A stretch of DNA of 62,948 bases, the filler included, from Sphacelaria rigidula (lineage: Eukaryota): the NCBI GenBank assembly GCA_964200075.2. It is 5 parts of 5 records of this genome, joined end to end, with 100 filler letters (N's around TTAATTAATTAA, not from the genome) between each part and the next. Parts side by side here need not be neighbours in the genome. Positions count along the whole stretch, not along the records: positions 1 to 12,512 come from CAXNAA020003680.1; 4 more parts are not named here. The stretch is one strand, 5' to 3'. Below the pieces are notes generated by a model. It did no database searches, had not been told where the DNA came from, and worked only from the letters and a program-made list of their open reading frames with translations. The position numbers and the translations under genes are program-made. Shown here piece by piece: positions 1 through 62,948 of this stretch. Each line of letters opens with the position of its first letter. The first letter of the stretch is position 1.

Positions 1-400
1 TTGTGCTGTGTGGCGCCCGCCCCAGACCGTTTTTGTTTTGTTTTTTTCTTTCACTCCCCACTTCAGCGGTCATTCTTTTTTTCCCCCCCCCCCCCCCCCC
101 CCCAAGTCAGCCCAAGACCCCACAAGAAAAATGACCATACAACGCATGATAGCTTGTTTCAGACTGCATGAGTCGCCTCATAGGGGCGACGTTGGCAAAA
201 CCGATCCCAAGCGTGATAGTTCTCAGCTGCTTGGTGTGCTCGGCATTTCTCGTTTCTATTCGCAAGTAGATTTGCCTCCTCAAATCAGTCCCTCTTCTTG
301 GGAGGGGCTGTCGCGACATCAATGTAGTGCAGCGTGCCGCAATGTTCTCGAAACTGCGTTCATCGCGACTGAACGGTTGGTCGAAGTCACGCCTACTTAA

Positions 401-1282
401 TGTTAGAATTCTGGCGTTTCAGTGTGATGTGTAGTTTGTCTCACAACACGTAAGCACCACATGTGTATGTCATCGACCGAGTCAAGTGCATACCATCGAT
501 AAATAGATGCACATCGGTTTAAATATTCGGAATTATGTTTGATACAGAGTGAAACGATTGTTCTGGGTAGGCCAACATGACACGATGGATGTACAGTCGT
601 TTCAACTACAGAGAGAACGCATGGTATATACAGGCCAAACTGCGTTGTAAACAAGTGTGCCGGATGCAGGCCATAAATTGGTGAGAACGGTCGCAGGGTT
701 GAACACAAAGTCCAGACGGTAAAATTAAAACCTGGACTGATGACGAATACTGCACACATATGTTACACGGTTGAACGTATAAGGCTTGTAGGTTTGACAG
801 AGATGTCATGTCAAGCTTGTATGAGTGAAGGGATTTGGATAAAAAACAGTTAGTTTAAAACGTCTTTTCGCAAACTTGTCATGTGTGATACACAGAAGGC
901 TAGTCAAAGATCGAATTCGACTGTTCCAGTGTTCAAAGCAAGGGCTATATAGATCATTTTTTTGTGCATCCTCGAATTGGATACATGTTTAGCTGTCTCT
1001 TACAGAGATTATCACAGTTAATTTTGGTTTAGACTCATACAAATCGTTGTGTTTTCATCTCTCCTGGCAAGAGCATCGAGATTATGTATATTAATAAAAC
1101 AAATATTCACTAGGATTTCTTGTGCCCAATCAGGGAAATGATTGACCTATGCGAGAAAGCTTGCGTTACACTCGACAGCAAGATGATGTCACTCTGCTTG
1201 TACGCCGGTCAATAGTTCATGCGACTACTATTTGACATACTGTTTCCGCAGTTCGCACACAGCTGACCAATAAATTCCAACA
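401..1282 (+). mobile_element. 5' LTR of Copia element 1
   Basis: Begins TGTTAGAATT and ends AATTCCAACA (imperfect terminal inverted repeat, TG...CA). Immediately followed by a PBS-like GGTTATGCGCC and then gag-like sequence. Confidence 0.65.
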
Positions 1283-1294
1283 GGTTATGCGCCT
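1283..1294 (+). promoter_or_regulatory. Primer-binding site, internal half-tRNA-iMet type (copia/Ty5-like)
   Basis: GGTTATGCGCCT directly abuts the LTR-terminal CA and resembles the GGTTATGGGCCC PBS of Drosophila copia-type elements. Confidence 0.6.
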
Positions 1295-1561
1295 CGACCT
1301 ACGCAGGAATATCATCAACGAAATAGGGGTAGCCAGAGCCAAGATATCAAGCTCTAGCAGCTTCGAAACTTGAAGGAGCAATGTCACCAGATCCGCCAGA
1401 CATGGAGCTAAAGTGGGCCAGGCGTCATCGTGGCAGCCGCTGCCAATGATATCGTACCAAAGTATTTCAAGATTTGATATGTTTCCGAGGAGTTTCCAAG
1501 ATCGGTCACGAATATTCAGGAATTTGTTCACAGGGGCATCGAGAAATAGCTTTTGCAACAT

Positions 1562-1788
1562 TGTAATGCGTGAGAGGACCGCGTGCTGAGAGGACCGCGT
1601 GCTGAGAGGACCGCGTCATAGTTCGAAACACCTCAGGATCGACGTTTTTCAAGTTTAGTCGAGTCAGTCCCTGAAGGGACCACGCCCCTGACTCTAACCC
1701 CAACACTAACCCTAACCCTAACCCTCACAACAGCGATGTTAAAATTCAGATGCGGTCCTCTAAGCACGCGGTCCTCTCACGCAGTACA
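1562..1788 (+). mobile_element. Telomere-repeat-carrying TIR element (MITE), copy 1
   Basis: TGTAATGCGTGAGAGGACCGCGTGC...GCACGCGGTCCTCTCACGCAGTACA with an internal CTAACC tract. Perfect 5-bp TSD AACAT (1557-1561 and 1789-1793). Inserted in the Copia gag region. Confidence 0.9.
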
Positions 1789-2212
1789 AACATTCTGAGC
1801 GGAAAATTCGCCCCCACACCAACCGCAACAGACGTTGCTGTGATTGAAAATTCGCAGAAGACAAACAAAAAGCTGTTCAGTTTTTGACCTGACGACGAGT
1901 GGCTCGGCACAAGTCTTCCTCCAGGCATACGAGGTCAAGGCTGGGCGTGCTGGAGACGGACGACAGCTGACAATCCACGGAAAAGCCGATGGGCAAGATA
2001 TCGGAACTTGAGCAAAAAATGTCAATGACTCTCTCCGAGAGCACATCTCCATCAAGTGAGCATGTGGCTGCAACATTTCCATCTAGCAAGCCTCCTACTC
2101 CACCACCGCGGGGGTCGACGACAATGACCACAGCCAAAAGTCTACCGGGATTGATAATCCAGGCTCAACCCCATCGCAAAAGTGGCACTGGTATCGCTCA
2201 GGAACTACACTA

Positions 2213-2469
2213 GAGTGATGCTGCGATAGGGTCAGCACTTTTACGGCCTGAGAGTAGAATTGTTAGGAACCCTTTATCTCATCCAAAACACGACTTTCGA
2301 AATAGATGAGAGTATGCCAGGGTTTTCTTCCAATTTGCTAGGGATATCCCGAATGAATTTGCAACCGGGGATATCCTGATCCATATTCTTGTGTAGTTCC
2401 TAATTTTAGGAACCCCTGAATCAGGCCGATTTTGGCCCCAAAAGTGCAGACCCTATCGCAGCATCACTC
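2213..2469. mobile_element. MITE with GAG...CTC termini (Sola2-like?)
   Basis: ~29-bp TIRs GAGTGATGCTGCGATAGGGTCAGCACTTT / AAAGTGCAGACCCTATCGCAGCATCACTC. Flanks ACTA/ACCA (4-bp TSD with one mismatch). Confidence 0.75.
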
Positions 2470-4318
2470 ACCACCCCAGAATCTGCATTCTGATGGAATG
2501 AGCTGGAACAAAGTAGTCATGTGGAGCACACGATCAGCTACTACGGTGAGAAGCGCTCACGAGGAAGGTAGCAATAATTGACGAGAAGATGAACAGCTGA
2601 GAGGAATGCGATCGTTACTAGCAGCCCCCCTCGCCCGAGTCGCAATCAAGATGGCACCAAAGGTGGTGGGGGTGTTTCCAGTGGTACTGTAGCGGACAAG
2701 AATTACGAGAATAGCTGTACGAAAAACTTGGATAAGAAGTACGACGGCATGGTGAAATCGCAGCGTGTTCGTCGATTGGTGTGCAACAAAGTAAGAAGGA
2801 TCCGGTGGGAGAGCGTGAAATCAGTAATGATGTTACTAAGGTTCGGATAGCCGAAGCTTCAGTGCAAAAGGGCGTTCCCTGTACTAGCTTCCGGTAGAGC
2901 TGACTCACGCGAGACTACGGTAGGCATCGACCACCCCCGCGATTGATTGCGGATGCTGACGCAGGCAAATAAAGTAGTGAAGACAAGGAACGTCACCTGG
3001 GAGGCGCCGCCGGTCATGGTGGTGCCGTCGGTACAACTGCAGCACCTGGCTTCGCCGAAGGTGGCAGGGGCATCAGAGCTGGGAGGGACGGCACTGTCGA
3101 GAGGGACATCGGAGCTGGGAGAGACTCCGGAGCCGGGAGGGCTAGATGATTTCGATTCTGCTCCACCGACTCCACTGCCCCCAATACTGGGGAGAGGAAC
3201 CCCCCTATCAGCGTCGAGTGATTTTTTCAGCGAAGAATGCAGACTATGGTGGTGAAGGTGAGCGAGGTTCTCTTGGTGATGAAATCAGCCCGCCCCCGAC
3301 AGCACAGCTTATTTTCTAGGCGTTTATTTGCTATCGGTGAGTAGTGAGCCGTCTGCCGACGGCAAACCCTCAGTGTCGTCTTCATGAGGAGAAAATATTT
3401 CACTTCCAACGGCAGCGCGGACTGCGGCGCGACAACTTGAGTGCAATTTGATTGGATTTGGAAATGATGAGGAGCTTGAGCGAACCAGACCGCAGACGCG
3501 AGCACTCAATCGAGAAGCATCTGGGCTCGTGACTATGTTAGAGCCCAATAAAGGGGGGCAAAATAGTCCATGGACAACTGGCGATACAAGAGGTTACCCA
3601 TATACTGGGCGAGCTCCCTAAATGTCTCGTCAAGGAAGCGGGGTCGGAGCTTTTGTCATACCCTACGGCGTGTTCATCACCACAGTCGGATGTGGATGGA
3701 GGCAACGAGGATAGAGTGCGATGGGCTTATGGCTGCCGGAACGTCCGTGGACGTGACTGACATTCCAGCGGGGTGCAACACTGTGGGCGCTGAGTGGTTG
3801 TACGAGTGGAAGGGCTGTTCACAAGGTGTGGTTGACCGGGCTGAAGCCCATATGGTAGCCATGGGGTACAGTCAGGTAGAGGGAGTAGACTAGTTTGAGT
3901 CATTTGTCCCTACGGCATCTGCTACTCCAAGCAGGTTAGTAGCGACTATGGCATGTAAGCTTGACTAGAATTTAAGACGCTTAGATGTAGGCCACGTCAA
4001 AGTTGGACACCGATATCTACGTGCGCCTGCCCCTGCGTTGTGGATCAGTTTCTGGTAAGGTAGTGCGCCTTAACCAGGCTTTGTACGGTTTGAAGAAGAG
4101 TCGTCGTGCACGGTATCAACTGGTATCGTCAACCCTGGGGGAGTGTATTTTCGAGCAATGCTTGGTAGATCCCTGTATATTTCGACTGAGGGTTGCTGAT
4201 GACGTTGTGGCGTTGATGGTCTTTCATGTGGACGATATCATCATAGTAGCTACTGAGGAAGTGACTAAGGCAAAAGTCGGTGAACTCTGTAATGAGTGAG
4301 AGGACCACGCTCAGAGTT

Positions 4319-4529
4319 TGTAATGAGTGAGAGGACCGCGTGCTTAGAGGACCGCATCGGGATTCGAACATCGCTATGGTTAGGGTTAGTGTTGGGGTTA
4401 GTGTTGGGGCTAGGGTCAGGGGCGTTCTCCCTGTAGGGTCTGGCTCGATTGGCTTTGTAAAACGTCGATCCTGTGGTGTTTCGCACTATGGTGCGGTCCT
4501 CTAAGCACGTGGTCCTATCACGCATTACA
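4319..4529 (-). mobile_element. Telomere-repeat-carrying TIR element, copy 2 (inverted), preceded by an orphan TIR fragment at 4288-4310
   Basis: Same TIRs as copy 1; internal GGTTAGGGTTAG tract on the + strand. Confidence 0.85.
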
Positions 4530-4534
4530 AACTC

Positions 4535-4738
4535 TGTAATGCGTGAGAGGATCGCGTGCTTAGGGAACCGTATCGTAGTTCAAAACACCTCAGGATCAAT
4601 GTTTTCTAAAACAAATCAGGCTGGTCCCTGCAGGGACCACGCCCCTAACCCTAATCCCAATCCAACCCTAGCCCTAACCATAGCGTGGTTTAAAATCTGA
4701 TGCGGTCCTCTAAGCACGCGGTCCTCTCACGCATTACA
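4535..4738 (+). mobile_element. Telomere-repeat-carrying TIR element, copy 3
   Basis: TGTAATGCGTGAGAGG...CCTCTCACGCATTACA with a CCCTAA tract. Separated from copy 2 by only AACTC. Confidence 0.85.
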
Positions 4739-5853
4739 CTAGCAACCGACGTGCTGCTCATGGTTGATTCGGCTGATGAAGCGATATCGCTTTGCTTATA
4801 ATACAGAGTGATATGCAGCATACACACGGTCCACCATCACACATAGGGCCTATACGTGCATCGTTTGGGCTTGAAGCGTCTAATATAGAGTCTTTGCGAT
4901 GGGCCAATGCAGTTTCAGAACAGGCAGGAGGAACTTCGGGGCTTCTTGTGAATGGCAATTGGTGCTACTCTCAAATATGATCACCATGAACTCCGACAAA
5001 TATTCGTAGCCGTTTGCTCATGTTGGCTTCGATTCTAGGAAGAGTTGGACACCATCACCTTCTTGCATTCAAGAGTACTTCCATAAGCTGACCGTGGACG
5101 CTTGTCGTTCATAGAGAGAGGATATGGTGCCTTTTTTACTTTGAATAATAAGGATCATGCGGGTGTTCCAGTCTTTTCGTTTTTTTCTGCCGCTTCAAGG
5201 GATGATCCCACCCTCGAGGTCAAACAGAGAATGCTACCTCATGGTGTGCGCATTGGGCACAAAGTGGAGGGCCTCGGCACGCGATCGAGAGACGAGCGCC
5301 TGACGCACGTCAGTGCAAAAACGCGATATAGAACCACAAGGAGCGATTTGGAAAAAAAAGCCCAGACTAGTTAGTCTGCACGTTTGCGTTTGAAATTCGG
5401 TTTTATTGAAATTTTCTGTCCGATTTGCGAGGCAGTTCAACGAAATCGTGAACCGTGAACCATAATTTGTTTTCATTTTGTATATGGTGGAGTGCGCAAT
5501 GGGACGATCGCTTTTGGTGAGCAACGTGCTACGCGGAATTTGAGATAGAAAACGTGCCGCCATGGTTTGTTACCATAGGATACTGTGACCAGGTGACTAG
5601 GCCACGAAGCAGTAGATCTGGAGTGAAACCTGGCACTGGTAAGACTAACGCGTCAGCATTTTGACGAATAAACTGATATGAACTGGTTTGACGTACGTGT
5701 CTTTAGTGACGCCGAATTGATTTTTGTTCCAGAAGTGATCACAGCTCGGGTTCGACAATCTCGATGCTTTTCTGGTCTCACTCTCCCGACTCTCCTTCAG
5801 CCCCTCGCTGTGGGAATCTTAAAGAGACTGTGGTTACTATCATTTTCGCCCAA

Positions 5854-6243
5854 GAGTCATGCTACGATAGGGGGGGGGTATTTTGTGCCGTTTTCTTGCA
5901 CGAAATTCTACTTCAAATCGTCGTTAATAGCAGCAACGGTTGTTCAAACGCGCTTGCTTCCGACAAATAATGCGCATTCATACTGCTTGACACGGGGTTT
6001 ACCCAAACACAAGCGCACGGCGAGTGTGTCAGGTCGTCTGAAGCATTTATAAGCCCATTTTTTCGTGGAATCAAATACCCCCCCCCCCCCCCCCCCCCCC
6101 CACCCACGCCCACCCCCCNNNNNNNGGGTTTTCCAAAAAAAACGCCGCCGGGGGGGGGGCAACGTGTCCCGAAGAATTTAAAAACCCTTTTTTTTTAGTA
6201 AAAAAACCCCCCCCCCCCCCCCCCCCCTATCGTAGCATGACTC
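5854..6243. mobile_element. MITE with GAG...CTC termini and poly-G/poly-C subterminal runs
   Basis: TIRs GAGTCATGCTACGATAGGGGGGGG / CCCCCCCTATCGTAGCATGACTC. Perfect 4-bp TSD CCAA (5850-5853, 6244-6247). Contains a short N gap. Confidence 0.8.
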
Positions 6244-6429
6244 CCAAGCGCGCGTAAACACCACGTCTTTACATTCGTTTTTCGCTGCGAGACGTACGCC
6301 AACTTCGCAGTCACTTTGCATCCTCTGCAAGCAAGTCCAGTGAGACAGCACCGCACAATCCTCGATAGCCTTACAACGGCTTCACTATGGCAGAATTTGG
6401 GGGGCGGCTCGTCTGGCTGCGACTGGAAG

Positions 6430-6577
6430 CCGCCCAGCCGGTGGCGATCTATCTAAAGGGGATGCCGGTGGTATAGCGTGGCGTTCACGTAGCAGCAGGA
6501 CTTGGACTTGGAGACTGCTTCGTAGCTTTTGCAGCAGTCGACGCAGTAGCGGGTGGCGCTTAACCGACATATTTGGC
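6430..6577 (-). pseudogene. Possible B-box-like zinc-finger pseudo-exon
   Basis: After a CAG acceptor the minus strand reads (C)QICRLSATRYCVDCCKSYEAVSKSKSCCYVNATLYHRHPL*IDRH. Cys/His spacing is B-box-like, with an in-frame stop. Confidence 0.3.
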
Positions 6578-7112
6578 CTGGTAGCGACCGGCTGTTTACC
6601 TTGGGCAGATCATCGTTGAAACGGCCCGATTTTCACTCGAAACATGACTGCACGATCAGATGACCCACCCTGGCGGTCAAAAGGTTAACTCGTTGATCGT
6701 TGGGATGGGCCGTTCATGAATTTGGCACCAATCTCACTTCATAATGTCAGGAAGGAACAGACGACCCGCCCTGGCAGTCAGAGCCACTCTGGTTATCAGG
6801 GCTGAAGTAGGTGAAGTGCCATGAGTATGTGCCGTATGTCAGATCGAATTGCTCTTGAAACGGGTTGCAACCTGCAAGCTCCGATAGTTGATGGGCCGAG
6901 ACTTGGGTCAAACACCGGGAGGAACATGGTATAGGTAGGAATGCACATCGAAGACGACGCGCATCGTAACGTTGTAATGCGTGGGAGGACCGCGTCCTTG
7001 GAGGATCGCATTGTGGTTCAAATATCTCCAGGATCGAAGTTTTTCAAAACCAATCGGGCCAGTCACAGGGACTACGCCCCTCACCCTAACGCCAACACTA
7101 ACCCTTCTTGCA

Positions 7113-8006
7113 ACACGGGGTTTTACACATTAGAGATGGGTTTTTTATTGAGAGGATGAGGAACCGGAGAGTTGATATCTTCGTATCCACACCAAATAAT
7201 CTTCGGAATATAGTTTTATCTCGTCACTCGCTGGTTGCTATCGACAACTACTATACGACATACAAATGTGGATACTGATAAACGACATGTTGGGGTCCTA
7301 GATAAAGAGAAAATTTTGGGGAATTTAGATGATCCGATCAGATCGCCGGCATTCCCCGAAATTGGTTTTTCACCTAGGGACAGTCGGTTATCGAAATTGA
7401 GGATGCAGCTTTTCATCGAGGATGAGAACCCGGAGGATTGAGATCTTCGTATCTACACCAAATATTCGAAATGTGGTTCCATTTCTTCACACGCTGGTAG
7501 CTATTAACAACTGCTACACGCACTACAAGTTTGGATTTCGATAACCGAAGTGTTAGGGCCCTAGGTGAAAATCAATTTTGGGGAATTCCGGCGATCCAGT
7601 CGGATCACCTGAATTCCCCAAAATTGTTTCTTCATCTAGAACCCCAATATTTCGGTTATCGAAATCCAAACTCGTAGTGCGTGTAGCAGTTGTCGATAGC
7701 TACCAGCAGGTAAACGAATGGAACCATACTTCAAAGATATGGTGTGGATACGAAGACTTTGATCCTCCGGGTTCTCATCCTCAATGAAAAGCTCCATCCT
7801 CAATTCCGATGATCGGCTGTTTAGGACCCCGACATTTCGGTTATCGAAACCCAAATTTGTATGTCGTGAAATAGTTGTCAATACCTACCAGCGCGTGAAG
7901 AAATAGAACCATGTTTCGGAGATTCGGTGTGGATACGAAGATTTTGATCCTCCGGGTTTCTCATCCTCAAAAAACAAATTCATCCCCAATTTCTAAGATT
8001 CCGTGT
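7113..8006. mobile_element. Foldback (palindromic) element, doubled-arm form
   Basis: ACACGG...CCGTGT termini. Two direct copies of a module (ATCTTCGTATCYACACCAAA) are followed by two inverted copies (GGTGTGGATACGAAGA). Homologous to 44824-45266. Confidence 0.8.
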
Positions 8007-8026
8007 CCAGTCCTAACCCTAGCTGT

Positions 8027-8452
8027 AACAGCCTGGATCTATTTTTGAGGTTCAACATTTGGGTGAGGTTCAACTCGAAAATGGTGATTTCCCTGACCTA
8101 AAGTCATGACCAATGAATTTTATGTGGACAACCTCATGCCGCCCGACCTCCTTGAAACTATTTTTAGGGGTTGCCCGTCTTCCGTGCCCCCAAAGCGAAT
8201 ATATGCGAAAACACTAATTTCGGGCTAAAAATGTCATCTTCTTCGCCTCGAGATCGACGCAAAAAGGTGCTTTCGCACATACGCTTTTGCGGCACTGAAG
8301 ATGGGCAACCCTCAAAAATGTTTTTAAGGAGGTCGGTGGGCATGAGGTCGTCAATATGAGCCTCGTTGATCATGACTTTAGGCCAGGGAAAACACTGTTT
8401 TCGAGTTGAACATCGCCCAAATGTTGAACATCAAAAAATGATCCAGGCTGTT
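8027..8452. mobile_element. Palindromic MITE with ~180-bp arms
   Basis: AACAGCCTGGATC...TTGAGGTTCAACATTTGGG matches the reverse complement of CCCAAATGTTGAACATCAA...GATCCAGGCTGTT. Confidence 0.8.
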
Positions 8453-8635
8453 CTATGGTGGTGTCCAGACTCCGATGCGGTCCCCTAAGCACGCGGTCCT
8501 CTCACGCGTTACACTGGGTTCAAGTTGATTTTGCATGCGTGTTTGTGGGCTGTTCAAGTAATAGTCTCCACGTAGGGTGGGCTGGTGCGTTGCATAACAG
8601 ACGTCGGCACTTACCAAGTCTCTTCGTTGCTGTCG

Positions 8636-8875
8636 TCAGGACGGCGACCGAGAAAGAACGAACCGCTGCTCCAGTATCTCGGGCTCCCCACTTGTCCTCG
8701 CGATCATCAAAGCCGGGAAAATAATGATGCACCAGTCGCTTGGAGCATCACCGTCTATCGGCTCCGAGTGGATGTCTTCGTTGTATCGCTGTGTTGTACC
8801 GAGATCATCGGTGAACGTCACGGGAGGGTCCTGCAGACAGCAGTTCACCATGACTTTGATGTACGCCTTGATGAC
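8636..8875 (-). CDS. Terminal exon of a coiled-coil protein with a MIEAP/GIL1-IRKI-like C-terminal domain (tentative)
   Basis: After CCAG| it reads VIKAYIKVMVNCCLQDPPVTFTDDLGTTQRYNEDIHSEPIDGDAPSDWCIIIFPALM...RFVLSRSPS*. The phase does not match the upstream exon directly, so a small intervening exon or another acceptor is needed. Confidence 0.55.
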   Translation of the reverse strand, partial: VIKAYIKVMVNCCLQDPPVTFTDDLGTTQRYNEDIHSEPIDGDAPSDWCIIIFPALMIARTSGEPEILEQRFVLSRSPS

Positions 8876-8959
8876 CTGGCCAGATCGTTCCGTGATCACG
8901 AGAGACGGGCAAGAAATCGGTGAGAACATCGTATCACTCCTTTCAGTATAAGGCAAGGC

Positions 8960-9176
8960 TGTAATGCGTGAGAGGACCGCGCGCTTAGGGGACCGCATCA
9001 TAGTTCGAAACACCTCAGGATCGACGTTCTTCGAAACCAATCGAGCCAGTCCCCGCAGGGACCCTAACCCTGACCCTAACCCTAACCCTAATCCTAACCC
9101 TAGCCCTAACCCTAACCATGGGGGTGTTCAAACTCCGATGCGGTCCTCTAAGCACGCGGTCCTCCCACGCATTACA
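8960..9176 (+). mobile_element. Telomere-repeat-carrying TIR element, copy 5
   Basis: Full TIRs and the cleanest tract (about 9 CCCTAA-type hexamers, 9062-9117). Flanks AAGGC/AGGGT may be a decayed TSD. Confidence 0.9.
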
Positions 9177-9679
9177 AGGGTTTCTCGCCAAAAGACCCCA
9201 ACCCGTTCACGTGTGATATTTTGAGTTTTTCAAACACACCAAGTGTGATGAGTTCCTATGCCGTTGTTGAAGTAGTACATGCATACCACCTGCTACGATA
9301 ATCATACCCCCTTTTGCAACCCTCTTTGTGGAGAAGCGATGGTATGAAGTTTCACAGGAGGCATACATGAGAATCGGGGAATGAACGCATACCCCCATGC
9401 TCAATATGTCATTTTGCGTGCGGTTCAGAAATTCATCCTTCTCACCTTACCGAGCCCGCTCGCACTAAACGAGAGCGCAAGCAGTGAGGACCGAAGCATC
9501 GTAAAGGAGCAGAACCGTCGGCGAGAAAGCAACGCAAAGAGGCAAAGGAGGGGGGGGTGAGGGATGGGAGTGGGCCGGGGGTACCAAGTTCATTTTCAGC
9601 GTTGCATGTGGAGAGGATCCACTGTAAGTGGCATAACTCTTCATGACCCCGACACAGTTGGTCCATACATGGTCGTGTA

Positions 9680-9881
9680 TTGATGCGTGAGAGGACTACG
9701 TGCTTAGAAAACCGCATTGGAATTTGCATCCCTATGGTAAGGATTAGGGTTAGTGTTGAGGTTAGGGCCAGGGGTGTTGTCCCTGCAGGGTTTGGCCCGA
9801 TTAGTTTCGACAAACGTCGATCCTGAGGTGTTTCGAACGACGATGCGGTCCTCTAAGCATGCGGTCGTCTCACGCATCACA
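9680..9881 (-). mobile_element. Telomere-repeat-carrying TIR element, copy 6 (inverted)
   Basis: T(G)TGATGCGTGAGAGG...TCTCACGCATCACA with a TTAGGG tract. Perfect 5-bp TSD GTGTA (9675-9679, 9882-9886). Confidence 0.85.
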
Positions 9882-9948
9882 GTGTACCAACCTGCATGCC
9901 ACCCGCAAGCTCGGAATCTGGAAATAAAATCACAGCATCACAGCTCAC

Positions 9949-10904
9949 CTTAGAGCTTTGACAACGAGCTCAGGGTCACGCTGGCTCGGATCCCACTCGT
10001 TGGATGCCATCATGCTTTGCGCAAGACCCAACGTGATTTGTCTCACAACGTTCCTCCGCTCCGCTCCAGCGAGCGGGAACAATGTATGGTGGTGACGGCG
10101 CATATGTTGCTGCATGAAGTCCTCTGTGGCAGGATCTAGAGACTCTTCCTCAGGGGGGAACTCTTTGTGTTTACTACCGTTACTCCTGCGCTTGCCCCTG
10201 AAAAATGCAAGCACCTCCTCACGTCGTTCTTGCACAACCTCTGCGCAAAGAAAAAACGTCTTTTGCAGCATCCAAGGAATGATCTCGGTCTCCCTGATCC
10301 CATCACAACACTCATCCTGCATGCCACCCACCCACTTGCTGACCGTTCCAGTCAGCGTAGTCCGTGTGCTGCGAACAAGCTCCTGCAGAGTAAGACCCTC
10401 TTCATTAGTGCATGTTTGGCGGGCGAAGCGTGCCCTCCTCGCCGCTTCTTGTCGTCGGAGCTCTGCTTGGCATCGTTCAGTTTGCCGTTCCGCGTGCATC
10501 CTAATTTCCCGCTCGCTGGCAAGCAAAACGCTAGTTTTTGTCAACGTCTCAGACAACTTCTGGTTCTCGAGGGTCAATGTTCCCGCTTTCGCCCTCGCAT
10601 TATCTCGTTCCTCGAGCAAGATGGCGCTCGAGATACGCAGGGCGTTGATTTCGTTCGTGACATCCGCAAGATACCGCTTTGTTCGCCGCAGTTGTCGCTC
10701 GAGATTCCTCTTCATGCCCTTCAACTCCAGCAGCTCCAGAACGACTTGACGTTTTTCCACGTCGCCGTACTCATCTCGGCGCTCACATGAGGACGATCTT
10801 GTGCGGTTGCTGTTAGAGCAGCGTGTCCATGGGGTGCTCCATGCCGTTGCGGCCGTACCATGTGATGTCGCTGACTCGCTTCGTTTCAAATGTCTGGCGG
10901 GCAT
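9949..10904 (-). CDS. Large exon of a coiled-coil protein (same gene as 8636-8875)
   Basis: Uninterrupted ~318-aa ORF with heptad-rich E/R/L stretches, ending at an AG|GTGAG donor. The true 5' boundary is uncertain (ATG at 10904 or an acceptor near 10935). Confidence 0.75.
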
Positions 10905-12512
10905 GCCTTCAACGGTTCGCCGTGGGATGCGGAATCTAGGGGGTATGATGTTACTGTGTCGGGTGCACCGGCTCCGAACAAAATATTATCGACGAGTGGC
11001 AGCACTGAAAGGCAATAGGTGTGCACACACCGGCACAATGGGTGCTACACGATGATTTGTCGCTACAGGGCAATGACACCAGGACCCCAGCTAGGTGGTG
11101 TGGAATATTTGTCAAGTAGTATTATTAGTGAAACCGGACATGCGGTGCCATGAGGTGCTGTTGTACGATATGTCACTTTGCCGAGGACCCCACCTGTTCG
11201 AGAACGAAACTTTGGTCCGCTGCCACAAGACCATTATATCGCTGGGCAACTAGTCCCGTACCAAAACACCAAACTAAGTTGTCAACCCGCGATGTCAATT
11301 GGAGTCGTTCTGTTGCTTGCACGCACAGGCTCCAGTGCGTTTGCGCGTGTAAACTGCATCAGCCTTTGGATGTTTTGGGGGCCCTTATTGGAAAAACATG
11401 ACATGGGTCCAAAAATTGAAAATTGCTGGCTGGAGCTGTGTAACGTGTCTTTGTGGGCTCACGACTTTTCTTCAGACCGAGATCCACAGAATGAACGGCT
11501 GGTAGTGCTGGGTGCTGCGGAGATGACCCCGAAGGATCGGTTCACAGGGTTGTTACCAGTCATCGTACTGGTCGTCAACAACAATGTGGCTACTTGTTTA
11601 CGGTCGCTCATCTATATGCGCACACTGTGCAGACATATACCTATTATTCAGTCCTCTAGTCAGAACATGCGCATCGCATATTCTCAGCGTAGTAGTGCTC
11701 TGCACTTATGCATACCACATAGAAGGAGTTTAATATGCGCGTGCGCGCATACATAATGGGCCGGCAACACGATTCATGGTGCTCCATCTTATGCCTTTTA
11801 CAAAAACCACTATTTTATCTGCGGGCTGATCACGTTGCGAGCATTCGGAAGTCACACACTTCCTTCCCGTACTACCCATCATGGAGATTCGAGGTGATGA
11901 TGCTACCCGTGTTTGTTACTGATCGGAGCCACACGATTTGCCTCCTTTTCGTTCGTTTCTCATTCCTGACTGATCACGTCTTTCCGACAGAATTTCTTGC
12001 GATTTGAAGTTTTGAGGCTGAATTTATTTTGTCGATTTCTTGTCAGCGGGCCCGTGCTGTACTTTCAGTCCTCAAAATGACTAACGACCATGGTCTGTAT
12101 CGATACAGCCTCGAGAGCTAAACCGTGCATCGTTAGGCTATACAAGCGGTGATTTCGTCCAGTTTCCTCCCACCGACGCCTTTCCCTCCGGGGATGTCCC
12201 CATGTCCCCCATATTTTTACTATCAGTAGAAGTACAGCATCCGAAACTCGAAGTACTCGATATATTTAACCGTGAATTACTGTCAAGTATACCTGGGAAG
12301 TCGAGCATGAGATACCTCTACTGATTGAGACCGAGAGAGCATAACAACAAAGCGTCGGGGAACGCCATCATCATCGTCAGCAATGGTCGTTCCTGTACAG
12401 CATGGTAAGGCACAACAGCAGTTAGTTGTAGTAGTTCTGGATACGAGCTGGGCCGGGCAAGAAGCCTACTATCAGTAAGTCGAGTCTAGCTCTGCCGCAC
12501 TAGCGAGTTTGG

Positions 12513-12612
12513 NNNNNNNNNNNNNNNNNNNNNNNNNNNNNNNNNNNNNNNNNNNNTTAATTAATTAANNNNNNNNNNNNNNNNNNNNNNNNNNNNNNNN
12601 NNNNNNNNNNNN
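12513..12612. other. Artificial contig linker
   Basis: 100 bp of N with a central TTAATTAATTAA (stops in all six frames). Confidence 0.97.
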
Positions 12613-12857
12613 TGTGGGGTGTTCCTTGTTTTACTTGAGGTTTTAGTATTGAGAGTGATACGTTTTGTTTTTTTTTGTGGGTGGGGGGGGGGGGGGGGGG
12701 GGGGGGGGGGTATTAAAATGTTTCAACGGTCTTGAAACTGAATTTTCGTCAAGTTTGTCGGTGGGAATCGTGTAAACTGAAGATTTTCTCCGTGCTTGAT
12801 CGTCTTTTTTCTTTGTGCATGTGCGTCCGCGCGCGCGCGTGTCTGTGTGTGTGTCAG

Positions 12858-12996
12858 GATGGCCTTGTCCACTGCGCTCAACACCGTAGCGCACGGGCAC
12901 GTGCACGAGCTGATGGGCGGCACTTGGTCTGGGGAATTCAGAGACTTTTCCAAGAGAGTTACGACTAACGTCCTACCATTCTTGCACACTATTCAG
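12858..12996 (+). CDS. Internal exon of a tyrosinase-like (type-3 di-copper) protein
   Basis: CAG|...|GTGAG boundaries. Encodes MALSTALNTVAHGHVHELMGGTWSGEF..., with the CuB-type HxxVHxxxGG motif. Confidence 0.6.
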
Positions 12997-14829
12997 GTGA
13001 GCGACGAGAAACCTAGCATCGACAAAAGAAGGAAAAAAAATGACTCCCGTATCTACGCTTTTCGGGGTTACTCAAAAACGCCTCTCTGAAGGGCATATGC
13101 CCATTTGACGACCAGGCAACGGACTTGGCTCTTGATGGAGAGTCTTCGCGGATTGTGGTTTCTCGGAAAGACTTTGCTGTATTCGTTGGCCGAGAGGATT
13201 CTACCGCAATTTGCCGATCTTTCGTACGTGGCATATGACTTTTGGCCAGACTGGTGAAGAACTCCTCTTGCACCCTGACACCTTTTGCCATGTGTTTCAT
13301 GTGGGTTTTTGTACACCTTGGGGAAAGACAACGGGGATTTTTCTTGTGTTGCATGATAATTTCTAGTACCGCCAACAGCCGAACTAGGCGCACGAAAGAT
13401 CGCCGAAGTGTTCTGGAATCCTTCCGCAGTGAACAGCGAGTCTTTCCGAGGTGGCTGAATCCGTTGAGCCCCCATTTTTCTGGAGGCCAAAATTGGCGCC
13501 GAATCGCTTAAATAGGCATTCTTCTTGAGAGACTCTCTGTTGATGCCCACAAACTGTGGACGTTATATCAATAGAGAGTTTCGGAAACACAAATCAGAAC
13601 TCAGGGATAAGGAGAAACTCAGGGATTATTGAGAAAGTTGGGATTTAAGGCCAGGATATGACGAATTCCCCTAGCTAAACCCCGAAAACTGAACCCTGAG
13701 AAGAGACATGCCCAGCAACTTCGGTTTAATTTTGAATTAAAAAAAAAAAAAACTGAGGTGCTAGACACGCCAAAGCGTTGGTGCCCAACTCAGGGCTATG
13801 AAACGGAACTAGACACCCTGCCCCATAACGACCAAGGTTACAGAACACAGCCGAAGGACAAGTATCATAAGTGAGGCGGTGGCGGATGTCGTGAACGCCC
13901 GCGACAGCACTGGTGATGGCAGCTCGTTCACAAGGGTGACCCAAAACTACGAGGAACACTTGGAGGCGAACGGGGGAGCCGAGACACCAGTCGAAGTGGC
14001 TCATGATGATGCGAAAGGGCGGGAGTCGGCCGCTCAAGCAGCTTCTATGAGGACTTGACGAAATGGCAACCCAACGTGAAGCTTGCGTTAGCTCGCGCAG
14101 TTACACCACCGTTGGGTGGCCATTTTGTCGAGATCCCGTAGCGGCTGCATGGGTGGCCCACTTCAGCCCTTCCACGTCATCTTTATCCAGGTCGACAGGT
14201 GTCTATCTCTCTGTTCCCCCTCTCGCCTTCACGCAGCTAGGATTACTGCGTGTGGTGAACCTTTATCGAGAACTACTGTAATTCCTCAAAGTATGCAAAC
14301 GGACACACATAGGCATGTGCACACTTGTACTACAGACAACAGTACTACAGTACTACAGAACACTTCCTACCGAAAGTGTACAAAACTGTGTACAGACAGT
14401 GCAACAGTACAGTAGTAGTGCAACCCTCAACTGTCTCAACTCAAAAGTGCTCTACCAGACACAGACATGTGCAGCACTTGTGAATGACTAGCGGGCGCCG
14501 AGGTGCACTGCCTGTGTGCCCAACGCTGTCTACTGTGCCGGGTTGGTATCCGGAGGCTGTGTTTACGATACTGTGTGTGAGTTGTCGTCCCATCTATTCT
14601 GGACGCCGGTCTACACCTTTCACCTTTCAGTATATGTGGGCACACCAGTCGGGATCACACAGGAAGGTCAACACAGGAGGTTTTTTCCTCACGTGTTTGT
14701 TTCTAGTACTCAATTTTTCTTCTGCGGTGCTGGCCATTATTTTTTTGTCGCGAGAGGGGTTCAGCAGCCCCTTTGCCTCGTCGACATGTGATGGTAAATG
14801 ACTGAGTGCCTGAATTAAAACTAGGTCCT

Positions 14830-15366
14830 TGTGGATATGCAGATGGTCCCCAGAAACGACCAGCGGGTATGGAAAGGTTCTAGTCGAATGTGTGTTTGTA
14901 TGAGACAGGATTCGATCCTTGTGTTGTTGACGCAGCGGGTTATGGATTGTACCCGATTAGCCGCGTGTACCTGCTGCTACTACAGCCTTGATTACCTAAA
15001 GGTACGGCGCGTCACGGTGATTTTGTATTATGACGAGATTGTAAGCGGGGCAGACGGATGTATGGACAGCTGCTCTACCCCCCGGTCCCGCTCGAAAACC
15101 TCGACTACAGTCTTCAGGCCTCCTTGGATATAAAGAAGAGCTTTACTCATCAGCTACCCGCCGATCTCCTGTCTTCAGTGTCGCGAGTCCACAGCTTTGA
15201 CGTGAGTCTTAGCAGTGCTGTAATTCTACCCTCATTCACCATTGTTACTTGTTTGCTGGCTTTGGGGCTGTTCCCACTTTGACAGCTGGGCTATTGTATT
15301 GAGAGAGTGAAAAACAACAGTTTGGGTTAGCAAGTCGGAAACAGGACCGCCTGCCTACACCCCACA
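14830..15366 (+). mobile_element. Putative 5' LTR of the Gypsy element
   Basis: Starts TGTGG, has a TATA-like TATAAAG near 15128, and ends CCACA (at 15193 or 15366). No second LTR is available to confirm it. Confidence 0.3.
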
Positions 15367-16739
15367 AGGGTGTGGCTTGCTTGCGTTCGGTGTATACGGC
15401 ACTACTGCTTGCGGTAGTTGCTTATACTTCCACATTCATGGGGCTTCAGAGGTAGCTTGTTTCATTCAAGCTGTACGGTTTTTCTCTTTCGATCGGCCGC
15501 TGCTTACACACAGCCAAACACCAGCTCACGGTTTTCTCTCGAAAACCTTGTATTTTCGGCCCTCGTTTTCACTTGATATTTGTGTACATGATTTAGCGGT
15601 GTAATACGCCGCGGTAATTTCTCAGCTTCTTAGACAGCTGTTCTCTCTTTTACTCGGAGTTTGACAGACATCCCGACTCGAGTTAGCTGCAGGTGTTCGA
15701 TGTGTCATACAGTACCTACGTTGGTTTCAGGCAGTGGCAACCGAACCATGAAGCGCTCAAGGTACGAGCGCACACGTCAGCCCTCTCTTGCTGCACAAGC
15801 GCTCTCACTGGTAACGTTATACACCGCACAGAGGACGCACAGCGTTTTCATGCACACTCGATCTGAAGTACCGTGTCCTTTTGCACCCACGGGCGGTTCT
15901 CGGATAATAAAGCCGCTCACACGTTCCTTGTTTAGATACGCCCCTCAAGGGTCCGTAGCTTTTTCACCGCCCTCCCGACCATCTGCCCCCGCAAGCGCCC
16001 CTGCCCACAGCCCGTCGATTCTGTATCAATCGAATCGACCGACATGTGTCCAAACACACGCCAGTTCATGCTTGCGGTAGAGAGTTCGTGGGCTATTTCA
16101 ATCGCCGCCCGCTGTACATCCGACTTCTCTTGCCCAAACACGGAACGTTGAGCCACCATGCGCACCGAATTGTATCGATGCGGCATGATCGACCAGAATA
16201 AGAATGTTGTCTGTACACGAGCATGATTGAACACGGCGATGCGCGAGGCTCATGTTACTTGTACACAAGCGCTCGACTCTGTACTTTTGAAACTTTTGCA
16301 CGGCACCAGTGTACACTACAGTTTGACTGCTGCCCCACCAACACGCACTACAGTACATACTTGGTCGTCCAGAAGGCCACTCACCTTTCCCGTTGAAACA
16401 TTGTTCTGAATTGAAGTGCTGACGACAGTACAGCACCGTTTCAATTACAAGTGGTCCAAGCGGGGAATATCTTGCGGACGGTGAGGTGCCGTACTGTAGC
16501 ATGCGTTGGTACTGCTACACTATCTGAACGTAGTCATGTATATTGCATTGTAGATAAGAACACGGCGCGGGCATAACGTTGTGTCGGATTTGTTTCATGT
16601 ACTGCGAACAAATTGATATCGTACTGCACTGTTGACCACGCCCGCTGGACCACGTGAAGATCATGTGTACTGTACTGTGCTACACAGCATTTCGTTGTCT
16701 GGTGCTTTTTACGCTGCTGTGTGCACTGCACTACACATT

Positions 16740-16989
16740 TGACACTTTCTACGATAGCCCCCCCCCAAAACCAGCCAAAAGTGTCACAAAAAAAATGAGC
16801 ATACAGCGCCTGATGCTTGGGTTCAGGCTGCATGAAGCGCCTGATATTGGCAGTACTGGCTAGAACGAACCCCGTCTTGAGAATTCCCAGCTGCTCGTTG
16901 TGCTCGGCTTTTCTTGTTTCGATTCACATGAAGATTTTGCCTCCCAAAACCATGCACTTTTTGGGGGGGGGCTATCGTAGAAAGTGTCA
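16740..16989. mobile_element. MITE with poly-C/poly-G TIRs (related copies at ~83-310 and ~55329-55560)
   Basis: TIRs TGACACTTTCTACGATAGCCCCCCCCCAAAA / TTTTGGGGGGGGGCTATCGTAGAAAGTGTCA. The core TTCAGRCTGCATGA...CAGCTGCT is shared with the two other loci. Confidence 0.8.
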
Positions 16990-17003
16990 CTTGTATTTCG
17001 GTT

Positions 17004-20000
17004 GTGCTTGTCCATTTATCAACTGTCTACCTATACGATGTACGTCACCAAGACTCCACCAACCCACACACATACGGGTTGTTGTGTGCCTTCGACATAG
17101 TTTTTTTTCCTTTTCGTCTGCGTCTGATTGAAAAGGTGGTAGACCTCATGCATGTGCGGAGTGCGCAAACCTACATGTCGATCGACTGTCGACAGTACCC
17201 TGCCACTCTATTCCTTTATTTTTGTTCACGCCGCCCCAGTCCTCAACAACGATGCTCATTTCCACTTCGAAACGTTCACTTTTCACCCTCTGCGTCTCTA
17301 CGTTACCGGTTTGGCGCCATGGCGCACGTGTACAGGCCATGTCTGATATCAACCGTCCTTCGACTTCATCGTAGCACGATGTCACGAAGGACGGTGCGCT
17401 CCCTACAGACAATGGTAAAAATAACCGTACAGCCAACCCAAATCATGCGTAGTGAGACGGTTGGCAAAAACAAACAGGAACGTTTTGATGTTGATAATAG
17501 CGTCGTTGCAGGACGTCTTTTCAGGGACGTGAGTGTGGATGAAGACAATCCTCCTCCACATGCTGACCTTGAACCCGTTGGTGCCCACTCCCCTGTACAC
17601 CAACCAGCCACTCAAACCGCTGACGGTGTTCCCACTCTTCATTCTCAGATGGCATCTCTCCAACTAAGCCCTGATGCTACGAAAACCTTTCCTACCCATG
17701 TCCCCCGCACCCAAACCGGTGCTGAACCCTGTAATAGCCCCACTCTGGCTGTTGATGACCAGCCCAAGCCAGAACAATCCCCGCCCACGTGTGATGAAGC
17801 ATATTTCCAGCTCAAGCAAACTTCTCCAGCCCTCATTCCCCCGCGTTGGTACAACTTTTCGCTAAATGAACGAAAAAAATGCTGGGACCAGATTGATGAC
17901 AGCAATCTAGCACAGCTTGAACATGCCTTGAGAGAATTGGAATTTGCCCACCTCCAGGCGGGTCAACATGCGGGTTTTTCAGGGGTACAAGAGCCCGCGC
18001 AGGTCCCTCGTGAGATGGATGTCCACCCCGAGAACAAGCCTACAGAACAAAATGAACTAGAACGCGCGATACGCAAATCCACACAAGGCTCTGGAAATTG
18101 CGAAGCAAGAACATAAGCTGTTGAAAAAAAGACACTTGGAAGCTTCGCGTCATTTTGGACTATGTTGGCAAGTCTGGTAATCACAACTGCGTCGTACGGT
18201 CGTCTGCCCCGCCCCCAAGGCGACACTGATTCACCGCCTGACCCCCCTGACCTGGCACACTTTCAACCACATGCACCGGCCCACTCAAAAAACGGTAGAC
18301 GTTTACACATGGGTGGACCTAGTGCCGCGGCTGAACCCCGCCAGAGCGGTACCCACACAGCAATGATGCTCACCTCACAACTTGACAACCTTTTGGGAAC
18401 GTTCTACAAGTTGCGGAGATTCCAAATAGCATACAGTGGGGTAACTCTGGACGCGTTGCTTGACCCAAAAGCTAAGCCCCGTCACCAGCCCAGTTTATTT
18501 TTCTAATTCTGTAAGTCATTTCTCATTTAGTTGGTACAATCCCACGATTAAAAATATACAATGACCGGCAATTCACTGCAGAAGTACCCAACACTTATAT
18601 GTCAACAATTTGTTTTCGCTCGGCCAGGTCACGCACATCGCACGCACGAATCAACGGTGGCCACCGCGGCTTCAACCATGTGGTGTGAGTTCCCTGGATA
18701 TGCTGACACTGCCTTGAAGGGTTCCAAGACAGCCGAAGCCCGTGCACCGTTGCATGGCTATCAATTGAGCAGTGACCAACCCCAACGTTTTAACCCTGGA
18801 TTTGATCACCCACTTTTACATTCATCAGGTACTAATTATATTCAATCGAATCCCCTCCGTTGAAAGGAGAGGAAGTCGTGTAGTGCAGTTTCTCACGCAT
18901 CAGGAGCCGAAATATCTTCTGGTACGATAGAGACTGCTGCTCCGACCGTTCATCGGAGGACACAAAATTTGAAGCCTCACACTCGAGCACCCCCCGACTG
19001 CTCAAGTGCCCGGCTAACCACCCTACCGAGTTCCGCAAAAACTACGGTACCCGGTTCCCTTTTATTTGATGAGCGTAATTATTCTTTGAAGGGTCGCAAC
19101 CGCAAAGAATCCATGCTTTCTGTCGCTCAGCGGGTTGGAATGGAACCCCCAAGTGACAGCGACTCAGGTGGTGCGCCAAGAGCGTGACCTAGGTTCGACT
19201 GTCCAAGAACTCATTTCAATAGCTTCTAGAGCCGCCGATCCTCTCGTGCGCTACACGCGTCACCAGACACGGGCTCCTCCAGATGATCATGTAGATAACC
19301 CTGATGTAGCAAGCGCACGTGAACTCCAAGGAGGAGATTGCGTGTGGGCTCAGACGGATGAAAACCTTAGAGTGGAACAGGCCGGTACTCCCCAGATTTC
19401 GAACAGATCGTTACTGCTCCCTGACCACCCCGCGTGCACTGCGTTAGAACCTATTTCCGATGTAGCGTTGCCGTCTGTAGGGCAGAGACTTCGCCGACTC
19501 ATGGACGTTCGCATCCTAGTCATGAAGTCACCTCAATCGTGTGTTCGTCACCAGGCAAACAAAGTGTTACGCAAGACGACTCGTCTCCTAACTCGCCCAC
19601 GTTGGCCCCTTTAATTGACGCCAGGTTGACCAGTACAGCTTTACCAACCCCGCGTCTTGACGAATCGTCGCCGAAACCTCCCATGTTGGCCCTAACTAGT
19701 GATGGCATTGAGTTAATTGGCGTATCAAACTCAACACCGCGCGCCGATGAATCGTCCCCTGTTCCGACCAAGCTGGATAATGTAATTGACCCCGCTTTGC
19801 ACATTGACGATTCGCCCCCTCTGTTGGCCAATAAGGGTAAAACACTACGCACAGACCAGCTGTCGAGTCCAACCACGACAACTGCTCTTCCCCAGCATCG
19901 CCCCTCCGTTGCAGTATATGAGATCCAACCCTCGACCTATGAGACAAATATTCCAGGCACAAACACTGACACTCCATGCACGCACCATCCTTCCGACCAA

Positions 20001-23000
20001 AAGCTCGTCTCACAGGATCATAAACGGGTGTATTTTAGCACCTTTGTTCAAAACGCGAAACAGGATGTGTCAGATGTCATACCCGAATGCGGGCCCGATC
20101 TCGTCAGTGGTACTGTAACTCTGGATGTGCTTCTTTTACGACCAAAATAGGTTTACATAGTGGAGCGCGTGCAAGCTGTCATTTGATAGCTCTTGCACTA
20201 CCAGATTCTGGTTCACCTCAAACGTTCATCACCGCCAGCTGCTGGCAACAGATGATCAACGCGGGCGGACGAGAATTGCTTGTCCACCGTGCACCCTCGT
20301 GTGTTTGGTGGCTTTGGTTCCTCCACATCTCTTACGGTCAATCAACCGGTGAGACAAGTGCAAAATTTTACCAGGATACTACTCCCACTGCTCGGTTGTC
20401 CGTATGGGCACTAATAGCGCCCGACGGTTCCATGTCTTTTGATGTTTTGTTGGGTCGAGATAGTTGGCTTCGTTTTTCCACACATACGTATACGACGGAC
20501 ACACCTGTCCCGAACCGTACAGTAACGGGCAAACTGTCTCTGGATCACTTCGACACTGATTCGGGAGTTCATGCTTATGAGGATGATCCCACGAAAACAG
20601 GTAATGCTTCCCGTCTGTACTATGTCGGTGAACCGGTAATCTCGCTTTCTTGTGAACCCCAACTAATACAAGTGAACCTCGTGAGACGCAATCGATCGCC
20701 CGCCCTCACAGGACATTATTTGGTCGAGTTGCTCAAACCTGACCAAGCACAGGTTGGTGCGTTTGAACAGACCGAAGTCTTTCTCCACGAAGGTAGGTAG
20801 GCCATTTACCTCACGTCCTCGGCATGTTTCGATATACCCAACGGTTAGTTGTTGGGTTATGCTCAAGCGCCTCTCATACGAACCGCTCTGTCAGATGTGT
20901 GCCCCCCGGCAAACAACAACTCGCCGACCGACCCCCCGAAATCTACGGGGCCCCCTCCGTTACACATGTCTGACCCCATGGTGGTGACAAATCCACCGGA
21001 TGCGCCTGACCCTCAACCTCCAACTGCATTACTGGATAGATTCTCTCCAGAACAACGCGCCAGTTTTCAAAAGTTGTGGGATGACATTCCCCCTCACTTA
21101 CGGCATATTGTTTCGATCTATCTGGCGATGGTTGGACACCCACCGTAATCGATAGATTGAGATCCATCTTGATTAGATACTCTGAACGGTTTTCTACTGC
21201 ATCCTTGGATTTAGTTCGATGTACCACGACACCGTTTAAGATCAAGATTCCTGATGGCACTCCTCCTATCGCAATGGGTCCGTACCGTACTAACCACCTT
21301 TTAGCGGATATGATCCAGGTAGTTCTCGACGGTAACTTGTCTTCCGGTTTGATTCGGCACTCGACGTTTCCGTGGGCCTCGCCTTTAGTAGTCGTCCGTA
21401 AGAAGAATGGAAAAATTAGACTGACGGTCAATTATCAACGATTGAACGCTGTCACCAAAATCGCCCGGTTGCCACTTCCACGGATTGATGAAATTATTGA
21501 CTCTCGTGGCGGGGGTTAAGTATTTTCGAACTTTGACATGCAGTCCGGCTACCATCAGCTCGTGATGAATTCAAATTCCATTGAACTGACGGCGTTTTGC
21601 ACACTATCAGGTTTGTACGAGTGGTCGGTTGCACCATAAGGTGCCCCCGGAGCTCCAGGTGCATTTCAACGTGTAATGTTCCGTGTAAGTGATGGATTGC
21701 CCAAACGCCATATGTACCTTGATGAGGCGGTGTGGCACGACTCCACACCGGCCGAACACGTCGAACAGTTGGCATCATTTTTCCATCAGTTTGAACAACA
21801 CAACTTGAAACTCGCACCCTCCAAATCCCGCATTGGCGCCACGAAGATTGAGTTCTTGGGTCAGTGCATCACCCCCGAAGGTCGTAGCCCAAACCTCGAC
21901 AAGGTCGCCGCACTCTCCGATATGCCCATGCCACGGGACATTTCTCGACTGCGTTCCTTGTTGGGAGGTCTAAGCTACTACAGACAATACTTGCCAAACC
22001 TTGCCCAAAAGCTAAAACCCCTGACCGCCCTCCTCAAAAAAGGGGTGAAATTTTTGTTCACATTGGAAATGGAAAAAATCGTCCACCGCCTTTTCGACAC
22101 CCTTTCGCGCCCGCCGATTCTCGTCTTCGCCGACTGGTCGGCCGCGGAGCAGGGTTCCCGCCCTTTCCGGCTCCACATAAATTCTTCCAAAGTTGAGTTT
22201 GGCTGCACATTAGAACAAGAGCAAGTCGATGCTACTGTTCGTCCCATTGTCCATCTGATCGCACCACTTTTCCTAATGAACAGAATTGACCATCTGAGTC
22301 GCAGTTGTTTGGGGCATGCGACGTCTGCGTCAGTATTTGTATGACATCCCGTTTTTTATTTATACCGATCATAAGTCTTTATAAAGCCTTGCCAAAATGG
22401 CGGAACACCACCAAGGGTCCAACACTGGTTCGAAATCCTGTCGTCTTACAACTTTCAACTGAAGTACCGCACAGGTCCCCAGAATGCAAACGCCGACTTC
22501 CTATCACGCTTGCCCACACCAGCCCAACCTATCGATGGATCCGCCATGGGATGTATCACCGATCCCACCGAAGACGTTGTATATTTCATAAGCAGGAATG
22601 GACATAGAGGTCCCTACACACCACTTTCACTGAGAGAAACGCCAGCTTTAGGCATGGGTGGGCTGACGACCACAGCCCACGCATCAGTTCTAGGCAGCTT
22701 GCAATCTCAATCGTTGTACTCAGTTTGGAATGGACTGTCTACGAACACTGTTGGCTATGATCATTTTCGTGCAACTGGCCAGCGCATGGTTTTCGCAGCA
22801 GGTGTAGAACCGTCCCTTGCTGACTCCGTCTTACCAGTTCAAGTTCGAGATTTGATTTCGAGTAGGACTCGTGGACGGCGGACCGAAACGGCCACCAAAT
22901 TAGCCGTATCCGGTCCTGACTTTCCCCCCCCTGCCCCCACCCCGGTCCCCGATAGTTTCCTTGCGCCCCCGCAGCCTCCGCGACGCAAGGCCCCCAGGAA

Positions 23001-25123
23001 ATCGACCCCGACCGTGCCGCCGCTGTCAACCATGGCCGAAAACACGGCTGTGCCCCCCTCCAGTGGTGATGATATTGCAAACACCACCACAACACCCTCC
23101 ACGCTAATCGACGCAGGAGTAGACGTTAACGTTCCGTCTAAGAGTGCACCAACTGGTAGGCTCACCCTTGATTCCGAAATCACCGCTTCGTGCCAACCCC
23201 GCCCCGAATCGACCCAACACGAAGTCGACGTTTCAACAGATGGTGCATTCAAGGCACGTTCGACTCTCTTCTCCCACGCCGATTGGGCCCGAGAACAAGA
23301 GGCGGAACCTGCTTGTAAATCAGCTTTCTAGTATTTATCGAAAGGTTGTCCATGTCCATTCTCAGAAACCGAATTCCTTTTGCCAGTCGGGAATCTCAAA
23401 GCGCCCACACAGGATGAAGTTACTGAACTTTCAAGGAAAGGCATGCCACACGGATGATGATGGTATAGTTCTGCTAGTTCGCCGGCCCACAGCAGCCCTC
23501 CCCAGGGGGAAGCCTACAAGTTGACATGCCCGCCTGCTAGGTGATGAACCCGTCCGCATCTATGTCCCGATGCTACTGCGCCCATGGGTTCTACACGAAT
23601 GCCATTCACAGGCATCGACTCATTTAGGCGCCATTAGGACCTCCCAGATGTCGGAACGTTTTTATTGGTGGATTTGTATGGGTCAGTGTCGATGGTGGGT
23701 GAGGCGTTGTCTTTTGTGTCAGGCGCGAAAACCTTCTCGTCAAACAGTTCGCTGGCCGATTGTCTCCATGCCACTCCCAAACGGACCCGGTGAAGTAGTG
23801 TCGTGGGACTATTTTGGTCCTTTGACCCTGACGGATAGTGGAAATAAGTATGTTTTGTTGTTCACCGATAGATTTAGTCGACATGCGGTGATGAATGCCA
23901 TCCCCCCCAGTAGTTATACCGCGGAAGTTATCGCCAACATTCTTGCCTACATGTATATCCCGCTGTGGGGTGTGCCCAAACGCTTATTATCTGACAACGG
24001 CCCGCATTTTTCAGGTAAACTTGTTGCCGCCGTCAGTGACCTTTTGGGTGCCCATCGCATTTTTACTAGTTCATATCACCCTTCCACCAATGGTGAAACG
24101 GAACGAGTGAACCATACGATGGCACAGATGCTGTAGCAAATGAGAGACAGATGGACTGGGACCTGCACCTGCCCCTTGTCCAGATGAACTACAACAATTC
24201 AGTTAATACCGCTACGGGATTGTCGCCGAATAAAATTCATATTGGACGCATGCCTCGGTTACCTTTAACGGTATTCGAACGCAAAAATACAGGTGGACAT
24301 CAGAGTCCGGATCGTGACGTTGCAGAGTATCATTTGTCGGTTAGCAATCGTCTCCGTCTTGCATATGAAGTGGTACGAGAATAGAACCAAATCAATTTGG
24401 CCAAGGTGACCAGGGCGAACTCGATGTTGGATGATGTGGTGCATAAACGCCCGGTGTGGAAGTTAGGCCAACGGGCATGGGTGTATAACGATGTGAAGAC
24501 CATCAATCAAGGGGCTAGCTCGAAATCATCATCTTTGGATAAAGTGTTGAAGGCGAAGCTATCCTTGAATTGGACCGGTCCTCAGGAAATTTTAGCTGTT
24601 GGTCCGGGCGCTACCGCACCCGACAAGAGCCCGGTGGGAGCGGACCTTTTGTATTTAGATTTTCCCACGGATGAACCTGGTTTGAAACCGAAAAATCGAG
24701 CCTCGATGCTACGATGCAAACCGTGCATCCCCGCTCATGACTCGCCTGATATACCCAAACAATTGCCGGTAGGGCTCAGCCAGTATGTGTTGACCAAGTA
24801 TGCGATTAAAACTCCGTATCATATAACGGTCGAGGATGCGGACGCACCCCTGGAACGCGTTGTGGTAGAAAGGATTTCGGGTCATCAACTGGTTCGTGGT
24901 CTTGAAGGTAAGATAGCGGTAATGTATCAGACACATTGGAAGGGCATCATGCGTGTTACATGGGAGAGTGAGGTTGATTTGCGTCATTTTCGTCGAGAAA
25001 TATTGCTGTACTGGGTAGGAGATACCGTCCAACACCGCCCGCTGAATAAGAGATATCGGTCGATGCGCAAGGGAGCTGCCGCTCGAGAACTGGCACGTGA
25101 ACACTCAGCGCGGTTTGTTGTGA
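17004..25123 (+). mobile_element. Decayed Ty3/Gypsy retrotransposon (gag-like region, PR, RT, RNase H, IN, chromodomain-like tail); truncated by the contig end
   Basis: Protease LPDSGSPQTFI. RT PWASPLVVVRKKNGKIRLTVNYQRLN and YLDE. RNase H FRLHINSS...GCTLEQ and NANADFLSRLP. Integrase HECH...HLG...CLLC, DYFGP, SDNGPHF, NGETERVN. Tail VERISGH...YQTHWKG...TWE. Domain order PR-RT-RH-IN; many stops and frameshifts. Confidence 0.92.
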
Positions 25124-25223
25124 NNNNNNNNNNNNNNNNNNNNNNNNNNNNNNNNNNNNNNNNNNNNTTAATTAATTAANNNNNNNNNNNNNNNNNNNNN
25201 NNNNNNNNNNNNNNNNNNNNNNN
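25124..25223. other. Artificial contig linker
   Basis: N run with TTAATTAATTAA. Confidence 0.97.
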
Positions 25224-25576
25224 ACTCATTATACTAAAACCAAGTAATTTTCAGACGAATCATTATTTGTCCGACCCTTGGAAAGTTATATTAGCATGGA
25301 GAACGACAGAGGTATGCTGAATAAAAAAAATGGACCCTCATTTTGGGGGGGGAGAGAGGTTCGAGCGTTCTCGTTAAAAAATGGTCGTCACCATACTAGA
25401 ATGCCCTGAACCAGCGAAAAAAAAAAATCAAAACCAACCTGATCCATTTTTCTTGGTTCATCATGACCAAGTGAGGTCCCGCACAAAGTTTCAATACACA
25501 AACACCAAACGTGGGCCGATAAACGGTCTTCAAAATATTGTTCCGAATTTCCGCCGGCCCGGTTTTTAGAAAGCAG

Positions 25577-25837
25577 ATTCGCAATTCTTTACTTAGAGTT
25601 GAACAGTGAAATTTGGTATGGAAAATCAACAGGGCATGAAGAAAAGCTGGCTGTGGGGTCCAATTTTTTCTTTTCTTTTTTCATGAGTTGAGGGCGATAA
25701 TCAGTTTTCAGCTATCACTAAAATGCCCTTAACTCATGAAAAAAATACTTCGGGACCCCACAGACAGCTTTTATTCATGCCCTGTTGATTGTCTATACCA
25801 AATTTCACTTTCCAACTCTAAGTAAAAAAATGCGAAT
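25577..25837. repeat. Imperfect ~260-bp palindrome (MITE-like)
   Basis: TACTTAGAGTTG...GTGAAATTTGGTAT...CAACAGGGCATGAA is mirrored by TTCATGCCCTGTTG...ATACCAAATTTCAC...CAACTCTAAGTA. Confidence 0.75.
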
Positions 25838-27299
25838 TCGCCTGCAAACTACAAATCCGCCTCTAGGCTGGCCCAGCCTGTACACTCTGGAGAAAATATG
25901 AGTCAAGAAGTCTACTGCGTTCAGTATAGAATCCATTGTGCATTGCAGTAGACGCAACATTCGATATAATGAAACAATAGAAGATAGGCGGTCAAGGAAA
26001 CAGAAGAGGAAAAGCCCCCACCCGAGTTGGTCGAGGTGTGATGAAACACATAAATCACATCTGCCAATGATGTGAAGTAAAGGAATGAAGTGGATGAGAA
26101 GCTTTCAATGGACCTTTTCGTTTTTCTTGCGCTTCCTTGAGGCTTTTTCTCAACACCGTGTTTTTCTGCACACTGCACACTGCGCACTGCATACTGCACA
26201 CGGGATAAAGTTGTTCGTGTTGGCTAACCTTGTGTTTGTCATGTGACAAGCGCACTTTCTCTTTCTATTTCTCTTGAGCTACCGTTTTGCCCTTTTTTCT
26301 TCACAATCTTTTCTTTTTTTCTTACTCCTTTAGTTGAGGATTAAGATCGATATGAATCGCACATTCACTTCTTTTTTTTTCAAGGGAAATTATGCTTCGT
26401 CAACAACATTGTCGGTCGGAGAGTTATGTTCCAAAGACTTGAACTCTAGCATGTGAATCCAAGGTACATTTCGCTCCGGGTTCCTGTCAGTGAGCACCGA
26501 AACCATTCTCAGGGAACAGGGAGAAATCAACAAGTGTATCCTATCCTGTAGTGCCCCATTGTAACCATTGTAACCCGTGGGGGGACCTTGGTTCTTCCCG
26601 CTTTTTATCGATTTTGGACGCAGTAAATAACGCTCCCGCACCATTGCTCACCCTTCATTCACATGGATTGATAGTTCAGAAAATTGCGTGCATACCGTGC
26701 CAGATTTCTTTTTTCTATTATGTTCCTCTGTGCACTGTGCACTGTGCACTGTGCACTTTAGAGTGTAGACGGGATAAATCCTCCTTGTGCTTTCGAAAAT
26801 TATTATTTGTCATGCGACGAGAGCCGTTTCTGTCCACCTTTTCTTGGGCGCCTTGATTGGACTTTTGACTGGACGTTTCCTTATTCAAATTTTCTTACGC
26901 TTTCGATCAGGCGTCTTGTGTGCATGCGGATTCTTTTCGTCAGGCCCCGTATCTTGAGCTCCACCTTTCTGGTATATTCAACAGTGAGTAAATTACTGCC
27001 AAGTATGCCAGGAACCTCGAGTTTGATATACCTCTACCGAAAAGAGAAAAATAAAGGAGAACGACATTACCATGATAAAAATGGATCATGACACACGAGA
27101 AGTTCCCACCCGAGTAGTTTGTGCTTTCAGCTTGAGGGCTTGGCTGTCTATTACGCTCTGAATTACATACAAAAAAAATTGAGAGGCGCTCGGCAAGACG
27201 CAGATAAAGGGACCGCAGCCGAAACCATAAGTTTAACGCTATCTTACTTGTTGGATTCGATCGTGCATTTGGCATCGGGCATTATTTGCTTTCTTCCAG

Positions 27300-27401
27300 G
27301 CGCGTCTTCTGCTGAAGAGCGTGACTTCTACTAACCCCAAGCACGGGCCAGGGTGGATTGCCGCTGCACGAGTGGAGGAGTACGCGGGGAAAATTGTCCA
27401 G
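27300..27401 (+). CDS. PRPF6: Pre-mRNA-processing factor 6, first visible internal exon
   Basis: [34 protein letters not shown], the hallmark Prp6 sequence; AG/GT boundaries. Confidence 0.95.
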
Positions 27402-27628
27402 GTAAAAAGTGACATGAGGAACATTGATGCGCATGTCACGTGGTGTGATGTGGTTCGCGGTTACCTTGCCCTCAACTTTGTCTTGGTCATTTTCCAACTG
27501 TTAAAGTCATGTGCGTTTTGCTCTATTTTCCAAGTGATTTGGGTCTTTGTCATTTTGCAAGTCAACTAATATCGATTCAACAGATGGATGGGTCGAGCGT
27601 ATGTGTGTATTTGTGAGTGTGTGTTTAC

Positions 27629-27659
<31 letters not shown>

Positions 27660-27937
27660 ACTGGCAATGATTTTTACTGGTTGCGAATGGAACGAATTAC
27701 TAGGGTGCGTTTTTTCCTGAGTTCCGGTGAAATGCTCCCAGGGTGATCGCCGACCCATGCACGTCGTGTTTTCTTCTCATGTACTACCATGAAGATCCCC
27801 CCAGATGAAGAATATGATCAACGACGAAGAAGTTCATAAAGTTAATTAATGGCACCACTCGCTTTTTATTGTGTTTGTTTTTTTTCACGTTTGTGCTGCC
27901 TTTTATGTGGTCGGAAAAAAATGTATATAACGGGCAG

Positions 27938-28126
27938 GCGCGTAAGACCATCAAGGCAGGGTGTGAAGCCTGCCCAGACAATGAAGACGTGTGGCTAGAG
28001 GGTGCCCGGCTGCAGACGCCTGAAAACGCCAAGACCGTTCTGGCGAACGCGGTGAGAAACCTTCCTACAAGCGTCAAGATATGGCTTAGAGCGGCGGAAC
28101 TGGAGTCGTCTAATTCAGCAAAGAAG
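27938..28126 (+). CDS. PRPF6: PRPF6 exon
   Basis: [25 protein letters not shown]...[19 protein letters not shown]; phase 0/0. Confidence 0.95.
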
Positions 28127-30274
28127 GTGTGTTAAAACATCGTTTGTGTGCACACGTAGGGCAGCTCATGAACTACGTGAAATGATTAATCGAAAAGGAC
28201 GCTCACTTCAGTTAGTTGTCCAAAAACACAAGATACGTGGACAGCAGGGTCTGAGTAGCCGAAGCGCTACCTTTGAGCTACTCCGCCTGCTCGGCGTCAA
28301 GTGCTGTTGGGAGGAACTTTGGAAAAAGGGGGCCGAATGAGCTATTCATAGGTCATGATCCCGATCAGTACGCTAACAGGAAGTAGTATTTAGGTAGCTC
28401 ATGAGTGTATTTGTTTGTGTGTATATGTGTACATATATTGAGGATTGATTGGTCGTCACACGTTAACGTTAAATGATCTCTGAGGGACCCAGTCGTAGTC
28501 ATTATCCGCTAGTCATTATCCACAATATAGGCGTATGTACCCAGGGTAAACAAAGCGGGAACGCTCGCTAAAAATGAAGGAAAAGTGGAGGAAAACAAGT
28601 GGATAGAACAACAACGGAGTAAAATGAGGAACAAAAAAAGCAAAAACGAAAAACAAGAACAACACACAAAATCAGACATATATATATATATATATGTACA
28701 GATATACATACATTTCCAGCTCTTTTTTTTTTCCTCTCGTGATATTCTTAGCCCCTCCCCTTCCTCGGGACTTTGTCTGTCGTTCGTGTGAAGGGATCAA
28801 TCTATCTCTCTCCGGGATGAAGAGTCTCCCTCACATTTTTGGTATCGAGGGCTGGATCATGACATCATGAATGTGATCACTCCCGCACTCCGCGCACCGA
28901 TTGTGGTAGAATTTTCTTCAATCCTGACTTCCTCACGCTTCAAACTACGTGAACTGGATCATTTCCTGCTCTAGTGCTCTAGTGCTCTAGTGATCTAGTG
29001 CTCTACACCACCCTAGTATCTGCCAGACTTCGAACCCCAACCTTCTGGCGTGGTCGGGTGATGATTATCATTTCACCATTTTAATTTAGACTACGAGGCA
29101 CGGCGACTTGTTGCAAAAAAGTATTTAGCACTCTCCTTTTTCGTTGTTCGTACACATTGATTCATTGATTGTTTGATTGTTACACATCAAGTGATTCCCG
29201 ACGGACCCAGCCGTTGTCATTATGGTCATTATCCACTAGATAGATGTACCCAAGCTACTAGTACTAGTAAACATCACGGAAACGCTCGCTGGAGGACAGG
29301 AGAAATGGAAAAGAAACACAATAATATTAAATAAAGAGACAAAAGGAGTAACTGGGAAACCAAAACATAAAAATAAAGCAAGCAGGAAGGGAAAAAGCGC
29401 TCGTAATTATCTTGGGGGTAGATATTGGGCGAAGGCATGGTTGAAGCCGACAAGGTCGTGTTGGAACTCCAGCGAGAGTAGAAAATGTCAAGTTACCCCT
29501 CTCACATATGCACACTGCGTTGTACCCTCCCTGTTCTACAGTGCTGTTATACAGACTGTATGGCTCAACTATCAGGTGTTGTTTGTACCCATGATTCCTA
29601 CCGTCGACGCCAAATGAGAGCACTGTGCTCCCACGGAAGACTAGCTATCGTGGATGCTATGGGTCGGTAGTTTTGTAAGGAGAGGTGACGTCTCTCGTTG
29701 GAGTTTAGACATCTATTATGGCAAGCTGTTTGTCGTGGGAAATGATCCACGTGGATGTTGTCTGGGAGATTGGAATGAGGAACCCCAGGGCCGTCAAGAA
29801 CGTGCTCTCCGCTGTGATACCACATGCAAGCCCGCTCACGCTCGTTTTTTTTCCTCGTGTAGGCTAACTGGTGGTATGTGCGGCGCAGGTTCCGCAGCAT
29901 TTTTATCATCTCTTTCTTGTTTTATCTTGATCCAATAACGAAAAAAAATATTATTTGACGACGGCGTGTTCAGGGGTGAATGTTTCACGTGTGTACTGCA
30001 CACGTATATATGCTGATGCTGATGCTGCTCTTGTACATGAAAACCGAAGTCACAGAGGAGCGCAGTGCCATGGACGTATGGAAACACATAGAATATACTT
30101 GTTCGTTCGAGCGAGGAATAGGGCGTGTGCCCCGATGTTGTTTTTAATCCCTAGAAACTGATTATATCGATGCTACCCCGTTTTCCTCGTGTGCCCTTGT
30201 GATAATTACCCCCGTGGTTGCCCTCCTAATCCTGGTTCGCGATATGTTGAAAAATATATGTACACATGGGAAAG

Positions 30275-30469
30275 GTTGTTTTGAGGCGAGCTTTGGAGTT
30301 CGTTCCCAACTCCGTGAAACTGTGGAAGACTGCCATCGAGCTGGAAGGGGTGGAAGACGCCCTCATCATGCTGGGTAGGGCCGTGGAGTGTGTCCCGCAC
30401 AGCGTTGACATGTGGCTGGCGCTGGCCCGGCTGGAGACGTACGAAAATGCGCAGAAAGTTCTCAACAGG
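30275..30469 (+). CDS. PRPF6: PRPF6 exon
   Basis: [24 protein letters not shown]...[25 protein letters not shown] repeats. Confidence 0.95.
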
Positions 30470-30727
30470 GTGAGTGAGCCAGGTGGTTATTTTTGATTTT
30501 TCTGTTCCTGCTTCTCTTTTTTTTCTTTTGCCGGCGGTGAAGGATGCTAGTACTAGTACGTACTAGTAGTACTACTAGTAGTAGTGGGTCCGTTGGATAA
30601 TGGGGCGTTATAGTGCCGGTTGTTCCTATCGCGTGGAGATTTTTGCAAAGTCGTGCGTGTAAGTACTTGAGCCTTTTCCTACATCACGTGGATTATGCGA
30701 CAATGTGCACCCCTCCCCCTTCTCCTC

Positions 30728-31031
30728 ATGGTAAGACACCCATGAGGCAGTATGTGACCCGTGATTGTCTCTGAAAGTGGCGATACCAGAAAATGAAGTA
30801 ACCCGTTGGAGGCTGTCACCCAAATGCAAGATAGACAGTACGCTTAGGCCGAGCATTCTTGGCAGGATGCAGTCACCCTTCATGCGACTCGCCATCACGG
30901 CGCTTCGCGCTTTGGTGATTGACTGCAAGCCTGGTCCGGCGAAAGCTCGGCGTTCTCCGTCTCCGTCTCGGCTCTGTAGGGATGCAAGGCCAACGGTCAT
31001 ATGACATGCAAGATCATGAGTACCCCCCCCC
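30728..31031 (+). repeat. Dispersed ~300-bp repeat (SINE or LINE-3'-end-like); second copy at 61130-61421
   Basis: ATGGTRAGAC.CCCATGAGGCAGT...GCAAGATCATGAGTAC.CCC is shared by both loci. Confidence 0.75.
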
Positions 31032-31169
31032 ATTGAGTACACCCTCCCCCTCTCGTCATGAAGAATTAAGACGATGAGTGTCTGCGTCATATATCATGCG
31101 AAAAGGTTCGACATGGACTCACATAAAAGCCCGTGCTTCGATTTTGTTGCTTATCGTGTTTGTCTCCAG

Positions 31170-31298
31170 GCACGCGAGGCCATTCCTACGGAGCCTGCGA
31201 TCTGGATCACCGCCAGTAAGCTGGAGGAAGCCCAAGGTCACGCACACAAGGTGGACTTGATCATCGAGAAGGCCATTTCCTCCATGCGACAGTTCCAG
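31170..31298 (+). CDS. PRPF6: PRPF6 exon
   Basis: AREAIPTEPAIWITASKLEEAQG...SMRQFQ. Confidence 0.95.
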
Positions 31299-31790
31299 GT
31301 GACCGATCATCTTGGCCCAGTGTCTGTGTGCTCGTCCCCACGACTCAACTTCTTGTTGTCGTTGATTGTGATTTCTCGTGTGTGTGTGTGTGTGTGTGAA
31401 TGGGAGTGTTTTCTTATTTGTTGGAAAGTCCTGTACGCGAAAACGTATGCTTTCGCGCGAGTTGTCATTTTCCAGCAGTTATTTGTTTTTTGTTTTCCCT
31501 CTAACGCCTTTTTTTTTCTTCTTCTGATCCTTTTCAAGATCATGTGTCTCACATTCATGTTCAGTCGCTGAATCGACTGACTTGACGGAGAGCAATGCGG
31601 TAGTGCAGTCGTGACAGTTTTCCTTACATTCGGGGAAATTGCGACAGTTGGTGTAAAGCGACGGAATTTTCCGCTTCACTCTGTTCTGCCCGGTGATATG
31701 GACTGCAGTTGTCGCAATTATCGCGATTTACAAAGATGGTATTCACGACTATACACTTGCTTTCTTGTTGATGGTTTTCGATCCATTCAG

Positions 31791-31918
31791 GTGGTGATTG
31801 ACAGGGAGCAGTGGATCAAAGAGGCGGAGGAAGCAGAGAAGGCTGGTGCGCCATTAACGTGCGGTGCGATTGTGAGGGCAACCGTCCACATTGGCGTAGA
31901 GGAGGAAGACAGAAAAAG
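31791..31918 (+). CDS. PRPF6: PRPF6 exon
   Basis: VVIDREQWIKEAEEAEKAGAPLTCGAIVRATVHIGVEEEDRK(R); ends in phase 2. Confidence 0.95.
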
Positions 31919-32159
31919 GTACACACGGAGTGAAATGAAGATACACACGGAACTGTTCGCGGATACGTGGAAGGGTACATGAGGGCAAAAAAAGGAACTG
32001 TTTGGCGTAGACGTGAAAAATGTATATTTGGGTCACAAGTCAGCCAACAAGGAAGCGTTGGTGTAGGCAGGAAATGAGGGCACACAACTATCTTCTCGGA
32101 GTCAAGCAGCACATGCTTTTGAGGTCGTGTTCTGTAGTGGACGGTTTTTTGTGTACCTA

Positions 32160-32870
32160 GGGGATTCACCCGGGTATCACCCGTACGCGAAAGCTCTGTG
32201 AGGTCGGTAAGCATTTTGAACCTGTATCCGACAGTTCTATGAGATCCGTACGAAGTGTACACCCTCACCCGGGGTACGGGTATACCCTGGTGGAAATACC
32301 CGCTCGCGGGTGAGAGTTTTTTCACGACCTCAATACCGTATTAGACAGATCCTGTAAGTTCTGTAAGACGTCCATATCGGTACCCGACAGCTCTGTAAGT
32401 AGTCTCATACCCTACCGAACATATACCCATGCCCTACGGAAGACAGCCTTGGATTTTTTTCCTCTTCAACCGTTCTGAGGGGAATCCTGGGGGGGGGCAA
32501 GACGAACACCAAACTCAAACCCGACTATCCATAAGAACCATCATGTGTCTGAGTATGCTTCCGGAATTCAAGATTATGTTCTGTAGGGTACGACTCGTTG
32601 TAAACCCAGGTATTAACCCAGGTATTTACCCGGGTATTACTCGTACCCGACAGTTCTGTACGATTTGTACGAAATGTTTACCCTCACCCGGGGCACGGGC
32701 ACACCCTTGTAGAAATACCCGGTTGCGGGTAAGGGTACCTGTACAACTTTCACGCCGCACCCGACTTGTTTCGTAAGCTCGGTAAGACTTCCATACCCGT
32801 GCCCGACAGTTCTGTGGGTTCTGTAGAAAATTACTTACGCTACCGAGCATACCCGTACCTTACAGAACAC
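32160..32870. repeat. Complex intronic repeat built from TACCCG/CGGGTA and ACAGTTCTGT modules
   Basis: Recurrent TACCCGACAGTTCTGT and ACCCTCACCCGGGG motifs in direct and inverted orientation. Confidence 0.7.
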
Positions 32871-33510
32871 AACCTTGCATACTTTGTTTGGACAGAACAG
32901 GGTACGTAGGGTAAGATAGTGCATGACAGCATGGTGTTGAAGACAGAAAAATATACATTTCTCTCAAGTGAAGACGTGGATTTACTGGTAAAAAAAAGTG
33001 TCGTGCAAGAGCAAGGTAACTGTTGATGAGCGCCACACTCGGGATCTTGAAGATTTTCATGCATAGCAACCCGTATCCGCCCACTGTTCTGTCGCACAGG
33101 TTGACTTGAATCTCTGGTGCTTGTTACCGGTTTTTTGTTTACATTTCACGCTCTTGGTTATTCCGCGTTTTAGCTCGTGAGGTAGAACGTAGGGTTCCGT
33201 CCACACGTCGGAAAGCCCATGAGCTACCTGAAAATTACTTGGTATTAGTGTACTGATCCGGATCATGAGCTAGCTACTTTGGCCCCTGTTCCCATATTTG
33301 CTTCCGACAGCGCTCGGATCTGAGTACGCGGGGTACCGCAAAAGTTGCGCTTTCGCTTCTCTGATCCCGCGGTCACGTATTATGTGGTTTTGGACTAACG
33401 GATCTGAGGGTCCCGTTTGATTCGATAGTTTGGTGTAGGTAGCTTTGTAAGGTTCTTCCATTCTCTCTGGTGACCTTTTCCCCATTTTTTCTCGGTTGTT
33501 TTTTGTGCAG

Positions 33511-33673
33511 GACTTGGATGGACGATGCGGAGGCGTCTCTGAACAGAGGAGGCATAGAAACGGCACGTGCCATCTATGCGCACGCGCTCGGACACTTCAG
33601 GACCAAGAAGGGTGTATGGATGAGAGCTTGCGCTCTGGAGAAGAAGTACGGCACACGGGAGTCGCTAGAGCAG
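33511..33673 (+). CDS. PRPF6: PRPF6 exon
   Basis: TWMDDAEASLNRGGIETARAIYAHAL...GTRESLEQ; its phase-2 start matches the previous exon. Confidence 0.95.
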
Positions 33674-35125
33674 GTGACGAGAAAGCCGATAGAACGTCTG
33701 CGGCGTGAAAGTTGAAGGACGCGTGTTGTTGAGTTTTTCTTTCTGTCTTTAAGTGTTGTCTGGTTTTCGATGGGCGTGTGATTGTCGTCACAAGTTTGGC
33801 CCGGAACGAGGTATGGTGGATGGGAAGGTGAGTTGTGCGACTTTTTTTTCTCTCCTTCGGTGGCACTTGTAACCTTAATCCCTCGTATTCCTAGGGATGA
33901 GTCGGTGGTATCAGGAGATTGGATCATGACTATCACCACTCCCGCACCGCATCGACTCTCGTGAAACAAAATCATTATCAGTCCAACGAACTCTTTTTGC
34001 TAGTCACGTCCTCACGTACCTCCTCACGTACGTTCGTTCTCACCATTTTAAAGACGTCAAATACGGTAATCAGAGACTTGATGAAAATGTGAATCCTCGA
34101 GTACGAGCGTGTTTGATTGCATATTACCCAGGTATCCTCTTATTTCGGGCAACAGTTTACCCCTCGCTCTCCTTACTTGAACATAATGGCTCCCTTTTTT
34201 CATTTACTTTCCCGTCGTTGCTGTGCTGTTTAGTCAGTCTCCGAGAATTGCCACAGTAGTGCAGGTTGCAGGTTGGAACGCATGGTTGTGTTTGGTCGTG
34301 TCATGACGTGTTTTGGTAAAAATGGCCTAGGGGTCGTGGAAGGGTAAATCGGTGTTCTCTTTGACTGTTTGACTAGAGAGGGGCTCTGACTATGGTGCTT
34401 GCGATCCGCCTCTCAGGCACTGCTTTTACTTTTCCCCATGTGCGCTTGTGTTGACACCAGGGTCGAGATGCTTGGGGTGTTGTTTTTGCTCTTTCTGCTC
34501 TATTTATATACCAGTGTGTTCGGGTGAAATGAGAACATATTGCGAAAAGTTAAGACTTGACAGTTCTGGTCAAGCGTATGATATAGTACCGTCGTGCCGA
34601 CCGGTATGTTCACGTCTTGAGTATTTGTTTACCTTTCTGGGTCTTCTTTCCTGCCGGCGACTCGTGGTGAAGAGTTTTCGTCTGCAGTAGGCAGCAGGCT
34701 ACATATGTATACAATCGTGTTCACATCGGGATTGCGTGCATAGCGCGGTTTATTGCAGTCATAGTATGCCCAGTAGGTGTTTCCAAGTGCAATCGCTACT
34801 TAGGTTTTGTCTCGTGTCGTGTACCCGGCTCTGCTTAGATTTCTCACATCTACGCACGTTTATTTTTCTTTTGGAGTCGACTCGTGTTTTTTTTTTTCTT
34901 CTCTTTCTCGTCCGCAGAGTTGGAAGTGGTGAAATGACAGACAAATCACGCATTGCCAGAATATTTTCTCGAAGATATCCAGCACAGCACGATACCCCGA
35001 GGGAGGGGATTTTGCGCATGTGTCTAACCCGACTTTTTTTTCTCATGTATCACGCTTCCCCTTTCTCGACCATGTTAACGATATCTTACCTGATCATCTC
35101 GCTCTTGTGTCGTTCCTGCTCTCAG

Positions 35126-35269
35126 ATGCTGAAAAAGGCTGTCACGCACTGTCCCCGTGCTGAGATGCTGTGGCTCATGGCTGCCAAAGAGATGTGGCTC
35201 GCTCACGATGTGGACGGTGCGAGGACAATTCTGTCGGAAGCCTTCTTGGCCAATCCGGACAGCGAGCAG
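35126..35269 (+). CDS. PRPF6: PRPF6 exon
   Basis: MLKKAVTHCPRAEMLWLMAAKEMWLAHDVDGARTILSEAFLANPDSEQ. Confidence 0.95.
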
Positions 35270-35935
35270 GTCAGCCAGCGCTGTTTTGTTCGATTTTTTC
35301 CGACACGTTGTTTCTTCGCCACATAGAATGAAGTGTTTCTGTAGTGGTCAGCCTGAAAACAGAACTTTTTTTATTCACAGTGATTTTTCGGGTTTTTCGG
35401 TTACCACGACTCTTATCATCACGGTTTCTATTTGATTCCAAACTTTGAGAATCAAAAGACATGAGTACTCCACACGAGTTTCGAGAATATATATATATAT
35501 ATATATATATATAATCTAGGAGCATTTTGAACGAGATGCGGGTTCACCGGTCTTTGGGTGTCCTACAAGTGAACATACAGCCCCCGGTTATTGCTCTCCG
35601 ATATTATCGCTCGACCGAACCGATCCAGATGGTTATATTGTAAGGTAATCAATAATTCAACAATATTATGTCTTCAACTTTTCTATTTTGTCCGTATTCA
35701 TTGCGCTATAGCCGAAAAAACGTTTTTTTTTTTGCCGCATGTGGTCAATAACACCCCCTCGATAAAAGGGGTTTTACTCCGTACTGTTCCCGCAACACAA
35801 AGTTGGGGGAAACGTGTCCCGAGCAAGAATTGCTTCATTTTCCGACGCCTACTGACCCTCAAACTCTCGAGTGAAGGGCACAAATCGTCTGTGAACGAAT
35901 CCCGATTGAGTGAATACCACATTTGAAGTATGATT

Positions 35936-36098
35936 AACCATTTTGGGACCGGATTCCCAGAAACATGTGGTTTGCACGCAGGGGCCTTTTGTGAATCGAC
36001 GTCATTTTCATTCGTTTTCAAGTGAAAATGATATCGGTTCACGGAAAAGCACCTGCGTGTAAACCACATGTTTCTGGGAGTCCGGTCCCAAAAGGGTT
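35936..36098. repeat. ~160-bp hairpin (MITE-like) in a PRPF6 intron
   Basis: TTTTGGGACCGGATTCCCAGAAACATGTGGTTT is mirrored by AAACCACATGTTTCTGGGAGTCCGGTCCCAAAA. Confidence 0.8.
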
Positions 36099-37092
36099 CA
36101 TGTATGCTTTTTGTCAACATGTGCTTTTTTCAACCCTTTTTGTTTTTGTCGTCTCCCCTCGCGTCGCGGATATTTTTCGTGAACTATAATACGTGTTGAA
36201 CCCCCTAAATCTCCGAAGTATGATCCATTGACCGTGACCGCGAGGGATTGTTAGTTGATATCTGCACACATGCGGATACTATAATACATATGAACCGGTA
36301 TGGTTCAAGAGAGTGGTGTGTGTGTCTTGGCGAATGCTATGTCATGATTTCGAACGGTTGTTGTGGTATGTGGTACATATACATGCATACATGAAAGCGA
36401 TGTGTCTCTTGCAGGCAATCAATCTAACAATTGAAGACGTAAGAATGAGTGGTTGCTGAACGAATGACCATGCACCCACACCGTGAAAATTCGTGAAGCT
36501 CAGAGTATACACTAGTATCATGGGAGATGTTTCGTCACACTCTACGTACAATAATCCCTCTCCGTTCTTGGGGACGACGCCGTGGTATCAAGGCATCCTC
36601 GAGCCGTCTCTCCCCCGTACTTGCCTGACCTTGCTTTTATCGACGATTGGATCATGGCCATTAGCACTCCCACACCATCTCGACTCTATTACAGGGACAC
36701 TTCTGCTTTTGCTATTCTTCACATCCTCACGCGTTCAACAATGGAAATCAGATTCTGCTCACAGAAATCGCACCTCTCTGAATATGCTGACGAAACCCAC
36801 AATTCGCACTACTAATGCAATTCACACTCTGAACAACATACAACATACAACATTGGCAAAAAGCGTACTGCGTATATTATCGAAAATTTCATCTATTTTT
36901 TTGTAATATACCATTTTTTCGATACTGCAGTATACCATTTTTTCGGTTCTGTACACAGTACACTTTTTTGTCAATGTTGTCTTTTTGTCAAGGGTGTGAA
37001 TTATATGTAGATGTTGCAGGGTCATCTGACAATTCCCGTTTTGTTGTCTTATGCGGTAATCGAATGGTGTTATATGTTTTTACAACATGTAG

Positions 37093-37314
37093 GTGTGGCT
37101 GGCAGCGGTGAAGCTTGAGTGGGAAAACAACGACTTCGAACGTGCTAGGGGTCTCCTGAAAAAAGCTTGCGACCGAGCTCCCACGGCCAAGGTGTGGATG
37201 AAGGCTGCCCTGCTCGAGCGAGAGCTGAATGCGCCGGAGGCTGCTCTCAAGCGCATCGATACGGCTCTCCCGTCCTATCCTACCTTCTCCAAGCTCTACA
37301 TGATGGCTGGACAG
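37093..37314 (+). CDS. PRPF6: PRPF6, last visible exon (gene incomplete at both ends)
   Basis: VWLAAVKLEWENNDFERARGLL...FSKLYMMAGQ|GTATGT. Confidence 0.95.
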
Positions 37315-37397
37315 GTATGTGGCCTGGAATTTGGTGCTGTTTTTTTTTTTTTTGCGTCATAGTATTATAGTATCTTTTTCATCCCCCGCCGAAAAGA

Positions 37398-37550
37398 AAA
37401 CAAGGGTTTCTGTGTAATGTATGGAAGAAACGTACTGAGCGCCACAATGTTGGAGGTGTCTCTGACTGGACTACGAACGATGCTCCGTCTCGCGAGGGAT
37501 GAGAGGTCAATGGTCGAATGGCTAAGGCAAGCAACAGATAAGTACCCCCC
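37398..37550 (+). repeat. Dispersed repeat (probable non-LTR 3' fragment); other copies at ~60775-60930 (+) and ~40273-40420 (-)
   Basis: Shared TGTATGGAAGAAACGTA.TGAGCGCC...GCTCCGTCTCG..AGGGATG...AGTAC.C.CCCCC. Confidence 0.7.
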
Positions 37551-37732
37551 GACCCTGTGGGAAACAGCCTCGTAAGGGAGGGGGGGACTGTGGTTGAGGT
37601 CACGGTGTGTGTTGAGATATCAGTACGTTGTTGTGGACTATCGATGCTTTCGTGGGATTATAAGGGCCCTTCTTAACGAAGGGGATAATCCCCTTTTTCA
37701 AAATCCCCTTTTTGAAAAATGACTGGTGATTG

Positions 37733-37832
37733 NNNNNNNNNNNNNNNNNNNNNNNNNNNNNNNNNNNNNNNNNNNNTTAATTAATTAANNNNNNNNNNNN
37801 NNNNNNNNNNNNNNNNNNNNNNNNNNNNNNNN
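37733..37832. other. Artificial contig linker
   Basis: N run with TTAATTAATTAA. Confidence 0.97.
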
Positions 37833-37887
37833 GAAAAGCACCATCCTCAACATAGATGATCGGCTGTTTAGAGGAGGTGATTCGGTT

Positions 37888-37973
37888 CCTAACCCTAACT
37901 CTAACCCTAGCCCTAGCCCTAGCCCTAGCCCTATCCCTAGCCCTAACCCTAACCCTATCCCTAGCCCTAACCC
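37888..37973 (+). repeat. Telomere-like tract (CCCTAA/CCCTAG/CCCTAT hexamers)
   Basis: About 14 hexamers, read directly from the sequence. Confidence 0.9.
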
Positions 37974-39189
37974 AATCAGGGGACGAATAACGAACCTTCA
38001 TGTCCTCCCCACCCTCCGGTCTCTTGTTTTCGTCCAATGCGGTATCTGATGGTATGTCAAACTTGCCCGACGTCCCACAGTGACTAAACGACCTACTTTG
38101 GGGCATACAGTACATATCCGGCATATATATGGAATTTCCAGATCCCGCTCATATTCCGGATCAGAAGGAGTAGTTTATAACTCACCCGACCGAAAACACT
38201 AAAAAAACAGCGGTCGATACTACAACAGTCACTCATGTAAGAGGAAACGCGTGATCACGTGACACGTCTGCTAGTAGTACACGTAGCGTGCGAAGCCTCG
38301 GAGTATATACGCATATACCAATACTGCCGCACACACACGGCCATTTGGCTACCCCCAAAAATACTCTGTCCCGGTCAACTTTTCGAGCCTTCAGAGGAAT
38401 TGAACGTCTCCAGTGGGTGCTCGGCCCTCCAGAGGGGTCGGATCGAACGCCTCCAGAGCACTATCTTTTTTGTTATTCTCGAGGGGTTCAGACCTCAGAA
38501 GTCACTGGAGCATCAGATACCCTCCAGAGGATTCGCTTATGACCGCACCTGGGGATGAAATACCCTCTAGAGGATGAAAATCGCGATACAGGATTTATAT
38601 GGGGGGTAGCCGAATGGCCGCGTGTGCGGAGATTACATGAAAACATGTACGTCATTATACGAGTATAAAGTACCAAAATAATACCGTTTTTTACGGCTTG
38701 TTTTCTGGGGGGGGGGGATCATGTGCCGTAGCACTGCTGGAGTTCGTGGTGAATGCGATAGTAGACGATCGTATCGTGTGTCGCATGCAAGGCGACTCTC
38801 TATGATCGTCGTGCACGCGCTAAGCGTGTGGACGTGTGTGTGGAAGGGGGGGGTGTCACACAGACTGAGGGGTAAAGGCGAGCCATCTCAAAATTCAGAA
38901 CTCAGGACTCAGAACACGAGAGCGAGGGATGTGGCCGTGTTATGAGTTAAGCGGTGAATATTAGTCATCTCAGAACTCCCATCACAACATTACTCAGAAC
39001 TCAGACCACAAAACTGAGCGAGATGGTTGTGTTACACGAATTCAGGGGTAAAGGTGAGCTACCTCAGAACTCCCAATACGAAAGTAAGAGGTACATCTCT
39101 GCGTACGGAATATGAGTTGTTTCAGAACTGAAAACACATATATAACTGAGCTTCACATCACTCTTTTCATTCTTTGACTTTTATTCCGT

Positions 39190-39696
39190 AAGCCACCCGG
39201 CCAGAATGTGCACCGCTGATTTATCTTCTGTAACTCACTCGACCAGAATGTGCACCGCTGAGTTATACTTCATGACTCACCTGTCCAAGATATATGCATC
39301 GACGAGTCATAGTTAATAAATCATCCGGCCAGAATGTGCACCGCTGAGTTATAGTTTATAACTCACCTGACCACGATTTGCACCGATGATTCATAGTTTG
39401 TATGACTCACCCGGCCAGAATATGCATGACTGCCGGCCGGAATATGCATGACTGAGTTATAGTTTATAACTCACCTGACCGAGATATGCACCGCTGAGTT
39501 ATAGTTTATATGACTCACCGGGCCAGGATGTGCATGGCTGAGTTATATTTTATAACTCACGCGATAAAGATATACATCGGTGAGTTATAATTTATGAATC
39601 ACCCGACAGGAATGTGCACCGCTGAGTTATAGTTTACAACTCACCTGGCCAGATTTTGCATCGCTGAGCTATGCTGTATATAGCTCACCCGGCCAG
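39190..39696 (+). repeat. Minisatellite with a ~42-bp unit
   Basis: About 11-12 degenerate copies of ACTCACCCGGCCAGAATGTGCACCGCTGAGTTATAGTTTATA. Confidence 0.85.
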
Positions 39697-41361
39697 GTTG
39701 GGCACCACTAAGTGATGCTGCGATATCTCACTGGTGATATATGCGAAAAATGGTTGACCCGTGTTAACCTGAGTAGAGTTGTCCGAACGTGTGTAGTGTT
39801 TACAGATCAATTTCTTGCAAAGATATTCTACAACAACAAAAATCACGATATTTTTTGAAAAAATGCCCTCCGGGAGGGGGGCTGGTGGTGATGGTGGTGG
39901 GGGGTGCTCCGTGTCCGAAGATCTTCTCCCCGTAGCCCCCTGAGCAGATTTCAATTTTTCAAACTTTCCAGTAGACCTACATCCAACATACCTTCAGGCA
40001 ATAACCATGTCATGTATTAGAGCAGATTCACCAAATTGACATGACTCCTTTTCCTGTGTGGATCATGACGACATAACCGCCCCGCTCATATCGTATGGGC
40101 GCTGATCAGAGGGCGTAAATTTCACCTGGCAGCGGAACGTTGTGAAGATATGGAACCAAAACAGAGCAAGACGAGTCTTACGGTCGAGCCGGCCACGTTT
40201 GCAACCGGGGTGCGTGGCATGTGTTATTTCCACACCCATGTTCTCACTTGCGTATTCGTATTTGGACCTCCAAGGGGGGGCGTACTCATTTGTGGCTTCC
40301 CTTTGTCGTTTGGTCATTGACCACGCATCCCGTTCGAGACGGAGCGAGGGGGTGGGGGGATACCAAACCACCATCTTCCCCCCTCCCAAACGCAGTACAA
40401 ACTTCTGTATGAAGCAGTCCCATAACAAGTCCAATACACAAGAAAGGAAAGTCGGAGGGGGCGGTACCCCCCAATGATGAGGGGGGGGGGAGGGGGGGGG
40501 CGAACGATCCACGTACCCCCACTGATACGTTGGTCGAAAAACAAGTGTTGAAATAGAAATAAATGATGAATGATACAGGCTGGTTCAGGGTGAACGCCCA
40601 AAATCTATTCCCCACCAGATACAGTACTGTACAGAACGAAAACCTCACCGGATAGAAACATATTTGGTATCATAGTGACCCCCACGAGCGGGCGGACAGT
40701 GTCACATGATCAGATTTTTTCTTTCGCTTTTGCTGCGGCGCTGCTAGCAAAAATGTTTCACGGCCAATCAGGGGCCTTCAGACCGTTCTGAAATTAAAAT
40801 GCGGATCCCCGACACAGTTTGTACCCAATCTCATCACGAATAAAATCTCAGTAACCACCATCAGCTAGGGAATCTAAGGGGAAAACAGTTTTGGAAACGG
40901 TTCGTATGGGATCAAGTGATACCCCAACACGCGTTTTTTCGGTGATGTGGGGCTTTGGCGTCGTCGGATTTCCACAGACAGTATGCATCGGAGACTTAGG
41001 AAGCCTCTTGGCGTTTTCCATTGTAACTCTCGTAGAAATGCTCCGAATATTCTCACACATGGTAGTGTTTTGGACAAGGGTGCTACGAATGGAAGAAAAA
41101 AATCTTTGAAGAATATTTCGAAGTTCATTCGCTCTCGACCTGCTTCCGGGGGTCCCAGCGTGAAGACGCCCAGAAGTCGGCCCAAATTTGGCTCGTCCCG
41201 AGGTAGTCTAAGACTCGTTTGTATATAGTTCCGTTGCGTAACTCGAGAAGCTGGTCGCAAACGGTCTATTTATGCTCAAGCGCACAAGAAAAGTGTCGGT
41301 AGCATCCATTAACAGAAGATCGAGGAAATTCTGCCTACATTTGTGTACTTAAGCGCACATA

Positions 41362-41616
41362 CAGGCGAAAGCTCACGCCATTTTTTCGAGCTGGACCCTG
41401 AACATTTGCATACGAGTGCCCTGAGATATTCTAGAAAGGCTGTGCACTGTCTCGTGGGATTCCGGATATCCAGCAAAAAATTCAGAAGACCCCGTGCAAA
41501 TAACATTTTTAAATACCTCAGAGCACCCGTGTGCAAACGTTCAGGGTCGAACTCGAAAAATGTGAACGAGCTCTCGCTGGGGTGTAAATTCCAGTCGTTC
41601 ACCCTGAACTAACCTG
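41362..41616. repeat. Palindromic MITE-like element, possibly TA-flanked (Tc1/mariner-type)
   Basis: Inverted arms TTTTTCGAGCTGGACCCTGAACATTTGCA / TGCAAACGTTCAGGGTCGAACTCGAAAAA; outer TA-CAGG...CCTG-TA. Confidence 0.55.
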
Positions 41617-44326
41617 TATATTATAGCAAAACGTGACATATGAAGAAACATTAACATTCATTAATGTACATAATAGAAAACGATACAAAGATGTTGTGGG
41701 TGATCTATTTGTCGGTACATGGCTAGATCCCCCGGAAATCACTTGATGTGCGACAATAAATCAATCCATCAAATCAGCTCGACACACTGAGAAGGTAGCC
41801 CATGTCGTCTCCTAGTGAGTACCTTCCGTTGTTACCGGTTTGCACAAGCTTAGATAGATGTAACTCGTCGTCTTCGTGGGCTCTGTTGTTGTAGTGGGCT
41901 GCTGCTGCCAGTGACTGACTGATGCGGTCTCGCCTTACACACCGACTCTAATACGTTTCGGCCATGCCGTTTTGTGTTTCGTGTTTCTTTTTCTTCCTAT
42001 GTTGTGTTGGGCTCCTGCTAGTGCTGGTGTTGACTGGCTGATGGCGGTACTCGCATCAAACACAGGAGGACTACTGAACTACTTTCTTGCTTTATTATGT
42101 TCCGTCCTAACCGTTTGTGCCTCTGATGCCGCCAGGAACGAGCCAAAGCGAAAAACATGCAAGCGTGCGGTGACTCTCAAGTATTATTCTATCCCTTCCC
42201 CCCTCTCTCACACCATCCAGGCTACGCGAGCAAGGAAGCGCGTTGAGGTTGTTAAGGCGAAGGGTGAACACGATGACGGGGCGGGGTCCAAAATACGCAA
42301 CGGCGCACGTCTGGAGGGGGGAATTCAGGGGGAGGAGTAGAGTTCTCGGAGGAGCAGAAGCAGCGCGGTGTAAAAACGGACCCGATTTTTTCTCGATCCG
42401 GATGGGAAATTTGGTGAATATGCCGTGCGGTTTTGTCGGGATTTCGTGCGGCGGAGCCTATCGCTCAACGCCGCCGAGCCGCTCTGCTTAGGTCGTCAAT
42501 CATCTGAAGATGACTTGCCATTGTGACTCGGTCAAGGTTATTTGCATCGACGTCGCGACCGAGCTTCAGAAATACCGACGGAAGTTACATTGGCCGAGTC
42601 GCGATGACACGTAATGTTGAGATGTTCCAAGTCCACCCAGGCGCTCTAACGGAACCACGACCTAAGCAGCTGGCCGCTTCCGTTGACGAATGCGCCCCGC
42701 CACAAGAAACTCCGACACAAACGTGCGGTATGCTCACCATATTCTGCTTCTTTGAAGAAAGGCGGCTGCGTGGCTTTGCTCCGGAGAAACCTCAGGGGGA
42801 ACGACGGAGGAAGCACGAAGCAGTGACATGACGGCGGGAGCTAAGGGTAGGGGTGGTGGTGATGGCCACCAGCAATCAACAAGTCGGCGGGAGAAACGGG
42901 GGGGAGCGAAGCAACAGGGAAAAAAAAACAAGAGAACCAGCAGCGACGGTGCGCGAGCGGTCGACCAAAAAAGAGGAAGAGGGAAATATGATGGGAAATG
43001 TTGGAATAACTCGTGTTTCTAGCACTGTCCTGGCGACAGGCTAACTACCGTTCAGCGAACAGTAGTATGCAGAGGTTGCACCGTGGTTGATTGGACCACT
43101 TGCTTCCGCAGCTTCAAAATAAAATCGATGAGACAAATGGTTGATTGGGCTCTTTATTTGGCTAACAAAAGCAGAACTCGCAGTTTTCTCACAAAGTGGA
43201 GAACTGATGGTAGTGGAGAACTGATGGTAGTGAGGACCACCGACTACAATTGCTCAATCCTTGGAACAAAACACAAAGCTATACACTCACGTAGACTAAA
43301 ACGCGTCCTTGACTCTGACGTGTTGGTTTGCCAGCTCACAGACTGGAGTCTTACTCAAGCTACGACACTCACAAACAATGGCAGCACACTGCCTTATTCT
43401 GCGAGCTTACGTGGCAAGTCTGACAGGATATTGAACTCAAGGATCCATATAAAAAACAGTACTTGAACCCTTGGTCAATATTGGGGGTTTATAGTTTAAC
43501 CGCAAGATATTTTGCCGCTAATTTGCTATAGAGTAAAAACACACACAGAAGACAAACAGCTAGATTAGTGGATGTATAATTTCCAACAGGAAACGCAAGA
43601 TTCCGGCAGCGGCTACAGCCCCGGCTCTCAGGCGGCGCTAGCGCATTGGATTACCGAGTGCTGTGGCCACAGACAGAGGGGGCTGGGAGGAAGACCTCGG
43701 AGGAGAGATCTGATTCGGACTAGCTTTGTTGCGGCGCATGCGCGTTTCTGTGTCGGCATGGATTTCTTTTATGGAGAACCTTACCGTACTGTGTTTCGGT
43801 GCATGCGCGCGCGTGTGTTCGATATGGGATTTAAGGTATGTGTTTTGCGCGAAGCGTTCTAACCCAGAACAACTCGTGTTTCATGCCTAGTCTGAACACG
43901 GGGTTGCCGGTAAGTATTGAATGCGTTGTGTGGGGCAGTTCGTATGTTGGCGTGAAGTGTTATGGTTTGCCTGGCCAGTAATCGCTCGTTTCTTTTTCCA
44001 GTTGCACCTGATGTTCAACGTGCGGAGTGAACGGTGGTGAGAAAAGCATCGTTTTTTTCCGCGCACCATCCTACCAACCGATCAAAATACGTCCCTTCAA
44101 AGGGAGAGAACACTATCGGAGCATGCCGAGAATCGGTGTTCTCTGCGTCTCGATGCAGAAAAAAAAGCTGTTGCCTTCCGCTATTTTTTCGCTGCCTTGA
44201 AGGAAGGAGGAGACGTCACCCAACACATACCCCGCAAGCGGGTTCGTATGCCGATTCCTCGAAAGCTCGGCTAGACCACCTCGCAGCAGTCATGTGGGGT
44301 AGGCGTCTCGAGCATACTGAAAGCCT

Positions 44327-44615
44327 TGTCAGGAAAACAATAACAGGTAGTATAACCTGAATGAAGACTTGCGGTATCATAACTGGAATATAGTGGCGGG
44401 ATGTTTGCTTACGATTCGTACGGTATACTGGTAACTACTGTATTTCTGGGATAGATACATATGCAGGGCACTGTGTCCACTCTACCACTCTTCTCCGGGA
44501 ACCATCAATACAAAGATCTTCACTATCTGTCTCTCGCGCTCTACGTGGTGAGCCTAACAGCTACCAACACTAGCCCCTGCGGCACGTCAGAGTATATACA
44601 TCAAAATCCCTGACA
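44327..44615 (+). mobile_element. 5' LTR of Copia element 2
   Basis: TGTCAGG...CCTGACA termini, immediately followed by the PBS-like GGTTGTGAGCCCCG (44616-44629). Confidence 0.75.
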
Positions 44616-44823
44616 GGTTGTGAGCCCCGTGCCTTCGCAGAGCGTGAAGCGCGCAGACTCTAACCTTTGTGGGTCGCGCGAGTTGAGTCACTCTCAGGCC
44701 TGATTCAAGCTTGATCGCCTTCGACCTTCCCTGCCTGGGAGATATTAAGCCCGCAATAGTGGCCGCAGGAAAATCCTGCGTCCCTTGCGGCAGATGAAGC
44801 TCGTACCCGTGCGGCAGGAAAAA

Positions 44824-45266
44824 ACACGGGATTTTACAAATTGAGGATGGTGCTTTTCATTGAGAATGACACCCGGAGGTTTAAAATCTTCGTATCCACA
44901 CCAAATCTTCGAAATATATGGTTCCACTTCTTCACCTACTGGTAGCTATTGGCAACTACTACACGCCATACGAATTTGGATCCTGATAACCGACGTGTTG
45001 GGATCCTCAGTGAAAAAACAATTTTGGGGAATTTAGATGATCCGATCAGATCGCCGAAATTCCCCAAACATCGTTTTTTATTTAGGACCACAACATTTCG
45101 GTCATCGGAATCCAAATTTTTGCGGCGTGTAGTAGTTGTCAATAGCTATCAGCAAGTGAAGGGATGGAACCCTGCTTCGAAAATTTGGTGTGGATACGAA
45201 GATTTGAATTCTCCGGGTTCCTCATCCTCGATAAAAAGTCCATCCCCAATTTGTAAAATCTCGTGT
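44824..45266. mobile_element. Foldback element, single-arm form, inserted in the Copia 5' UTR tandem repeat
   Basis: ACACGGGATTTTACAAATTGAGGATG / CATCCCCAATTTGTAAAATCTCGTGT. Splits a ~25-bp AAGCCCGCATCCGTTGCGGCAGG array (44747-44820 and 45270-45385). Confidence 0.85.
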
Positions 45267-45408
45267 TTAAAGCCCGCATCCGTTGCGACAAGTGAAGCCC
45301 GCATCTGTTGCGGTGGGCAAAGCCCGTATCCGTGCGGCAGGAAAAGTCCGTATCCGTTGCGGCAACACATTTCCAGCCCGCACCGCTGCGATATCTCTCC
45401 AAAACAAA

Positions 45409-48400
45409 ATGGATGACCAAAAATCCATGTTCGAAATGACGAAAATGATACCAAAATTTAACGGCCGAAGCGTCGTCGACTACCGCAAGTAGAAAGCAAA
45501 ACTACAAGTTATACTTGAAGCGTCCGCGTATGCAGTCCTCGAAATCCCTGATGGCAAGCAACCGCCGGGTGAATGGGCTCCATCTCCCCAGTTACACGCG
45601 TACAACCGCCGGGATGGCGATCTGTATTCCCTTTTATTTTTGCTCACCTGCGGGGTGGCATATACATGCTATCGTGGAACCTTTTATATAACATTCCTCA
45701 ACTGCTACCGGAGAGATCGACGGTCAAGCTCGCAGTGGCTTTAGTGGTGACGCAGGAGTAGCATGGTTAGCGCTCGAGGAGCACTTCGCAGCTGCCACCA
45801 CGGTAGCAATTTATGACGCGAGCGCGCGCGTCGCTGCGCGTAAACTTGGCCATAAGAAACCACCGGAGAGTATTTATCAGCAAGACATGGAAAATGACCG
45901 CGAACACTTGCGGATCCTGGGCAACCCCGGATCTGACACCCGCTTGGAAGATCTCGTACTTTGCGCGCTCCCGCCCACGTACAACTGCATCCGCCAGCAT
46001 CAGCTAAATCCACAGTTTGCACTCGAGGGTATCAAGACGGCCATGCTGGTTACCTCTCGCGACTGGTTGTCTCGGGACTAGTGTTCTTCATCTTTTGCCG
46101 GCCCAGGCCCTGCTATCGGGCCGATGCTGGACACGTCGAGTGTCCCCAGTGTGATCATTACGGGCATTTGGGGCGGCATTGCCGAGGAAGCAAACGCACC
46201 GTCCACAAACAAGATGACAGCACCCCACGAAAGGGTTGCGGTCGGGAGGAAAGATATTGCTCACATCACGGCAAATGTGGACATTCGATCGCAGAGTGCC
46301 GCGTCCTCAAAAAAGAGGTCCGCTAGTGGCTCTGGGCCGGTCTCTAAATCCGCCGCTTGTTGTCCTAACTGCTGAGCCTTCGCGCGGCCTCTTCAGGAGT
46401 GGCACCTACGCCCTCTGCCGTCAATCCATCGGTACCACTCGTCCTACCGGCCGCTGCGGCGGCTGATGGCTTCTTCTTCGTAGCTGTGGGCACCCCCTCT
46501 GCGGCTCCAGCCTGCTCTCTTGTTGGACCAGTACTACCGGAGAGTGGTTCAGACAACATCTTCGGCGCCTTTGATGGATCGGCGTTGGTGGCTGTTGGCG
46601 GGCTCGTGGGCTCTTGTTGTGCGTCAACGGCGTATCCTGTAGCTGCTACCGTCGACTTCACCAACACGCTCAAACTGCTCGTCGACTCTGGCTCATCCGG
46701 TCACCATGTCGACAACGCGTCTTTGCCTTCTGTCTTCGAACGTTTTCCTGACTATCGCTTGCTCACGACGCTGTAGCGTATCACTACGGTCGGTGATCTC
46801 GTACTGAATGCTGCGGCCGAGGTCACAGTACGTGGAACGATAAGGGATTCCTGCGGACGGAATTGACGAGTCTCTCTGGGCATTCATCTTGTATGAGCCT
46901 GGGACGACATATATGCTCTGTGATGGTTGCAACGCACAAAGGCATGTCCACTATTTTCGAGCGCATCCGCCCTCGGAGGCAGGATAGTTCGTGATTCCGC
47001 CGGACAAGATGACAAGGTCTCACGACATATATACCTTCAATGTGGAGTTGAATACATCAGGGTAGCAGAAGCCTGCACTAGCCATGAGCGCAGGCTCCAT
47101 CGTGGAACGATGGCACCAACGACTGGGACATGTCTCCGGCAAAACACTGGATATCCTTCGGAAAGCTGCTGGAACCAGGGTCAGCTTCGAGGGATTGCGC
47201 CTGCATGTGACGTGTGCAAACCCAGCAAAAGCAAGCAACAACTGCACCCCACGACAACCACGTACAACATGTCGGCTCCCTTCGAGTTACTCACCGGTGA
47301 TTTAATGGGGCCAATATTACCCTCCGCCCTTGGGGGGTTCCAGTACGTGAGCAAAAACACCGACGTCTTCAGCCGCTGGACCACGCTTTACCTGATGAAG
47401 TCGAAGAGCGACACCCTCAACACTTTTAAACTCGTCGTACACTCGGTGGTGACGCCGTTGGGAAGGCGTGTTCACAGGCTCCGCACAGGTGAAGGAGGTG
47501 AGCATATTGGGAAGGAACTCAGAGATTACTGCACCAACTCCGGGGTAAAGCTAGAATTCTCTGACACGGCCACTCCGCAACAAACCGGCATTTCAGAAGG
47601 GGTCGGCGGCGTCTTACTTGGGATGGTTCGTTGTTGACTTGCTTCCAGCCTTCTGCCCACATTCCTTCGGAGTGAGTTGCTGATGACTGCCGCGCACGTG
47701 TCAAACCGCGTGCCACATTCCGCCCTTAAGATGGAGACGCCGTAAAACGAGTTTACGGCGTCGAACCAGATGTGTCACACACTCGCCTCATTGGGGCCCA
47801 GGCCTTTTCGCACATCGAAACGTATGTCCCGAAGTTGAAGCTTAGGGTTGCTCCGACCCGACTGGTAAGATATGCTTTCGATAGGTAAATACCGATTCTG
47901 GGACTCCGTTGGTAAGAGTGTAACCGAAAGTCGGAACGTTGCGTTCATCGAGTTATCCATACGTCTTATGCCACCTGCGGACTGTGCAGATTGAGATACC
48001 CTGTGTGACTGGAACTCCAGGTGAACAAGTGAGGATGACTTTTCACGGGATTTCCACCAACATGCATCGCAACCAGATTTGCGCGTGTCCACTCTGTCTC
48101 CCTCTTACCCTCCGGTGGACATCGATACGCCCGGCGATTTGAGCGTCATCATGGACAATCCATCTAGCTCGCCGGACTCCAATCTCACCATATCATCCTT
48201 GGATGCAGGGGGAGCGACCGGCGATACGTCCTCATCATCAGCTTCACGCATCTAGACTCGGAGTAATCCTCAACCATCCACAAACTCAAGCGTCGGAACG
48301 TCAAATGCTCGAACCCGACGTGAATTGAATCGTCTCGCGTACCCGGTGTCGCTTCACCCCGACGTTTTCTTTCTTTGCTAAGGCCAACCTGGCAGATGTA

Positions 48401-49950
48401 TGCCATGAAGAATGGTTTGTGGTCGTCGAGTACGCCTACGCTGCCACCAATACTCAACTGCGTGGGAGACTATGACCGCCCAATAGTAATCCCTACTACT
48501 TTCAAGGAGCCATGGGACTCCCAGAAGCTGACCAATGAAGGGAAGCGAAGAAAGTGGAATGCAACAGCCTTTTAACCCTTCGTGTCTTCGAGAGGATACC
48601 GTTCTCGGAGGTTCCGTCTGGAGCGATCTTACTCGGCACGAGGTGGGTATTCAAGCTCAAACCCAATGATCTATTCAAAGATCGTGTCGTCGTACAAGGG
48701 TGGAGTCAAGTGCTTGGCATCGACTGTGGAGGGGCCTATGCCCCTGTCTGCCAGCTTCAGGGTATTCGTATGCTACTCGCCGCGGTGGCTGCACTCGGCT
48801 GGTCCCCAAACATTTGGATGTGATGACGGCCTTTCTCAATGCCGTGCTCGATAACCCGCAGTACGCGGAACTGCCCCCGGGATACGAGGGTACGGACCCC
48901 CAAACGGGCGAATGGATCGCCATGCTGCTCAAAAAGGCCCTCTACGGACGTACAGACGCACTACGTCACTGGTACCTCACCTTTGACAGCTACCTGGGGG
49001 AGATCGAACTCGTCCCGCTCAAGCTAGACCCGTGTGTGTATGTATATATCTCGGAGGATTCCAAGCAACCTACGGCGAACATCGCCGATGAACACAACAC
49101 TATTGCTGCGATCTTTGCTTCGTACGTGGACGACGTGATTCTCATTGAGGGAGATGACGCGGTGCTTTCCATGCTCAAGAAGAAGATATCCGCTCGCTTC
49201 AGCATGAAGCATCTGGGCGATGCATCTCTGGTGCTTGGCATCGAAATTTCGCGCCATTTGACTCGTGGTACCGTCTCATTCACACAGGCATCTTACGTCA
49301 GAAATATCTTCAAGAAATTCGGCATGGACGGCTGCAATAAGGTGAACACCCCGGGAGTGCGACCGAAACTTTCGGCACAACAATCCCAACAGCTCGATGC
49401 GGAAGGGACGAAGCGTTTCCAAGCTATCGTCGGGAGCGTTATATACCTTGCCCAGGTCACACTCTAGGATATGTTGTTCACTGTTATTAACGTGCCTGAG
49501 CGATGACTAAACCTCCCAAGGCTCACATGGCCGCGGCGAAGCACCTCCCTCGATACCGGGCTGGCACGATCGATTTTTTATCACGTACAAGAAGGACGAC
49601 TTCAAGCTTACGGCGTTTTCAGATGCCAAATGGGGAAATAACCAGGACAGCACCAGGTCCACTTCTTCCTACGTCATCAAGATGTCCAAGGCTCCAGTCA
49701 GCTGTAAAGTGGGATTGCAGAGCATGACAGCCCAGTCTACCATGGAAGCGGGACTTGTGGCTGGAGCAGCCCTCGCGATGAGGGAAGCGGTTTTCTGCTC
49801 CAACATGATGCTCGAGCTCGGTTTTGGATCAACCTTGGACACTGTTCCGGCGTATCTAGACAACAAGTCGGCCATTCACGTCGCTAATTATCGCACATAC
49901 AGCAGTCGCACTGAGCACATTGCTCTTCGTTTCTTTTTTGTCCAGGATGT
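45409..49950 (+). mobile_element. Decayed Ty1/Copia gag-pol (gag with two Zn knuckles, PR, IN, RT, RNase H); no 3' LTR seen
   Basis: MIPKFNG. Knuckles CPQCDHYGHLGRHC and CSHHGKCGHSIAEC. Protease LLVDSGSSGH. Integrase WHQRLGH...CDVC and GDLMGP. RT GTRWVFKLK, DVMTAFLN, LKKALYG, YVDD. RNase H STMEAGLVA and HIALRFFFV. Domain order PR-IN-RT-RH; stops and frameshifts. Confidence 0.93.
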
Positions 49951-50340
49951 CATATGGAAAGTAGCTAATGCAGTGGCTGGGGTCTCTCAGTATGAGTGCC
50001 AGGAGATACCATGATGTCAGCCTCACCAAGCTCCCACGTGGGCAAACTCACATAGACCTAGCTATCCATCCTTGACTTATCACAAGTAGATTCATTCATG
50101 TTCAGACTCTTGATAAGGAACTCACGTGTTTGCTTAGCATCATGTTTTATCTACAAGCCTCCGTTACTCAGTACAGCCGCAGGGCAGCCATAGGAGCAGA
50201 GCGTAGTGATGGCCCAGGGTAGGGCTCTTCTACACAACACTCGTACAAAAGCATGAAGCGAAGAAAAAATAATCTCTCTCCCACACCTTTAAAAGGCGAG
50301 CATCGCTGCGATCCGACACATCATCAAACGTTCAATCCAC

Positions 50341-50440
50341 NNNNNNNNNNNNNNNNNNNNNNNNNNNNNNNNNNNNNNNNNNNNTTAATTAATTAANNNN
50401 NNNNNNNNNNNNNNNNNNNNNNNNNNNNNNNNNNNNNNNN
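50341..50440. other. Artificial contig linker
   Basis: N run with TTAATTAATTAA. Confidence 0.97.
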
Positions 50441-50442
50441 CC

Positions 50443-52126
50443 CCCGGTATTTACCGGGGTATCCCATACCGTGGTATGCGTAGGTATAGTAGGTATGAGT
50501 TTTGAAAATACTTGATTGAGCTGGTGCGGTAGGTATTGAAATCTCGAAATACCGTGGTATCTTACGTGTGGGTTTTGAAAATACCCGACCGAGCGGGTAC
50601 GGTAGGTATTGGTATTTCGAGATACCGTGGCATCTTAGGTATCGTGGGTATCGTAGGGTACGACATATGAAAATACCCGATTGGGCGGGTACGGTACGTA
50701 CTGGTATCTTGAAATACCGTGGTTCCGTAGGTATCGTAGGTACGAGTTCTGAAAATACCTGGTTGGATCGGAATCGGTAGGGTATGAGATGTCCCAAAAA
50801 CCAGAAGCGGGTACCTGCCTTACCCTCTCTACCGAATGTAAAACTGTCATCCGGCAGTGCGGAGAAGCGTTTCAGGGCGTCTCGACAAGAAAAAAACCCC
50901 CGGTGGCTGTGGAATTGATTCAAGCGAAAATCGCACATTTTTGTCGAGTCGGGTCCAATCGAAAGTTCAAGCTTTCGATCGAAAAAAGACGATGAAATTC
51001 GTGAAACGGCACATGGTCACTCGTGTACAGTACAGACATTCTGTACTGTCTGCACTGCTTGCAAGCAGCGTGTCTCGAGTGCGTGTGTGCGTGTTTCGTA
51101 CAGTAAGATTTCCAAGAGAAGCAGACAACGTGTAGTGCAGACAGCCCAGGACTACCAGTTCTCTCTGCTTACAACGCGACGTGAAAAGGACTTCAACAAC
51201 GTGCAGCTTTACTGCCTGAACTGTCAATGAGCGTGTACGCAACTCGGTTGCCCACCGTACCGAGCAGTTCCGTCGCTGATCCTACCATGCAAGAGACGCG
51301 CAAGTTTTCGCCAACAAAAAATAAACAAAGCATACCCAACTACTGCAGCGTATCTATCCCTGTGCTCAACTCGTACTCGATGCTGCAGGGTTGGGACGGC
51401 AGCTGAGAATGAGTTGGAGGGAGTAAGCATGGTTGTGTGAACGGGTGTTCTGGCGTCGTGGTCTGTAAGATAGGAGTCAAGTGCCGCTTCGTGTCTTTCG
51501 ACCGCATGTTTTCGATCGAAAAAGCTTAGCTTCTTTGTTTTGTAGTTTTTCTCCGCGCGCCACATTACAATTTGGAGTTGAAGCCTTCTAAGAACAGAAA
51601 TGCGGTGGACCTATCAGATCGAGAAAAAAAATCGACCGCACTTCAGACTACATAATAATGAGTTCATTCGAATTGATCCAAACACGCAAATCAGGGGAAA
51701 TCTGCGTATTCATCACTTGTAAACACAAGACGTACCTGGTCCGACAACTTCTGGCCTTTCCATAATAAGTTGGGACCAGCTGCTGCACCGTGGAGAGTGC
51801 ATCGCGTCTGGTATTACCGGGAATACCTCCGGTATTTACCGGGGTATCCCATACCGTGGTATGCGTAGGTATCGTAGGTATGGGTTTTGAAAATACCTGC
51901 TTGAGCGGGCACGGTAGGTATTGGTATTTCGAAATATCGTGGCATCGTAGGTATCATAGGTACAACATGTAAAAATATCCGATTGGGCGGGTACGGTAGG
52001 CATTGAAATCTCGAAATACCGTGGTATCGTAGGTATCGTAGGTATGACATTCGAAAATACCTGATTGAACCGGTATCGGTAGGGTATGAGATGTCCCAAA
52101 TACCGGTACCGGGTACCTACCTTACC
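50443..52126 (+). repeat. Two direct copies (50443-50824, 51829-52126) of a GGTATCGTAGGTAT/AAATACC-rich repeat
   Basis: Both begin CCGGTATTTACCGGGGTATCCCATACCGTGGTATGCGTAGGTAT and end GGTACCT.CCTTACC. Confidence 0.8.
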
Positions 52127-52611
52127 TACGGTGCCTGTGATATACTCGTATATTGGTCGTGCACTGCCGCAATATATATATTGATGGGACAAAATGTGTG
52201 CTATCCCACGGTGCGAATATATATTGGGCGGGCAATATGTATGCAGTCCCACGACACCAATATATGTTGGATGCGCAATACGTGTGCAGTCCAAGGGTAC
52301 CAAGGGATATTGCGCTGACAATATATCGCAATATCCCAAAATTACGACTGTACTCCGTATATTGGAAGAAAAATGTGTTGTCCAGGGTGTGAAATATTCC
52401 AGAAATTGAGAGTGTTGTTCAACTACGCCTTCGTTCGTGTGTCGCAGTCGGTTTGTTTCAGGGTGTCGGGTGCACACAGCAGGCATGGCTCAGGGATGAG
52501 ACAGTACTACGGCGATGGCCTCGACGCATGTACAGAGATGAACAAGCTGTAGCAGCAGGACACGCTCTTGTCGAACGTCCTCATCTATGAAACGAAGGTG
52601 AACATGTCACA

Positions 52612-52905
52612 CATCAAAGGGAGTGTTATTCAACGTGACCGCACCGGAGAGCTTGTGTATCTTTCCTGTACTTGATTCTATTACTGTTGTGTTACTACTG
52701 TACTGTACAGTACTGCTCTGCAATGGTACGGTAAACCTTTTCGAACACCATCCTCTGTGAAACTAAGGGAGCATGCCAAACATCAAAGGGGGTGTTAGTC
52801 AACGTGACCGTACCGCAGAGATTTGTGTATCCGTACTGTACTTCGTGTTGTTACTGCTATGGGACTCGTACCACTGTGCTGTACTGCTCTGTAGCGGAAC
52901 GGTGA
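52612..52905 (+). repeat. Local tandem duplication (~170-bp unit, two copies)
   Basis: CATCAAAGGG.GTGTTA.TCAACGTGACCG.ACCG.AGAG.TTGTGTATC occurs twice. Confidence 0.75.
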
Positions 52906-53428
52906 AAGCATGGGAAACAGGCCTCACCCGATGAAAAACGCCTTGCGAATGCTTTCAGGCCTTCACCATTTTGTCAGCAAAGCCAGGAGGCACTCACCGT
53001 AGGAAACGGTTGTCCTATAATAGCTAAAGAGCCATGTTGGGTCTTTGGGGTCAACCAGCTCTACAGTTGTTTGTTCAGACATGTTCAGCCAAGGAGGCGA
53101 TTCGGAGGTACACAGAACACACCGCGCACTTTGGGGGAGCAAACGCGTATTGCCGATTCATGAAAATTGTTGTCCTTCTAAACGCCAAAAACTTGACATC
53201 ACGCGGACGACAGGCTAAAACCCCTACCCACTCCACCCTCCCATTCTGTGCTGTGCGGTCCACAAATTCAGCGAACAAAAGAGAGGCAGTGCAGGAACAC
53301 GTGGCTCTCACTCGAGATGAAACTTTCAAACTGCAAGCGTCTTTCAAACTCGATATTCAAAAGGCTCCCCTACGACTCAACTACACCAGAATCGCACGCA
53401 ACATGTGCACGGAAGATGCCGTTCTTAC

Positions 53429-53941
53429 CTCGATAGGACATGTGATGGTCGTGGCAATCGAACCTGCAAGCCCGCCCGCAATGAAGCTGTTGTATCCATT
53501 GACTGTACCTCCCTCACGACTGCCACCTCCATTTGGTGATTGTGCTCGGGCATGGGCCATACCGTTCCCGTTGCTACCCCCAACTATCTCTGCTTTCACT
53601 TTTGCACAACCGCCGCCGCCGCTACCACCACCCTCACCACCAAATCGTTCTCTTAGCTTACGGATTGGGTCACCTATAACAAAAATTGCTGCCGCTACTC
53701 CTTTGTGAGTTGACAGCTGTTGCTGTTGCTGTTGCTGCTGCGGCTTGGTGGTACCTAAACCCAGGATATTAAACCCTCCGCCGCTCCTCGTCGCGAGAGC
53801 GAGGCAGGGTTGTCCTCGCGACAAGATAGACACCAGGCTCAACAAAACGAAACGCACACGAGAGATGAAATGCTTCGCGCTGCAGCAGTGATGCTGTTGT
53901 CGTCTGCGTTGGTCAACGCGAGTTGCTGTGCATGATAGCAT
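53429..53941 (-). CDS. First exon of a mitochondrial carrier family (SLC25) protein, Rim2/SLC25A33/36-like, with a long N-terminal extension
   Basis: Ends NSFIAGGLAGSIATTITCPIE|GTAAG, which is carrier helix 1 plus the start of the Px[DE]xx[KR] signature. The first in-frame ATG is at 53941; the frame stays open further upstream. Confidence 0.8.
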
Positions 53942-56155
53942 GCCAACGAAAGCACAGCAAAAGCCCGTGGTTGAGATTGTAGACTCAACTGGGAACCACC
54001 GACAGGCTAATCGCCGGGCGTCATGTACCAATTCTGAAAAGTTGAGATTAGAGTGGAAATATAAGGGTCATTTCTAATTCCGCTTTTTTTCGTTTTTCCC
54101 CTGAGCAAATTCGAAAATTTGGACATATTCGAGCCGCAGAAAAACTTCTCAACAACATGTGCACGATACGGTGGAAGCTCGTTGTGCGTCGACGTATTTC
54201 TATGATCATTGGAAGGTATCCCTAGGCTTTCTTGTTGGCGGGCAGAATGTAGTACTTATCGGCCGCGTACAATACATGCCCCCATGTCACGTGAAACGCG
54301 CAAATTAGGAAGTTAGAGACGTAATTTACGACGGGGTATACACCGTAATCGACGTGTGTATCAAGTGTGTACTCGTACATATCCTGACCGTTACATGATA
54401 ACGGTCGCCCGAACAACACTTTTTGACGAGAACTTTGTCATGTTTTGGCACGACGCTAGTACCCATATTACTGTACTAGGGTAAATCATGCAGTATCACT
54501 CTCGCAAATATTACCCCTGCGGTGATAACTCAAGGTTTCGTCCAACAACTTGTCGCCCGGGAAGTGGTACACAAGTAAAGCATTTCCATTTGTAGGTCAG
54601 TGGATCATATCGTTGGTATCCTTTGGAAGATGGCCACGCTACGCACTCGCGATTCCCACGAGCTGGGCGGCAACTTTTTCGACTATCAAGACGATGCGGT
54701 ATGCACGGTCGAGTTAATGTTGACAATGCTGCTGTGTGAAAGCGTTGCGAGCTTGTAGCCGTAAATCGCCTTTAGAGCAATCAATTATGTCCTGGTCATG
54801 TGTAAAACGTGTTGGGGGCCGTCGTTGGATCTTGCCCGCTGCTCACTCTCTGTTCAGTCGAGCTCCGCAAGAAAGTTGTGTTGCAGACAACAAGCTACAT
54901 ACATGACACGTACTGTACGCCTATGGCGGATTCCCCATGTGCACGTCCCTCGCGTTCGCGGTCTACAACATGGCATAGCGTACGTGGGTATAATGTACAA
55001 AGTGAGGCGCGAGACAATCTACGGTACAGGATTCAGTACCCGGGGTATACTACTGTTGTTTTACTGTAGTACGTGCGCATGGTTATAGTACCCCCCGAGC
55101 ATAAGCTGACCACCGCAGCAGCGCCCAAGAAGACACCGAGATGGACGTCCATCTGGGGGATTGATGTCTGATGTCCATTTGAGACATCCGTATACCCCAG
55201 ATGGACGTACACCTGGGATGTCGATTTCCATCTGGGATGTTCACCTAGAACATCCGTTTGGGATGTGGGTATCCCTCTAGGATATCCCAAATAAATGGAC
55301 GTCCACATTCCTGAGTGATGCCGCCGCAGCCGCCCCCCCAAACTAGCCCCAGAAATGTCACGAAGAAGAGGGTGATACAGCTCATGACAGCTGGTTTCAG
55401 GCTGCATGAAGCACTTCATATGGATGGGCATGATTGGCGAAAACGATCGCAGGCATGAAGTTCCCAGCTGCTCCATGTGCACGGTTCTTGTCTTTTTGAT
55501 TTACATGTAGATTTTACGGCCTCAAACCAGCCATTTTTCGGCGGGGGGGGGGGGGGGGGCGTACTCATTTATTTGTTGCTTTCCTTAGTCGTTTGTTTCA
55601 TTCAGCTATTTTTCTTCATTTCTTTCTATTTTTTCTTCTCCGCTCCTTTCCTTTCCCATCCTGCTTGGTTTTGTTTTTCTTTCGTTTGTTGTCGCCTCGG
55701 TTTCACAGTTTCACTCCTTTCCTTGTTTGTCCTATATTTTTGTTCTCCTCCACTATGTTTTTCTTCAGAGAGCGTTTCCATTTTGGATCCTTCGGTACAT
55801 CCATCTTGTGACCACGGCCGAGTCCCTCGGTTAATGTGGGATAATCAACCAATCAATAATGGTCAAACACAGAGAGGGATATCTACATCCCAGCTGGATA
55901 TCCCGGATGGGTATTCCAGGTAGAACTCCATATCCCAGATTAATAAGATTCTCTTGAGGGGCAAACTTACACCCAATTCGTATGTCGATGTGGAAATTCT
56001 CACAAAATCTGAGTTGTATACGCAGCACAATGTTTTGCGAGTATTCAGTAAATCAGAGCATAGGAGCCAGCACATGCGATTCTTGCCGATGCCAGTTACA
56101 TTTACATGTTGTCTTGCTGAACGTGTATCTCCGAACCGCAAACGGCAACGTGAAG

Positions 56156-56372
56156 GAAGCATATCTACGCGAAGCAGAGGTCGTCGATGCCTTAGTGAAG
56201 GGCGGTCAGCCTTACTTCAGCGATCCCGTTTTCCCCGCTTCCGGGGATAGCCTGTATCGCACGCCACAACAGCCCTCGGCGGGCACCATCCCACCCTCTT
56301 TGGTTGCCTGGGGTAGACTGTCTCGGCAAGAAGTTCGACGGTGCCACACTCCGTCAACGTTTCCTGCTGAAG
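56156..56372 (+). CDS. Calpain-like protein exon (start of the CysPc domain)
   Basis: YFSDPVFPASGDSLY...VAWGRLS matches the calpain FxDPxFP...WxR motif. Donor G|GTAAA, phase 1; the acceptor position is approximate. Confidence 0.8.
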
Positions 56373-57674
56373 GTAAAAACACCGATTGTTGACATATATT
56401 ATTGTCGACACACACGTGCATACGGAGAGCCCAGAAGATGAACGCCAAGACCATCCCATGGATACTCCGGCTGTAGAGAAAAAAATAAGCAGTAAACCCC
56501 ATGAACAACCCGGCCGTAGGTGACGAGAAATTTTTAACATACTGCACACAAGGGAATGAAGCAAGGCACATCCAATCGTTCAATGGATTGTATGCATTTT
56601 GTTTGAAAAAGGGGGATGATTCTGAACCATCCGACTGTTCTGATGACCTTGGCAGCCACGCATGCCTGCTACGTGCGGAAGCAATCACCCACGCCAGCTA
56701 GGTGCGGAAGCAGCAGAATGTGTCATAGATGGGTGGGGGTGAGAATCACTCACGGTTTTATAGTATCTTGCAACCTTTATCTGAGACATGGATGTCAATC
56801 TGGGATGTCAATCTGGGACGTTAATCTCCAACGAGGTCCCAAGTGGATATCCATATGGCAGACAGATATTCGAAACGATGTTCCAGATAAATATCCCAGA
56901 TAGATATTCATATCTCATATGGTGACCCCAAATAAATATGACAGCGAAGACGGGTATCCCATATGAATGCATTATCCCGCATGGAGGGTGCCTGATAGTG
57001 GATACCTCTCGAACCGCCGCAACCATCGCAATATTTTCATCCTCGGTAGAGCACCGACTGTAATGTGCATCGTGGTAAATTGCTCATGTTGTCGAAATAT
57101 CTACAGAGTATATTTTCCCCACAGGCAAACGAAGCACACGGTATCACTATTTTTGCGCTTCACACCTTTCTGCTGGAAGCGATCGTGTTCCATTGGTCCG
57201 AGTAGGGGGGATCTTTCGCGTGCCCGTTTTGCCTGACGACAATAGACTTATGCTGAGATGAATCATGAGTGCGTTGTGGAAAGTCGATATCAATCTGGCA
57301 CTTGGCGCTGGTGTTTCGGAACAGCTGAAGTACCACCTGTAGGTATATGAAACGTGATGGCTGTTGGGCCGAGATTTCATACTCTAGGGCGCCCCGAAAT
57401 AAAGACAGTTTGTACTACCAAAGGGGTAACGAAGACACGACATGAAGCTAACTCATCTGAAGTCTGATGGGTCGTAATTGGTGGGTATCCAGGGAGTATT
57501 GGCGGGGTGGTGCCGGAGTTTGAAGCACGTGACATGTTGTGCTGTTGTTGAGCCTGTTGCTGCGGTTGATGACTCAAGGCTGTTGGTAGTGTCAATCATG
57601 CCGTTACTCCTCCTGTCGTTGCTGTCATTGTCGTCGTCGTCATCGTCATCGTCCTCGTCCTCGTCGTGGCGTAG

Positions 57675-57803
57675 GCGACAAGCTCCTGCCTGTGGTACAG
57701 GGAGCCCTCGGTGATGCCTGGCTCGTCAGTGCTCTCAACATCCTCCTGTCTCACCCTGGTGTTTTGCGAAGATTAGTGGTATCCGACAAGCACAGAGACA
57801 AAG
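57675..57803 (+). CDS. Calpain-like protein exon, active-site region with Cys replaced by Ala
   Basis: TAG|GC GAC...: DKLLPVVQGALGDAWLVSALNILLSHPGVLRRLVV; in phase with the previous exon; GTAAG donor. Confidence 0.85.
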
Positions 57804-60800
57804 GTAAGACCATACAAGACAACAGGGGAAAACATCCAGGGAGAACACAACATCATAGCAATCGTCCCAGAGAAACTGGGTGTGGGGCTGAGATCGTGCC
57901 AGGCGACGAGGCAAATACCTGTAAGTATTATTCCCTTGCTTGTAACCTACTGGTTAAGTGTAAGAAGATTCGTATTTTCCTCCATGCATCATGTAAAGCT
58001 ACCATATCTACAATAGGACACGTTGTGCCTGTCTCAGGTATCTGATGAAGAACATGACATCTACTACATGAACGGGTCATCTGCCAACGTTTAAAAAAAG
58101 TGGTCTTAGACTGGAATAGTACTTGCAAGCGTTCGGGAATTGTTTTCAACTGGCGGAAGATATGCGTACGTTTCGATTTTTCTATAAAGTGACAAAATAC
58201 TCGCCAATACTAGGGGGAAGCTGTTCTTCGCTGGCAAAATGCCTGCCAACGTTTGGGAACACTATTCCAAGCGGCAAGGTATCTTCCAACGTTTGGAAAC
58301 GTTGCTCTGAAGTGGGAGATATCTATCAACGTTTCGGAAAGCTTTTCTGAACGGCAGACAACCTGAAAACCTTTGGGGGGAGTTGTTTCAAATTTACAGT
58401 TTTCTACGTACAGTATGGTGGACACACATGCCATGAAATGAATAAATATTCCACGCATGTATGTTGAGCACATGCGTTCTAGAGTGAACGTATGGTTCAT
58501 GCTCTGTTCTGTTGTAACCATGAACGGGCAAGGATTGGTCATATCTTCATGTTACAGTATCCGAGAGTCTCCAAGCGGCGTTGGCACAACCTCCCGCTCA
58601 TCAGGATACAATTAAGCACGGCCCACGTTTGTTGTGGTGTAGTGCCTTCGGATTCAGACTCGGCTCAATGAGCACATCGAGCACTTTCTACGACACAGCG
58701 TTGAGTTTGAAACAAACCGTTGAAGCACATACATGAACAGGACAGAGATACTCGCAGTACGTCCGGTTTTCTGAAGGCTGGATCACCGAGTGCACGGGCG
58801 GTAGCCTGAGAAGGCGAGACCTAAGACCTTGGCCTGCAGCTTTCAGTATTCTTTACCCCACACGTCGGCTGCTGTTGCTTGAGAAGGGTGGAATGATCGA
58901 GCGAGCAAGAGGACAGGGGGACTCACCACGGGGACAAACGATTCTAGATCCATACCCTCTACCACTTCATACCCCATTAGAACCAAGAAACATGTAGCAG
59001 CCGTACCATCATTCAATCACAAACCACACACCCACCGAAAGCGAATACCCATCAACCATCTGAAATTTCACACCACTTGAGGAAATTCGTCGGTGACATA
59101 CGCCAATGAATCATCCTTGAGACACAAACGCTAGTAACGATCAAAACCATAGGCCAAGGCATTGTACGTCAGTGCAATGGTATCTTCAACCGCGGTAGCG
59201 GTAAATGCAGAGGACCAAATGATCATTTGCCCGGTAGAAACTGATGAAAAAAAACACATCAATCACGCGTATGTGATTATTCTTATCCTGCAAGATTCGG
59301 ACCCCATATTCAACCATTTTTGCAAACATTCTCACCCTCGTCGCCTGGTCAGATGGTGCGATATCTGTTTCATGGACAATGACCAAGGATACTTCAACTA
59401 TTGCACTATAATACTATTACATCCAAAACCTCGAAGCAACAACCCGGTGTACTACTATAGTAACGATACGCCGCTATCGCCTCTCCTTAGCGTTCGAGTG
59501 ACGAAATCATATCCATTTAATGAACACTCTCCGCCCAGTGTGAACTCACCGAAAATCATTAACAATCGTAGACATTGCGTGGACCTGACCACTTGACCGC
59601 CGGAAGGTTGCCATGTGAGTCTGATGATACCGATCAATAGTTGGACACCCCTGCGGGGTCAAGACCGCAATGGAAAATCCAGATCCACCGGGGATATGGA
59701 CCTTTTCAGATGCACCTACATAACGGAGCAAAAACTCGTCTTCAAGTGTTCCCTCCCAAACAATTCCCAGGTTATTATTCTTGCCTATTATCGACGGCCA
59801 TTAACGTCAGCCATCAACCTTCAGAGTAACAACGAGATCACAATAGAGAATGAATGAACAACTTGAATTATCGTCGGCGTCAATCGTAGGGTGTCCAGCC
59901 GTTGTAACTATGATCCAGACTAAAGCCAACGCCGTCCTCGGCAGCTCGAAGCTACCACGCATCGTGTCTGTGTGTCCATGACGTTGAATATGGCCATAAT
60001 CCATCAGTACCGTAACACGGAGTTCAGGAGGGTTGCCACCCTCGCTAAAACCATTCAATCACAATCAACACAAAATTACTGATGAGAATAAATCGAAAGC
60101 TAGCAAATCGATGAAAAATGATTGCCTTTTTGTGGAAAATTAAACTCGTTACCGTTCAAGCCTTGGTCATGATGTCGGCGCGCTGGTCGGCTCACGTTAG
60201 GCGAACCCGAAGCGAACGCTCTTTCTCTCGTACAAGCTTCCGCGAATAGTGTTGGCGCACGTCAAGGTGGCTACTGATACCACTATCGAGCATTTTGTTT
60301 CACCAGCTGTATTATTGCTCCGTGATAACAGTCGGAGATGCGACCCCTCACTCGAACTGAATAAACACGACTGACCTCTCGTCAATAGCACACCTTCATG
60401 GCCAACTCCCCCAAAGCCATATTCTCTACCCCTGCTCCAGGCAGTGTTCTGTTGCACCGAATCCTACGAATGAGTGATCCTACGATAGGGAGGGGGGGCG
60501 TTTGATTACAGAAAAACCAGGGGCTCGAAGGGTGTTAGACGACCTGACACACGAGCGGTGCGCTTGTGTTTCAGAGAAAACGGCGCGGAGCAGTACTAAT
60601 GAGTATATGTTATCGGTACCAAGCGCAATCGAACACAAGTTGTTCGTTCCAATGACCATTTGAAGTGACATTTTGGTGGAAGACATAGCCCCAAATTTCC
60701 CCCCCCTTGTGAGGGTACACTAGGAGATAGATGGTGGCCAGAGACGGCGAAACAGGACGGGGATAAGATATGTGAAAGGTTCTTGTGTATTGTATGGAAG

Positions 60801-62850
60801 AAACGTAATGAGCGCCGGAATGTTGAAGGTGTCTCTATTAGGAGTAGGAACGGTGCTCCGTCTCGAAAGGGATGCGTGATCAATCGTCAAACGACTAAGG
60901 CAAGGAACAAATGAGTACGCACCCCCCCCTTGTGACGGTTGGGGTCGGTTGGCAACGACGCTGTACAACAAGCCACTCACTGCGTAAGCCAGGGAACCAG
61001 GTTACCGTTTGTTTTGTTCGTTTTCGTTTTTTCGCGGCACCAATGGTGACGGTTGAGCTAGATCATATTGTGCGGGGTGGAGAACCCAAACTCCGCGCAA
61101 AGAGAATGATCGTACTGCGTAGTGTTTCTATGGTGAGACCCCATGAGGCAGTGTGTATCCCGTGACGGTCTCTGGAGGGGACGATACCAAAAAGTGAAGC
61201 AGATAATTGGAGGGTGTAATCAGTCACGCTTCGGGCCGAACAATCTTAGCAGAATGCAGCTCACCTTTCATGTGGTTCGCCGAGCACACCACGGCGCTTC
61301 GCGCTTGGTGATTGAGTGCGAGCCTGGTCCGGCGAAAACCCGGCGTGCTCCGCTCCGGCTCGGTAAGGATGCAAGGTCAATAACCTTGTGACTACGGCAT
61401 GCAAGATCATGAGTACACCCCCATTTCGTAGAATGACTCAAATGCTGGCCACAAGCGCTCCACCGTACAGCACAGCCCCTCCCGACAGAGACTGTTTGTT
61501 CTCTGCCATGGTATAGTCGGCATCAGCGTGTGCCACTATATAGCGCATCCACAGGACTATAATCGCACGTGATCTCCAAATTGCGAAATTACCTGCAGCC
61601 AGTCTTCGAGGGTGTTGTCGTGACTGTTTCGAGACACTATTCGGACAGCATCCGCGATGTCTGGGTACGTGTTGATAGTCAACGATGCTGATCATCCCAC
61701 CACCTACCGATAAGGAGCGTCTTGACGCTGCTTCCACGTTACCTCTTCTGGCCGCCCCGGGTGTGAAGGATATGGGGGGTGGAGGCGGTGTGCGTGTTAC
61801 ATCGAAGCTGGCGACGGTTGAGTGATTTCGATTGTCGCACATGAATCCTTTTGGGACCGTTGATGGAAAAGTGACGATTTACGAAGTCCTATATGCGAGC
61901 TTTTCGTCACCGGGGAAACGTCACTTTGAGTTCGGTGCACGAACCTGTCACATAAGTATACTTGAAGTTAGAGTGGTGCACCGTTTCGGTGGGCTGCGTC
62001 ATCAACACTTGCAGAAAAGAAACCACATCCTGCCCCAAAAAACGTCAATTGTAAATCGTCACTTTTTCATCAACGCTTCCGAGAGGGTTAACTGATCCCC
62101 GAGGGACCCAGCCATGGTCATTATCCGCAAAGTAGATGTTCCTAAGGTGAACAAAACGGAAACACTTTCGGAGGGACATTTGTAGGAAATGTGTGTCAGA
62201 CAAATGCGGTTTGCAAAACCGATATTGGCCCCTTCTCCCGGCCCGCGTACTCGACTAGTGTGCCTAGATCCCTTGTGGGGAACATTATGGTTCAGGCCTG
62301 CTGCAAACACTGAGGAGACTGCCAACGCGTACGACGAGCGTGATCCCTACCTGTCTATTCCTCGTCAGCCTAAACAGATACGGTTCTGCCGAACACTGCT
62401 CGAAGCCGTCTCTTCTTCAGGTCTCGACATTTCCCTCCCTGCTTGTTTCACACAGTTGAGCAGTTTAGGCACTTTCACATCTGGGATGACAGGTGGCCGT
62501 ATTCTTCGGCTACACAAACCTTAAAACTTTACTCGTGCAACTTCGACTGAACAAAACCCTGTTCTACATCGAAGCAGAGTGTCTCCGTGTCCTTGGAGAG
62601 TGAGTGCTTGCACGGGCAAAAATCTACGGAATCTAGACGTTGCAGTTGCCGGGGTGGGGGAAATGCATCTTCGTGAGAACCCCATGCCACTTGGCTATAG
62701 CCGTTGCACACGAACCTAGGCAAGCTCGTCCTGATCGGTATCGCTGATCAAATACTCACGTGAAGCCAGTGACTTCGCGACCTGCCGGGAGCATCTTGTA
62801 CGAATCTGCATGCCTCGAGCATCCCCTTCATCTCGCTACTCATGGCCTTG

Positions 62851-62889
<39 letters not shown>

Positions 62890-62948
62890 CCTGGGGTCCG
62901 ACATGTTTGCGAAGATTCTCACAGCCTCTCTTTTACCACATACCAGCC

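Follow-up and report, generated by a model that had tools for sequence, protein, structure and literature searches.

Six copies of a short repeat, each carrying a telomere-like tract, were found in the window, i.e., the whole 62,948-nt stretch of Sphacelaria rigidula DNA that was analysed. The repeat is probably an old MITE mobilised in trans, most likely by a Ginger2/TDD-like transposon, with the telomere-like tract travelling as a passenger microsatellite. The window is not a continuous genome region, as it consists of five ~12.5-kb contigs placed end to end with linkers of the form N44-TTAATTAATTAA-N44, and all six copies (c1 to c6) are confined to the first contig, within 8.3 kb (1562-9881). 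A profile built from five copies recovered those five and both halves of c4 (6973-7105 and 8453-8513), while no further copy was detected in the other 53 kb of the window, the sole other match being a (CCTAAC)n tract at 37884-37980.

Structure of the element and its copies

The copies are 201-227 bp long and are bounded by TIRs in every case (37-55 nt aligned, 31-48 matching positions). The TIR opens with TGTAATGCG, and the element starts with TGTAA and ends with TTACA; intact ends read TGTAA or TGTGA, and one end of c6 has lost 1 nt. Each TIR contains two AGAGGACCGC motifs 16 nt apart, which are putative transposase-binding sites. With one mismatch allowed, AGAGGACCGC occurs 24 times in the window (21 of them inside the copies) against 3.1 expected from shuffles. 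The first-pass annotation described TIRs of about 40 bp built from a repeated motif that is triplicated in the left TIR of c1, and this description holds, as the 16-nt unit is present there 2.9 times at 100% identity.

The order of parts is a TIR, a ~60-nt spacer with a short GC-rich palindrome, a (CCCTAA)5-10 tract, ~20 nt and the second TIR. Spacer and tract are equally placed in all six copies, and the side and orientation of the tract are constant, in agreement with the conserved spacer and fixed tract position noted earlier. The motif CCCTAACCCTAA (up to one mismatch) was counted 21 times in the window, with 0.22 expected; 15 occurrences lie in the copies and six in the tract at 37887-37970. 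The tract is degenerate, with 2, 1, 3, 2, 6 and 2 perfect CCCTAA units in c1 to c6, respectively, and its length varies between copies. The predicted fold of c5 has an energy of -105 kcal/mol (z = -10.7). The copies have no coding capacity, since most frames of most copies hold stops, and no Pfam family was found in the ORFs that overlap them.

The positions of all six copies agree within 1 bp with those given in the first-pass annotation, the only shift being the start of c6 at 9681 and not 9680. Copy c1 (1562-1788, plus strand, 227 bp) has three 16-nt units instead of two in its left TIR and a tract at ~1686-1725. Copy c2 (4319-4529, minus strand, 211 bp) has its tract at ~4379-4420, where it is TTAGGG-like on the plus strand, and it is preceded by a 31-nt partial duplicate of its terminus (4288-4318, minus strand; weak profile match at 4288-4315), made up of the first ~24 nt of the TIR and 7 nt. 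Copy c3 (4535-4738, plus strand, 204 bp) follows, and the spacer-side ends of c2 and c3 face each other across 5 bp (AACTC). Copy c4 (6973-8513, plus strand) is split. Its left part (6973-7107; profile positions 1-136) includes the TIR, the spacer and the start of the tract, and its right part (8453-8513) includes the subterminal region and the right TIR. Between them lie a foldback element (7108-8008, relatives at 44823-45267), an 18-nt-long tract remnant recognised by sequence reading and alignment (8009-8026, plus strand) and a second nested element of 426 bp with 174-nt inverted arms (8027-8452); neither nested element belongs to the family. Copy c5 (8960-9176, plus strand, 217 bp) has the longest tract (9061-9117, 9.5 units, 88% matches), and c6 (9681-9881, minus strand, 201 bp) is the copy with one terminus short by 1 nt.

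Evidence for mobility and relatives in public proteins

The flanks of the six copies are mutually unrelated. Pairwise identity is 80-88% and star-like with no close pair, so the copies did not arise by recent local duplication. Under one boundary definition, three of the six copies have perfect and mutually different 5-bp TSDs, the chance of each match being 1/1024. Two of these, AACAT and GTGTA, had been reported before, and both are exact: AACAT flanks c1 (1557-1561/1789-1793), and GTGTA flanks c6 (9676-9680/9882-9886) if the left terminus is read with a 1-nt deletion. The third, AACTC, is newly found and flanks c2 (4283-4287/4530-4534) when the partial duplicate is counted as part of the copy (4288-4529). 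No TSD was found at c3 (AACTC/CTAGC), c4 (AACGT/CTGGG) or c5 (AAGGC/AGGGT), the flanks of which agree at 1/5, 1/5 and 3/5 positions, respectively. Agreement at one position in five in two of these copies is loss by rearrangement and not point decay. For c3, such a loss fits the Copia RT fragment that adjoins c2 and c3, which breaks off at c2 and is not continued beyond c3.

The translated-element profile was compared with 1.84 billion representative proteins. At the cut-off of E<=1e-3, 66 proteins were retrieved, 24 of them at E<=1e-10, and 65 are true homologues; P0068 was rejected as an unrelated repeat protein. Similarity in the homologues runs from the codons of TGTAATG to those of ATTACA, and beyond these points the flanks differ, which speaks against repeated sampling of a single locus. 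A PN/PD or LT/PT dipeptide run, as encoded by the two frames in which CCCTAA repeats stay open, is retained at the cassette position in no fewer than 37 of the 66 proteins. The degenerate pattern 'PDPNPNTNPNPN' recurs across subfamilies, so the tract was inherited and not re-made at each site. One relative is a predicted protein of the brown alga Sphacelaria rigidula, and the element is apparently a family of brown algae. The literature search found no printed description of it. Together with the unrelated flanks and the three TSDs, the 65 homologous ORF contexts uphold the earlier proposal of a mobile, non-autonomous family that spreads a telomere-like tract.

Copy c4 received two later insertions, both within its tract. 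The gap between c2 and c3 consists precisely of the 5-bp TSD of c2, and protein P0035 reads '...PRIT-DG-LVRERTAC...', i.e., two element ends 5 nt apart. The ends of resident copies thus appear to attract new insertions into the adjoining 5 bp. A protein-level check for TSDs, made by eye on the seven outside matches with both ends in frame, showed agreement close to chance (first flanking codon 1/7, both codons 0/7). The analysis revealed neither an autonomous element nor excision footprints or empty sites.

Probable mobiliser of the family and possible role of the tract

The copies have what characterises MITEs: short non-coding length, TIRs, a TSD of fixed length (three of six copies) and dispersal among unrelated flanks. 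A transposase encoded elsewhere would move the element in trans, and each insertion would duplicate 5 bp of the target. As the combination of TGTNR...YNACA termini and a 5-bp duplication is a retroviral-integrase-like DDE signature, we infer that a Ginger2/TDD-like DNA transposon is the most likely mobiliser. The tract would already have been present in the family ancestor and been inherited with its characteristic degenerate units, its length would change by slippage as in any microsatellite, and interstitial telomere-like sequence would be planted by every insertion as a by-product.

Ginger termini are described as TGTNR, TSDs as 5 bp in TDD-4 and TDD-5 and 4 bp in other Ginger2 elements (PMC2836005, PMC10045372). 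The present family is similar in its termini (here TGTAA), in TIRs of tens of nucleotides and in the 5-bp TSD of all three TSD-bearing copies. It differs in that its TIRs (37-55 nt) lie at the bottom of, or under, the range of 50-180 nt given for Ginger2, and its TSDs do not follow the AT-rich RTATAY target of metazoan Ginger2 (PMC2836005), although three TSDs make this a weak comparison. No transposase gene was found in the window, and the first contig has no ORF bearing a transposase domain. The first-pass annotation had taken TGT...ACA termini with 4-5-bp TSDs as typical of both Ginger2/TDD and IS481-like transposons; the former part stands, while the latter fits worse because of TSD lengths. 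IS481EU TSDs are reported as ~4, 15 or 25 bp, and IS3EU/GingerRoot elements have 6-bp TSDs and TA..TA termini (PMC10045372), so that the 5-bp TSD and TGT..ACA termini rule against membership in either group.

A less likely alternative is that the MITE is moved by something other than a Ginger2/TDD-like transposon: either an undescribed 5-bp-TSD DDE superfamily, to which the orphan 'DNA5' class of Ectocarpus would belong, or the integrase of a resident Copia or Gypsy element, with the element ends mimicking LTR termini. Table 1 of PMC12477816 lists no Ginger family for Ectocarpus, the only brown alga for which a curated library exists, and that library holds a single 5-bp-TSD family of the TGT...ACA type, DNA5-N1_Ec32, an orphan annotated with a question mark ('possible Ginger?'; PMC12477816, supplementary file 1). 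DNA5-N1_Ec32 is likewise brown-algal and non-autonomous with TGT...ACA-type termini (TGTTG..CAACA) and a 5-bp TSD, but according to its description it measures 502 bp, its imperfect TIR spans only 9 bp, and a telomere-like tract is not mentioned. Copia-8 and Copia-9 have 5-bp TSDs and Gypsy-8 a 4-bp TSD, all with TGT left ends (PMC12477816, supplement). Copia and Gypsy integrase genes are also present in the window, where rve matches at 23525-24136 and 46924-47637 lie beside Gypsy and Copia RT genes in LTR-retrotransposon gene orders, and the departure of the TSDs from RTATAY (PMC2836005) points the same way. However, the substrate of retrotransposon integrases is reverse-transcribed linear DNA, and the element has no primer-binding site, polypurine tract or direct repeats; target preference varies within superfamilies, and only three TSDs are available. 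Long TIRs that hold paired repeats are a typical feature of the substrates of cut-and-paste transposases.

That the telomere-like cassette works for the element, by recruiting Myb/TRF-type telomere-repeat-binding proteins or telomerase, is rather unlikely. It would then tether or protect the element or seed the healing of broken chromosomes, and would be kept in every lineage for this reason. Consistent with such a role, the tract has a fixed place and orientation in all six window copies, can be recognised in no fewer than 37 of the 66 outside proteins, across several TIR subfamilies, and received both later insertions in c4. Moreover, subtelomeric satellite monomers of Ectocarpus carry TTAGGG motifs and have been likened to the proposed healing seeds of Chlamydomonas (bioRxiv 10.1101/2024.05.11.593484). 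Against it, the tract is conserved among the window copies no better than the spacer (0.77 in both) and less than the TIRs (0.85 and 0.91), its units are degenerate (one to six perfect hexamers per copy), and inheritance from a master copy gives retention without function. As evidence, two insertions into a tract amounting to ~1/5 of the element carry little weight, and the canonical four-run G4 motif is present in two of the six copies only. The role in G-quadruplex formation or telomere-protein binding suggested by the first-pass annotation is therefore not supported by these results.

Slightly less probable still is a combined reading, in which the tract is kept in cis as useful to the element, e.g., by binding telomere-repeat proteins or telomerase at excised or inserting DNA, and the transposase targets the 5 bp beside resident ends. 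To our knowledge, such 'inverted-repeat targeting' has so far been described only for bacterial IS3- and IS30-type elements, and end-adjacent targeting, if true, would link a eukaryotic integrase-like transposon to this bacterial behaviour. With a useful tract, the element would be one of the main sources of interstitial telomere-like sites, and of possible healing seeds, in brown-algal genomes.

To return to the tract as a passenger, MITEs and small transposons may carry or seed microsatellites. The present family resembles microsatellite-bearing MITEs in having an internal simple repeat of variable length between copies, but its repeat unit is the telomere hexamer of the host lineage. Ectocarpus telomeres are (TTAGGG)n (bioRxiv 10.1101/2024.05.11.593484), in line with the hexamer assumed at the outset. 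The TBE elements of Oxytricha, Tc1/mariner transposons, also carry the host's own telomere repeat as a part of the element (PMC4724952). As described there, both TIRs of these autonomous, multi-gene elements with ANT target duplications bear the repeat at their extreme tips, whereas here the tract is degenerate and length-variable within a 0.2-kb non-coding element; its internal and one-sided position rules out TBE membership. Telomere-associated Penelope-like and other retroelements are similarly mobile and bear short telomere repeats, but they are reported to have them at the 3' end and to be confined to chromosome ends (PMC4522978), whereas the present family has TIRs and lies in sequence that contains genes, with two copies in an intron.

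It is very improbable that the copies represent solo LTRs or pieces of an already known family of LTR retrotransposons, a possibility raised by the first-pass annotation. Ends of the TG...CA type with 5-bp duplications are also an LTR signature (PMC2836005, PMC10045372), and c2 and c3 abut the Copia RT fragment. However, an LTR has only a few inverted bases, far fewer than the 37-55 nt of inverted ends per unit, nowhere do the units stand as direct repeats around the internal part of a retroelement and their sole adjacent pair is inverted, no profile match lies near the RT/integrase genes of contigs B and D, and the Copia fragment is broken in the middle of the RT rather than at the edge of an LTR. 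Origin by segmental duplication at the locus, or as ordinary interstitial telomeric DNA from fusion or break repair, can practically be set aside: the clustering of six copies within 8.3 kb of one contig would agree with it, but the flanks lack similarity, both orientations are present (c1, c3, c4 and c5 plus; c2 and c6 minus), the TSDs differ, divergence is star-like (80-88%), and public data contain 65 other contexts, including one from the brown alga Sphacelaria rigidula.

Implications for brown-algal genomes

Interstitial telomere-like sequences are usually ascribed to ancient fusions of chromosomes or to the action of telomerase at breaks. A short transposon with the tract in every copy is a third, simpler source, and element-borne tracts would need to be subtracted before fusion scars are read in brown-algal genomes. 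The interest of the family would be much higher if the tract were functional. In stramenopiles, moreover, leads to an integrase-like DNA transposon (5-bp TSD, TGT...ACA) are very few, and the family provides one.

Read-through of a copy accounts for at least one of the 'proteins' annotated in Sphacelaria rigidula. Copies c5 and c6 share one intron of a gene, where the long hairpin and the repeat tract could have consequences for splicing, for the production of small RNAs or for gene models.

Copies of the element and their structure

Positions 1–11000 were read, the intervals were aligned, and a profile built from five copies was then run across the window. The six-copy element family is real and lies far above chance; the earlier placement of six copies of one element within 1562–9881 was borne out by the reading, the alignment and the profile. 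Five copies are uninterrupted, namely c1 (1562–1788, plus strand), c2 (4319–4529, minus), c3 (4535–4738, plus), c5 (8960–9176, plus) and c6 (9681–9881, minus). Copy c4 (6973–8513, plus) is interrupted, and its halves, 6973–7105 and 8453–8513, were delimited by the profile. The window-wide search regained the five source copies and both halves of c4 and detected no further copy, the sole extra match being a simple repeat at 37884–37980. The AGAGGACCGC motif, with at most one mismatch, occurred 24 times in the window against 3.1 expected, and 21 of the 24 fell within copies. Likewise, the telomere-repeat 12-mer (at most one mismatch) was found 21 times in the window against 0.22 expected, with 15 occurrences inside copies and 6 in a tract at 37887–37970.

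The window is discontinuous. Four N44-TTAATTAATTAA-N44 linkers (12513–12612, 25124–25223, 37733–37832 and 50341–50440) divide five contigs of about 12.5 kb, arranged by falling length (1–12512, 12613–25123, 25224–37732, 37833–50340 and 50441–62948), and the profile, run over the whole window, confined all six copies to the first of them. Long C or G homopolymers were also present near several contig ends (83–103, 12683–12710 and 62853–62888).

The copies start with TGTAATGCG and finish with CGCATTACA, one end of c6 being short of one base. Aligned as inverted repeats, the copy ends extend over 37–55 nt with 31–48 matching positions, and each terminal inverted repeat (TIR) carries two AGAGGACCGC motifs spaced 16 nt. 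The left TIR of c1 holds three such motifs (2.9 perfect 16-nt units), in agreement with the triplication reported by the first-pass annotation, and the c2 terminus has an additional 31-nt partial duplicate at 4288–4318. In the interior, a conserved spacer is followed first by a short palindrome around GTCCCTGCAGGGAC and then by a degenerate CCCTAA tract, whose side and orientation are constant in every copy. The conserved spacer and the variable tract at a fixed position, both noted previously, were recovered in the aligned copies. Tandem Repeats Finder gave 6.7 tract units for c1 and 9.5 for c5, and the perfect hexamers from c1 to c6 number 2, 1, 3, 2, 6 and 2. The degenerate units CCCTGA, CCCCAA and CACTAA are common to four copies; therefore, the tract was inherited from the family ancestor and has changed as units were gained and lost.

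Folded as RNA, a single strand of c5 forms an extended hairpin (−105 kcal/mol, z = −10.7), which is what any MITE with such TIRs would give. A known RNA family was rejected as the identity of the hairpin, as the Rfam scan of the whole window returned 0 matches; the tRNA scan of the window also returned 0.

Insertion history and genomic setting

With boundaries defined at TGT and ACA, perfect 5-bp target-site duplications (TSDs) flank c1 (AACAT) and c6 (GTGTA), which upholds the two different duplications proposed earlier. A third, AACTC, belongs to c2 when that copy is taken to include its 31-nt terminal duplicate. In the copies without a perfect TSD, the flanks match at 3 of 5 positions in c5 and at 1 of 5 in each of c3 and c4. 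Flanks so close to random suggest that c3 and c4 lost their TSDs through a subsequent rearrangement rather than through point mutations. In the case of c3, such a loss is consistent with the broken Copia element alongside: a degenerate Copia reverse-transcriptase fragment (3991–4296; RVT_2, E = 4.8e-10) stops at c2, and its continuation, sought past the c2/c3 pair, is absent beyond c3, so a rearrangement took place at this pair. Recombinant pairs were sought among the flanks of c3, c4 and c5, cross-compared by eye, and none matched.

The 150-nt flanks showed no similarity between copies, except for c2 and c3, which are each other's flank. Pairwise identity of the copies is 80–88%, with no close pair. 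Moreover, c4 was later invaded by a foldback element of about 900 bp, with relatives at 44823–45267 (75–81% identity), and by a 426-bp element with 174-nt arms. The unrelated flanks, the differing TSDs, the level of identity and the nested insertions in c4 together indicate that the family is old and that its copies arrived independently.

The spacer-side ends of c2 and c3 face one another, and the gap between them is exactly the 5 bp of the c2 TSD. A similar arrangement occurs in the public predicted protein P0035, in which the end of one copy is followed by two residues and the start of the next, i.e., a 5-nt gap by codon arithmetic. As the ends lie exactly one TSD apart in both cases, these two cases suggest that the 5 bp beside the end of a resident element are a favoured insertion target. 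Insertion targeted to element ends is known for bacterial IS3- and IS30-family elements.

A minus-strand gene with at least two exons (10904–9951 and 8884–8645) was revealed by tblastn of homologues. Its homologue P0005, a public predicted protein, aligns to 10772–9951 and then again to 8884–8645; since these exons fall on either side of c5 and c6, both copies are intronic. The gene product is coiled-coil-like and in Atlas resembles bacterial DUF6262 only weakly (0.85), and no Pfam family was assigned to it.

Other repeats were observed in the window. A 390-bp element at 5854–6243, containing an N7 gap (6119–6125), has inverted ends of about 24 nt running into poly-G/poly-C, and the CCAA on both sides (5850–5853 and 6244–6247) may be a 4-bp TSD. 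The foldback-type family (7108–8008, nested in c4, and 44823–45267) is built of direct and inverted units of about 185–266 bp, and its second copy is inserted in a 25-bp tandem repeat at 45269–45364. The arms of the 426-bp element (8027–8452) are 83% complementary, its flanks CTGT and CTAT may represent a decayed 4-bp TSD, and it has no second copy in the window.

Classification and relatives of the element

By structure, we file the element as a MITE because it is short and non-coding, has TIRs and a TSD of fixed length, and occurs in dispersed copies with unrelated flanks. No transposase domain was detected by Pfam in the window ORFs (16 + 112). The domains present were RVT_1, RVT_2, rve and Integrase_H2C2 from LTR elements, together with weak matches to TPR/HAT, calpain and carrier domains, and both integrase matches fall in Gypsy and Copia gene orders on contigs other than the first.

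To our knowledge, none of the superfamilies curated for Ectocarpus makes 5-bp duplications. Those listed are Dada, Harbinger, KDZ, Mariner-Tc1, MuDR, PiggyBac, Sola-1, Sola-2, hAT, EnSpm and Helitron (Table 1, PMC12477816), and the TSD lengths given there are 3 bp (Harbinger), 8 bp (KDZ) and 9 bp (MuDR). The likely mobiliser, judged from termini and TSDs, is a putative Ginger2/TDD-like transposon. Ends of the TGTNR type have been described in Ginger1, in Ginger2 and in the LTRs of Gypsy elements, and TSDs of 5 bp in TDD-4 and TDD-5 and of 4 bp in metazoan Ginger2 (PMC2836005; PMC10045372). The element agrees in both termini and TSD length; the RTATAY target of Ginger2 was not found at its insertion sites, which are only three. 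According to its description in the supplementary notes of PMC12477816, the Ectocarpus orphan DNA5-N1_Ec32 (502 bp, TGTTG..CAACA, 5-bp TSD, 'possible Ginger?') shares the end signature of our element, which is considerably smaller, has TIRs of much greater length and bears a repeat tract.

As characterised in PMC10045372, IS3EU/GingerRoot (6-bp TSD, TA..TA termini) and IS481EU (TSD of about 4, 15 or 25 bp) fit the element less well. The proposal that TGT...ACA ends with a 4–5-bp TSD typify integrase-like transposons stands for the Ginger/TDD termini and 5-bp TSD and holds less well for IS481-like elements. Solo LTRs, raised beforehand as a refuting possibility, are ruled out by the long inverted ends, and the copies never occur as direct repeats around gag-pol.

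Relatives were sought via translation, one frame being open across c5 and c2 and reading the tract as proline-asparagine repeats. When both translations were run through a word-index search, they matched P0010, a 118-aa 'unnamed protein product, partial [Sphacelaria rigidula]', with 65% identity across 99% of the element, and a further word-index search returned 11 proteins. Run against 1.84 billion representative proteins, a profile of the translated element yielded a list of 66 at E ≤ 1e-3, and 24 of these reached ≤ 1e-10; one of the 66, P0068, was rejected as an unrelated repeat protein. In the alignments the similarity opens at the TGTAATG codons and closes at the ATTACA codons, and the residues flanking the element vary from protein to protein. 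PN/PD or LT/PT runs, the two open frames of the CCCTAA repeat, occupy the tract position in no fewer than 37 of these 66 proteins, and several TIR subfamilies (ACLEDR-, AYQVDR- and ACFLDR-like) were seen among the matches. Only Sphacelaria carries a taxon name; the remaining matches come from ENA and Logan contigs. As public predictions (P0010 and others) include read-throughs of the element, some annotated algal 'proteins' are MITE translations. A TSD was sought by eye in the flanking codons of the seven matches with both ends in frame; they agreed at the first codon in 1/7 and at both in 0/7, which is about chance and lends a TSD no support. The copies compared are only ~50–60% identical at the protein level and were taken from gene predictions. 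Exact searches for a TIR 25-mer and 21-mer across 185,579 genomes of bacteria and archaea gave 0 and 0 matches, as expected, and mean no more than that the sequence is not bacterial.

The telomere-like tract

The telomere repeat of Ectocarpus is given as TTAGGG (bioRxiv 10.1101/2024.05.11.593484). Therefore, the objection that the host motif might be unrelated to TTAGGG does not apply at the lineage level. The same preprint describes an Ectocarpus subtelomeric satellite that also holds TTAGGG, likened by its authors to proposed Chlamydomonas telomere-healing seeds.

Among the window copies, conservation is 0.77 for the tract, 0.77 for the spacer and 0.85 and 0.91 for the TIRs. No special conservation of the tract was seen among the six copies, its value equalling the spacer and lying below the TIRs. 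The suggested recruitment of telomere/Myb-type proteins gained no support, as nothing showing function was found and the tract has diverged no less than the spacer; the suggested role of G-quadruplexes fared no better, a canonical motif being present in only 2/6 copies. The economical reading is that the tract is a passenger microsatellite, captured once and spread by the element.

In the paper library, searches on MITEs and DNA transposons that carry telomere repeats internally, and on MITEs of brown algae, turned up no description of the element, and the family may sit unnamed within an automatic repeat library. Among DNA transposons that carry telomere repeats of their host, the nearest precedent is the ciliate TBE family, in which the two TIRs have tips made of the repeat (PMC4724952). 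Telomere-capped Penelope-like retroelements are a separate class bearing such repeats (PMC4522978).

Both later insertions in c4 landed within its tract. Moreover, the fourth contig opens (37833–37980) with a fragment of the foldback family that abuts a (CCTAAC)n tract: the first 39 nt are 87% identical to 7786–7824 of that family and are followed by about 14 CCTAAC units (86 nt), with no TIR of the MITE family nearby. These cases are suggestive, if thin, evidence of fragility of such tracts or of targeting to them. Two further tandem arrays were observed in the window, a complex one of about 500 bp at 39194–39695 (periods 42, 86 and 128 nt) and another at 50499–52292 (periods 73, 82 and 43).
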